Positions 1-64,000 are shown, counted from the stretch's first letter. The stretch: 64,000 bases of DNA from Selaginella moellendorffii (GCF_000143415.4 NW_003314364.1:236396-300395), one strand, 5' to 3'. Notes: generated by a model not told the origin, from the sequence alone. Translations and numbers: made by a program.

Positions 1-1497
1 CAACATTCCTTCTCGTGGGCAGGCCACTTCCGTTGAGCCTTGTCCAACTTCTTCGAGAAGAACGCTACTGGATGGTTGTCTTGCTTCAAAACTGCGCCCA
101 ACGCAAAGTCCGAAGCATCCGTGTCTACCTCAAAGTCCTTACCAAAATCTGGTAATGCCAACACCGGAGCCTTCCTCAACTTCCCTTTGAGGTGGACGAA
201 TGCCGCCTCGCATTCCGCTGTCCATACCATCTTCCCTTTTCCGGTTTGGTCCGTTAAGGGCAGGGCTACTCTCGAATAGTGTCTGATAAACTTTCGATAG
301 TAGTTGCATAGCCCCAAGAACGCCCTCAACTCATGTACATTTGAAGGTCGCTCCCATTCCTGGATCGCTTGGACCTTCTCCGGATCCACCTTGAGCCCGT
401 CCTGGCCCACCACATGCCCGAGAAACTTTACCTCTTGTTGAGCAAAGTCACATTTGCTCTCTTTAGCATACAGTTTGTGTTCCCTTAGTTTCTCAAACAC
501 CTTCGCCAAGTGTTCGGCATGCTCCTCTAGTGTCTCGCTATAGATCAGGATATCATCGATATAGACGACCACGAAGTGATCCAGATAGGGTACAAATATG
601 TGGTTCATCAACGCCGAAAACGTTGCCGGCGCATTGCACAGCCCAAAGGGCATCACCAGAAACTCAAAGCTCCCATACCTCGTTCGACAGGTTGTCTTCT
701 CGACATCTTCCTCGGCTACCCTGATCTGGTAGTATCCTGACCTTAGGTCAATCCTCGAGAAGTATTTTGCCTTTCCCAACCTATCGAACAGGTCCTCGAT
801 CCTTGGCAAAGGGTACTTATTCTTCTTGGTATACTTGTTGAGCAACCGGTAGTCTATGCACATGCGCATAGATCCATCTTTCTTTTTCACAAATAGCACC
901 GGCGCCCCATACGGCAACTTGCTCAACCTAACATACCCTTTGTCCACCAACTCCTCGAGTTGGCTCTTGAGCTCCTTGAGTTCTTTTTCGTTCAATTGAT
1001 AGGGTGGACAAACCACCGCCTCAGCACCCTCGACCAGCTCAATCTTATGTTCTATCGGTCGTGCGGGGGGCAACCCCGCCGGTAGCTCCTCCGGCATGGT
1101 ATCCTGGAATTGGTCCAGCACCTGCTGGATCACTAAAGGTACTTCTTCCGTTCTTGTCTTTTTGTCACTCTTCACCGAGAGTAAGCACAAAAAGGCTACC
1201 TTAGTTCCTCTAGTGAGTTGTCCTCTCGTGGACACCAGGTTTAAGCATGACTCTTTGGCCTTGCTTTGCCCTACCTTTAGATCCTGGGCCTCCACCCTAG
1301 ATCTTCTTCCTTGGGCATTCGCCAATACCACAAGGTTCCTACGTTGTCCATGCAGGGCTACCACGAACCGATTAAACCAATCCATTCCGAAGATCACGTC
1401 AAATCCCGCCATGTCCAAGACGGTGAAATCCATGTCCACTTTCCATGTCCCCACTTCAACTCTCGCTTGTCGAAGTACCTCATCGGTGCTTTGGCTA
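1..1497 (-). CDS. pol: reverse transcriptase + RNase H (open to the window edge)
   Basis: Minus-strand reading gives [81 protein letters not shown]. Confidence 0.9.
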
Positions 1498-1499
1498 CC

Positions 1500-2923
1500 C
1501 TAAACAAACTCTATAGTCCTTGGTTCGCCTAGCTGCTGCACCGTTAGTCCGGCTTGCCGGACTATGTCTGCAGCCACAAAATTATCCGAAGCACCTGTGT
1601 TAATAAGGATCTTAACAAAGCTACCTCCGAGCTTCCCTCGGAGGGCTAGTAGATGTCGCGAACGACTCTCTACCAAAGTTGCTCGTGTAATGAGTAACTT
1701 TGAGTTAGGGACTGGATCACATACCTCAGTTTGGACTTCACCCGACTTGATGGCCATATTGGCTCTGGCCTTCTTCGGGTAGGGACATTCCCTCGAGAAG
1801 TGTCCCGCTTCGCCGCAGTTGTAGCATACGTTGTTTCCCACGCTGCTATACGACTTGGCCTTCTTATCCGTGGGTTTGTCTTTTTTCGCTTGACTCCCCC
1901 ACGTACTCGCTCACTGGCCACCAGATTTGCCTTTCCGGAACCCCGAGGACTCATTCTTAGAGAAACTCTTCTTGAATTTCCCCTTGCTATATGTTCCCCT
2001 CGGTTTGGCCCCTTTGTGAAACGTGGATCCCGACCCCGTCGTGTTCCCCTTTCGCAGGTTATCGTTGAAATGCACCTTGATGGCCGCATCCAACGCTTCC
2101 TTGTAGTTGGTCGGGTTCCAGCGCATCACCTCACCGCGAGCCCAGGTTTGCAAACTTGATATAAAGGCATGGAACGCATCCATATCCCCATGTCCATGAC
2201 AAGTATCCTCTTTGCCATGAACCCATTCACATATTCCTGGATGGTTCCAGTCTGCTTCAGCCTACTCAGCTCATCTCTCAGATGCAGAGTGGCATTCGGA
2301 GGAACGTATGTTGCACGGATCCTCGCCTTCATCATGTCCCAGGTGGCCACCGGTCCTTCGTTGGCCTCCGTTATTCTCCACCAAGACTTGGCATTATCTG
2401 CCAAGTATGGTTTTGCACATGGGACCTTCTCCGAGCCCGGTAACCGCAACGCTCGGAAGTAGTCCTCCATATCGTAAAACCAATCCTCCACAACCTTATA
2501 GTCGTTCACTCCCTTGAACACCGGTGGGGGCTTTGGTTTGTACTTGGGAACTGCCTGAGGCACTGATTCCACTTCGGTCTGTTCGACCTTGTCTGGTTTT
2601 GCCTCAGTCCCTGCCGAAGGGTCCGCACCTTCTGCGCTGCCAGCATCCGCAGTCTTTCGCTTTTTCTTCCGCTTCTCGTCACGCTTTAACTTGCATACGA
2701 GAGTCTCCAGCAGGGCATTGGTCTGTGCCAACTGTCCTTCTAGCACGTCCAATCGAGCCTTGGACGACCGAACCTCGCCACCGGACTCCTATTTGGAAGT
2801 TTCCTCACTGGAGTCCTCCTCATGCAAGGATTCCTCATCCATAGCCTCTTGTTCAACCGGAGGCTCCAGCTCTAGCGGAGGTTCCGTCTCCGCCTGGGTT
2901 CGCTTACGCCCTACCCTTGCCAT
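1500..2923 (-). pseudogene. gag + zinc knuckle + aspartic protease, disrupted
   Basis: ATG at 2923. The region is split over ORFs 2126-2752, 1911-2183 and 1500-1841. It contains CYNCGEAGHFSREC, and the protease motif reads ILINTGAS (catalytic D replaced by N). Confidence 0.85.
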
Positions 2924-2966
2924 CTCCCAGCAATCCGCCTCTATCCTTCGCTAGAACTGAGGAAAA

Positions 2967-2979
2967 GGCTCCGATACCA
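2967..2979 (-). promoter_or_regulatory. Primer binding site (tRNA-iMet type)
   Basis: Minus strand TGGTATCGGAGCC, 3 nt from the LTR end ...CTTACA. Confidence 0.9.
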
Positions 2980-2982
2980 AAT

Positions 2983-4063
2983 TGTAAGCCACAAATTTTT
3001 CCTTTCCAATTTGCCAGCTTACCTCGTCTATCCGTCCAACACCGCCTTGGCTTTTGCTAAGTTCCCTTGCCAAGGTTCTCGCCTATGGTACCAGCTCCTA
3101 CTTGGTCTCAGCTACTCACTGCACAAGCAACGGAGTGTTAGCCATCCATCCACGGATTCCCAAATCACTCCCAATCCCCCTCCCTGGGTTAGACTGGACT
3201 TAAGGTTCGGCTACACTCCCCGCAAGCACAAGCAGCCAAGCACACCAAGCTTCCAGGTTCCTAACATCCTTTGGTACCACAAGACTTGATCATGGGACCC
3301 TCTAAATCCCAAGTCTTGGGTGCAACACTTGCTTCGGGACGCCGGGGCGAAACACCGTGGCCTAGCGGCCCGGTATGGGTACCTCTCGCCCCCCACTTCC
3401 ATCCCGAAGGAAGGCCCAAGCCCCTAGGAAGGGCGAGGACCAATGAGCCGCATGGTACTCAAGTGGGGCACCACTCCACATGAGCCGGGAGCACCGCAAT
3501 CGGTTTCCCTTTCGGGAGTGGGAGCTGCTCTTGAGCACTTCCTTGGATGGCCCCTCTGGCACCAACCACGTCCATGCTCACTCCCACCCAAGGCCCCTCG
3601 GTCCCAGTCCCAACCTCAAGTCAGTTTGGGAGCCCCACTGGAGAGTCCCTTCTAAACTGGTTCCTGGACCTCACTATCCCTACTATACTTTTGGAACCCC
3701 TTGCAGCCCCCCCCCCCCCCCCCGGGAGACGCACGCTTTGGGCTTTCACCCCTTGACCCGTATTAGTATTTGGACTTAGTCTCTGGCTCGATCTTGGACT
3801 CGATTTCGGATCCGACTTTGGATTCCATCTCGGACTCGATCTCGGACCCGATCTCGGACCCGATCTCGGACCCGACCTCGGACTCGACCTCGGACTCAGT
3901 CTCGGACCCGATTTCGGATCTCGGACTCCGTCTCGAACTCGGTCCTAGAGTCGGTCTTGGACTCGATCTTCGACTTGGTCCCATCCAATGAACTCTTTGT
4001 CATTTTGGTCATGCTTTCGGGGTTCCTTTAGCCTACGACACCTCGGCGAGTTGGTTCCTTACA
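2983..4063 (-). repeat. 5' LTR (~1.08 kb) with poly-C and a degenerate 6/12-bp repeat tract (3780-3985)
   Basis: Termini TGTAAG...CTTACA, adjacent PBS. The same terminus recurs at 20195. Confidence 0.9.
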
Positions 4064-6719
4064 CACTGATAATTAAGACTTTAAGATATCATTGTCTATG
4101 ACTTTGATATTGTCCATCTATTGATCTTTGAACTTGGGCCAGTATAGGCAGACTGGCTTCGGCACTTCGTGTGCATGTTGAAATCTCTAGTCATGGGGTA
4201 GCTACTGTAGACTGGTCACATAACCCGCCTCTCTGTCGATGTTCCTTATTCCGTTGAAAGGGCGTGACCGTGTAAACAACTCTAACTGCATGTTTATAGT
4301 AGTCTATCTAAACCTTACCGACGGGTTTGGTTTCTTTGCTCAGGAGGGTTGGGGCCCCTGGCTCCTCTCTCTATGTCTCTGGGGCAGGGCATATCACACT
4401 TTTGTAAGCTGGATGACAACTAGAGCAGCAAGGGTGGCTAACTCCGTTGGTCATTTCCTTGTCGGCGACGGCCGGAAGGTGTCTGAGCTGGTAGTGCATC
4501 CGCATTAGACACAGAGGTTCCCTTTAACTCATTTAAGTTGGTGCATTTCTCACATAGTGTGAATACCGTGAACTTTTTCTAGAGTTGTTTCCTTGGCGGT
4601 ATTCTAGACTCGAGTGTGCATCGACGAGGACGTCGATCTTCCCTAGGGGGGGAGAGTGTCGCGAATGTGACTTCGGGTATCAAAAGTTACATGTCGACTA
4701 GTCTTTACGGACACTCTTACCTTACTGCCATGATGGCAGGAGGTCAGTATTGCTGAACCCTTTATTAGTCCTTCTTGTTCAAGTGTTAGTAAACTGGGCT
4801 TAGCATCTGTACTTGGCCAGATGAGCATAAGGAAGGAATTCCTAAGTGTCTATTTAGCTGAGCATACTCGGCCCGGCTTGTTAATTCTCTTTTGCTCTGT
4901 CTTGCACTGGCTTGACAAGAACCCTCGCGTATTGAGATTGGTCCCTCAATATCGCCGGATGATAGTTTACCGTGCTGCCAAACACCCTCACTATCATACC
5001 CTTTGTGTTAGTCTCATTTCGGTCCCAAATGCTATTTATGGAAAGTGTCCAGATTTGCTCATTTGGCATATCTACGGAATGTAGAGATCGTCCTAAACAC
5101 AATGGTGTTCGTCCCGTGTCCAAATTCGCAATCTAGGGACATTCCATATTTAGTAAGTTTCAAGCTTGTCCTAGAGACTAACTCCTGATACTAAGGGAGG
5201 CTTGGGGTGAAAGCCCAAAGCGTGTGTTCCTCAAGGGGGGGGGGGGGGGGGGGGGGGCCAAGGGGGGTTCCCAATGTTTAGTAGGGAAAGTGAGATAAGT
5301 CGGGCATGGCCGACCAACTTGAGGGCATATCTAGCTCCCGGTTGGGGGCCTGTCCTTTTTTTGGGTCCGGGTTGGGTCTAAACCCAAGTTCCATTCCATG
5401 GTAATTGGGGGAGAACCCATATCCCCCCGTTAGGCCCCCGGTATGCCAAAAAAGCGCCAAACTCCGTTTGGCTCCCTTTTGGGGGTTAACCCCGGCATTG
5501 GGAAGCTGGTTGCCCCAGGAATTTTCCAAGTCACCCCGGGGTCTTGGCCCTTCCCCCCTTGGGCTTTATGCCCAGGAATTGCCCCGGGGTTCGGTTCCAT
5601 CACTCCTTGGCTCCATGCTTGGGAGTTTGGCACCGTTCCTTCGTTCAGTGGCCCGAGGCCCTGAACCTCGGGTTCCTATGGACACGTGGCATGGACACGT
5701 GGCATGTGACACGTGGCATCTGTCACGTGGCACAAAGAGGGTTTAGGTTCCGCTTCGTGGTGTTATCCTATGGTAAATCACCATAGGATAAAGGGTCAAA
5801 ACCACGTGCGCTACATTTGGCCAGGAAAGGCCAGTTTGGTCCAGGAAGGCCAGACCTAGTGTTGGGTGATGAGCTGACCACTGGGAAGTCCAAGACTAGA
5901 GTGAACACGGACCGACAAGTGGGGTACCTTGGTGAAGTGTTCAAGAGCCGGCTCTAGTTCCCCCGGGAGATCGACTGGCCGATACTCCCAGTCTAAGTGT
6001 GGGTGGCACTACCTACTTTGATACCAGGCGTGGCTCAATGGAACCTCGCTCTAAGCCCATGGCTAGAGCACCCAAGGGCGGAAGGCGGGGAGAGTACCCA
6101 GGTGGCTCGCGTAAGGCCACGGTGTTCTGAAATGTTGTCCCAAAGGCCCAGACTGTGGAAAGGAAGAGGAGCAGTCCTCGGGGGTAGTGACCAAGGACAC
6201 AGTCGTGAGGTGAGGAAGTCCTAGAGGACCGTGGGACTTAGTGGTCGGGCCTGTGGGCCTCGATCCAGTGGCAGTGTTGGCAAACACGGCCAGGGGCAGA
6301 AAGGGACTTAGTAGGGACTGACAGAAGGATATTGGGGAAGGCTATTCCCCTTGTAGGTGGGCATCCTAAGGATGCTAAGGAGTGGATCTGAGATGACCAC
6401 TCACGGATGGTTTGCCTAGTCTTGGAGAGCCAAGACTGTGATACAAGTGGTATTGGACTACCAGTGTGGCAAAGGTGATTGGGCATGGCCTTAGCGTAAC
6501 AAGCTGCCATGTCAGTGGTACTTTTGAGTGTCGGTCATGGGATCGGACATGTGGAGCACTTGGACCAAGTGCAAATGTTGAGTGGCATGGATGCCATTCT
6601 CGGGGCTAGCAAGTCCCAAGTCCTGAAATGGACTTATGGAGGTTGTGATTGAGACTCCTCTAAGTGGTCGGAGGTGTGGTTAAGTGACTAAAGTAGAATG
6701 GAAAATTTAGTCGCTTACA
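4064..6719 (+). repeat. Long LTR-type sequence of a related family, cut at its left by the element at 1-4063
   Basis: Ends ...GTCGCTTACA at 6719. 5810-6719 is homologous (reverse complement) to LTR 37400-38310; 4660-5470 is homologous to 61550-62330. Poly-G at 5235-5257. Confidence 0.8.
5681..5732 (+). promoter_or_regulatory. Four tandem G-box/ABRE-like motifs (CACGTGGC) in an LTR
   Basis: GACACGTGGC x3 plus GTCACGTGGC within 52 bp. Confidence 0.55.
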
Positions 6720-6720
6720 C

Positions 6721-7090
6721 TTTACTACTCTGGGTGTCATATAGCTTACAAAAGTGTGATATGCCCCTCCCTACAGGGATATAGAGAGAGAAGCCAAAGG
6801 CCCTAACTCTTCTGAGAAAAGAAATTAAACCCATCAGTAAGGTTTAGATAAACTACTGTAAACAAGTAGTTAGAGTTGTTTACATAGTCAGCCCTTGTAA
6901 CGAAATAAGGAACATCGACAAAGAGGCAGGTGATGTGACCAATCAATAGTAACTACCCCATAATTAGAGATTTCACCATGCATACAAAGTGCCGAAGCCA
7001 GTCTACCTATACTAACCCAAACCCAAAGATCAATAAATGGACAATATCAAAGTCATAAACAATGATATCTTAAAGACTTAATCATCAGTG
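6721..7090 (-). repeat. Diverged inverted copy of 4064-4432
   Basis: The reverse complement aligns colinearly (cactgat-attaag-ctttaagatatcattgt...gggcatatcacacttttgtaagct), mostly with transition differences. Confidence 0.85.
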
Positions 7091-10000
7091 AATAAATCAT
7101 AGATTAGAACACAAAAGCATTTTAATTAAGTTATCATCTAATAAACTAGAATTATAGTACAGGAACCATCAAGATCAATATAATTGGAAAACATAGGATT
7201 CACTATCCAAAAAAATTCAATAGTTAGTGTATCATCAAGAAAAATCAATGAAAAACTTAACTATCAAAGATTATAGATAGCATGCTAAATTACTTACATA
7301 AGATAACTCAAAAAACACAAAGTATCATTATTTGGCAAGAAAAATGCTCATGAATATATCACCCAAGAGAAATAATATCCAATCTATCAAAACTAATAAT
7401 AACAACAATCAACAGAACAAAATGAATGTTACAAGACTAGCAAACACTCAATCATGGCAAATATCACATTAACTAAGCTAAATAAATCTTAGTCAACCAT
7501 ACTATGGAATTTAAGTTTCTTAAGCAAAAGTTAGCAACATTCTATTAATGTCCTAAACCTAAGAGACCAATGCAGAACAAACCACAAAGACCATGTGGTG
7601 ATGCAAAAAGTTATAAGCCATCAAAAAGAATAACTAACTATCATGAAAGATCATCAATCATCTCATTAATGAAGAAATTTATAATAATCATTGAAGAAAG
7701 AATCCACTATTTCAAAAAATAGTAAATCATTCTATATCAACAAGCAATAATCAAGAAAAATCTTTAACAAGAATAATCAATTATCCCAAAATGATAATCA
7801 TTAATCATCAATGATTGCTAAATGCAAAGGCTAACTTTAACATCAAAGCTAATAAACTAAAATGCCTTCCCCAATAACTCTTAACAAATTGAACAATGAG
7901 TATAAAAACTCAAGGAATCAAAAACTTAAAGAAGCTTACAGCCAAGTCTTGTATAACAATGATCACAAATTTCATATGGACTAACTTCAATGCTAAAGAA
8001 GAGATCATGGTACAACTTATAATATCCTCTTCAATATATCCATAAGCTAAATTTCATAATGCAAAGCTAATAAAGAGCATTTTTACATCAATCCAAAAGT
8101 TAAGCATAATAAAGCTATGTTCAATAAGTGACCATCAAACTGGTCCTCCATGAAACTATCTATAACAAAACGTAACTCACTTTATAACAAGCGTGAAAAG
8201 AATCACCAATGATCAATATATCTCAACACAAATCCAACAAAGAATTAACTTTTTCAATATCAATTATCAACTCTTCTTTTCGTAAAGCTAGAATAGTCCA
8301 TGACTAAATCACTTTCAAAGAAAAGCTAAAGCTCAATATTTACTAAAAAATTTTGTTTAGAACACAACTAACTCAACTTGCCACTTAGTTCATTTGAATG
8401 TCAATATAGTTGCTAACTAGCACATATACGAATGCCAAAAATACAAAGCTATAGCCAAGTTATCAACACTACTTGCATCAAAATTAATGAAACTTAATAT
8501 CAATCATATGGAAAGACATTTCATTTCACCTAAATTTCAACAACAATAATGTCAACGTAAGGCATCACTTCAATGTCATTAACACTAGAACAAAATTAAT
8601 AAAAATCACCACTCAAAGTTCTTTATCAACCAAGCTAACCAAGGTCAAAGATACTTTACTTAGTATTTGACACTAAACCTTCAACAAAACTCAATTACAG
8701 ATAACATATCATCAAGGAGTGATTCACCATATACAAGACTCAATGTAATCTAATACCACAGACTAAACACAGCCAAATGATATCGACAAAGGTAAAATTG
8801 ATATACTAATATAGGAAAACCATGCAAACCACGACATGATCCTGTGCAACACCATCCAGTAAAGCAAGTCTCTAACTGTTAAATCATCATTGAGCAAAGC
8901 AAGTGTTAATAGTCTTCAATGAAGTCTATAAGCAATCATTAATTGCAGAGCAACTAATAATCACTTTTCAACTTACCTTCATGAAACCCGAATACTAAAC
9001 TTATATCATTGAGTCATATACTTATCCAACATTAACGTAATACCAAGATATGGAATATGGACAAATACAAATTAAATCACCACTCGAATCCAATTGAACC
9101 CCAATAAGCTCACCAACATATTTAAGCAATAGCTCTGAATATGCCTTGAAAAGGTCAATTATGCATAATCAACACTCAGCCAAAATTAAAGTGAAAATCT
9201 GAACTCATATTAGTTTTGGGTTTAGGGTTTACTGGTTGCTTTATTTGTGCTAAATTTCAACATTACCCAGGTGCATTTAGGATTTCACACATTTGAAATG
9301 TACAACAAATGTGTGGAAGAGAGGTCTTTGAAGGGGTGAGGAGTGAGGATATTGTTTCCTGGAACTCTCTCCTGCTTGGTTATTTTGAAAATGCAAATCT
9401 ATCAGTAGCTCTAGACCTGTTCACCAGCATGGACTGTGAACCAAGCTCTCTCACCTACATTGTTGGACTCAAGGCATGCGGAGGCTTGGCAAGTGAGAAA
9501 AAGTCAGACAAAGGACTCTACCTTGAGAAGGGAATTACAATTCATAAAGGAGTGAAAGAGCACGGGTTTAAGACCGACATAGTTGTGGCAACCAACTTGC
9601 TAGAGATGTATAGCAAGTGTGGCAGCATGCATCATGCCAGGGAGGTCTTTGAAAGCATGTTTTCCCAAGATGCTGTGGCGTGGAACACTCTCATACTGAG
9701 ATATGTGGAGAATGGGGACTATGCAGTAGCTATGGATTTATTCAGCATCATGGACTGTGAGCCAAACTGTGTGACTTATTTGGCTGCTCTCAAGGCATGT
9801 GGAGGCTTGGCCAGCGAACCAGAGTCAGAGAAGCAGCATCATCTTCAGAAAGGTATAGGCATTCACAAAAAGCTCCAAGAAGGGGGATTTGGATCCGATA
9901 TAGTTGTGGCGACCACCTTAGTCGACATGTATGGCGAATGTGGTAGCATGCAGAACGCCAGGGATGTGTTTGACAGAATGATCCAGTGCAATGCTGTTAC

Positions 10001-10356
10001 TTGGACCTCCCTCATCCTTGGATACGTTGGGAACGGCCAGTGCTCAGAAGCCATGGATTTATTTGCTAGGATGGACTGTGAGCGAGGTTCCACTACATAT
10101 GTTGCTGCTCTCAAGGCATGAGGAAGTCTGGCTACTGAAAACGAGTCAGAGAAGCAGCCATACATGAAGCCCATTGCAATTCACAGAGAAGTGGAGGATC
10201 GATGACATAGTTCTGCCCAACACTCTGGTTGCGATGAATGGCAAATGCGGCACATGGACCGGGCCAGGGAGGTGTTTGAAAAAATGCGCAGCAAGGATGT
10301 TGTTTCATGGAACTCTCTCATACTTGGATACGTGGAAAATGGAGATGGCCTGGCAG

Positions 10357-13228
10357 CAGTGCTTCAAAACACGCCGTGCACCATGGCGTGTTGGCGTGGT
10401 GACACAAACATGGCCCCCAGCCGTGTTAACACGGGCCGTGTTCATTGACTCGGTCAATGCTCCAAAACACGGCTCCAAACACGGTTGAAACACGGTCAAA
10501 TACCGTGTGACCACGCCGTGTTCTAAAACAATAGCTCACGTGGTTCACGTGAGCGTTTTGTGCTTTGATGTTTTCTTGTCTTGCGATCAATCAAAAATTC
10601 CTGCGATCAATCAAAAGGTTTTTCCAGCGATCTATGGCGATTTTCTTGGGCTGGGAATGCCCTCTCTAGGATTCTAGCACTGGAGTGGGAGGAATGGCGC
10701 TCAGCCACACCTGATTTCACTGCAAAAAATTCCTAATCATTGTCTCCAGGTTTGTAGATTTTCTCTCCCAAATTTTCTCCTTGGATTGCTTCTGCCATAA
10801 TTCTTAGCTGCTTGGCACTGCATCTTTGTAGATTGCTGTGATTCTTAGTTGCTTGGCGTTGCGATTGTGTTATTGACGGCGTGATTCTAAAATTTTGAGT
10901 TTTTCAAAAATTTTTTAGGCACAGGGCTTGACCGATTGTGGATTGGAACAGGAGCAGGGTGTGGGATTTTAGAGGCTGAGCAATTGTGGATTGGAGCAGC
11001 AGCAAGGTGTGGGATTTTAGAGGTTGGACTGAGTGATTGTGGATTGGAGTAGAAGCAGGTGCAGGATTTTAGTTGAGCTGAGTGATGGCATTTGGGAGCC
11101 AAAGCAGGAGGACTTCAATAGGTGACATCCATCATGCGTTTGGTGGGAAGAAGTGATCCTTGGTGATCAAACAAACTGCTGTAGTGGGCATTGACGCTGG
11201 TCTTGTAAGTGGTGTTCGTTGAGAGACAAAGTTTCAGGTGTGGATCGTGTGAGGGGACATCTCACAGGGGAAGCTGGTCATGAAATCTTAAGTTGTGATG
11301 TCATCTCAACAGAGAAGAGACAACAGCTTAGGGAGATGGGTAAAACCATCGATGACCAGGTTTTGGCTGGAAAACACCAAAGCAAGAAACGAGCAGTTTC
11401 TACACGTGTCAAAGGCATCCAAAGCACTGGAGGAGAGAGTTTTGTTGCTTCCCAAAGTTCTACACCAGGTGGCAATTCTGTAGAAGGAATTTCCAGGTTT
11501 TTTTCGCAACAACAGCAGGGAATCCGAGATTCTTTTGATCCAAAAAGGAAGGAAGCAGTGGATATGGCTATAGGACGATTTTTCTAGAATGAGCACATAC
11601 CATTTGTGAAAGCTCGTTCTCACCATTTCAAGGAGATGGTGTAGCAGATTGCAAGGCATGGAATTCCTTACGATCTTCCAACAGAGACAGCATTGTGAGA
11701 GCAATTGTTGCAAGTGGAGAAAGCCAATCTTGAAGTTCAACTTGCCAAGGTGAAGGCACGTTGGAAGAATTGTGGGGTTACTCTTGTTGCTGATGCATGG
11801 AATGACACAAGAAATCGACATATCATGGAGCTTGTTGCATACAGCAGAGGACAGTCGACTTTTCTCGAGGCCATTGATATATCTTCTAGTGGGAAGATGG
11901 CTGATAACGTTTTTGCGACATGGGAGCGAGGTATCGAGATTGTTGGAGAGGAGAATGTTGTTCTTATTGTCACGGATGGTGAGGCTTTAAACAAGGCTGC
12001 TGCTAGGCTTCTAGAGGCGAGGAAGCCAAGGATTATGTGGGCTCCGTGCTTAGCTCATTGTTTGAACAACATTCTCAAGGATTTCGCAAAACTACCATGG
12101 ATGGTTGGGCTGCTAGACAAGAGAAAGACTCTGGTTGGCTTCCTCCGGAACCATTTGCATCTAGTAGCGATTTTGGCATCCTTCTCTTCACGATGAGTGT
12201 TGAAGTTCAGCAAAACACGATTCGCCTTCATGATGGAGAGATTGGTGGAGCTAAGGCCAAAGCTACAACAAATGTTTGTGAGCGACGCTTACAATGCAAG
12301 GCTAGAGTCAAGGACAGATTCTGGGATAGCATGCCGAGGAATTGTGTTCAATGATACATACTGGAACGAGGTTAACCACATGCTGGGTGTTTCAAGGAGG
12401 GTGATGTATTTGCTACGGATGGTTGACGGAGACGTGCCTGTGATTGGGAAAGTCTACAAGGGGATGGATCAGATGAGCGAGAACATCCGTCAACAAGAGG
12501 AGAACAATCTTAGGTATGAGGAGCTAAACCAACTGATTTCAAACAGGTGGTGGGCTTATCATAGCACCTTTCACTCCGTGGCATACATGCTTGATCCAGA
12601 GTTTCAGGGGCAAGGACAGGAAAAATCCAGAGAAGTTTCCAAAGATTGGAACATGTATTTGGAGATCCAGTTCCTTGACTATCAGCAAAGGTCAACTATA
12701 AAAAATCAGCTTTGCCAATACAGGAACTTGGAGGGTAGTTTTGGCACCGGGGACTCTCAGATGGATCGTACAACAAAGGGTTCTGTGCAGTGGTGGGAGG
12801 ACAATGGCTACTCAGGTCCAGATTTGCAGAGGTTGGCAATTCGAGGGCAAGTTCTTCCTCATCTGTGGAGCGATTGTTCAGCATTTTTGGGCACATCACT
12901 TCAAAGAAGAGGAATTGCTTAGCAGTGAGCTGGATTGCAGACTTGGTATTTGTGGCCAGTAATACCAAGTTTCCTATGACAAGTTTGTGGGATTGAGCCA
13001 AACAGGAAGTATTCCTCAAATTACTGATGCTGATATTAAAGCTATGGAAGAAGAAGATGATGATCCTGCTAATGAGGAGCTTCTAGATGAGATGGAGTGA
13101 TAAGTAGAATATTCTAGAGAATATTCGTGTTTTCACCCGTGTTTATCCGTGTTCATTTCCGTGTTCCGTGTTCGTGTTCAAAAAATTGAATGCCGTGTTC
13201 GTGTTCGTGTTCATGTTTTGAAGCTATG
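10357..13228 (+). mobile_element. hAT DNA transposon, complete ends
   Basis: Perfect 8-bp TSD CCTGGCAG (10349-10356 and 13229-13236). TIRs CAGTGCTTCAAAACACG / CATGTTTTGAAGCTATG. Subterminal CCGTG/GTGTTC repeats. Confidence 0.95.
11085..13101 (+). pseudogene. hAT transposase (DUF659-type core + C-terminal dimerisation region), with stops and frameshifts
   Basis: GVTLVADAWND, IVTDGEA, WAPCLAHCLNNILKD, TRFA, WWEDNG, SSSSVERLFSIF...KKRNCL. Confidence 0.9.
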
Positions 13229-14001
13229 CCTGGCAGCCATGGGCTTACACGCTAGAATGGATTGTCAGCCAGACTGTTCCACATATGCAGCTGTGATTTA
13301 GGCATGTGGAAGCTTGGCTGAACTACAAGCCGGGCAAAAGATTCATGCTACCATCTGCCAGCTTGGATTCGAACAGGTTCGTCCAGTAGCAATCGGTTTG
13401 TTGGACTGTTATGGAAAGTGTGGCAGCATGAACAGAGCTGAAGAGTGTTTCAACAACATGCCCTCTCCAGATATAATCTGCTGGAACTCATTGCTGGGAG
13501 GATATAGTTCATTAGGAGATTCGACTCAAGTATTCAGTCTGGTGAAGAAGATTCAGAAGGCTGGGCTTAACATTGATGCCATCACATTCATTTCTATTCG
13601 CACGGCTTGCAGCCATGCAGGCCTGGTGGAAGAGGGGAAACATTACTTCGATTCCATGACAGGATTGGGCATCAGGAAGAGTGTGGAGCACTATAACTGT
13701 ATAGTCGACATTCTTGGCCGAGCAAACAGACTTGAAGAAGCACTAGTAGTTGTGAACAGCATTCCAGTTGGAGCTGATGCTGTAACTTGGAGGATTCTGC
13801 TCGGATCCTGTAGGAAATGGGGGAACGTGGAGATTGGCAAGGTTACATTTGAGGCACTGGTGCAGGCTGTTGGCACAAAGGAAGATGCAAGTGCCTACGT
13901 GCTGATGAGTGATCTCTACGGGAGCATGAGTTCTATAGACAAGTTTCTGTAGAATTTGGTTCATATTGTTGAATTTGCTTGGTCGGTAAGTTGACAATCG
14001 C

Positions 14002-17000
14002 TCACAAAGATTGGGTTGGAGTTGGAGTTGAGTCTTGTCTTCTTATGGCTTCGACCCATAGAGCCATGAGTTTCACTTTCTCACTGCACCGGCCAGAAAA
14101 CTTTCGGAAGAAGGAAATTCTGGAAGATATAGTCTCTTTGACATCATCTACGATATCGCTAGTCCAAAGCTGTAACCAAAAATCAGAAGAGGGAGAGAAA
14201 AGAAAAAGCTTTGCTTGAAGCCAGACCTTTGAGGCAACTCTGTCCACAAGTCTGCGCAGCAGGAAACCTTCTCCTAATTTTGCGTGCACTGGACCCCAAT
14301 TTTCCTGAGACAGAGGACTATAATTCGTGCATTAACCACCACAGTTTTGAGTTGTACCTTGAGCCAGTTCCAAGCTGTGATACCGTTGGTTATTGTTAAC
14401 CCGGAGAAGATGTCGGTGACGTTTTGAGGCCGCACCTGAAGGAAAAGTATGACAAATATACGAACTTGGAAGAGTAACGGGACTAACCGCTGGGGATAGT
14501 GAAAAATTCAAAGCTTCAACGACGAGGACAGGGTCGGAAGATCCTGCCAGTGTGCCTGGGAATGGCAGTTTCAGCTTAGAGATTTGTAGTTTCAGGAGTG
14601 AATGACTTACTCAATGCCAGGTTACGTTCCTCCAACTTATCTGAAGATTTGTAAATTTCAAGCAGCTCATCGAATCCATATCGATTACAATCTTTCATCA
14701 CACTTGCATATGCGGCCTGTGAGAGCAAATTTAGTAAGAGAAGGCAACACTGGTCAAAGACCATTACCTTCAACATGTTTGATGCCAGGGGGACCATCGC
14801 CTTGTTCTTGAATCGCCTCTTGGCTTCCAATATGGTTTTCTCATGCCCAAGAACCACTAAAGCATGCAAAAGTTCCTCCCTGAGACCGGAATTCAAATGA
14901 CTTTCACCTTGAACGGCTTCCCAGCTGAGTTTGCTGGAGAAACTTGACAATAGTAAAAGGCAAATATTATACAGAGAATAGGGACATACCTGGTTGCGTT
15001 TTCCATTAGTCCAACTAAGAAATTACTTACTCTTTCTTTTGAACTTGGGATTGCAACAGATACCACATCAAGTAAAGAGAGTGCAACCTGCAGTCATGAA
15101 CGATATTGGGTTTCGTAAGAACTGCAAAAACCAGAAGCTACACGTACGGTGATCATATGTGACAAGACGGTGGGATCGTCTTCCTGTCTGTAAACCTCCA
15201 GGAGAGACAATAAAGCAGACAGGGGCTGTCTTGTGGACTGGCATAAGGCAAACATATCGTCCAGAACACCTGTAATAGGATTGGTCTGGGGATAATTCTG
15301 GTAAAGAAAGACCCACCTAGTCTATCGACAGGAGAAAGCCAGCCTGAGGAAATTGAGTCTTTCAAAGCTGTAAGCAGTTGTTCATCATACTCCACGCGAT
15401 AGAATCCGCTTTGTCCAATGTTAAGTTTCACTACAGTTCGTGCTGGCAGGCGAACTATACACTTTCTGTCCTTGAGCAATATACTTTGTTGGCAGTTGTA
15501 AGATCCCGAAATAAGTTTAACAGGAACTATCCATTGCCCCTCGGCGGGCTGTCCACTTGCAAGAAACCGAGTCTAGTGCACGAAAGAAGTTTGCATTTGA
15601 GACCAAATATAAAATCTATGAGACAGTCTTACCTGTTCAATCTCTAGCTCATGGTCATTCAGCATTGTGGCCTTCAAAATTGGATACCCGTTCAGCTTTG
15701 TCCAAGAGCACATCAAGTCTTTGATTGGTTTTCCAGTTACTTCCTGGATACAATCCCATAAATCGTCTGACTTTGCGTTACTAAAGGCAAATTTCTCCAT
15801 GTACAGTTGCAAGCCTCTCTGCAGGAGGGAAAAAGAAAAGAAAAGATAGAATTCCACTTGTTCACTTAAGGCTAACTACTGACCTGGATATCCGTTAGAC
15901 CAACATAGTCTTGCAGCATATAAATTAGTGAGGCTCCCTTGCAATAGCCAATAACATCAAAGACTTCCATGGTTTGACGAGCATGCTGCACTTCCATCTG
16001 TGAAAGCAGAGTGTAAAAGAGTATGCTTGATAAAAATTCAGACTTGAGGTACCTCAACTGGATGAGTTGATTCCAAGGCATCCAACTTGAAAGCATCATA
16101 CATGATTTCTTTGTGAAATTCCATCCAGATGTTCCAGTCGGGGAAAAGATAATCGACAGCCATATAACTAATCTGCAAACCACCAGCATTGATCTTAATC
16201 TCAACACTATTGAAAGTACATACCCAAGTAGCCATGCCTTCGTTAAGCCAGATATGAGTCCACCATTCTAGTGTGACAAGGTTACCAAACCACATGTGCC
16301 CAACTTCATGAGCCACGTTTATAGCAACCTGCAAAAATACACGGAAAAAATTAGCATCAGTGCACAACGTGCTTCAGATACAATCTCACCTCCTGTTTCT
16401 TCAAAGTTGTAGTATTTTCATCTACAAACAAAGCATCATCCAGAAAAACTATAAGACCAAATTCTTCAAGAGCACCAGCCTTGAATGCTGCAACTGACAC
16501 AATATCCAGCTTGGGAAGAGGATATTGCAGTTGAAAGAATCTGAAGTAAGCATAATCAGAAATGGAAAAAAGGAAAGTGCAGATTACCTTGCATAAAAAG
16601 GAAGCACTTTCAGCATTATATCGAATCCGAATTTTGCTTTCTGCAGCTGTTCAGATCTTGTGTACACTCTTGCCGGAATACCATCATCGGACACACCTTC
16701 CAGATGTTCGAATTCACCAATCGCAATAGCAGTTATGTAGGTTGACATTAGAGGAGATTCTTGAAACTCAACCATCTTGGTGTTCCTGTTTACTACCTCC
16801 TGCAGAGCAGGCATAGTTGACAGAACCATGCGATCGACAGGAACATGAACTTTAAATTTAAAACACGCCTATAAGATGAGGAGAAACAGTCAGAAGATAT
16901 ACTCGTAAAGATTGTAGTATAGTACCTTAAAATCTGGTTCATCCCAGCAAGGGAAGCACCTTCGTGCATCAGCAGGCTCAAAAACTGTTACAGCCATGTT

Positions 17001-17499
17001 TTTCTCAACCCCTCCGCTCTTGTAAGTGCTGTGCAGCGGAAAAGTTTGTTATTGAAAAATACTGAATACCAGTGTACCTTCGATAAAATGCGTCAAGCTT
17101 CTCGTTGAGCAATCCATGATAGTCGATAAACAGAGTTGCTTTTCCTACATGCAGTTTTTTTTCACCGAAGTTCAACACTAGCAGTTCATTCTCTTGATCG
17201 ACTGTAGATGCCGCTGGATGAACGATCTGTACAAACCAATGTGCACATCAAGACAAATTTCAAGCAGAACACTCGAAGGCAGAGAGGAAAACCTCATCGA
17301 AATCCTCCACATAGCGCAAACATAGCGATTCAGTTTCCAGAATAAGATCCGCAACATTCAGGACAACTTTGGAAACTGGCTCCACAATGTCCAGGAGAAT
17401 TTGGAGCTTGCCTTTGAATGCACAGGCATCGAGATCCACCCATAGCTCCAGCTCATAGCGACGAGGCAGCACAGTTTTGGGCAATCGACTGCTCGCCAT
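14002..17499 (-). CDS. M1-family (puromycin-sensitive/APM1-like) zinc aminopeptidase, multi-exon
   Basis: [47 protein letters not shown]...WLNEGMATW (HEXXH-18-E), [20 protein letters not shown]. Many ~50-bp GT-AG introns. Exact exon structure not fully verified. Confidence 0.9.
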
Positions 17500-18140
17500 A
17501 GCTGAGCCAAACTTTCTTCCCTCAACTTATATTACAAACAATAAAAACGGATCTGCGGTCAGGATCAAACGGCCGAGGACGGCCCAGATTTTTTTGTGGT
17601 GGATTCGACGGCACGATCGCGTGGTCCGCAGGGAAAAATCAGGATCGGACGGCTGTGAGGTTTTCACCGCGTGCGCGCCCAATCTCACGAAATCGGGCAT
17701 CTTGGGAATATGCTTCTGTTGAGCTTTTTCATGTGAATCAAAATTGGCGAATTTTGAAGCAGCTGCTGAAAGTATGAGAAACGATTCCTGAGCTGTTTAG
17801 CTTCACTCATTTTCATGTTCAAAATTGAAGTGCAGCTTCACTGTCCTGATCATTCATGGGCCAAGTTGTGTGTGCTGCAAATTGAAGGTAAGTCCTGAAA
17901 ACTAGGATTGAGCTGAGCAGCCGAGTGGGAGACATATTTTCTGAAACGGGCTGAGGTGTTGAAATTCACCATCAAGGGCGTCAACTTGGATTTTCTGGGT
18001 TCCTTGTGGATGAGATTGTCGACCTGGCTTTTGTGATGAGTTGCCTAAAAAATTGGCATTAGTGGTTGCAGCAGAGCTTGCAATCCAATAAACAGTCTAC
18101 TACAAAAGTGAACGTCATTTTTTCAAGAAGTTACAATTAA

Positions 18141-18679
18141 GGGTCTAAAACAGGACTCAGGAGAACAAGGTAGTGGTGTTCATTTGAACAAAGGCAATGA
18201 AGCAGCTGAAGAAGTACAGCAAGCAAGAGCAAAAACTCTACAAGTTGTGTGCTGACTGTTCTTTGCTATTGGAGAGTTGCGTGAAGGATGTGAGCATCGA
18301 TGTAAACCATTCTATTATTTCAAATGACAAATCGGTCAAGTGCTAGATTCTTTAGTGGGACGAACTGAAATAGACGGCGGTCCTTCCGCTTCAAATGGAT
18401 CCCTTTCTGGTTTAAGCAATTCAACATCATTAGACCCCACCTCCTCTTCTGCCATGGTGGCTCCATCTAGCACTTGACCAATTTGTCGTTTGAAATAACA
18501 GAATGGTTTACATCGATGCTCAACACTACACATCCTTCACGCAACTCTCCAATAGCAAAGAACAGTCAGCACACAACTTGTAGATTTTTGCTCTTGCCTG
18601 CTGTACTTCTTCAGCTGCTTCATTGCCTTTGTTCAAATGAACACCACTACCTTGTTCTCCTGAGTCCTGTTTTAGACCC
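18141..18679. mobile_element. Foldback/MITE-like element: ~210-bp inverted arms with a 116-bp loop
   Basis: 18141-18348 is the reverse complement of 18465-18679. Termini GGGTCTAAAAC/GTTTTAGACCC, flanked by TTAA on both sides. Confidence 0.8.
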
Positions 18680-18961
18680 TTAAGGCAATGAAGCAGCTGA
18701 AGAAGCAACCAGAAGTTCTTTCCGATCAGAATTGCGGTGAGGGTGGCGGGGAACAAGCATTGTGGTGGATTTGCTTGCAGTTGAGGAGCAATTGACATAT
18801 GGCGGGTCAGAACTCTTCAACAGCAGGTCCGTCAGCAGCAGATTGCTTGGGAGAATGCGATTTTCAGGTACTGGTCTAGGCTATGTAGGCCAATTAGTGT
18901 CTTTTTGAGCAGGAAGTGGATTGTGGGAGTTTTCTCACTACAATTCAAACAGAGAACATGC

Positions 18962-20194
18962 TGGTATAATCAGAGCTTTATGAAGCTTTATGTTACTAGC
19001 TTGCACCTGAGTTCTTGGCTGCTAGGGGAACTCCAAATGCAGAGGTTTTAGTGGCTATTCCAATGGTTTTGTGTGCTGTGGGTTTTCGATGGTGGAATTG
19101 GCTTGAGGAGTCTTGTGTTGTAGATAAGAAACCACCAGTGTCTACCATGGATGAGTTTGAGGCTGCTTTTTGTTTACGTTTTGCCCCTCATTACGACGTG
19201 GAGAATGCTCGTACAGAACTTCAACATTTCCAGCAAGGGAAAATGACACTTGGGGACTATATTGAGAAGCTGACTCGCTTGATTAGTTGTGTTCCAACGA
19301 AGGATCCAAATCAGAACAAGTCCTACTTCATTGATGGCCTATATAGTGAGAGCATATGGCAACATTTACATCATTCTCAGCCTACAAAGAGTTTGGAGGA
19401 GCTCTATGATGCGGCTTGTCGACTTGACAATGACAAGCACAAGTCTCGCAAGCGTTCGTGGAGTCCTTCTGTCAAGAATCGTCGTGATGATTGCCATGGA
19501 CACAAGGATGGGAACAAGCATCACAAATTGAAGTTAGTGGTGACTACTTCGGATGCAAAGGGGTCCAAGAAGCAGAAGTTCTTTATAAAGAATTATAGAT
19601 AGGGTTGTCATCATTGTGGACTTGGACACTACAAGGCTGATTGTCCACAGTTAAAGAACAAGCAGCAGGACAAGAAGAATGCCCAATTTTCTTCTCACGG
19701 TAAGTCAGATACTAAAAAGTTACAAACTTTGCAGTGTGAGGATGACGAGAACGACCATTCCTGTCAGAAGAAGAGACTTTCGATCGTGGCTCGTCAGCTC
19801 AACTGTGTGTGGAACAAGATGGAGCTCAAGGATACGCGTGAATCAGCTTTAATGCTGGAGGGTGTGTTCCGTGGCCATCCAGTGCGGATTTTACTGGATA
19901 GTGGGTGATGACAACTTTGTTTCAGCCAAGTTTGTTGCAAAGCATGGCCTGGTCACACGTGGAGTTCTTCCATACATAGTGGAAGGTGCAACTACCTTTG
20001 CTCAGCATTTCGATGCTTGTGTCGAGGGGTTGGAAGTGTTGGTTGGCAAAACCACACTTGTGGAGACTTTTTATCTTGCGAATATCCATCGTGTGGATCT
20101 CATTCTTGGGATGCCATGGTTGGTGAAGGTGGATCCAGAGATAAAGTGAAGTATTAAGCATATCTTGCTAAAGTATGGTGGCGTTAAAGATGTG
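18962..20194 (+). pseudogene. Degenerate Ty3/gypsy gag-knuckle-protease
   Basis: PBS-like TGGTATAATCAGAGC at 18962, gag-like ORF 19015-19602, CHHCGLGHYKADC, ILLDSG*DNFVS, DLILGMPWL. Confidence 0.8.
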
Positions 20195-20244
20195 TGTAAG
20201 CCACAAATTTTTCCTTTCCAATTTGCCAGCTTATCTCATCTATG
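20195..20244 (-). repeat. Terminus of an LTR of the same family as 2983-4063
   Basis: TGTAAGCCACAAATTTTTCCTTTCCAATTTGCCAGCTTA matches 2983 onward, then runs into the gap. Confidence 0.85.
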
Positions 20245-20344
20245 NNNNNNNNNNNNNNNNNNNNNNNNNNNNNNNNNNNNNNNNNNNNNNNNNNNNNNNN
20301 NNNNNNNNNNNNNNNNNNNNNNNNNNNNNNNNNNNNNNNNNNNN
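20245..20344. other. Assembly gap (100 N)
   Basis: Run of N. Confidence 1.
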
Positions 20345-21421
20345 AGTTTGGACATCCATGATGCGCCACAATGCATTAACGTTGCTACAGATGATGCACG
20401 ATCAGACGCGAGTAATATTACCATTTGACTTTCTCCTAACGCAGGAGGATTGCTTGACTATGGTCCATGTGAGGGGTAGCAAGCCCATCTTCGTCAAGGC
20501 AGAGGCTGTAGTGATGAACCGGACTACTAGGTCAAGTGAAATCCTCATCATCGATGACTCGCCGATTAAAACTGCAGCGAACACGCACACATATGCAGTG
20601 CACCCCATCTCTTGCAGTATGGAAACTAGGGAGAAGAAACCGTATGTTCTGGGGGACCTTGCAAAACGGCTTGAAGCGATGGTGATAGAGAACCGGCCAG
20701 TCCAGGAGGTGGCTGCAGAAATCAACCAAATGGCAGATGGAACGGTATATCAGAAGCCATTTGATCGGACAGACACCAGTCATCATTTATGGCATGTATA
20801 TTGTCTAGCCAAGCACTATCCGCATCTCCATAATCTGCTCAACCGGATGGGTTCTTCGACCACTGAACATGAGCGTGGACGTATTAGAGAAGAGATGGCA
20901 TTACTATTGGGTTTAAATCCTGATAGTGTGGAGAGTGATGAAATTCCAAGATTATTGTATAGGCGTTGGAGGCAAAAAATAACAGTCTGAGATGGCATGT
21001 ATTTATTTAAAAATGTAACTTATTATGGCATGGGGTTCCATGCCATTGTATTAATATTAAAAGACAATTCTTTGAGAGGATTTGCATTATACTAGAAGTG
21101 TTACAGCATGTTATTGGAAGTCTACGAAGTTGTTTTATTAATAAGGGGAAAGTAAAGATTGAATGGGGACTTGGGCTCCACCTAGACTCGGAGCAGCTGA
21201 GCCAATATTAAAAGGATGGAAAGAAATTGGACGACGATGACAAGGAGAAGAGAGAGGTGAAGCAGTGAGAAGTGATTGAGTAGACATTTCCTTGTTTAAA
21301 ATAAAATGGCATGTGCCTCAATGCAGTTGAATTTTGTTATATTTATATACTATATAAAGGTTTGGAAACCTTATTTTACAAGTGGGATAATGACAATTCC
21401 CACTTTAACGAAATAGAGCTT
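20345..21421 (-). mobile_element. Second, inverted copy of the terminal 1.08 kb of the Sola-like element (FCP1-like coding end + TIR)
   Basis: Near-identical reverse complement of 39174-40261. Ends in TIR ...CCCACTTTAACGAAATAGAGCTT. Confidence 0.92.
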
Positions 21422-22481
21422 CAATGAAGTGATAGTGGGTATGTGTTTGTAACTCATTCTTGAATCTATTGTACATCCACATGTGCATATTTTCCAGACC
21501 CACCATTAAGCAATTGCTACAGTGCTCAAGAAAAATTTATAAACTTATAGAGCCATTTGTCTTATCCAAGAAAAAGTAGCATATTGAACACCGAATGTAA
21601 TAACATTCTGTGCTTTTAAGTAGTCCTACCATATCAGAAGCAAGATCTTGCAAAAATATGTGACATTACTCTTGAAACACTAGAGGCAATCCCTCTCTAG
21701 TAGAAAAATCCAGAATTTTATATATAGGGAGCTCTAATTTAGCTTTACTAGAGCCCTCAGCAAAAAAAAGATTGTTATGTGAAGGTGAAGGTAGAATGTT
21801 GGTAGAATTTGGGGATGGAGATTGATATGAAATGCTAGGGGGCCAAGTACAAATAACAATGACTTTCCTTCGAGCTATTTCAATACAAAATTCCAAGGAG
21901 CTCAAGGAAAACAAAAAAACTACGATGATTATAAATTTTCTAGATAGTTTATATACCAAGTTTTAGTCTTGGGAATGAGGTTTATTTATTATGACACTGA
22001 CAATACTTAGATTCTTTAAATGTTAGTCTTGGAAATGGGGCTTCATAATCATAGCTTGCTTGTAAATATAAGAGAGTCTAAAATTTTAGATTATCATGTA
22101 TACACATGCTCTATCATTATGATGAAATCCTACTTTGCTACATATATATTCTTTTCTACACATGTCAAATGTCTAGAGAAATAGACTGCAAGGAAATATA
22201 GACTATATTATAGTGGTAGAGCACGTTAGCATGTTACCATTCTCTCATGTGAGATTGCCTTTCAGTCTTGGAAATGTAGATAAAGTTGATTCTTTGATAT
22301 GATATTACTTTTGAGTCTTTTGAAAGATTTCGATTTCTTTTATTATTATTCACAAACAACTCCCAAAAACTTTTAATGAGGATTCACTACAAAAATAGAC
22401 CTTAGTCTTATCATATGAGAGGATTGCGATATAGGTAGGAAACAGAGTTTTTGATATGAATTAATATGTAAATTACAAATA

Positions 22482-22742
22482 TCATGGAAAGTTTAATGAA
22501 GTAGATTTCTTGGTTCTTTTTACCGTGCTATTCATTTCTTCATTTCTTTGACTTTGGACTATTGTTTCAGAAGTAACAGAAGCATTTTTATCAATCGTGA
22601 TAGTGGTCTCCACATTCCTAAATAGGTAATAAGTACTAGGAGTGTAATATAGAGATTGTGGTAGTGAAACAAAATTAACATTTTCACATTCCTTTGCATT
22701 ACAACTTTTACTCATAGATCTTATATTTTCCTTGCTTCCCAT
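22482..22742 (-). CDS. Small (86 aa) unknown ORF homologous to 49161-49418
   Basis: VNFVSLPQSLYYTP...TIDKNASVTSETIVQS versus VEYISLPNSPYYTP...TTIENAPVTSETTIQS. Confidence 0.55.
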   Translation of the reverse strand: MGSKENIRSMSKSCNAKECENVNFVSLPQSLYYTPSTYYLFRNVETTITIDKNASVTSETIVQSQRNEEMNSTVKRTKKSTSLNFP

Positions 22743-22964
22743 CTTCTCAAGAACCCTAAAAAATCTTCTGAATGAAGGAATAGTATCTACAATTATAAAA
22801 GTATTCAAAATATTAGCTGTAACAGTAGTTATAATTAAATAATATAGCTTTACAAAAGATAGGTTCTCATGAATTTTGTATTTTTTAAACAATTCAACCT
22901 TATAGAAACTTTTAACTCAGATATTTATATATTTAAATATTTTAAAGTTTGCTAGAACCTTCAT

Positions 22965-23040
22965 TGTTGACTTTTAGTTGACTGTGTTGATTTGAGTTGA
23001 CTTGTGTTGAATTGAGCTCAACTCAACTTTAGACCATCCC
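22965..23040 (+). repeat. Terminal segment resembling the MULE-like element's right end
   Basis: GTTGAC repeats followed by TTGAGCTCAACTC...CCATCCC, compare 35595-35667. Confidence 0.5.
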
Positions 23041-25263
23041 CATGGGAGCTTGTTTATTGGCCAAGTGATTTCAAATAGTCAACGCACTTTCATCTTCAAG
23101 ATGTCAACTCTAGTGTGGACCTTATATAATAAATGGATATAGATGGAGGTGGGGACTTAGTTAATTCTTAAATCTATTTTGACCACATGAAATGAGTTTT
23201 AGGCTGGTCAACTATGAGAGCATGTTTATGATCACAAATAAGTGGTTTTTCATTTTATAAAGATTCCATACTATTTTACATTCTACCTATTCCTTCTATA
23301 GGTTGTAGTGCAATTTGACTATTGCTATAGCTGAATTCAAGTTCCAGGATTTCCAAGCTCAAATTATCTTTTGGAGATGTATGTCTGAGGTTTTTGAACA
23401 ACGAATTAGGAAGAAACCCAACTTCCATGGTTTTATGGCAGATGCTATGGTGCTAATTGGTTGACTGTGCGGCAAGTGTTTGGAGGTGATAAAAGTCAAC
23501 TGTTATAAGGTAGAGAGAAGAGTTATAAGTTTCATTAGGCAAGGAGTATCAACAAATATTGCTAATGCAACAAATTTGACTTCCATCATAAGTTCAAGTA
23601 ACTTTGTCAAGAATGGATGGATGCACCAACTAAAGAAGAGCATGAGGCAAAGGCAAATAAGATGTGCATATAGTGGTGTGAAGGAGATAAAGTGCCAATT
23701 GAACACCTTCCATAGATGGAATGTTGGCTTGTATGGTGAGAAGTTTGAATGTTTCAATAGGGCCATTATATTCTCCATGTAAGCTTTCTCCCATTTCTTT
23801 TGTTGCCACATTCAAATGTTGCATTTTTCCTAGGATCAACCACTTGATGACATTGAACATACACTAACAATTAATCTTTTTAAGAGTAAACATTGGAGTT
23901 GGAAAGCTTCTGAAGCAAAGAAAGGAAAAGTGTCCCTCTATGAAGTTATGCTCTCCAACCTCACTAAATCTCTTGAGCAGTCATCAAAAGCTTTGGCTAC
24001 ATAGGAAGCGAGGTTTGTTAGTACAAGTCCAAACTTAGATAGGCTTCAAGAGTGGGTTGATAGAAAGATAACACTAATAGTAGGGTTAATATCTAAGATA
24101 GTGGAGGAAGTTGTTGTTGGAACTCCTATAGAATTAAGTTATAAACCACTTGGGGTCATGAGGACAGCCTGTATGAAGTGTCTACAGATATTTGATAGGC
24201 ATAACATCACTCCTTCCAACTCTCATTGTCTAGAGTTTGACTACCATTCTGTTCTATGACACTAGAAAAGAACTAAGGAATATAAAGTGGAGGAGGTGTC
24301 AGTTGTTACACAAGTAAATCTAGTGCCAAAGGTTAAGAATGTTATTAATAGCTCGTGAACTAGTTTTTTGTATCAACTGGGCAATTCAAAGAGTCAGTGC
24401 CAAGAGCAATGCACGTTGCTCCAGAATGATTGGGAGTTGAGGTCAGTGTCTTGCATGTATACGTTTAGATTCAAGTTCTTCAGCAGTGCCATGTTTCTAA
24501 AGCTGTCAAGATCTAGGGGTAAAGGGCTGCTAATCAAGCTAGAGTTACTATTGTGGAATTGATGTTACTCATACAAGCCAAATCCACAACTCAATTATTT
24601 TGAAGCCAGATTCTATGCTAGAAGAGTGGCTAGTTGAGCAAAGCTGCAATCTTTTGAAAGAAGAGATTGAAAGTTTGGAGTAAGCAAATTTCAAGCTAAA
24701 GACTTCCTTAAATGTTACCAATGTCAATACTAAACTGGCCTACATGACCAACTAGAAATAGAAAAGCTGTATAATATAAGTCTTCCATTTCAAAAAGGTG
24801 CACAAGAGAAGATCAAGTTAGCAAAAGAGTTGAAGTGCACAATCACAAAGATAAACTACATTAATACCATAGCTAAGGAGTTTGTTGTTGTGATTGAGTC
24901 ATCAAAAGGTACGAGCTACATTGTTAGAATCTACAAAAATCCATCCTATATCTACCTAGATTTTACATATAGGGAGAATAAGGGAAAGGTATATTTAGCC
25001 TACAAACACATCTGTTACATTTTTATGTAGAAACTAAACCAAGATCCTCCACCAGGCAAGCCTTACAATTGTAGATCTTGAGAAGTGTTTTTAGATTGCT
25101 TTTAGTGTTCAGATCTATATTTATATTTGTATTTTATTGGTCTAATTTATAGATTAAATCAAAATGTGAAAGATGAAAAAATGTTGGTTCAAGTTGAACC
25201 AATGTTTTTCTTGTGTTTGAGAAGTCATGAGCTCAGCTCATGAGCTTAAAACCTACCCGAACT
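23041..25263 (+). pseudogene. Decayed inverted copy of the MULE-like transposase 3' part + TIR
   Basis: Colinear with the reverse complement of 26820-29121, with many C>T/G>A changes and stops. Ends GAGCTTAAAACCTACCCGAACTC. Confidence 0.9.
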
Positions 25264-25393
25264 CATTTGAACTGGCATAAAGTGTCTAATATGCACTAGA
25301 TGCTAATTTCTCACAAAGAAAAGAGAAATTTAGCCAGAAAGATGGGAAAAACACAAAGAATGTTGTGAAAATCACTTAGTAGGATGTGGATAT

Positions 25394-26819
25394 TGTGAGA
25401 CACAAAATCCCTAGGCCCTAAAGTGGAGCCGGAAGGGTGCCATGTGGTAGTGGCCGAAGCGAAAGCCAAACAAATGTAACACGTTTGAACTAAAAAGCTT
25501 TGACTTGAAAGGTCAAAAGCAAGAGTGGAACTCTCAACAAAGTGCTCGAAGAAAGAGCATGAAATAAGTGAGGCTCTAAAAAGGGACCCAAAAAGACCGA
25601 GACGGAGTCCGAGATGGAGTTCGAGACGGAGTCTGAGATGGAGTCCGAGATGGAGTCCAAGATGGAGTCCGAGATGGACTGAGACGGAGTCCGAGATGGA
25701 GTCCGAGATGGACCGAGACGGAGTCCGAGATGGACCCGAGATGGAGTCCGAGATGGACCCGAGATGGAGTCCGAGTTGGACCCAAGATGGAGTCCGAGAT
25801 GGACCCGAGATGGAGTCCGAGATGGAGTCCAAGATGGACCCGAGATGGAATCGAAGATGGAGTCCAAGAAGGACCCGAGATGGAGTCTGAGGTCGAGACC
25901 GAGACCGGGACCGAGACCAAAATCGGGACCGAGACCAAGACCGAGGCCGAGGCCGAGTCCGAGCCCGAGCCCAAGTCCGAGTCCGAGTCCAAGTCCCAGT
26001 CCCAGTTCGAGTCCAAGTCCAAGTCCGAGTCCTAGTCCGAGTTTGAGTTCGAGTCTGAGAGGGTGAAAGCCCAAAGCATTCGTCTCCCAAACCCTGGGGG
26101 GTTTGGTGAACTCCAAAAGTATAGTGAGGGGGAGGACTGTAGTGGAGCCAGTTTGGCCAGGAAAGGCCAGTTTGGCCCAGGAAGGCTGTACCCAGTGTTG
26201 GGTGATGAGCTGCCTACTGGGAAGTCTAACACTAGAGTGAATACAGACCGACAAGCGGGGTAGCTTGGTGAAGTGTTCAAGAGCTGGCTCTAGTTCCCTT
26301 AGGAGATCGATTGGCCGATGCTCCCAGTCCAAGTGTGGGTGGCACTACCTACTTGGATACCTAGTGTGGCTCAACGGAACCTCGCTCTAAGCCTATGGCT
26401 AGAGCACCTAAAGGCGGAAGGCGGGGAGAGTACCCATGAGGCCCACGTAGGGCCACAGTGTTCCGAAATGTTGTCCCAAAGTCCCAGACTGTGAAAAGGA
26501 AGAGGAGTGGCCCTCTAGTGTTGTGACCAAGGACACAGTCACACAATGAGGAAGTCCTAGAGGACAATGGGACTTAGTGGTTGGTCCCATAGGCCTTGGT
26601 CCAGTGGCAGTGTTGGCAAACTCAGCCAAGGATAAAAAGGGACTTGGTGGGGACTGGAACGGAGATATTGGGGAAGGTTATTCCCCATGTTTGCAAGCAT
26701 CCTAAGGATGGTAAGGAGTGGATTTGGGACGACCACTCATGGACGAATAGCCCAGTCTTGGAGAGATGGGATTGCAATGCAGGTGGTGTTAGACCACCGA
26801 TGTGACCAAGGTGAATGAG
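25394..26819 (+). repeat. LTR (same family as 37400-38986), truncated at its right by the MULE-like element; contains (CCGAGATGGAGT)n-type tract 25595-26060
   Basis: Starts TGTGAGACACAAAATCCCTAGG, preceded by a purine-rich PPT-like AGTAGGATGTGGATAT. Confidence 0.85.
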
Positions 26820-27020
26820 GAGCCCGGGTAGGTTTTGAGCTCATGAGCTCACGAGCTGAGCTCATGAGCTGAGCTCACGGCTTCTCAAACACAAGAAAAA
26901 CATTGGTTCGTCCCGAACCAACATCTTTCCATTCTTCAAATTTTGATTTAATCTATATTTCCAAGTAAATTCGACTAATAAAATACAAATATAAATATAG
27001 ATCCGAACACTAAAAGCAAT

Positions 27021-30000
27021 CTAAAAACACTTCTCAAGCTCCGCAACTGTAAGGCTTGCCTGGTGGATGTGATGGTCGATCTTAGGATCTTGGTTTAGTT
27101 CCTGCATAAAAATGTAATAGATGTGCTTGCAGGCTAAATATACCTTTCCCCTGTTCTCCCGCTGTGTAAAATCTGGACAGGTACAGGATGGATTTTCGCA
27201 GATTTTAACAATGTAGCTCGTACCCTTTGATGACTCAGTCACAATAATAAACTCCTTAGCCATAGCACTGATGTAGTTTGTCTTTGTGATTGTGCACTTT
27301 AGCTCTTTTGCCAACTTGATCTTCTCTTGTGCACCTTTCGAAATGGAAGACCTGTATTGTATAGCCTTCCCATTCCTAGCTGGTCGTGTATGCCGGTCTA
27401 GTGTTGATATTGGTGGCATAGCAGTACTAATAGCAACATTTGAGGAAGTCTTTAGCTTGAAACCTGCTCTCTCCAGACTTTCAATCTCTTCTTTCAAAAG
27501 ATTGCAGCTTCGCTCAACTGGCCACTCCTCTGGCACAGAATCTGGCTTCAAAATAATTGAGCTGTGGATCCTGCTTGTATGAGTAACATCAGTCCCACAA
27601 CAGTAGATCCAGCTTGACTGGCGGCCCTTCACTCCTAGATCTCGACAGCCCCAGAAACATGGCACTGCTGAAGAACTTGAACCTGAGCGCACAAAAGCGA
27701 GACACTGACCTCGACTCCCAATCATTCCAGAGCAACGTGCATTGCTCTTGGCACTGACTCTTCGAATTGCCCAGTTGATACGAGAAACTGGCTCGCGAGA
27801 AATAACCTTTTCAACCTCTGGCACTGGACTTACTTGTGTAACAACTGGCACCTCCTCCACTCCATGTTCCTTAGTTCTTTTCCGGTGTCGTGGAACAGAA
27901 TGGTAGTCAAACTCTGGACGGTGAGAGCTAGAAGGAGTGATGTTTGACCCATCAAATGTCTGTCGACGCTTCATACGGGCTGTTCTCATGTCCCCAAGTG
28001 GCTCATAACTTGATTTCATAGGAGTTCCAGCAACAACTTCCTCCACCATCTTGGACATTGACCCTGCTGCTGGTGTTGTCCTTCTACCAACCCGCTCTTG
28101 AAGCCTGTCTAAGTTCGGACCTGTACCAGCAAACCTTGCTTCCTGTGCAGCCAAAGCTTTTGATGATTGCTCAAGAGATCTAGTGAGGTCGGAGAGTGTA
28201 GCTTCATAGAGGGACACTTTTCCCTTCCCTGCTTCGGAAGCTCTCCAACTCCAATGTTTGCTCTCAGAGAGATTAATTGTTGGTGTAAGTGCAATATCAT
28301 CAAGTGGTTGATCCTACAAAAAATGCAACATTTGAATGTGACAAGAAAGAAAATGAGAGAAAGCTTACATGGAGAGTATAATGACCCCACTGAAACATTC
28401 GAACTTCCCACCATGCAAGCCAGCATTCCATTTGTGGAAGGTTTTCAATTGGCACTTTGTCTCCTTCACGCCACCATATGCGCATTTCATTTGCCTTTGC
28501 CTCGTGCTCCTCTTTAGTTGGTGCATCCATCCATTTCCGACAAAGCTGCTTGAACTCGTGATGGAAGGTAGACTTGATGCATCGGCAATGTTCATTGACG
28601 CTCTTTGCCCAATGAAACTCACAACTCTTCTCTCTACCTTGTAATGGCTGACTTTTATCACCTCCGAATACTTGTCGTACAGCCAACCAGTTAGCACCAG
28701 CTGCATCTGCCATGAAACCACGGAAGTTGGGTTTCTTCCCGGTTCGCTGTTCAACAACCTCGGACATACATGTCCAAAAGATGGTTTGTGCTTGAAAATC
28801 TTGAACTTTGAATTCGGCTATAGCTATAGTCAAATTGCACTGCAACCTATAAAAGGAATGGTTATAATGTAAATTGGTATAGATCCTTAAAAAATGAAAA
28901 GCCACTTACTTGTGATCATAAACATGAGCTCCCATTGTTGACCAGCCTGAAACTCGTTCCATATGGTCAAAATGGATCCAGGAATTAGCTAAATCCCCAT
29001 CTCCATCCATATCCATTCGTTGTACAAGGTCCACACCAGAAGCAGGACCAAGGGTAGACATCTTAAAGATGAAAGGGCGTTGATTGTTCGAAGTCACTTG
29101 GCCAACGAATAAGCTCCCATGAATAAACTCATAGGGACATTTTCTCTTTAGCTCCAAAATCCCATCCAATCCAGATTGAAGCTTTCCATCTCGCCCTTCT
29201 CGCATCCAGTTCTTTATTCTACAAAAAAAAAGAGTGTTATTAGTGATAAAGTAGAGTTAAGTGTTAATTTTATACCTGTTTAAATTTGTCATAGGTTCTA
29301 TATTTCGAAGTAGGTCCTTCAAGCTATTCTCCGTGAACTCTTTTTGGCTATCAGATTGTAACAACATGTCCACCACATAGTCCTTTAGTATAGACTGTTG
29401 AACACACTTTGGAGTTGCTGCACTTTTCTTCCTAGCCTCTGTAGTAACAGCAGTCTTCAAATTGCGAAAAGAATCACGGCGGATTCCTTCCTCAATTGCG
29501 TGTTGGTGGTATCCAATATGCACTGCTGCTCTGCCTAAACATCCATCCCGTGGAAGAAAATAATACATTTTCGCATCGCAACATGCTTGACACACAGGTG
29601 TTGCCCCGCATTTGCGACATCTAAATCCTGTAGCAACTTCATCACGCCTAGGGGGATTGATTGCTGAGCCTTCAAAGAAACACATATTCTTGCCATGATC
29701 AGAAATGCATTTCTCAGCGACACACTGAAGCTGTCCACCGCAATGGACTATGGACACAGATCCATCGAAATGAGAGAAGTGGGTCGTCTTTACTCTGCAC
29801 CAATTATGTGGATCAAGACGTGTTTCCATACCCCTTTTCCTGCTTGACGAACTTGCTGGTGGAAACTCGAAGAATATATTCCCATTATAGGAAGAAGGAA
29901 GCTCCTCACCTCTCATGTACTGGAACTCCTTCAATTCCAACCGTAATGATCGAGATTGCCGAAATGCCTTATCCACCACTTCAAAAACTGGTCCAGAAGG

Positions 30001-30405
30001 AACACACCTACTTGTCTGGGAAGCTATGTCAGGAAGCTCATCTTCTTCATTTTCGTCACTGGAGAGAATAATAACTTCATCCTTCACTCTTTGCACAGTT
30101 GGCTGTGAAACTGATGCGCTCTCCTCTCCTCGCTTCGGAGATCCTGTAACTAGAATCTCTTGACCTGTACATCTATCAAGATCCCATTGAATCCCATTCT
30201 CTCCCACACCACTGTCGAGAAGAATGGATTTTTCTATCTGATTACCCTTATCACGACATACATTCTCCAAACTAACTGATCCTGGCTTCAGCTTGAATCT
30301 TCTGCAGAGGAAGGTCTCTCCTATAACACTCCTAGAGAAAACAATTGGAGGCTCTTGATCGAACTTCAAATAGAATTCTCTCATATCTTCTCCTTGCTCG
30401 AGCAC
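27021..30405 (-). CDS. MULE-type DDE transposase: N-terminal GCM/WRKY-like Zn domain, DDE core, C-terminal SWIM finger; at least 4 exons, apparently open
   Basis: HCGGQLQC...CRKCG...CDAKMYY...VHIGYHQH; WIHFDH; FMADAAGA; KSCEFHW (CxxH); TINLSESKH; PSCTCPDF...ACKHIYY (SWIM). Introns near 29225-29275, 28849-28908 and 28314-28367. True start not resolved. Confidence 0.88.
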
Positions 30406-30874
30406 TTAGAAAAAAATTTGGGGAGAAACTGACAAGAAAGAACAAAGATATTCTTCTGTATTGTGAGCATTAATTAGCTATGTCCTTGCAAAGGACAAGT
30501 TAATTATTTTAACAAAATATACAACCGTTTAGAATCTAGAGAGATATGAGAATCTTAAAGAGCCGCCCATATTAATTGTATAATTGATTGTGAGAGGAAT
30601 AATAATGTTGAAATGAATGTGGTTATGAGTGAGAAGCGCCAATCAATCACAAAAGTTGTAGCATTGATTTTTTGTTCTCCCTCTCATCTCCATGCTCTCT
30701 TCCCTTCAAGAGAGTTTCATTCTTTTGTGACAAGTGAGAGAGACTCAAGCTCGAAAAGGTTGGTTCGTGCGCGGTTTTTTCGCGCGCTTGAGCAGGGAAG
30801 GGCGAGAGAAAGGCGCTTCAATCAAGAAATGTGCTTCAAGACGCTCCTCAAACAAGGTATGCTTCCTTGAGAAG

Positions 30875-31396
30875 GTCGGTTCGCGTGCGAACCGACGTCT
30901 CCTCACTTTCTTTCTTCCATTAGAAGTTTCTATTTTCTCAACTTTTGTTTTCTCTTGAGGGATAGAGATGTCGGTTCTTGTGCGAACCGACATCTCCTAG
31001 CATTCTATTTCATTTTCTATTTAGCTTTTTGCCCATCTCTACCTCGTTTTTTTTTTTTTTTCCTTGTTGAAGGGGTGGGAAAGATCGGTTCGCGCGCGAA
31101 CCGACGTCTCCCCACCTTTATTTTTTCTAGAAGCGAGCTTTCTTGATTTTTTTCATGTTTCTAGTGGTGAGATTTCTATATTTTAGAAAACAGAGAGAGA
31201 TTGAAATGTCGGTTCTTGTGCGAACCGACATCTTCAAGGTTTTTTTTTTTATTTCATTGACTTGATGGGGCATTTCATGTGAAAATTAGAGGGTGGAAGA
31301 TGTCGGTTCTTGCGCGAACCGACCTCTCCCGTATTCTTGTTGTGTTTTTCCTTTTTCTTGAGAGGTAGGGTGAGGTCAGTTCTCGCGCGAACCAAC
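30875..31396. promoter_or_regulatory. Six copies of the palindrome GTCGGTTC-N6-GAACCGAC in the bidirectional intergenic region
   Basis: Copies start at 30875, 30970, 31084, 31208, 31302 and 31375. Confidence 0.85.
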
Positions 31397-31545
31397 CTCT
31401 CCCAGTGACTTATGTTTTTTTCCTTTGCATTTCTTGTAGTTTACAATCTATTTTTCACATCTTTTACTTACAAACTTTTCTTGTGAGAGCAGATATAAAT
31501 CAAACTTGACTGCTTGAAACTTCCAAAAAGGGACTTGAACTTCAA

Positions 31546-34500
31546 ATGCCACAGGTTTGCTTTACATTACAAGTTAGATGTTTTAATAGTTTTGCTTTTT
31601 ATTTTAGAGGAAGCGCCGAGGCCAACCTCAATGGTCTCGATCTCCAGGAAAAGGCAGCCGCCTTGATCGCTGTGGGCTTGGCCGATTGAGTGGAGATTCA
31701 TCTCAAGTATCTAATGAAGTTTCGGCTAGTCATGCTGGAGGCAACGATGAGTATAACAATGACGTGGATGTTGAGATGAACACTCAAATCGATGTTGGTG
31801 TTATTGAGGCTGTTGGTACTGGTGTTCCTGAGGCTGCGGGTACTGGTGGTGGGGTACTTGCATCTGATGTTGGCGGTGGTGGGGGTGCTATGCCTTCGGT
31901 TGCTGAGGCTGCTCGCGGCCAGGTCAATGAACCAGCTGAGGACGTTATTGGTAGCGTTGTAGGTGGATCTACTACAGAGGCTACTGGGGGCATGGTAGCT
32001 GCTCCTACTGCTCCTCAGGCTGGTGGTGCAGGGGGAGCTAATGGTGGTGAGGGATTATGCATGCATGATTCTGACACCATCTTGAATGATCGTGTTCGGG
32101 ACACAATTATCCAAGCTCAAGAACGGACAGTCAGTAAAGTGTTACAGGAAATGGCGTGGAATGGCCCTCATCGATTTCTAGTTCCTTTGTGCCGATTGGT
32201 TCAAAGCCATTGGGTGCGCTCAGCTTACGACCTCAACATGGCTATCTACAGCTCCTTTGCCGAGGTCGGGTTTGGGAGCACAGCTGGTACCTTCATCGTT
32301 TCACCAACTTTCCCTGGAACCGGCCGGACAGAGTCAGTGACTACTGAACTTGAGGAAAAATGGGATCCTATATGGCTGCGAAAGTCTCGTGAGTTTGATG
32401 GATTCTTAGGACAACATGTGGAGACAGCAGGGTTCATTGGAAAGCTCTTTTGGGTGATCGATGGAAACCATAGGTGGCTGGCATTTTGGAAGTGCATTCA
32501 AGAGAAGTTCCGAGATGACGAAGAACGACACATTAGTGTTCCAGTCACACTTGTCGAACCAATGACTCGGGAGCACACTGTGAAGCTCAACATGGCATGC
32601 CATAAGATCAACATGTAAGAATTTATTTTTTGTAAACTTAGCTAATATCGTGTTTTTGCAGGCTAAACCAATTTGCGTTTCAAGCTCATACATTGGTACA
32701 TGACATTGAGCACCTTCGGTTTATGGGCATGCTCTCGCTAGAGGAGGTCCAAACGTTGTACAATCGTGAGGTATTTGAAGCAATTCGAGTGAAGCTAGGA
32801 GCTAGGAAAGGCCAAGAATTGCAGACTTGGTACCAACTGCCACTTGATTTTCTAGTTGCTGTCTGGGCGAAGGTAAATTATTATTGAAGTATGTATCAAC
32901 TTACATAATGTTTCTTGCAGCCCATAATCAAAGGAGAAAGAGCGTCATTCTTTAAAAATGCTCGAGGGGACGAGCAGCAGAAGGAGATGGAGTGGCATGC
33001 GATTGAGCAGCGAATTTTGAATACGAAGAGAACAAAGGTGAAAAAGTTGCTCTCGATTGCAGACATACGACGCGGGCAGGAATGGCTTGATAGCATTGCC
33101 GAGATTTGTTCTCGCGTTCGTAAGTTCTTATAAAATTTGTGAAACATTTCATAACTCTTTGTGTGTGTAGGAACTGATAAAGCACCGGAGGAACTCATTT
33201 ACAACATCTCTAAGAGTAAAATGTCCTTTGCTGAACAAAGTGTCTGCTTGGAACTTCTCAACACTTGGCTGCGAAATAACGAAAAACGCTGCGAGATAAG
33301 GATGGAGAAGGTGATGAAGGAGAAGGCGTACATTTCTCAGAGTATTGCCGCTGGTGAGGAGATGCTACAAGTCTGGGATGAGAAGTTTCTTTCCAGCACC
33401 CGCACAGGTATCACTCTCGAAGAATATATTCGTGCTTGTCTTGCGGAGCTAGGGAATGGTTGGCTTCCACGTGGTGGGACGAGTTCGGCTGAGTTCAAGA
33501 ACCAACCAGGACAACCATTTCTTGCGAGGCGCATGGTTTACAGGTATTTTTTCAATTCTCATTTATATATTGGTATTTATATTTTTGTTTTACTTTGTAG
33601 ATATTTAAAATATAGCCCCGGCGCACCGGTATACACAACCGGTGTTTTGCAGAAGCTCCTGACTAGAGGCAAGAAGCTTGGGATGTATGAGCCAGAGTTC
33701 TACTGTCCTTGTACACATGAGAGGGAGCTATGCCCGTGGTACCTTGAACTCGTGGAGCAGATGCCAACATCGGACTTCGAGCTAGATCTCTACCTTGAAT
33801 GTCATCCAGGTTCACTTGAAACTCAGCACTTAGCTAGGAAATATTAACCTTGAGTTATATTCTTATTTTCCAGAGGCTCTTTCTGACTGTGATAACGACA
33901 TTGTTGAAGTTCAACAACTAAACCTAGAAGTCAGCACTCAGGAAACCATGCCAAATCCAAATACTGTTGAACCAGAGGAAATTGTACAGGAAATTCCAGC
34001 ACAAGAGATTCCAGTACCTGCTCCTCGCAACCCCCGAAGGGGCCGTCATGAAACCTTTCATGAGAGTAAGGACTTTGATTTGGAACATTCTTTTATTCAT
34101 TCTTGACTTCACTTTTTTTTTTATAGATGTTGCAGAGAGCAGCCATCAGTCTTTTCGGCGGACTAAGACATTCTTCCCATCCCTCCCTACGGCTACAGAT
34201 GACGACCTAGAAGAGCTCTCCTCTGCAGCGATGCATAAACAGGTTAGTAAGCATGAATTTTATCTTCAACTTTTAGTTCTAATAATTGATTTTCAGGTTC
34301 GCCCTCTATCCCCAACGGCCAGTGTTGGGGAAGTTGCTATTCTCATTGGGGATTACACACAGCTTTTAGATGCTACTAGTCGGGAGCTCTACATGCTTGA
34401 TCGGTGGATCCATGGTTTGGGTCAGCTCACACCTTATGGGAAGATCGATTTCATCTTTTTTGATCTTCCCGATGGGATGGCACCACCACAGGGGGATACT

Positions 34501-35395
34501 CCGTCATGGAATGTGTTGCAGGCCCAACACATTTCCCAAGCCTTAAAGGTTGCGAGCAGCTTCATGACATACGAGGGTGTGGTTGTCATGATCCTTCCTC
34601 GCTCTCTAATGTGGGAAGGCCTTCTCGCACACTTGGCTGACAACGATGATGGATTTGTTGAGTTTTCATCTGGCTGCCTTCTTTCGAGTATGGCGGTGGA
34701 CACAAAAGGCACTAGCAGGCAGACGCGAAAGGTGTGTGACTTCTTTATCTATAAATTAACTCTATTCTATTTTTTTTTTCCAGATTTATTCCTGGAACTA
34801 CCATGCTCTATGCCACATTGGGAACCGGCGTAATGCCACACGAGCTGACGAGCGTGCTGCTCTTGCTTTACCAGGATATGACAGCTCTACAGACATCATC
34901 CCAAATGTGATTGACTCGGACGTTCTTCACCCAGCGTTCCCTGGTTATCGACATCGTTCGGTCACGGCCATGCAAATCTTGTTGGAGTTATTTTGTCCGC
35001 CAAAGGGGATTGTGCTTGATGCTACAGCAGGATTTGGATCAATGGTGCAGGCAGCAAAAGAGACAGGCCGAGCGGTTTTTGCACTTGAGAAGGAGGGTGC
35101 CTTTGAGGACATTCTTAGGAGATTTTGCGACAGGTGATGTTAGTGCTTGAAATAATCTATAATATTTATTCTCAAATGTTTCTATTTTATTAGGTCTACA
35201 CTTATCACACACAGTGTTTCAGTCCACACGCTTGATCTTGATGATATGGATGATCATATGGACCAAAGTCAATTCCACTTACCTATTTATGCTGAACGTA
35301 TGGCACAACATTACATACAACACGAGCCTATAGTGAAGGAGCATTCCACTATACCCATTTCTACTTTTCTGGATATGGAAGCAGAAGAAGATTGA
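31546..35395 (+). CDS. Spliced cargo gene: ParB/Srx-like domain + beta-class N4/N6 DNA methyltransferase-like domain
   Basis: ATG 31546 (MPQ|RKRR), WVIDGNHRWLAF (32451), ILIGDYTQLL, IDFIFFDLPDG (34462), ALKVASSFMTYEGVVVM, HPAFPG...ILLELFCPPKGIVLDATAGFGSMVQAAKETGRAVFALEKE (~34930-35095), end FLDMEAEED* at 35395. Checked ~47-60 bp introns join exons in frame. Confidence 0.8.
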
Positions 35396-35673
35396 ATATA
35401 TTCTGATTTTAATATAAATTATATTGTTTAATATATTATTTTCTTTTTTTGTAGACTAAAAGATTAGTTCATGTCGAACCAATAATCTACATGAGCTTAT
35501 GGAATACCTTAAACACCTAGATTTTATGTTAAAAATTCTTGGTTCAGGACGAACTAAGGTAGTGCCATTAAACTTTCGCTAGTTAGGGGATTGTATTGAC
35601 TTCCGTTGACTTTCGTTGACTTTCATTGACTTGAGCTCAGCTCGTGAGCTCAGCTCAAAAACTACCCAGCCCC

Positions 35674-38600
35674 GTTCAGTTCCATCCATGCCTTAGCAAG
35701 TATTCACAGGGATGAACCTACCCAATAACTTAGGGAGTGGTTCTTCAATCTGGGCATGGTCACCTTATAATCCCACACACCGATAGGCCTTGATATGCCC
35801 ATCACTAAGCTTGCCAAAATCCCATTTTTGGCTTTGTTTAAATTGGGTAAACGGATTCCTCCCGTCTCCACAACCTTGGACGTTTGGATGGCATATCCTA
35901 TCCATCATTCGCAAGGGATTTAGTCCCTTGGGCCTTATTTATTGCCCTCGTGACACTAAACACCACCTTTTGGTGTTCCAGAGTGTTTGGGTGTCCTAAT
36001 GATGATCTCTTTGACAATGAGCATTTCCTTTTTCGACATTGACTCTCTATATCGCAACATAAACAATTTATCCCTCGTAAGGGTATATCTAACTTCCTTA
36101 TGCCATTAAGAAGTCTTGGGTAGCTACTTTTTACCCGTTTAACCAATTATCTTGCACCGCTTGCTTAGTTGCCCCATAGTTGTCAAGTCCTACAACTCAT
36201 TGCTTGGTGCTTCCACACCTCCATCATTATCTAGGTCACCACACTCCAACCACATGCCTTCCAACTTAGGCTATGCCATTCCCTTGGCAAGGGGTTCTCA
36301 TGAACCCATCAACATAACTTCAAGGTATCTCACTTTGGCACATTTGGTATCTCCACACCAATGGCTCCACAAGCCTACCTCTATGACACTTCTTACTTGT
36401 GTCTAGGTCTTTGCCAAGATTAAAGCAATCATTTTTCATGCCAACTACTGCACCATAATGTTCACACACAACTCTATGCCGAAATTGCTTTTTTTTTGGG
36501 GAACACCTTTCCCACGACTTTAGTATAGCACATTCTGCCATCGATGAGATACCCTTTGTTCTCATCCTTGGATCTTATGATCCCCCCCCCCCCCCATCTT
36601 TTATGGGGTACAACATACCTTAGTTCAAATGCTTCCATCAATCCTTTAGGATTATTCCTTGACTCTATTTGAGTCATCCAGCTTTTTGGACTTTGTCATC
36701 CAACGACCCATGAGGTCCTACCTTTGAGGTGCCAACTCACTGGAATACAACTTCTTGTATTCAAGTCCTACTCACAAGGACCATCTTTGCAAGTATTACT
36801 CCGACACTTGATTTGTTCTCTTGGGGCAACCTTTTGCCCCTTATGACCACTTGTCTATGTGATGAGAATACCAACTCATCTTTTGAGTACACCCCCAACT
36901 CTTTGGGTTTTCCAGCATTTATTAAAGGTAGCTCTGGCTACCATTTCAAGGACTTGTATCCTTCTCCGTATTTGACCTCCCGTGGTCATTCCTTCTAGTC
37001 TCACATTCACGAGCACCAACCTCAACTATATGAGGATAATTTTGTGACTCCTTTATTGCTTTGGAGTCTCTATCTTTCCTGTGATCCCAACTATAGTTGT
37101 TTACCACAACTACATTAGTCAGTTGGCTACGTCAAACACTCATCTGGATCTCATCCTCAACTCTTTGAGGAAACCCTTATACTGTTCCCAAGATCCCAAA
37201 GTCATTCCCTTACTGGCCCCTTTTCTACCCACCACATCGTACCCAAGTTCACGCATGAACTTGAGTGGAGAGCCATGTCCTCTCAACATGCTACTCCTCA
37301 AGGATAGGCCCACTCCTAGGACCTTCTGATGCCAATATCAATGGTGATATACTTGAGCACCAATAAAAGTCGGACTATGGAACAGCTCCGATACCAAGTT
37401 GTAAGTGATGAAATTTTCTATTCTACTTTAGTCACTTAACCGCACCTCCAACCACTTGGAGGAGTCTCATTCACAACCTCCATAAGTCCCATTTAGGACT
37501 TGGGGCTTGTTATCCCTAAGAATGGCATCTATGCCACTCAACCTTTGCACTTGGCACAAGTGCTCCACGTGTCTGATCCCATGACTGACACCCCAAGATA
37601 CCACTAACATATCAGCCCGTTACGCTAGACCATCCCCATTCACCTTGGTCACATCAGTGGTCCAACACCACCTGCATTACAATCCCATCTCTCCAAGACT
37701 GGGCCATCCGTCCATGAGTGGTCATCCCTGATCCACTCCTTAGCATCCTTAGGATGCCCATAGACATGGGAAATAGCCTTCCCCAATATCTCCTTTCCAA
37801 TCCACACCAAGTCCCTTCCTGTCCATGGCTATGTTCGCCAACACTGCCACTAGATCGAGGCCCATAGGCTCGACCTCTAAGTCCCACTGTCCTTTGGGAC
37901 CTCCTCACTATGTGACCATATCCATGGTCACTGCACTAGAGGGTTGCTCCTCTTCCTTTTCACCGTCTGGGACTTTGGGAAAACATTTCGGAACACCGTG
38001 ACGCGAGCCTCGTGGGTACTCTCCCCGCCTTCTGCCTTTGGGTGCTCTAGCTGTGGGCTTAGAGTGAGGTTCCATTGAGCCACACCAAGTATCCAAGTAG
38101 GTAGTGCCACCCACACTTGGACTAAGAGCATCGGCCAGTCGATCTCCCAGGGGAACTAGAGCCGGCTCTTGAACACTTCACTAAGCTACCTCGCTTGTCA
38201 ATCCGTGTTCACTCTAGTCTTGGACTTCCCAATGGGCACCTCATCACCCAACACTGGGTACAGCCCTCCTGGGCCAAACTAGCCTTTCCTGGCCAAATTC
38301 GCTCCACTACAGTCCTCCCCCTACTATACTTTTGGAGCTCACCAAAAGCTGGGAGACAAACGCTTTGGGCTTTCACCCTCTTAGACTCGAACTCAGACTC
38401 GGACTTAGACTCAGACTCAGACTCGGACTCGGACTCGGGCTCGGGCTTGGTCTCGGCCTCAGCCTCGGTCTCGGTCTCGGTTTCGGTCTCAGTCTCGGTC
38501 CCGGTCTCGGTCCCGACCTCGGACTCCATCTCGAGTCCTTCTCGGACTCCATCTCGGATTCCATCTCGGGTCCATCTCGGACTCCATCTCGGGTCCATCT

Positions 38601-38986
38601 CAGACTCCATCTTGGGTCCATCTCGGACTCCATCTCGGGTCCATCTCGAACTCCATCTCAGGTCCATCTCGAACTCCATCTCAGGTCCATCTCGGACTCC
38701 GTCTCGGGTCCATCTCAGACTCCACCTCGGCCTCCAACTCGTGTCCATCTTGGACTCTTCCATGTGTCATGTGTTGGTCCTTTTGGAGCCCTTTTTGGAG
38801 CCTCGCTTATTGCTTGTTTCGTGCTTATTCCTCGAGCACTTTGTTGGGAGTTCCACTCCCGCTCTTGACCTTTCAAGTCGGAGCTTTCATTCCAAACATG
38901 TTACGCTCGTTTGGCTTTCACTTTGGCCACTACCATGTGGCACCCTTTCGGCTCCACTTTGGGGCCTAGGGATTTTGTGTCTCACA
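35674..38986 (-). mobile_element. LTR retrotransposon 5' part: LTR 37400-38986, PBS 37385-37396, degenerate internal region
   Basis: Minus strand TGTGAGAC...CTTACA-ACT-TGGTATCGGAGC. Repeat tract 38380-38755. No intact gag recognised. Confidence 0.85.
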
Positions 38987-39173
38987 TGGTGGATGCATTA
39001 ATTACTCAAGTTTTATTCCACTATCATGATCGTCCAAAGGCTGGTCATTTTGGGGGGAAGAAGACATATGAGTTGATTAAGTGCAACTTTTATTGGAGGA
39101 ATATAAAGGTTGATTGGAGGAATATAAAGGTTGATATCCTCAAGTATTATAAATTATACAAGCTTTGTCAATG
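38987..39173 (+). pseudogene. Gypsy integrase Zn-finger fragment (left half of the Sola target)
   Basis: HYHDRPKAGHFGGKKTYELIKCNFYW...LCQ. Confidence 0.85.
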
Positions 39174-39615
39174 AAGCTCTATTTCGTTAAAGTGGGAATT
39201 GTCATTATCCCACTTGTAAAATAAGGTTTCCAAACCTTTATATAGTATATAAATATAACAAAATTCAACTGCATTGAGGCACATGCCATTTTATTTTAAA
39301 CAAGGAAATGTCTACTCAATCACTTCTCCTCCCCTTGCCACTGCTTCACCTCTCTCTTCTCCTTGTCATCGTCGTCCAATTTCTTTCCATCCTTTTAATA
39401 TTGGCTCAGTTGCTCCGAGTCTAGGTGGAGCCCAAGTCCCCATTCAATCTTTACTTTCCCCTTATTAATAAAACAACTTCGCAGACTTCCAATAACATGC
39501 TGTAACACTTCTAGTATAATGCAAATCCTCTCAAAGAATTGTCTTTTAATATTAATACAATGGCATGGAACCCCATGCCATAATAAGTTACATTTTTAAA
39601 TAAATACATGCCATC

Positions 39616-40500
39616 TCAGACTGTTATTTTTTGCCTCCAACGCCTATACAATAATCTTGGAATTTCATCACTCTCCACACTATCAGGATTTAAACCCAAT
39701 AGTAATGCCATCTCTTCTCTAATACGTCCACGCTCATGTTCAGTGGTCGAAGAACCCATCCGGTTGAGCAGATTATGGAGATGCGGATAGTGCTTGGCTA
39801 GACAATATACATGCCATAAATGATGACTGGTGTTTGTCCGATCAAATGGCTTCTGATATACCATTCCATCTGCCATTTGGTTGATTTTTGCAGCCACCTC
39901 CTGGACTGGCCGGTTCTCTATCACCATCGCTTCAAGCCGTTTTGCAAGGTCCCCCAGAACATACGGTTTCTTCTCCCTAGTTTCCATACTGCAAGAGATG
40001 GGGTGCACTGCATATGTGTGCGTGTTCATTGCAGTTTTAATCGGCGAGTCATCGATGATGAGGATTTCACTTGACCTAGCAGTCCGGTTCATCACTACAG
40101 CCTCTGGCTTGACGAAGATGGGCTTGCTACCCCTCACATGGACCATAGTCAAGCAATCCTCCTGCGTTAGGAGAAAGTCAAATGGTAATATTACTCACGT
40201 CTAATCGTGCATCATCTGTAGCAACGTTAATGCATTGTGGCGCATCATGGATGTCCAAACTCCCAATTGCAAATTGAACCCGGCCCTCTGTTTTAAGTGT
40301 CGCATGGTCATTATTAGATCCCGCAGTTTCTCCCGTGTGATTAATGTGAATCTGTCTTTTTTGACCAACTTGCGACTGCAGGCTTTGGAGGGTGCAGTGA
40401 CATTCGAGGACGAGCCACGCTCATGGGAGAAAAGGACACCGTTCAGATCAAAAACGATACAGTACTTTCGCCGTGACTCTGAAATGAAATGCGTCAGCAT
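39616..40500 (-). CDS. FCP1/NIF-like HAD phosphatase domain (TAG at 40201-40203 in this copy)
   Basis: CIVFDLNGVL, LGVWTSMMRHNA, FLLTQEDC, ILIIDDSPIKT. The copy at 20345-20990 has CAG at the stop position. Confidence 0.75.
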
Positions 40501-41350
40501 AAAAAATGGTACAAGTCAATTTTACCATCTACAATATTAGCGAATGGTGCTCCCGATGGTCGTTCAGAGGTTTTGGTCGAGGAAACGTGAAGGGCGGAAA
40601 TACTCTCCTCTGCAATGTGGGGTCAATCGCATCCGATGGCGTGTGGGCACATGCCATTTCAGCTGTAGACTCTGGTACAACTGGCTCAACAGTGGCATGG
40701 GGTGGTTCCGATGGCATGTGATCACACGCCATTTCAGCTGGTGCCTCCGTTGGCAAAGTGGACATGACCGAACAGGCAGCAGGGGCGGTGTAGGGAGGTT
40801 CCAACGGCGCGTAGTCAGACGATTGGGCACACGTTGAGTCCGTTGGAAATGAGGATACGACCGGCTCGGCGGCTGGGGCGGCCTCATGCGGGTCCAATGG
40901 CGCCTGGTCACCGTCAGTTGGATACGTGGACAAGATTGACTCAGTGGTATGGGCAGCATCAAGTGGAGCGTGGTCAGCTTGCTTGGCGTTGATATGGATA
41001 GTAGCCTCCACTAGCTCTGATGACTCTTGCAGGCAAGTAGAGTCCACTGGCATATGCATGTCCAAATATCTCCCTTCGATTGAGATGGTATCCTCCCTAC
41101 TGGCTACTAAAAACAAACTCATTAGCACATTGAATCGACTATACTGTATTTACCATCAACTGCTATTGGGCGCATTGCTGATTCTGAAGGATTGGACATA
41201 CGTTTCGACCCTTGCTTGGCACTATCCTTCCTCGACACGAAAGGCTAGAGTTTGTATCTTAATTCAACTGAATAATCTCTACTTACCATTTCTTCTGCGA
41301 CCTACATGGACAATGTTAGAAATGGTAAAAGGTTAGGAATGGATGTACTA

Positions 41351-44300
41351 TTATTTACCTGATGGTTTGTCTTGTATGACCTTCCTCCGCTGCTCTTTGG
41401 CCACCTCAGGCTGGCCATCGTCGTCATCATCGTCATCGTCGTTATTGTGATCGTCACCATTGTGAGGACCATCCAAGTCCTCTTCATCCTCCTCTTCTTC
41501 GTCCTCCTCTTCTTTGTCCTCCTCTTCGTCCTTCTGCTCTTCCTGCTCATTATCTTTCTCTGGCTCCTCATCCCCCTCCTGCATTTCTTCCATAGGCTGC
41601 TTAGGCTGGATGGCTTGTTTTTCCAGGACCATCTTGGGAAAATCATCTGGCCGAGTCTCCATCTCAAAATACAAGACATCCATAGCCTATTTCAGTGCTT
41701 GACCTAGGACCGTATCCTCACCCGACTGTCTTAACATGGTTTCTGCACGTTCTTGCACCCTTCGAAGACGACGAGATGAGAAAAACGTGGCCCTGACTTG
41801 AAAAGCATCCCTCATCCATTGTACCTCTCCATTGAGATTGGGGAAGGGGAGTCCACCATAGGAATCTGAGTCAGGAGGTGGTGACTGGCTCCTTTCACTC
41901 AGCCCTTGATCTGCAATGAATGGCATGAGCACACACGCCATAACCGCGAGGCATTACCTATCATCTTTTCGTTGCCCTTCTTCCTTTTCGAATCAAACGC
42001 CTCTGATCCCGACGACTGTCCAACGTGCTTTCGCTTTTTATGACCACTGTCAGTTTGAGCTTGACTGGTGCTTGCCTGTTTTGCCTTTGAAGAAGTGTCT
42101 CCTGCAAGGAATGGCATGAGACCACACGCCATTGCAAATATAATTTGTACCTCCTTTTTTCCTATTGCTTGTCTGTTTGTCCTTCTTCGACGCGCCACCA
42201 GTGCGCTTTTCAGTCCTCGTGTCTGAATATTCACAACGATCTATAATCAAAATGGCGTGAGGCCTCACGTGACCTTACCTTGTGCAGGTTGTGAGCTCGG
42301 CCCAACATGGGTATCTTCAACAGTAGCTGTTAACGCCGTTTCAGCATCTGGGGGTGGCCACGCTCCTGCATACAGAGCTTGTGAGATAACATTTAAACTT
42401 AAAGTGCGTACTCACCAGGTTCGCAGAGAAGATACTGTTTTTCTTTGGCAACTGTAATTATATGCTCCATTGAAGTCACCTCTTCAATGGAGTTTGTCAC
42501 TGCAACACACGGGACACCCTTGAGTAGTGCGGCTCGAAAGAATAGTCTGCCGCAGTTGTACTCGACAACGCATTTGCCCTTGGTGTCACCCGCTATTGCG
42601 TTGAAGACCCAGCTGAGCATTTCCCATGCTGCACCTGGAGCTTTCTTTGGATTCGAAAGCTCCATAGCCGTCTTCAGTTCCTTAGGCACGGGTAAATTGA
42701 CCTCCCTCAGATCAATTCGATCGGCCTTGTCGAACGAAGCTGGGAAGTCACTCCAGTCCCACTCTGCTACAGGACCAATAACAAGGGCGAGTGTGAAGAT
42801 GCGAACATTCGTCGGTATCTTCTTCTTAGCCATTATCCCATGTATCTCCCGCATCTCCTTGCCTTTCAACCGAGCCTTCACCTCGTTCAAGGCCTTCCAG
42901 AACTTGTGATAGGATTCGGAGTCGTAGATCATATAGTGGACTGAAGATTCCACCTCCGCAAGTCCCACCATTAAGTCAATGATGGAGCTGACTTCGTCTG
43001 CATGAGTGATCTCCTCGTTTGTGAAGTCCATCACACAAAAGATGTTCTTGACCTGCTTTGACAAGGCGTTGAGCTTCAAATCATTGGGCTTCCGGCCGTC
43101 CTCCACACCCATTGAGTTTAGCAACTCCCCGTCATGGTACCTCCTCAGCACATCTACCCATTTGTCAAAAACAACTTTTGTCGTGAGTAGAATGTTATGG
43201 ATGCTGAGTGTGTCATTGAACCCTAGTGTTTTCGAGAGAAGACTCGAGAATTCCTGCAATGGAAATGGCGTGAGGCCACATGCTATGCCACATGCAACGA
43301 GGCTTACCTGCCAGGCGCTAGTTGCTAGTGCACGTCCTTGTCCTGGTTTTTGTGGCTTCTTCAGTTGAACCCAGAGCTTCCGTGTTCGTGCCAATGTCTC
43401 GTGCAGACCCGATTTGTAGCACGTTTCTTGCTTGACATTCTGCGCGTGGGAGATGGATATGATAGATCGGAGGGGCGAGTTGCCTTTTATCAGGCGGACA
43501 ACTCTTGTCTTGAAGACTTTCTTCACCTCCTCGCCCACCATAATATCCAGAACTATCTCTTGCATCGCTAAGCTAGAATGCTGCCCGGAGACGGCATAGA
43601 ACCGGATGTTCTGATCGTCCAACACCTTCCTATTGATCAAGTTTGGAAACCTCATCTCGCCCTTCATTGTTTGGTAGTAGGGGATCACGTATGCGATGTT
43701 GGGTGTTACTGGACTTGCCAGCATCTTCTGCTTCAGTTTCTCCACCCACTCATCAGATACTAGCCTGTGGTTGTATTTGCTTTGGATGTCAATACGGCTC
43801 ACGTCGATTGTATATACTTTGTTGGAATAGTAACAAGTACTATTATCTGCGACGATTTTTGCTGCCTCTTCTTGCTCTTTCTGCTCTTTGCGGCTCTTCT
43901 TTTTGGTGGGTGTAGTGTTCGAACCCGAGGCAATGGCATCACCGAGTAGCTTCTTTTTTGGAGCAGCAGAGTCGGATGTCGGCTTGAGCTTGACCACCCT
44001 TTTCTGCTTCGGGGTAGTTTCCAGATCGACCCCCTTCCCCTTCGCTTCGCGAACTGGAGGCACTCTCAACGGCTCAATGTTGGAATATAGTTTTTGAACA
44101 TCGCCGTAGGTGAGGTTCGTGGATTCCATGTGATCTTCATAGACCCGCAGCGTCTTTGAAATTGTGGGCCTCCTGGACAACCTCTCCCTAGCTCCCTCTA
44201 GGAATTCCTCATAGCCGTTGCCCCCCTCCGGGAAGCCGCTAGGATGTGCAAGGTGGATCTTGAAGGCGGACGCTGTCTCTACCACAAGTGCCAGTCCATA

Positions 44301-44749
44301 TTCTTGCATGGAACTGCATGGAGTGTCTGTCACTTGGATGAGGATCCCCATGCATTCTTTTCTCCCACCATCTGTGTTGTACAGCATCAGATCCTCGCCT
44401 TCCATCCCGAAAGTCCAACTGGTGAGCTCCTCCCCCTTCTCTGCATCCACATTGACAGTGGCTGGAAGAAGAACGCAATTCCTCGCCTGTTCAGAAATGC
44501 ACAACAATTAGAGCTGACAGATGAAAAGCTAGCAGCTGGAAATAACGTGAGGCCACATGCCATTCACCACTGCATCAGATGTCTTGAGGCTGCATCCTAA
44601 GATGGCGTGAGGCTACACGCCATCTGTAACCGGACTGCACTCGAGAGCCCAATCGGTGCATGCCAATGTTGCTACTGAATGGCATGTGGCCTCATGCCAT
44701 TTTCTACTTGGCCTAAAAGACTTACCATTTGAAGCCGAATGGAGGCCAT
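41351..44749 (-). CDS. Spliced cargo gene: ParB/Srx-like domain + degenerate methyltransferase-like domain + basic and acidic tracts; may continue into the FCP1-like exon
   Basis: 702-aa ORF 42399-44507: YTIDVSRIDIQSKYNHRLVSDEWVEKLKQKM...FYAVSGQHSSLA and C-terminal KGKCVVEYNCGRLFFRAALLKGVPCVAV. Probable start MASIRLQM at 44749; TAG at 41687; D/E-rich tract 41420-41590. Confidence 0.65.
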
Positions 44750-45934
44750 GACAATCGAGGCCGGACTCGCTGGCGAATGTGCACTGTGTGTGCAGCGGAT
44801 CGTAGCAGCAAGGCTACTCTGCCACTTACAGTTGGAGAGTGGCGCTGAAATCTCCCAGGACGCCAAGTGGGCTGCGTGTGGGTGGCGGAGTGGGCGGCGG
44901 AGTTGGCGGCGAAGTTACAAACTGGGTGTGTCTTGAAGTGGACGCCGATGCACACGAGCGCGATGCGAGCGCGAGTGTGATGCAAGCGCGAGTGGACGCC
45001 GATGCACACGAGAAACCTGTAGAGAAGTGAGCGTGATCGCGAGTGGGAGCGCGATGCGAGCGCGAGCGCGAGTGTGCGAGCGCGAGTACAAAGCAAAATG
45101 CAAAACCTAACCTCACACGCGCGAAATGTCACAACGGTTGGTAATCCCGCCACGTCATCATTCCTCGGACTTGGGCGCCACCATTAATTTCTGGATTGCC
45201 GCGCGCATGCAAGCACGCAAAATCCAAAAGAAATCCGCAACGTCATCATTCCTCGGACTGCATGCACGCGAAATCCAAAAGAAAGATCATGATTGGGATA
45301 TCATTTAATACCCTCGCTATATTTATACCATGCATGATTGGATATTCCAAAGTATCTTGTATTTCCAAAAATGGCAGATGTTCAGCTAAATAAAGAAATT
45401 CTATCTGTTTCTATTTTTCTCTCAAATCAATATTATAGCGTGTGGGCTCATGCAATTTTGAACCAAAGAAACCCAAAAAACGTTGGACCCAAAATATTTT
45501 GAAAAAACCCAAAAAACCCTAAACATTTTAAACCCAAAAATCCAGGCGTCCTGTGGCGTTATTCCTTGAATGGCGTGTGGGCGCATGCCATTTTCAGGGC
45601 CAAATGCTGAATGGAGAAAAATTCCCTTTCAGTGCAAATGCTGCAAGAGGCAGATGCCGAGCACAAAGGACTGTAACTACCTCACATGACATAGATAAAC
45701 TTTTCTCTATTTGGGAAAGATAAACTTTATAGCGTGTGGGCTCATGCAATTTTGAACCCAAAAAATGCACCAAAAAATTCTCGGCGTCATCTGGCGTTAT
45801 CTCTTGAATGGCGTGGGGCCGCATGCCATTTTCAGGGGCACATAGGAGTATATTCCTAGGATATTCTAACACGCGCGAGATTTTTTTGAGTTTTCTGGAG
45901 ATCCAACCGTTAGATCGCAACTAGATTTTACAGA

Positions 45935-48880
45935 ATGGTATACAATGTCTTTCTTGATGACCCTGCAAAGAAGCATCTCGATCAGACACCACATGAGACC
46001 ACACAAGCCTTACAATGTTTCAGGGGCATTTGCCATAGATCCGACCGTTATTTTGCTCCAAGATTTTACAGTTTGGTGTGCATTGACCTTTCCATCGACA
46101 CTGCAAAGGGACATCACAATCAGAAAGTGTTTCTAAACAACCCCGAGGGGGAGGTGGTAGCTGAGGGCTTAGCCACAGTTGTCGATCCAAGAGATGCGGT
46201 TGCTAATCAAGAATTGGGCTGGGATGATATTGGAGTTGCGATTTTAAAGGTTGTTGACACAGAAGAAAACAGTCTAACTATTGGAAGCATTGTGCAGTGG
46301 AAATTGAGGCACTTAGTGTTTGAGAATGTGAAGGATTCACAATTAAACACCACTACAACTGATGACAGAACATCTCTTCATGGGAAAAGAAAGTACACCT
46401 TCCTAAAGCGCAGCGAAAGGGATCTGAGCAACGAACCGAAAAGGCAGAAAATGGGGATAGAGGTTCGAATGGTCTCGACAGTTGCTTGTTGCAAGAGGAG
46501 GTGCTGTCAATATGCTGATTGGGATGCTATTGAAGAGGAGAGAGCAAGATATAAGACATTGTCCTGGAAGGCAGCTCGCAATTTTGTGTATGAGGCATTA
46601 CGGTCATCTGTTGATGCTTCAGAACATCAGGTGGGGGGCATGGTTTTCCAAAGGGGTTTGGTCTGCATGAAGGCATGGAGAATCATTTATGGAGTCCCTC
46701 GAACCACATTCTACAGAATCAAAACTGAGTTCGAGGAACAAAGGGTTCAACAGGCAGTCCATGGGAACGACGGTACGCACAAAACCAGGGGTCATGTTTT
46801 ATATGGAGAGGCAATCTTCAAGAGGTGTGTCGAGACATGTAGCGAGCAGCAACCACATAAAACCCGCCTCTTGGAAGATGGAACACGAAACACCCAACGA
46901 GTTCTCCCTTCCATGTATACCAAGGGGGCCATATTAGAAGATGTGAATCGGGAACTCCAGAGTAATGGCTACAGGAAGCTGAGCCAATCTAGATTTAGTA
47001 GATTGTGGAGCAACAGGTTCAGGGATGTGAGTATAGGAAAGTACTCCAGCTTTTCAAAGTGTGACGAGTGCACTGCTATCAAAATGGCTTTGTCGAAGAA
47101 TTCTTGCAGCGCTCAAGAGCGAGAGACGTTGGTTAGAAGGCGGCTCGACCACAACATCGAGCAGAGAAGCTGCAGGACTGCATATTATCATAATAGGATT
47201 CTCTCCATGGAGAGACCTGACTCTTACCTCTGCATCATCCACGACAAAATGGACCAGAAAAAGACATGCTTACCTCGACTCAATCCTGCCCCCAAGGCAA
47301 TCTCTTCATCCATGCAGCTGCCTGTGTCTCTGTTTGGCATAATCGCTCATGGGCATGGTGCCCAGAACTATGGGAACTTCTTTGTACCTCTATGGGGTGG
47401 CGGGGGTGCAAACATGATGATTGCGTCCCTAGCAAAACACTTAAGGTCTCTGCAAAGTGCGCAGACTGAGCTGAACGGCCAACCCTTGCATAAGGCCCTT
47501 GTCGATCGAACCCCATACAGGGTTCAGCTGGAGGAGGAGCAAAGGCTTGCAGTATCGCGTGGGGCCCCATGCCATCCCAGTGAATATGTTGGCCGTCAGA
47601 TTGTAGGGTTATCACGTGAGGCATCATGCCATTCCGACGAGGCTGGTCGCCCGGTGAATGCACAGCCTCATCCAAACGAAGCAGAATCTCAAGGAAGTTC
47701 TTGCGGCCGATGTGGCCTTCCACCCCATCTTCTGCTCCAAACAGACAATGCTGGCAGTGAGAACAAAAACATGTACGTCTTCGCGTACTTGGCGATGCTT
47801 GTTGCCAAAGGCATATTTGAAACGGTTACACTTGGCTTTCTCATGGTTGGGCACACTCATGAAGACGTCGATGCCATGTTCAGTCACCTGGCAGAGTCCC
47901 TCCGGCGATCCAATGTCCTCACCCTCCCACAACTCTACGATGAATTCCAAAATTGCATCAAAGGCACTGTTGAAGCTACACTTCTGACAGAGGTTCCAGA
48001 CTTTAAGGGGTTTGTAAGAGGCTACATCAGGGACGGATCCGAAACGCTGATTGGCCACTCCAAGCCTCTTCAGTTTCATTTCAGCATGTGTGACGGTGCT
48101 CCAGTGATGAGGTACAAGATGAGAGAATGGGACACAGCGTGGCTGCCAGTGGACGGCATTGAACTCTTCAAGAGAGATCCCATAACTAGGGAACCTATGA
48201 TTCCTCAGGGTTCCCCACGGCCGATGCACCCGAATGGACTCAAAGACCAGGAAAGTATAGTGGCCGGGATTAGACAGCATATTGCCTTCTGGAAGAGGGG
48301 GTTGGTGTTTGGTGGAGAATCCTATTTTCAGAGGTGCAAGCCTTTGCTCGAATACTGGGAGAAGATTATATCTGCTATCCAAAATGGGCCGGTTGTATAT
48401 GAAGAATTGGAAGAGTCCTTTTGGCCAGAACCCAGAGCACCAGATAGTAGCGGAACAATGTCCTCTGGAAATGCAGTGACAGATAACGATGTTGAGGATC
48501 ACTATTGTGGGCCGAGGAACAAGAAGCCGGATTCAGCATTCAATCCAGTACAGGTCTGCAAAGGAATGGTCGTGCTTGTCAGACCCAGTAATAAAAAACA
48601 AATGATATGGGTGGGGCACTACATCACTGATGTAGAGGAGGACGCGGAAACTAACTCCTTCAATGTAATTGTGGAGTGGTTCAAGCCAAGTTCCGGATAT
48701 ACGAAGGATTGCCTAGAAAAGAGATGGGTGTTGAATCCAAGGGATCCCAGCATGAGCATATCGGTGGATAATGTTGTGCATGGTTGGATGCGGAAGCAGA
48801 GTGCCACCATCACCTTGCCAGACCATGCAAGAGATGCAGCAAGAGCATTCATAACCCGGGTTCAAGGTGAGATTCATTAA
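45935..48880 (+). CDS. Sola-like DDD transposase, 981 aa, uninterrupted
   Basis: FSKCDEC, IIHDKMDQKKT, LLLQTDNAGSENKN, FLMVGHTHEDVDAMFS. A short terminal exon near 48919-48953 is possible. Confidence 0.85.
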   Translation: MVYNVFLDDPAKKHLDQTPHETTQALQCFRGICHRSDRYFAPRFYSLVCIDLSIDTAKGHHNQKVFLNNPEGEVVAEGLATVVDPRDAVANQELGWDDIGVAILKVVDTEENSLTIGSIVQWKLRHLVFENVKDSQLNTTTTDDRTSLHGKRKYTFLKRSERDLSNEPKRQKMGIEVRMVSTVACCKRRCCQYADWDAIEEERARYKTLSWKAARNFVYEALRSSVDASEHQVGGMVFQRGLVCMKAWRIIYGVPRTTFYRIKTEFEEQRVQQAVHGNDGTHKTRGHVLYGEAIFKRCVETCSEQQPHKTRLLEDGTRNTQRVLPSMYTKGAILEDVNRELQSNGYRKLSQSRFSRLWSNRFRDVSIGKYSSFSKCDECTAIKMALSKNSCSAQERETLVRRRLDHNIEQRSCRTAYYHNRILSMERPDSYLCIIHDKMDQKKTCLPRLNPAPKAISSSMQLPVSLFGIIAHGHGAQNYGNFFVPLWGGGGANMMIASLAKHLRSLQSAQTELNGQPLHKALVDRTPYRVQLEEEQRLAVSRGAPCHPSEYVGRQIVGLSREASCHSDEAGRPVNAQPHPNEAESQGSSCGRCGLPPHLLLQTDNAGSENKNMYVFAYLAMLVAKGIFETVTLGFLMVGHTHEDVDAMFSHLAESLRRSNVLTLPQLYDEFQNCIKGTVEATLLTEVPDFKGFVRGYIRDGSETLIGHSKPLQFHFSMCDGAPVMRYKMREWDTAWLPVDGIELFKRDPITREPMIPQGSPRPMHPNGLKDQESIVAGIRQHIAFWKRGLVFGGESYFQRCKPLLEYWEKIISAIQNGPVVYEELEESFWPEPRAPDSSGTMSSGNAVTDNDVEDHYCGPRNKKPDSAFNPVQVCKGMVVLVRPSNKKQMIWVGHYITDVEEDAETNSFNVIVEWFKPSSGYTKDCLEKRWVLNPRDPSMSISVDNVVHGWMRKQSATITLPDHARDAARAFITRVQGEIH

Positions 48881-49160
48881 TATTCCTTTACTAAGTTTCT
48901 AATGTATTTTATTTCAAGGTGAACAATCCGAATCTGAATCAGAGGAGGCGTGATGGCATGTGGCCTGAGATGATGTGACATATGCATTTACCAATCACAC
49001 GTGCATAAATCTAATAATATGGCGTGTGGCCCATATTAATGGCACATAAACCCATATTGTGGGCTTACGTGCTTTATGTACCATCATTCCCTTGCAGCGA
49101 GTGTGTTGGTTTCCTTTTATAACACAACGAACTCCATATTTTAGGGTGAAGAGCATTCTC

Positions 49161-49418
49161 ATGGCAAGCACAAAATCTGTAAGTGAGGCAGAAAAGGAGA
49201 CGGAGAAGGAGATAGGTGAAGATGTAGAATATATAAGTCTTCCAAACTCCCCGTACTATACTCCAGGTGATCATTTTTCTGAACAAACGGCAACATTAAC
49301 AACTATCGAGAACGCCCCAGTAACGTCAGAGACAACAATCCAAAGCAAAACAACTGACCCGGAGAAGGATGATAGTACCGCTGAGAGTACCAAAAAGGAG
49401 GTGTCCATTAGCGCTTAG
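49161..49418 (+). CDS. Small (85 aa) unknown ORF inside the Sola-like element
   Basis: Open ATG-stop frame with a homologue at 22482-22742. Confidence 0.55.
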   Translation: MASTKSVSEAEKETEKEIGEDVEYISLPNSPYYTPGDHFSEQTATLTTIENAPVTSETTIQSKTTDPEKDDSTAESTKKEVSISA

Positions 49419-50078
49419 CCTTATAATGGCGTGTGCCCTCATGCCATTTACTTGATCACCAAATACCTTTTTCCCTTTGCACTAGTATATCTTAAAACCG
49501 GTCTGAGAAATAGAATGGCATGTGCCCTCAGGCCTTTTACTAAATCACCTTTGAAAGAAATGCAAGCCTCTATGTTGTAAAAAAAAGGTACTAGAGAAAT
49601 TCCTTAATAATATGAATGTTATTTAGTTTCATGAAAATACACTAAGGGTCAAATGAGTTAAATGACTTCTCCAGACTAGCAATGCCTCTTGCTACACCTT
49701 CACAATTAGATTCGTTAGAAAAAGATAACATTGAATAATATCTAAATGTTCTCACCATTAAGTTATATGTCTGGCTAATAGGAATGACGTTCATCTTGGA
49801 AAGCTCACCACACGCTCAATGAACAAACAAATAGTGTGTGCGCGCATGCCATCGCTCTTCTTTAGCTTCAGATTCGGCTTGTTCACCTTGACAATGAGAT
49901 TTATTATACAACCAGATGGACACAGTCTGGACATAAAGTCACCGCGCTAGTCACCATGCCCCAGATATGTCTAGCCCCTGGACAAAAAACATATAATTTC
50001 ACGTCATTTTCAAATACTTGAAAATTTGTACCTAGTCCCATTTTACTGAATAAATCCCACTTTAACAAAATAGAGCTT

Positions 50079-50260
50079 AGTGGGTTAAGGTGCCATGGGA
50101 GAAGTTGGGGGGAATTTTGCAACCTTTACCTATTCCTCAGAGCCGTTGGTGTAGTATCTCTATGGACTTCATCACTTGTTTGCCACGAACACAGAGGCAA
50201 AAGGAACAAGTATGGGTCATAGTGGATAAGTTGATGAAGTATGTGTGGTTGTTGGCTCTT
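50079..50260 (+). pseudogene. Gypsy integrase core fragment (right half of the Sola target)
   Basis: GILQPLPIPQSRWCSISMDFITCLP...VWVIVDKLMKY. Confidence 0.85.
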
Positions 50261-50261
50261 C

Positions 50262-50370
50262 GGACCAGTAGCATGGTCCAGGCAAGAAGATTCCACTCGG
50301 GCATTGCATAGAGAATCTTCTCTGCTTGTGCAATATGCCTATTCCAGGCATATGCTTTCAGTAAGGCCAT
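50262..50370 (-). pseudogene. PPR motif fragment
   Basis: ALLKAYAWNRHIAQAEKILYAMPEWNLLAWTMLL. Confidence 0.65.
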
Positions 50371-50959
50371 ATCCCAGTAACTTCACTAGAACAATTACTA
50401 ATCTTTTGAGTGAAAACACAGGCATGCTAGGTCACCACTGCCTTGATATCTGCATGCATGGAAGAAGACTTTATGTCTGACACTGTCTCCTCTACCTCAA
50501 CTGATATGAATACTTCACCCTTCCCACAGAGACTTGAATCCAGTTGCCTGTCACTAGCAACCAAATTTATTGCACTACCACTTTCTTTGCTGCTTTCTTC
50601 GAGTGCAGTCTCCAGTATAGTCAAGTCCCCACTGCTTTCTTCACAGTGTTGTCCTGCTTTCTTCATACCCAGACTTGAATCTCAAGCTAGAAACCTGCTG
50701 CTTTCTTCACACCTGTCTCTAGCTGCCCGCCTGGACCCCCACTGTTTTTTTGCAGTGTCGTCCTGCTTTCTTCACACCTGAAAGATGCAACTCAGCTGTC
50801 TTTTTTTTTTAAGGTACAAAAGAAAGGAAAGTCATTGGGCTCCTTCCAAAAAGCTCTCTACCGTGTCTAGCATCGTGTCTATGATAGATCAAGCACTTAT
50901 TACCACCTTGTAAAAGTCTCCAGCACTGGGACGCAGTTACATGCTGAATTTTTTGCTTT

Positions 50960-51401
50960 GGTGGCACCCCTAACCATTCAACGTGTTGTCCCTCAAAGGT
51001 GAAGGCTAATCATTGAGTAGCAAAGTTTATGGTGATATCACCAAAACGTTCAAGAGTCTGAACTCCCAAAACGAAGTCAATGGCCCCCATGTCCATGACA
51101 TAAAAGTGCTCCACCAGTTTGAAGTTGTTCACCACCAAGTGACAAGATACAATCTGATTCACTCAGATAACTCCCCTATTGGTGGAGCTGGTTTAGTTGT
51201 CAAGCGAAGTTTGGTCAGTGAATGAGCATTCACAAAGGAATGTGAAGCTCCTGAGTCTACCAACACAAATTCTTGATGACCTAAAACTGTTCCTGTTACC
51301 CAAATGCATTGTGGTCCTGTCTTCCCTGAGAAGGATGGCAATGAAATGGTGGCTCCTAATGTGGCTTCTTCTCCTGGAATTTGAGATGACCCCCCTCCCA
51401 A
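50960..51401 (-). pseudogene. Gypsy protease remnant
   Basis: GTVLGHQEFVLVDSGASHSFVN. Confidence 0.7.
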
Positions 51402-51594
51402 ACAAAAACTTCTTGTTCTAAATCCAATTCCTCAAAAGCCATAGGAATGAGATCTCCCTTGCCATTTTGTTGATAGAGACTGAGATGGCCCAAATATGGC
51501 CCGTCCCTTAACCCTTAAGGGTAAAGTGACAATGTGGACTAATGAGATTAGTCCATGGAGTCTGAGGTCAGTTTCCAAATATGGTGTTGTGGTG

Positions 51595-51689
51595 GCTACT
51601 AGATGGTTTGATTATTCTTTCACCCCTACACCCAAGTCTGACAAACGATTTGTATGTCAGTATCGCTATGAGTCTCCACTAGAGTTCCT
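51595..51689 (-). pseudogene. Decayed 25S/26S rRNA fragment
   Basis: Matches, from recall, the antisense of LSU rRNA: GCTACTAGATGGTT-GATTA-TCTTTC-CCCCTA-ACCCAAGTC-GAC-AACGATTTG-A-GTCAGTATCGCT. Confidence 0.75.
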
Positions 51690-51772
51690 ACCTCTCAGCT
51701 GATCGAGCCAGAGTGGGAGTGTCGAGATGTCAGTCTCGATCAGCTGACGTGGCATGTCCACATGGTCATGAG

Positions 51773-51945
51773 TCATGTCCCTTGAGTCATGTGAGTGACC
51801 CGTGTCGCCAAATCCTTCCATCTCTTGCTTACCAGGCCACAGCAATGCAGGTGACGCAAGGAGAGGAGTCGTGACATGATCCCCTTGACGTTGTGCTGGA
51901 TGATCCCGATCTTAAACTCGAGGCTCTCGAAGCGGTTGTCCAGCT
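51773..51945 (-). pseudogene. F-box-like fragment
   Basis: GIMSRLLSLRHLHCCGLVSKRWKDLA. Confidence 0.5.
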
Positions 51946-52002
51946 CAAAGTTGTCCAGCTCAAAGTTGCCCCTCATGTGCTCCCAGATGTGATCGTACCG
52001 CA

Positions 52003-53010
52003 CGCTCTGCCGGTTTTAGTCTAATGTGATTATGGGTGATCATACCGCGCGCTCTGCCAGTTTTAGTCTAATGTGATTATGGGTGATCATACCGTGCGCT
52101 TTGCCGGTTTTAGTCTAATGTGATTATGGGTATCGAAAGTTACCTATCGGTTAGTCCTTTCAGATATTCTTTCCTTACTACTATGATAATAAGAGGTCAG
52201 TATTGCTAAACCCTTTATTAGTCTCCACCAAGCTAATTAAGGGTTTGGTCATCATATATATTATCATGAGGTCAGTAGTGCTAAACCCTTTATTATGTTG
52301 TCAAGGAATGATTGTCCACAATCATACTTAGGCCACCCTCCGGTTACCATGGTCCTTCTCTTAGGGTCTACCAAACCTTGGTTCTTTCCTTACTACCATG
52401 ATAATAAGAGGTTAGTATTGCTAAACCCTTTATTAGGCCCTAAACCCTTTATTAGTCTCCACCAAGCTAATTAAGGGTTTGGTCATCATATATATTATCA
52501 TGAGGTCAGTAGTGCTAAACCCTTTATTAAGTTGTCAAGGAATGATTGTCCACAATCATACTTAGGCCACCCGTTGTCAAGGAATGATTGTCCACAATCA
52601 TACTTAGGCCACCCTCCAGTTACCATGGTCCTTCTCTTAGGGTCTACCAAACCTTGGTTCTTTCCTTACTAACATGATAATAAGAGGTCAGTATTGCTAA
52701 ACCCTTTATTAGGCCACCCTCCGGTTACCATGGTCCTTCTCTTAGAGTCTACCAAACCTTGGTTCTTTCCTTACTACCATGATAATAAGAGGTTAGTATT
52801 GCTAAACCCTTTATTAGTCTCCACCAAGCTAATTAAGGGTTTGGTCATCATATATATTATCATGAGGTCAGTGCTAAACCCTTTATTAAGTTGTCAAGGA
52901 ATGATCGTCCACGATTATACTTAGGCCACCCTCCGGTTACCATGGTCCTTCTCTTAGGCCACCCTCCGGTTACCATGGTCCTTCTCTTAAGGTCTACCAA
53001 ACCTTGGTTC
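52003..53010. repeat. Complex tandem repeats (3 x ~45 bp at 52003-52130, then nested ~35-250 bp units) derived from LTR-family sequence
   Basis: Recurrent GCTAAACCCTTTATTA and GGCCACCCTCCGGTTACCATGGTCCTTCTCTTA. 52117-52225 is homologous to 4664-4770. Confidence 0.85.
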
Positions 53011-53085
53011 TCCCTCTAGATCCACCATGTTGAATATTCCTTTAGAATATTCCTGCCCCATTCGTCAGCCACGAGAATCGAACTA

Positions 53086-53200
53086 GGCTCCGATACCATT
53101 GCTAGGATCCTATCCCTTACACCCTAAGCTAACTGGCTAAAGGGGTGATCACGATTGCAGGGCCCTTTCTTTATCCTTTATCCTAACCTGGTGCCTAACA
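53086..53200 (-). mobile_element. iMet PBS + very short (~101 bp) LTR-like repeat (TRIM-like end)
   Basis: GGCTCCGATACCA at 53086-53098, then TGCTAGG...CCTAACA at 53100-53200. Partner LTR not seen. Confidence 0.55.
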
Positions 53201-54309
53201 GCCACAGCACTACATCTTGGAGACAATGGGATGACAGTGCACACAGCATTCAAAATACCCGTCAAGGGTGATGATACATGCAACATGACATGCACACCAG
53301 AAAATGACATGTACAAGATCATCTCAAATCCCGACCTTGTCGTCATTGATGAGGTATCTATACAAAACTGTGACAAGTACGAGCATGATGACGTCTTTGA
53401 GACCAAGCTCTTTGTACTATGTGAAGACCTTGCGCAGCTGCCCCTGGTATGCTTCCACCACAAGGATCCAGAGACAGAAACATGTATGCAATGCATAATC
53501 ATGTCATCACAACATTGGGCATGTGTACATAAGCACACTCTCAAAACATCTGTTAGGCATGCAGCAGACCCAAACTTTCTCAACTTCCTAAACATAATCA
53601 GGATGAGAGCACCAACATAAGAAGAGATAGATGCAACACTGTCAAGGCAAGCACCTCCATACCAAATGCATATTGAAAAACAAACAAACACACAGGTGTG
53701 TCAATGAAAACAAAGACCCCGAATGGTTTGACGTTACAATCATATGCTGCACGAGGGCCAGGATATGCAACATCAACGAGCCAATGCTTGATGCACGGTT
53801 CGAGGCAGATGAGATTTTTGATGTACTAATGTACCACAACGACAATGCTGACACAGAGTGGGCCAATGATGTGAATGACAACACTCTCAGATGTATTGCA
53901 CTTAATGCAAAGATTGTTATCACAATCAACATAGACAAGAAATACAGGGCAGTCAATAGTGCAACCGGAATAATCAAATCATTCCATAGGGACAAGCACA
54001 ACATCAACAGCATCACCATATGCCTCGACACAAACAACAAGCTCATCACTGTATAGAGGACAGACTACCATTTCAGGGACAAACAAGATGAAGAGTACAA
54101 GGCCAACTTCCCACTCCAACTTGCAGTATGCAATCACTGCACACAAGTCCCAAGGCGGAACAATCACTAGAAACCTTCTTATTGACGTCAACAATGCATT
54201 CACACTGGGCATCACATATGTCATGCTCTCAAGGACAACAACCAGGGAACACCTTGTCCTCACACATTGGCTAAAACCAACAGATTTCAAGCCTGTCAAA
54301 ATAAACTAA
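53201..54309 (+). pseudogene. PIF1-like (Helitron-type) SF1 helicase remnant
   Basis: TVHTAFKIP, LVVIDEVS, LKTSVRH...FLNFLNIIR, NIDKKYRAVNSATG, YAITAHKSQGGT, TYVMLSR. Stops and frameshifts present. Confidence 0.85.
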
Positions 54310-54354
54310 TGTCATTCCTTATGTGTTGGTCACCATTGATGCACCTCATCAATG

Positions 54355-54457
54355 CTAGTACTGTCTAAAGTTTCCTTCAAGATAGCTGGAGCTCTGGCTG
54401 AGTTTTATTGGGTAAAGCGAATGATTAGAGGCATTGTTCTCAAACTTTAAATAGGTA
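54355..54457 (+). pseudogene. Decayed 25S rRNA fragment (sense)
   Basis: GTTTCC-TCA-GATAGCTGGAGCT...GGTAAAGCGAATGATTAGAGGCAT...TTCTCAAACTTTAAATAGGTA. Confidence 0.8.
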
Positions 54458-54497
54458 AAGCAGCTGGCATTAGTATAGCTTCAACAGTTGGTCCCAA

Positions 54498-54688
54498 ACA
54501 ACTACTAGATGGTTCAATTAGTTTTTTGTCCTTATACCCAAGTTTGACAAACAATTTGCATGTCAATATCACTATGAGCCCCACCAAAGTTTCCTCTAGC
54601 TTTGCCCTGCTTAGGCATAGTTCACCAACCTTTAGGTCCCAATAGGTATGCTAACACTCAAACATTTCTTAAAAGATCAAGGTCAGTC
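54498..54688 (-). pseudogene. Decayed 25S rRNA fragment (antisense)
   Basis: CTACTAGATGGTTC-ATTAG...TATACCCAAGT...AGGCATAGTTCACCA...GGTCCC...AAGATCAAGGTC. Confidence 0.8.
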
Positions 54689-54759
54689 CATGGTTTGTTC
54701 TGTCATAGCCTACATGGTTGATTCCAGCTGTTGAAGAACTGCCAATGTGTCAGTCTTGT

Positions 54760-56460
54760 TCTTGTTGTCAGCTGTATTGCATACTTGATCATCATCTTCT
54801 CTCCAGCTCTTCATCCTCCATAACTTGTTGCTGTTTGGGGTGCCTTGTCACAAACTTGGCTAGAGGTGATGGTGAAGCCATCCAACTACAAAACCTATTT
54901 CTCCAACTCACCCAATGCTAATAGAAGAAATAATGATTCCTGGACAGGAACCAATTAGGTCCAGTACAATTATCCCTTTTAGGATCCTCTCCAAATGGTG
55001 TGGAAGCTCCTTACCCAGGGATGAATGCTTTGATACCACTATAGAGACCCAAATCCCATGAGCTATACTGGATGGAATCATGAGAAATACAAGAAAAGAG
55101 AAAGAATTGTGATAAACCCTAGCTTCTGTCTAGTACCTTACTGTAGATAATCATTTCATTGTACATGCCAACCTCAAACTTTGATCACCTCCTAACATTC
55201 TCCTGCTGAATTTGAGTTTTGAATAGAGGACTTTGAAGAACCAACGAGGCCTTATCATATCCATTGCAATCCAGAGCAGCAAGGAATGCAAAAATAGAGG
55301 CAAATTTCTCCTCCACTAATGAACTGAATCAAATAAAAGTTAGAACTTCAAGATTTGTATACATTCGAGAGTTCACTATGAAATGATAGCAATCCAACTG
55401 ATCTGAGCAGCTGCTTCAAGAACTTCAAAACAAACTAGTAAATAGCACATTATTATAGCTACCATAACCTTAAATCTGTCTGTATAGCCCAGCTGTCTGG
55501 CAATTTTATAAAGTACTGCAACAACTAAACTCTTGCAACAATCCAATCTCAATAGTGTTATTATAAACAAGTATAAGCATGACAATGAAAATATCCTACA
55601 ATCAGAAACCACAGTTTCTACCCAAACTAGTTGAGAAATTGGTCTTTGCATGTGTACTTAGTGTTATATATTGTAAAGCATTCCCTTCTATAATCTTTTG
55701 AAAATTTAGAACTACATGAAAGAAAACTCAAAGCTAAAAGCAACGAAATTTTGGGATAACGGACTTGTGCCAGTTTGGCTTCATCTTTCTTGGCATTCAA
55801 CTTCCACAGAAGAAGTTGAGAAGCAGCCAAAGTATTGAAACACATAGAGTCATAAACTTCAGTCTTTTTTAGCAAGATGCACAAACGCTTGAGCAATGTT
55901 TTCCCAGATCACTAAGTAAAAAAGAGGTGTTTTAAGCTTGCTTGGAATTTCTTATAAACTTTTGCATACCGATATGTGTCCTTATGCCTACGGACATATG
56001 ATGTTCTTCTATTTGATTCAGCCAAACTAGCGAGCCTTTCTTTCTGTAACATCAAGCATCTACAAAGGTTTGTGTTTTCACTCTTATAATTAATTACTGC
56101 AAGTTTTTTAGATTTCAACACATGATTTTGCAATCACTTGCTCAAGTATTCAGGTTCCGTCGGCTTCATTGGAAATCGTGTTTTTCAAGTATCTGAAGTC
56201 GCTCTCCTCGCAGCAGGCAGCATTCCTCACACAATCCTGTACACCAAAGCCTCGAATGTATAGAGGCCACTCAGTAAACTGATACCTGGTAAAAGAAGAT
56301 CTTGTATCTGCTCATAGATTTGGAGAGCTAAATACAAAAAGAATGAAGGAGAGACCAAAAGCGAGAAAACTTCCTCGTACCGTCTAGCAAAGAAAACCTC
56401 AAATAACAATGTGCCGAGTAACTAGCATTACCCCGAATGCAGCGGCACTCCAGCAATATC
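54760..56460 (-). other. Possible spliced gene or pseudogene of unknown product
   Basis: Alternating short coding-like blocks and GT-AG-like introns. No family recognised. Confidence 0.3.
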
Positions 56461-56554
56461 TTGTAAAATCCTCTCTCACAATTTGCAGACGCTCCCCAGA
56501 ACGCTCACAAAATTTACAAAATACGCTGGCCTGTCCGCGACGCAGAACGTCTAT

Positions 56555-57579
56555 TGTCTTCTTACCGCGAAGAGTCACGGGTACTTGAGCTCCTCCTTGG
56601 CAGAGTTGTCAAGAACTTGAGTAGGCACGGATTCGAAATCCTCTGTCCGGTAAGACCCCCCGAGTGGAGCATCTTACAGACAAAATGCCTCGCAAAGGTC
56701 AATGCCGAAAAAGAGAAGTCCGTGCCAAAATTGGTCTTTCATCTAAGTCAAGCGCCAGATCCGTGGAGCCACACCGAAGATACATCTGGATGACGATGTT
56801 TCCCAGCACCGAATCTGTCAGGAGGAGCGATTCCCTCAAGACGAGCCTGTGAACGCGATCTCTCCCGCCTCCATCTACTCCACTCCAGTAGCCGCTTCAT
56901 CTCCGTCCGGCGTTGATCTTCTTGATCCCAAATTCTTCCAGGGACTTGACGATCGATCGATCGATCAAGCACAGAATGCGCGGCAAGGGCAAGACTGGCA
57001 GTTCTTAGCAACTTGCTTCGATCGCCATCCTGGGGTTTCTATTGTTCGTGTTGCGGGCAAGAAAATTGCGAGATCGAGCTTCCCACAGCCGTTGATCGGC
57101 TGCTTGCCCTCCTTCCCCTTCAGATCAAATGCCAGGAACTAGCTAGGAGAATAAAAAGACACGGATCCAAATCATCCGGATCGTGAAGGCAAGCATCTAA
57201 GGAGCGATCAAATACATGTCGAAGATCTAAATCCGGCCAAGCTGGGCAAGATTGCTGCTCTGCGAGACGTTTAGATGGCAGTAGGATCCCATAAACTTCT
57301 CCGTATAAGAGGAAGAGGGAACGTATCCATCCCAAGCTGTCAGGGCAACAAACCAAGCCATGGTCCACACGATTCTTGATTGACGTGAACATTCACATAC
57401 TAGAAAACTCTCCCAACAGATTGATTTATATAGACCATACATCCGAAGCTTTCACAAAACGATTCTACTCGACAACCAGCTCAACGACGAAGTCTTCTTA
57501 CCGCGAAGAGTCGCGGGTACTTGAGCTCCTCCTTGGCGGAGTTGTCAAGAACTTGAGTTGGCACGGGTTCGAAATCCTC
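56555..57579. repeat. ~88-bp dispersed direct repeat (56555-56643 and 57492-57579)
   Basis: GTCTTCTTACCGCGAAGAGTCRCGGGTACTTGAGCTCCTCCTTGGC...TTCGAAATCCTC occurs twice. Confidence 0.8.
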
Positions 57580-58837
57580 CAGGATCTGAGGTTGGACCAT
57601 CTGGGTGCCAATGATCTGCGTGCCAATGATCTGGGTGCCAGTCTGCACTTCAAAGGCCGCAGCTGCCGCCTCGGTGGCTCGGGCCACTGCGTGAAGTGGA
57701 GTCGATGGGACTATCTCCACACTGGCAACCGGCTTGACTTCATCTACAGGATCAGCCCCTTGATCAAGGTCCAAATCCGCGGCGCCTTCGACCACCTGAC
57801 CAGCAGCAACGTCAAAATCGCCAGTGCCCTCGACAGCAGCAAGGCCCGGAGCTCCACCATCGTGGACGTGAGATGATATCCACTCCTCGCAAATCCTCAA
57901 CGCGGCCAGGATATCCTGCTCAAGAGCGGCAAGCCTTTGCGGCAAGATTCCATGGGATCCGACATGATCCCTCCTCTGCCTCTTGGGCTCCGCTTCGTCC
58001 CCTTCGACATCCTCCGGGAAGAGTTCTAGGTCCACCTTAAACAAGGCGTCGGTACCTTGGGCCACCACACCCAGCGATCCCTCGGTGACCGCGTACCAAA
58101 ACCCAGCTACCATAATCTACAACCGAGACAGAAAAAAGTGAGGGAGAAGCTCGCGGTAGAGAGAAAGAAGCTACCATGATCGACTTGATCACGACCTCTC
58201 CATTCTCTGGAAAGTTCTGGACATGCGCCGCCTCAATCCTCCCTGTGAAAGATCAACCCACATTCAATCATCTCAACTTGTATACCTCTCAAATCGGCGA
58301 TGGTGGTGTGCAAGGGCGCGATGATGAGCAACCGGGTGCCCAGCGTCGTCTCCACACAAGCACGGCACATCCGATCCTCGGCCATGCTCTCCCTAGAGCC
58401 CCAGCTCCAACCTAAAGCTTTCATTTGCATGAATCACATGCGGACACGTGGCTATCTAAATGTCCTAGCTTGTATTTAAGAAAGGCAACGTAACCATCGC
58501 GCTTTTAAAAGATTATTCCAGCGTAAGAGAATATCCACCGAGAAAAAGCGCGCAAAGCGAGATGGGATGATTTCAAAACCCGGAGAGATGGATTAGGGAA
58601 ACAGGGCAGATCTTTTCTTTCTTATTTTTTATCAACAGATCCAAAACCAAGAGCTTCGTTGTTCTAATTTGAAAGTCCTTTTAAATGCCACTATTTGTGA
58701 CCTGGAGTTTCTAGTGAAACATTGGATTTCATCTCCTACGATGGTCACCTCCAATTTGAGACAATGGCATTTCGATTGCATTTGCCAGACACGAATGAAG
58801 AACCAGGGACAAACCCCAAGAGCACTTCTCAGTGACA

Positions 58838-60422
58838 TTATAAAGGCGGAGCAGGACGGGTAGGTTATTTTATGTTCTCTCTTGGTTCTCGCTACCCTAC
58901 GTCTTTGCTCGGTGGCCAACATTCTCCTCTCTTTAGTCATGGCAACATTGGTGGAAAAACGATCCTGCTACATTTCAGGCAATGATGAATCACCTCTTTT
59001 TCATTGTATTTCTTAATGACATTCTCTTGTATAGCAGCTCTTGGGAGGAACATTTATGCCACTTCGAGAAGACTCTTCAAGTTCTTGACGAGTTCTCGCT
59101 TGTGGGCAAATTGAGCAAGTGTTCCTTCGGTATAACAGAGATTAAAAAAGAACGTAGCTCTTTGACTGACCGGCCAGTTCGCTATCGCCTTTACCTGCCC
59201 CCCATCAATAATGAAGCCGAGGTACTCGGCCTTTGCAACTATCTCAGTAAGTTTGTTGTAAATTATGCATCTACCACTGTCTGATCTTTTAGGTCCATCC
59301 AGTTTACTTGGAATGAGAACACTCATTTTGCTTTTGAGTACTGGATTTCTCCAGACAGTATGAAGCTTAATTTTCGGTAGGCATACCATCCAGAGTCGGA
59401 TGCTCAGGCAGAAATGCTCGTGTTTGCTGCAGTGGCAAACCGACATCATGGCTTCACGTGCAGTATGAATTTAACAAAACACTCCACTTGGCCATTGGGA
59501 TGCTACCATACACAACTCTGTATGGACGGGAAGTTCCAGGTCTGTTTGATTTTAAACCCACAGATTCACCGGCTGGCAACGAACACCTGCTTGCTCTTCG
59601 GGAAATCCAGTTGCTGGTTTTACACCATTTAGAAGCAGCCAGGAACCGATGAAGCAGTCTGCTGACGGAAGACACTCATTTCGTGAATTTCAAGTGGATA
59701 TGTATGTTTTTGTCGAGTGGCAGACATATTGGGAAGCAGAAGAGTGTCCCAAGTCCAAGCTCCATCCTCGCTCTTATCAGGTCGACAAACAAATCAATGA
59801 GGTGGTGTACAAACTTTTCCACAAGATTCGCGCCTTCACATGACTATTTCCAAGCCAGCCAGAAATACCAACTTCAACAATAGCCATGGGTGACAGATTG
59901 TTACTTATCACAGAGATGGTCGTGGCTCAGGAAGATCAGGTGTTGTGCAACAAGACATTCTCCCGTTTTCGGATTCATTGGTAGGGGATGATAGCAGAGA
60001 ATGACACCTGGGTTCTACTAAGGAACTGGCCGCTCTGCATGATTCTGGGGGTGCTGTGCTGCAAGTACAGAGTATTCGACCATGTTATGAGTATAAAGGT
60101 GGAGCAGGGGGTGGTGACGGGTAGGTTATTTTATGTTCTCTCACTTATGGCTAACATTCTATTCTCTTTATTCCTTCATTGTACATCAGGATTGTTCCCA
60201 ATTCAGCAATATAATCATGCTGTTTGTAGCCAACTGGAGACCTTGTTTGTCTCCAACATTATAAGGAATTCCTATAAGAATTTACTCAGAATACAAAATT
60301 ATATACCTCTGTGTATTGATCTTTATTATCACTCTCAGATGTTGAAGAAAAGTTTTGCTTCTCCTTAGATCATTATATTCTCTTCTCTTGATTCTTGAGC
60401 AATAGAAGAGATGATCTTAACA
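58838..60422 (+). mobile_element. Internally deleted, decayed chromovirus-type gypsy remnant with LTR-like direct repeats
   Basis: Repeats at ~58838-58936 and ~60091-60170. RT remnant VFLNDILLYSSSWEEHL, integrase remnant, chromodomain-like FRIHW*GMIAENDTW. Confidence 0.65.
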
Positions 60423-61549
60423 GTGGTATGGGATAGACTGTCCACTTATACCATCTTGCTCTTCCATGAGACCTAACAAAAATCTCAAGCAAAAAAATGT
60501 TATTATCTATAACAAAGAAGTTTGTATAACAAAAAAGTTTGAAATTGATAATAGAAACTTACTCATGTTTCTTAAACTTGATTGTGTATACTATATGTCA
60601 AAACCTCCTTACAAATATTGTCATCGAAAGATTAACTATTTCAAATATGAATCACCTTGTGGATTTTTTAATACCAATTGGATCTAGACTCCACCATGGT
60701 GCCCCGCCCAGCAACAAACAGGCTCACCTCAAAGATGACCCTAATCGCTATGTACCCATAATGGCAGATCATAAAAAGCATCTGATCACATTGGATGCCC
60801 ATCGGATGTGCATAATAGATGGCAGGCCAATCAAATGTTGCCACCTGGCAAATGCAATATTCCACAGTACAAATTCTTTTTCATGGACACTCCATACCTA
60901 TAGGAATTCCAACATTTTTTGGATTCTAGAGGTTTTAGCAATTTAACTGCTTTTTATTTGTGGATGCACTTGAAGATTTGTGAGACCAAGACAATGGACT
61001 ACTTGGCATCTTATCTACAGATTTTAAAGCCACCATTGTACAACTATATAAAGTTCATTGATGTAAATTGGACAACATATACAGTAAGATACCACTATTA
61101 GAGGTATTTCATCATGTCCTCATTAATGTTGCCATGAATCACAGTGGTACTACATGGGGGATTATGAATGCCTACTCAAGCTATCGAATGGTAGGATACT
61201 GTTTTAGCCGACATCAAATTTGCAAAGCTTTAGCTATACACAACCCTACAAGGCTTGCACAAAGGCACTTATCTAGGATTCAAAGATGGATATATACCAA
61301 TGAAGTGCCATATACACTGTGCCACATGGATTGTGAGTACCTGATTTAGTTTTCAAACTTTTTTATGTTACCATCTCATACTTTGCTCTCATAGTGTATT
61401 ATAAACTAGTATCATACAAATTTTTTTATCCATGCCATGATTTGTGGTGCTATATATTACAACATCTCTTGCAAGTATTGACTACAAAGTAGTCATATGC
61501 AATTTTGAACACCTATGCGCATGCTATTCACAAATTTGGTCATTCAATG

Positions 61550-62330
61550 TTGCAAATGTGACTTCGGGTATTGAAAAATACTTGTCAGTCATTCCTTATG
61601 GACACTTTTTCCTTACTGCCATGACGGCAGAAAGTCGGTACAGTTGGTTCCCTTTATTGTTCCCACTTGAGCTAGTTGAGAAACTGGTCAATGACCATGT
61701 ACTTAAATCATATAAACATAAGGTAGGAACCCTATGTGTTTCTTGCTGAGCATACTCGGCTTGGTTTGAGAAACTCCTATCATTAGCTTGCAGTTGCTAG
61801 TATCAAGAACCCCCGTATATTGAGATTAGTCCCTCAATATCGCTGAATGATAGCTTACCGTGTTTGCCAAACACCCTTGCTATCATACCTTTAGTGTTAG
61901 TATCATTTCGGTCCCAAATGCTAATTATGGAAAGTGTCTAGATTTGCTCATTTGGCATATTTATGGAATGTAAAGATCGGCCTAAACACAATGGTGTTTG
62001 TCCTGTGTCCAAATTCACAATCTATTTAGTAAGTTTCGAGCTTGTCCTAGAGACTAACTCCTGGTACTAAAGGAAGCTTGGGGTGAAAGCCCAAAGCGTG
62101 TGTCCCTCAAGGGGGGGGCTGTAGGTGGTTCCAAATGTATAGTAGGGATAGTGGTTGAAATGTATGTTTAACCACTTGAGACATTAGTTTGGCTCCCGCT
62201 GGGCTATGTCGCTCCTTGTTTTGTGTTTGGCTTGGGTCTAAGCCCAAGTTCCATGCTGCTCTAGTTGGTGGGGTACCCTCCTCCTTGCGTTAGGCCACCG
62301 GTATGCCAAAATTGTGCTAGACTCCGTCTG
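61550..62330 (+). repeat. LTR-family fragment homologous to 4660-5470
   Basis: Shared blocks such as GGAAAGTGTC-AGATTTGCTCATTTGGCATAT and GGGGTGAAAGCCCAAAGCGTGTGT. Confidence 0.85.
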
Positions 62331-62740
62331 ACACCATTTTGCATGCAGGTGCTGGATACGAAGAGCTGGTGCTCATGGGATTGTACTAGACCCTTGTTTC
62401 GTAGCGCAACGGGCTTGGATTTCGGCTCTAAATTCATGTGTGCTACATCCAGAATGGATTAAGAGCGATCACATATTAGAGGCCATTAATGTAGAGAGGG
62501 ATATGAATAAAATATGGGCCTCCCAAGCTAGGGCTTTTATCCATGCACTTCAACACAAAACTAGGTACAAAATATCTACTCAAATCTTTCCAGATTTTGG
62601 TTTTCATCTTCCAACAAATTGAACATCTCTGGAGAAGGCTTTACAAGAAAGTGATATGGTTTTATAAGCAATTATTTGAGTCAATGGAGGATATTGGCAT
62701 TTAGATGCATCAAATGTATGGCATATACAAAGCTTGAGGC

Positions 62741-62955
62741 ATGTATATATATGTATGTATATGTATGTATATATATGTATATATATGTATATATATTCTT
62801 ACCCAAACTCATGCTCTATAGGTTAAAATAAACATGAGAAGCTCTAAAATAGTCACCATTTTGAATTGCTCAAATCTCATAAAGGTTTCAAGTTGCAACC
62901 CAATATGCACTATTTTAGCATGTGTTAAGTGTATATATATACATATATATGTATG

Positions 62956-62986
<31 letters not shown>

Positions 62987-63012
62987 GTATATATGTATGT
63001 ATATGTATATAT
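62741..63012. repeat. (TA)n/(TATG)n microsatellites
   Basis: Tracts at 62741-62795 and 62930-63012. Confidence 0.9.
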
Positions 63013-63507
63013 TTATTTGTTTCTTTAATATGTTTATTATTTTCACAATATAGTCAAAACATTGAGTAGTAAGGATATTGAACTCTTGCCTAAACCATTT
63101 CTATATAGTGTTGAAGGTGTTAATTTGACATAGGTATTTAGTTATACCTTTTTTGTGATATTCTCTATGCTAAGAATTTCCTTGTTTTGAGTAGCACTGT
63201 AGCGCATGTGATCATGGGATGAGATTTGGATATACTGTCATCATGGAACCTTGGAACCTTAGGGGATAAATGGGGATAAAATAGCCATTAAGGGCTCTCT
63301 CATCAAGCAATTGGCCCTTTTCCAGTTGGCTTAAGGGGAGAGAGATAAAGTGCGTTGTAGTTGGTATCGAAGTAAATGGCACGGGTTTGATTCCCATTGA
63401 TTAGTGGCTACTTAAAATATAATATACCCTTGAGCAAGGTATATTCCTACCCCTAAATTTGAAAATCATATGTATTAGGCATCCATGCATACATCCTTCC
63501 TCTTGTG

Positions 63508-64000
63508 AAGCATCCCAAATGAAGGTATCCACCGTGGGACTGTGGTACGAGTGGATTACTAGTTGCCTCACATGGAAACACAAAGCATCCCAGACGAAGG
63601 TATCCACCATGGGACTGCGGTACGGGTGGATGATTAGTTGCCTCACATGGAATAACTGGTTTATATAGAGCATCCCAGACGAAAGTATCCACTGTGGGAC
63701 TATAGTACGGATGGATGACTAATTGCCTCACATAGAATAGCGGATCTACACAATGGAAAGATTGATAGATTGAGTGTAGATAGTCAATAGTCAATGAGGA
63801 CATTAACATCTCTGAAGGTATCCATCGTGGGACTGCAGTATGGGTGGATGATTAGTTGCCTCACATGGAATAGTTAGTTTACATAGAGCATCCCAGACGA
63901 AAGTATTCACCGTGGGACTGCAGTACGGATGGATGACTAATTGCCTCACATGGAATAGCTGATCTACACAATGGAAAGATTGATAGATTGAGTGTAGATA
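63508..64000. repeat. Tandem array of ~75-85 bp subunits in a 218-bp higher-order unit, running off the window
   Basis: GCATCCCAGACGAA-GTATCCAC-GTGGGACT...TGCCTCACATGGAA x5; GATCTACACAATGGAAAG at 63743 and 63961. Confidence 0.85.

What the first reader, a model, noticed from the sequence alone, without database searches (positions are those of the whole stretch)
31546..35395. Apparently intact ParB + beta-class N4/N6 DNA methyltransferase-like gene inside a plant MULE
Seen: motifs appear in beta-class order: ILIGDYTQLL (III-like), IDFIFFDLPDG (IV; DPPY replaced by DLPD), FMTYEGVVVM (VI-like), then HP...LLELFCPPKGIVLDATAGFGSMVQAAKETGRAVFALE (motif I, SAM binding). The N-terminal half has IDGNHR, typical of ParB/Srx. 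The gene has short plant introns, an NLS-like RKRR start and a C-terminal FLDMEAEED. Known: this fold makes 4mC/6mA in bacteria and is not part of the standard plant 5mC machinery. Inference: a horizontally derived enzyme domesticated by a transposon. The altered motif IV leaves catalytic activity open; it could be a SAM-binding reader.
Basis: partly seen in the sequence, partly recalled or inferred. Interest (0 to 1): 0.9.

Follow-up and report, generated by a model that had tools for sequence, protein, structure and literature searches.

The report
Transposon gene with methyltransferase-like domain
A Mutator-like jumping gene of the lycophyte Selaginella carries, beside its transposase, an intact, spliced and selectively maintained second gene whose product has a bacterial-type DNA amino-methyltransferase fold with an altered catalytic motif; related elements in ferns carry it too, and I found no description of it in the literature searched.

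Summary
At 31546-35395 (+) an 11-exon, 1100-codon reading frame without stops can be assembled. All ten introns are GT..AG and 47-64 nt long. Four introns are confirmed by transcript contigs, and a fifth junction matches a RefSeq model.

The genome is Selaginella moellendorffii. The gene lies inside an 8.85-kb MULE (26820-35673) with ~50-bp TIRs. Sibling copies have 9-bp target duplications. The gene is divergently paired with the transposase.

The C-terminal 260 residues form a beta-class N6A/N4C DNA methyltransferase fold. Evidence: HMM hits to motifs X-I-II, whole-domain hhalign, and an AlphaFold model of a paralogue matching CcrM, M.BceJIV, RsrI and PvuII. Motif IV is DLPD, and D-h-P-x across the family, while the motif I, II and X residues are kept.

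The ParB/Srx assignment (IDGNHR) is only weakly supported and points to the DGQHR/DndB type.

Between Selaginella subfamilies dN/dS is 0.08-0.19 in the structured domains. The same transposase-plus-ORF2 pair, with three shared intron positions, occurs in Adiantum ferns. This is therefore an old, integral accessory gene, not a recently captured fragment.

Catalytic activity and a horizontal origin remain unshown. Other first-stage notes of this scan flagged the same family elsewhere in this genome.

The parts
26820..35673 (.). Whole MULE-like element (8.85 kb): TIR, transposase gene (-), palindrome array, ORF2 (+), TIR
   Evidence: Similarity to sibling copies L002, L003, L010 and L001 starts at about 26818-26884 and ends at 35643-35673. 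Terminal motifs recur at the ends of all copies. No target duplication can be read for this copy, because other repeats flank it.
26820..26880 (+). Left terminal inverted repeat (GAGCCCGGGTAGGTTTTGAGCTC..., rich in GAGCTC)
   Evidence: It pairs with 35632-35667 at 90-96%. The same terminus is found in L002, L003 and L010 and in the inverted partial copy ending at about 25258-25265 (motif matched at 25258).
35626..35673 (-). Right terminal inverted repeat (reverse complement GGGGCTGGGTAGTTTTTGAGCTGAGCTC...)
   Evidence: In L003 the two termini are flanked by CTTAGAGAC / CTTAGAAAC (8 of 9). In L002 they are flanked by AGCCTGGAG / AGCCCAGAG (7 of 9).
27021..30405 (-). Multi-exon transposase gene (ORF pieces 29257-30405, 28906-29205, 28300-28905, 27021-28217)
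   Evidence: ORFs, with GTAAGT donors at the piece ends. In the core piece, 25 of 30 language-model neighbours are PF10551 MULE, but there is no Pfam hit at E<0.1. A CxC...CxH SWIM-like motif is visible in the last piece. The gene lies upstream of ORF2 on the opposite strand in L002, L003, L004, L009, L010 and L012 and in fern locus L015.
30873..31398 (.). Array of six ~30-bp palindromes (GAGATGTCGGTTC-N6-GAACCGACATCTC) between the divergent genes
   Evidence: TCGGTTC-N6-GAACCGA gives 6 matches in the window, all here, against 0.09 expected. Subfamily 2 has five copies of AAGATCGGTTC-N6-GAACCGATCTT at the same place.
31546..35395 (+). ORF2, 11 exons: 31546-31554, 31608-32614, 32662-32872, 32921-33119, 33171-33543, 33601-33809, 33874-34065, 34127-34242, 34297-34731, 34784-35133, 35194-35395 (1100 aa)
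   Evidence: Gene model. Introns 2, 3, 4 and 7 are spliced in transcript contigs. The exon 9/10 junction is in RefSeq P0077. Exon lengths in subfamily 2 differ only by multiples of three.
31608..32057 (+). Basic N-terminus (RKRRGQPQW) followed by a Gly/Ala/Val-rich low-complexity region (aa 4-153)
   Evidence: Translation. The basic motif is kept in subfamily 2 as KKRPGQPQW. dN/dS is 0.7, so this part is weakly constrained.
32151..32614 (+). ParB/Srx-like (DGQHR-type) domain, aa ~185-339, with IDGNHR at 32457-32474
   Evidence: Weak hits only: TIGR03187 E 0.007-0.009, phrog_1033 E 0.009-0.011, Atlas 0.93. In 36 homologues N123 is invariant, and G122, R125 and W129 are near-invariant. dN/dS is 0.10.
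32662..33809 (+). Conserved middle region (aa 339-670, exons 3-6); no match to any known family
   Evidence: dN/dS is 0.08, the lowest in the protein. No Pfam, PHROG or PDB match. Two intron positions here are shared with the fern gene.
34297..35133 (+). Beta-class N6/N4 amino-methyltransferase-like domain (aa 773-1034, exons 9 and 10)
   Evidence: hhalign against phage methylases: probability 96.8-98.3% over 201-207 columns. PF01555 E 2e-4, phrog_3008 E 4e-6, NF010253 E 8e-6. 333 phage records match; all 25 listed rows that carry annotation lie under methylase genes. The AlphaFold model of paralogue P0046 with the family alignment matches CcrM at Foldseek E 1e-12.
34444..34476 (+). Motif IV region IDFIFFDLPDG (DLPD in place of DPPY)
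   Evidence: Aligned to tDPPY of the phage enzymes. Family-wide the motif is D-[LMVF]-P-[DTFIE].
34928..35089 (+). Motif X-like HPAFPGYRHRS, motif I VLDATAGFGSM and motif II VFALE
   Evidence: [RK]-S-P, G-x-G and the acidic residue after strand 2 are kept in Selaginella and the ferns; the metagenome lineage keeps the acidic residue but has EKSD and SSTGAS in place of the first two.

Best explanation
This is the second gene (ORF2) of an old lineage of Mutator-like DNA transposons. It is not a captured host fragment.

Shown:
- The gene is intact, spliced and transcribed at low level.
- It sits between the element's TIRs and is divergently paired with the transposase.
- It has been under purifying selection.
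- The pairing and three intron positions are shared with fern elements.
- Its C-terminal domain has the circularly permuted (beta-class) fold of bacterial and phage N6-adenine / N4-cytosine DNA methyltransferases.
- The cofactor-side motifs are kept: X ([RK]-S-P), I (G-x-G) and II (acidic residue).
- Motif IV is D-h-P-x instead of (D/N/S)PP(Y/F/W).

Inferred:
- The basic N-terminus takes the protein to the nucleus.
- The ParB/DGQHR-like domain and the strongly conserved middle region bind the element's own DNA. The best candidate site is the parS-like array of six palindromes in the bidirectional promoter.
- The methyltransferase-like domain binds S-adenosylmethionine.

My best guess is that the protein is a transposon-specific regulator, either a transposition helper or an anti-silencing factor. 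Its methyltransferase module works mainly as a SAM-dependent DNA-binding module rather than as an efficient canonical amino-methyltransferase. Rough odds: functional transposon accessory protein 0.85; binds SAM 0.6; still methylates DNA 0.35-0.4.
For: - Gene model and splice sites.
- Spliced transcript contigs. RefSeq junction.
- Element limits, TIRs and 9-bp TSDs in siblings.
- Conserved head-to-head pairing with the transposase in six Selaginella loci and in Adiantum nelumboides L015.
- Shared intron positions.
- dN/dS of the window copy against subfamily 2: 0.18 overall, ParB-like 0.10, middle 0.08, MT_N 0.15-0.19, MT_C 0.17-0.19. Exon length differences are multiples of three.
- The window copy has 0 stops; the six other copies projected onto the model have 1-21.
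- Methyltransferase homology.
- Fold: pLDDT 69.8, pTM 0.76. The 35 best Foldseek matches are all beta-class DNA amino-methyltransferases.
- Motif conservation across Selaginella subfamilies, ferns and metagenome contigs.
- Palindrome array, its statistics and its subfamily-specific variants.
Against: - No biochemical data exist.
- The Pfam match is below the gathering score (20-22 against 26.7 bits).
- The family profile finds no methyltransferase in PDB by sequence.
- The ParB assignment is weak, and the first fold model was poor (pLDDT 46).
- Nothing links the palindromes to ORF2 rather than to the transposase or to host factors.
- dS between subfamilies is saturated (0.9-2.7), so the dN/dS values are rough.
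- Expression is low: 2 reads in one true RNA run and 0 in another. The transcript contigs could come from a near-identical copy (G>A at 32570).
- The position of the aromatic residue in motif IV varies (D, T, F, I, E). That argues against canonical base flipping but cannot exclude activity.
Confidence: 0.6

Rival explanations
1. ORF2 is an active DNA N4-cytosine or N6-adenine methyltransferase with a non-canonical motif IV. It marks the element's own DNA, for example at or near the palindromes or TIRs. That could time transposition, as Dam methylation does for IS10/Tn5, or interfere with host 5mC silencing.
For: - The D and P of motif IV are invariant in every lineage seen, and one fern lineage has DVPF, close to DPPF.
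- Motifs X, I and II on the cofactor side are conserved.
- dN/dS of both halves of the domain is 0.15-0.19.
- The nearest folds are active enzymes: CcrM, M.BceJIV, RsrI, PvuII and rotifer N4CMT.
Against: - The second proline and the stacking aromatic residue of (D/N/S)PP(Y/F/W) are missing in Selaginella. The fourth position varies freely across the family.
- Motif I is degenerate in the metagenome lineage (SSTGAS).
- From my own knowledge, inactive relatives such as METTL14 are also under purifying selection.
Confidence: 0.37
2. The methyltransferase-like domain acts on another substrate (RNA or protein), or uses SAM for a reaction other than amino-group methylation of DNA.
For: - The motif IV consensus D-h-P-x-G is unlike that of DNA amino-methyltransferases.
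- The fold search also returns METTL3-METTL14, an RNA m6A enzyme, at E about 1e-8.
- Iyer et al. describe repeated shifts of acquired N6A methyltransferases to RNA in eukaryotes (PMC4738411).
Against: - The 35 best structural matches are all DNA enzymes.
- The domain is joined to a ParB/DGQHR-like domain, which in prokaryotes accompanies DNA-directed systems.
- No RNA-binding domain was detected.
Confidence: 0.1
3. The gene is a decaying passenger: a Pack-MULE-type captured fragment or an old horizontal acquisition without present function. The open frame of this copy would simply reflect a young insertion.
For: - Most copies are broken, with 1-21 stops.
- Within-subfamily dN/dS is 0.5-0.7 overall and about 1-2 in both halves of the MT domain for L003 against L004.
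- Expression is low.
- The catalytic motif is degenerate.
Against: - Between subfamilies dN/dS is 0.08-0.19 in all structured domains, and indels are in frame.
- Architecture, pairing with the transposase and three intron positions are conserved between Selaginella and ferns.
- No non-transposon parent gene was found.
- Broken copies and near-neutral change within a subfamily are what dead insertions of any transposon show.
Confidence: 0.04
4. The gene is a host gene, a domesticated former transposon gene, that merely lies next to transposon remains.
For: RefSeq annotates family members as ordinary 'uncharacterized protein LOC...' genes. P0046 lacks the ParB part in its model.
Against: - The window copy lies between the TIRs of a complete element.
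- The family has dozens of dispersed copies at 47-100% identity, most of them broken.
- Copies travel with the transposase.
Confidence: 0.03

Closest known systems
Prokaryotic and phage ParB-methyltransferase fusions (e.g. Bacillus cereus Bce_0392, cited in PMC5512222; Pfam ParBc + N6_N4_Mtase architecture, from my own knowledge)
   Same: Same domain order: ParB/Srx-type domain at the N-terminus and a beta-class N6/N4 amino-methyltransferase at the C-terminus. Both are carried by mobile DNA.
   Different: - The plant protein has about 430 extra conserved residues between the two domains.
- It has 10 spliceosomal introns, a basic N-terminus and an acidic tail.
- Its motif IV is D-h-P-x.
- It belongs to a eukaryotic DNA transposon.
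- No prokaryotic protein reached significance in the exhaustive search, which covered the ParB-like, middle and MT_N parts only.
Solved beta-class DNA amino-methyltransferases: CcrM (6pbd), M.BceJIV (8urk), M1.HpyAVI (5hfj), M.RsrI (1eg2), M.PvuII (1boo)
   Same: Same fold and motif order. Foldseek E 1e-12 to 1e-8, alignments of 232-302 columns against the 296-residue model, TM by target 0.5-0.75.
   Different: Sequence identity is 10-18%. Their DPPY/SPPY catalytic motif is not kept. They are stand-alone or restriction-modification/cell-cycle enzymes.
Eukaryotic N4-cytosine methyltransferases of prokaryotic type: bdelloid rotifer N4CMT (PMC8885841, PMC10406627; 8s9m) and Marchantia MpDN4MT1a/b (bioRxiv 10.1101/2021.02.12.428880)
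   Same: A prokaryote-type amino-methyltransferase in a eukaryote. The rotifer enzyme is among the fold matches (rank 22).
   Different: Those are single host genes reported to make 4mC. The rotifer enzyme is fused to a chromodomain. Neither is a transposon gene and neither has a ParB-like domain. I did not compare their motif IV here.
Transposon-borne methyltransferases: DNMT-carrying retrotransposons of dinoflagellates and charophytes (PMC5890265); the inactive methyltransferase domain of DIRS1 elements and the Dam-like genes near Trichomonas transposons (PMC4738411)
   Same: A mobile element carries a nucleic-acid methyltransferase-fold domain as an accessory function. In DIRS1 the catalytic residues are also degenerate.
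   Different: Those are retrotransposons carrying C5 or group-2 (PCIF1-like) domains, or a Dam type. Here a cut-and-paste MULE of vascular plants carries a beta-class domain plus a ParB-like domain.
Accessory genes of Mutator-like elements: mudrB of maize MuDR, VANC of Arabidopsis VANDAL21, ULP1-like protease of KI-MULEs (from my own knowledge, not checked here)
   Same: A second gene beside the transposase within the TIRs, specific to a lineage of MULEs and thought to help insertion or to counter silencing. VANC binds short motifs of its own element.
   Different: No sequence or fold relation. None has a methyltransferase or ParB-like domain.

Membership tests
Beta-class N6-adenine/N4-cytosine DNA methyltransferases (Pfam PF01555 N6_N4_Mtase) | Circularly permuted motif order: N-terminal GD segment, IV-VIII, target-recognition region, X, I, II | tested here: met
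   hhalign of the spliced domain against four phage enzymes aligns 201-207 columns from the GD segment and motif IV to motif II, probability 96.8-98.3%. The strand order of the paralogue model agrees.
Beta-class N6-adenine/N4-cytosine DNA methyltransferases (Pfam PF01555 N6_N4_Mtase) | Class I methyltransferase fold closest to solved beta-class enzymes | tested here: met
   By proxy. The model is of paralogue P0046:332-627, built with a family alignment that contains the window's exons 9 and 10 (pLDDT 69.8, pTM 0.76). The 35 best Foldseek PDB matches are all beta-class DNA amino-methyltransferases, best E 1e-12.
Beta-class N6-adenine/N4-cytosine DNA methyltransferases (Pfam PF01555 N6_N4_Mtase) | Score above the curated family threshold | tested here: not met
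   PF01555 scores 20.4-21.7 bits against a cutoff of 26.7; NF010253 scores 25.6 against 244. Only single exons could be scanned, so the two halves were never scored together.
Beta-class N6-adenine/N4-cytosine DNA methyltransferases (Pfam PF01555 N6_N4_Mtase) | Catalytic motif IV (D/N/S)-P-P-(Y/F/W/H) | tested here: not met
   DLPD in the window and subfamily 2, DMPD in P0046, DLPT/DVPF/DFPI in ferns, DMPE in the metagenome contigs. Only D and the second P are kept.
Beta-class N6-adenine/N4-cytosine DNA methyltransferases (Pfam PF01555 N6_N4_Mtase) | SAM-binding motif I (G-x-G loop after strand 1) and an acidic residue after strand 2 | tested here: met
   VLDATAGFGSM...VFALE aligns to VLDPFxGSGT...iGiE. 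Ferns have LELGAGTGP...LVID. Actual binding was not tested.
Beta-class N6-adenine/N4-cytosine DNA methyltransferases (Pfam PF01555 N6_N4_Mtase) | Transfers methyl groups to exocyclic amino groups of DNA | not testable with these tools
   Needs biochemistry or native-DNA modification calling.
ParB/Srx superfamily (DGQHR/DndB-like branch) | Strand followed by a D-G-x-H-R / GxxR motif at the start of a helix | tested here: met
   FWVIDGNHRWLAFW at 32448-32489. In 36 homologues N is invariant, and G, R and the following W are near-invariant.
ParB/Srx superfamily (DGQHR/DndB-like branch) | Significant profile match to a ParB, DGQHR or DndB model | tested here: inconclusive
   - TIGR03187: E 0.007-0.009 for the window, 4 of 36 members down to 4.6e-4; it is the only family hit by more than one member.
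- TIGR03233 DndB: 0.028. phrog_1033: 0.009-0.011.
- All are far below curated cutoffs.
- No hit for the family profile in PDB, Pfam or PADLOC.
ParB/Srx superfamily (DGQHR/DndB-like branch) | ParB/Srx alpha+beta fold | tested here: inconclusive
   The AlphaFold model of exon 2 with a shallow alignment has pLDDT 46.5 and is unusable.
Mutator-like elements (MULE, Mutator superfamily) | Terminal inverted repeats | tested here: met
   About 50-bp imperfect TIRs at 26820 and 35673, recurring at the ends of sibling copies.
Mutator-like elements (MULE, Mutator superfamily) | 9-11-bp target-site duplication | tested here: met
   Met in siblings: L003 CTTAGAGAC/CTTAGAAAC (8 of 9) and L002 AGCCTGGAG/AGCCCAGAG (7 of 9), read from the flanks. 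Not readable for the window copy, whose flanks are other repeats.
Mutator-like elements (MULE, Mutator superfamily) | MuDR/MULE-type DDE transposase | tested here: inconclusive
   No Pfam hit at E<0.1. For the core exon, 25 of 30 language-model neighbours carry PF10551 MULE at 0.87-0.91. A SWIM-like CxC...CxH motif is visible in ORF 27021-28217.
Pack-MULE (MULE carrying a captured host gene fragment) | The cargo is a fragment of a host gene that has a parent copy outside transposons | tested here: not met
   No homologue outside this transposon family was found. The cargo is a complete gene, constrained, and shared with fern elements together with the transposase.

The most novel reading that the evidence does not exclude
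A lineage of plant DNA transposons encodes its own active amino-methyltransferase with a new catalytic motif (D-h-P-x). A ParB-like module guides it to parS-like palindromes, where it writes 4mC or 6mA on the element. The mark would shield the element from the host's 5mC silencing or license transposition. That would mean transposon-driven 4mC/6mA in vascular plants.
Probability: 0.2. Interest if true: 0.9.

Novelty: new variant of a known kind. Interest (0 to 1): 0.62.

Why it matters
Transposons that bring their own chromatin or DNA-modification tools are rare. So far they are known mainly as retrotransposons carrying C5-methyltransferases. Here a cut-and-paste element of vascular plants has kept a ParB-like plus amino-methyltransferase-fold protein under selection, apparently since before lycophytes and ferns diverged, or across a transfer between them.

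If the protein is active, it offers a concrete, testable source of 4mC or 6mA in a vascular plant and a new catalytic motif. If it is inactive, it is a clear case of a methyltransferase fold reused as a DNA- or SAM-binding module by a selfish element. Either way it gives a handle on how MULEs regulate themselves, including a candidate protein-operator pair: ORF2 and the palindrome array.

It also shows that the public gene models of this family are systematically wrong. Most JGI models skip the ParB core and the SAM-binding exon.

Tried and rejected
- Long TIRs. I first took 25394-26821 / 37633-38986 for the element's long TIRs. Comparison with other loci showed a separate ~1.6-kb repeat that also sits inside other copies. 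The true ends are 26820 and 35673.
- Second ParB-like ORF. I looked for a link between ORF2 and the ORF at 42399-44507. BLASTP and both family profiles find nothing.
- PDB sequence searches. Exon 10, exon 2 and the profiles A2, A3 and A4 give no useful hit.
- Pfam. Exon 2, exon 9, the middle exons and the transposase pieces give nothing. PADLOC gives nothing. tblastn of the ParB piece against plasmids gives only E 2-5.
- Whole-protein alignment. I tried tiling exon fragments on gene-model backbones to obtain one alignment for the exhaustive search. MAFFT scattered the fragments, so the search was run with P0022:140-705 only, without exon 10.
- Read-through of exons 9 and 10. In the window the 52-nt intron shifts the frame. 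In L003, L004 and L011 the 54-nt intron holds two stops. The fold was therefore predicted on paralogue P0046.
- The P0046 locus could not be fetched.
- Literature. Four searches found no description of this family.

Full report
**What is there.** Between 31546 and 35395 on the + strand I assembled an 11-exon model of 3303 nt (1100 codons plus the stop) with no internal stop. The best database matches are all 'hypothetical proteins' of Selaginella moellendorffii, so the window comes from that lycophyte, whose introns are known to be short.

**Public gene models.** The roughly 60 public models of this family are fragmentary. Most JGI models skip residues 231-467, which hold the ParB-like core. 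They also skip most of exon 10, or read into intron 9.

**Expression and splicing.** Contigs of two runs (X1, X2) match the window at 99-100%. They skip exactly introns 2, 3, 4 and 7. Another contig runs through the part of exon 10 that the JGI models splice out. In true RNA raw reads the gene is barely seen: 2 reads in X13 and 0 in X14. One G>A difference at 32570 shows that the contigs may come from a near-identical copy or allele. RefSeq protein XP_024519602 (P0077), identical to the window over 131 residues, carries the exon 9/10 junction as modelled. The 9-nt first exon and the last exon have no RNA support.

**The element.**
- Comparison with eight other Selaginella loci fetched through the gene models shows that similarity begins at about 26820 and ends at 35673.
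- Both ends carry an imperfect ~50-bp inverted repeat rich in GAGCTC, and it recurs at the ends of the other copies.
- In two siblings the termini are flanked by 9-bp duplications: L003 8 of 9 and L002 7 of 9.
- The window copy is flanked by other repeats, so no duplication can be read there.
- The 1.4-1.6-kb inverted repeats that first looked like long TIRs are a separate repeat. It also interrupts other copies of the element.
- On the minus strand, 27021-30405 holds a multi-exon transposase.
- Pfam does not recognise the transposase. However, 25 of 30 language-model neighbours of its core exon are MULE transposases, and its last exon has a SWIM-like CxC...CxH motif.
- Together with the 9-bp duplications this supports a divergent Mutator-like element.
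- Transposase and ORF2 are head to head in six Selaginella loci.

**The methyltransferase-like domain.**
- Exon 10 alone matches PF01555 (E 2e-4, below threshold), phrog_3008 (4e-6), phrog_67 (3e-5) and NF010253 (8e-6) over motifs X-I-II.
- By tblastn exon 10 touches 333 phage records. All 25 listed rows that carry annotation lie under methylase genes.
- 28 of its 30 language-model neighbours are N6_N4_Mtase clusters.
- Exon 9 alone matches nothing.
- The spliced domain, aligned as a small profile against four phage enzymes, gives hhalign probability 96.8-98.3% over 201-207 columns. IGDY...IDFIFFDLPDG is placed on the phage i.GD...iDli.tDPPY.
- The window's domain is split by a 52-nt intron, so I folded the Selaginella paralogue P0046:332-627 (40% and 55% identical to exons 9 and 10). 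The family alignment used contains the window's exons.
- That model has pLDDT 69.8 and pTM 0.76. Its 35 best PDB matches are all beta-class DNA amino-methyltransferases: CcrM, M.BceJIV, M1.HpyAVI, TTHA0409, RsrI, MboIIA, rotifer N4CMT and PvuII, with E 1e-12 to 1e-8.
- The fold and the permuted motif order are therefore established.

**Catalytic and cofactor motifs.** Motif IV is DLPD here. Across the family it reads D-[LMVF]-P-[DTFIE], so only the D and one P of DPPY survive, and both are invariant. The G-x-G of motif I, the acidic residue after strand 2 and an [RK]-S-P counterpart of the xKP of motif X are kept in Selaginella and the ferns. The metagenome lineage keeps the acidic residue but has EKSD and SSTGAS instead. 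That pattern speaks for retained SAM binding and leaves catalysis open.

**The N-terminal half.** IDGNHR sits in a block that is conserved in 36 homologues: N is invariant and G, R and W are near-invariant. Support for ParB/Srx is weak but points one way:
- TIGR03187 DGQHR is the only family hit by several members (4 of 36, best E 4.6e-4; the window scores 0.007-0.009).
- Single hits go to DndB (0.028) and to a phage ParB-like family (0.009-0.011).
- Language-model neighbours are named ParB/sulfiredoxin.
- Against that, the family profile finds nothing in PDB, Pfam or PADLOC, and the only fold model was unusable.

I call this domain ParB/DGQHR-like, tentatively. The 330-residue middle region is the most constrained part of the protein and matches nothing known.

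**Selection.**
- A second Selaginella subfamily (L003, L004, L011) is 50-62% identical in protein.
- It keeps every exon, with length differences of 0, 3, 24, 45, 69 or 87 nt in the two well-preserved copies (L003, L004), all multiples of three.
- Nei-Gojobori dN/dS of the window copy against this subfamily is 0.18 overall: 0.10 for the ParB-like domain, 0.08 for the middle, 0.15-0.19 for each half of the methyltransferase domain, 0.37-0.40 for the linker and about 0.7 for the low-complexity N-terminus. dS is saturated, so the values are rough.
- Within subfamilies the ratio is 0.5-1, as expected for dead insertions.
- The window copy has no stop. The six other copies projected onto the model have 1-21.

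**Range.**
- An exhaustive phmmer search of 1.84 billion representatives with P0022:140-705 gave 112 hits. That query covers the ParB-like, middle and N-terminal methyltransferase parts.
- Apart from Selaginella, the named hits are from the ferns Adiantum nelumboides and A. capillus-veneris. The rest are unnamed assemblies.
- Fern protein P0103 has the whole architecture.
- In its locus L015 a homologue of the same transposase (30-45% identity) lies upstream on the opposite strand.
- Three intron positions are shared between the fern and Selaginella genes.
- Metagenome contigs L013 and L014, of unknown origin, encode the same domain order in several exons.
- No prokaryotic protein reached significance. 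A bacterial or phage origin is plausible from the distribution of the fold and of ParB-methylase fusions (PMC5512222, PMC4738411), but it is not shown.

**A possible partner site.** Between the two genes lie six ~30-bp palindromes with the core TCGGTTC-N6-GAACCGA. There are 6 matches in the window, all at 30876-31395, against 0.09 expected. Subfamily 2 has five copies at the same place, with the same core and different flanks. The fern locus has other palindromes there. ParB proteins bind palindromic sites, so ORF2 is a candidate binder. This is inference only.

**Literature and verdict.** Four full-text searches found no description of this family. The review of eukaryotic adenine methyltransferases does not mention Selaginella.

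Two other first-stage notes of this scan describe the same family on other pieces of this genome.

Noticed in passing
window 25394-26817 and 37400-38986: Two inverted copies (80-90%) of a ~1.6-kb repeat with internal short tandem repeats flank the MULE. The same repeat sits inside other copies of the MULE (L009 12170-15556, L012 6716-8416) and continues to 35687 on the right side (matched in L011). It looks like a separate transposon family that mimics long TIRs.
   Followed up: partly
window 23041-25259: An inverted partial copy (81-83%) of the same MULE's transposase 3' part, with its own terminus at about 25258. A similar inverted transposase fragment follows ORF2 in L002 (13607-14579).
   Followed up: partly
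window 20345-21427 and 39168-40261: A 98-99% identical inverted repeat pair 18 kb apart, next to a run of N at about 20240-20340. It contains a 178-aa ORF (39616-40152). The same sequence adjoins MULE copies in L004 and L012.
   Followed up: no
window 42399-44507 (-): A single-exon 702-aa ORF that another note calls a second ParB-like protein. It has a SGQHS motif but no detectable similarity to ORF2 by BLASTP or to the family profiles, and no Pfam, PHROG or NCBIfam hit.
   Followed up: partly
window 45935-48880 (+): A 981-aa ORF with a strong DUF7869 match (E 4e-42), presumably the transposase of the neighbouring Sola-like element.
   Followed up: no
L013 4145-7716 and L014 (JGI metagenome contigs): An unknown, apparently eukaryotic organism (exons called as separate genes, G+C 0.40-0.46) encodes the same ParB-like ... 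MT_N ... MT_C order. Its motif IV is ADMPED and its motif I is SSTGAS. No transposase was detected on the 12-kb contig.
   Followed up: partly
L015 7844-7871 and 8818-8841 (Adiantum nelumboides): Two palindromes of a different sequence (CCCTTTCGC...GCGAAAGGG) lie between the fern transposase and its ORF2. This hints that an intergenic palindrome is a conserved feature of the lineage.
   Followed up: no
Selaginella gene models P0001-P0066: JGI v1 models of this family repeatedly use an internal GT in exon 10 and skip the SAM-binding motif. Several add an alternative last exon ending ...MSLWNTLNT. Whether these reflect real isoforms is unknown.
   Followed up: no
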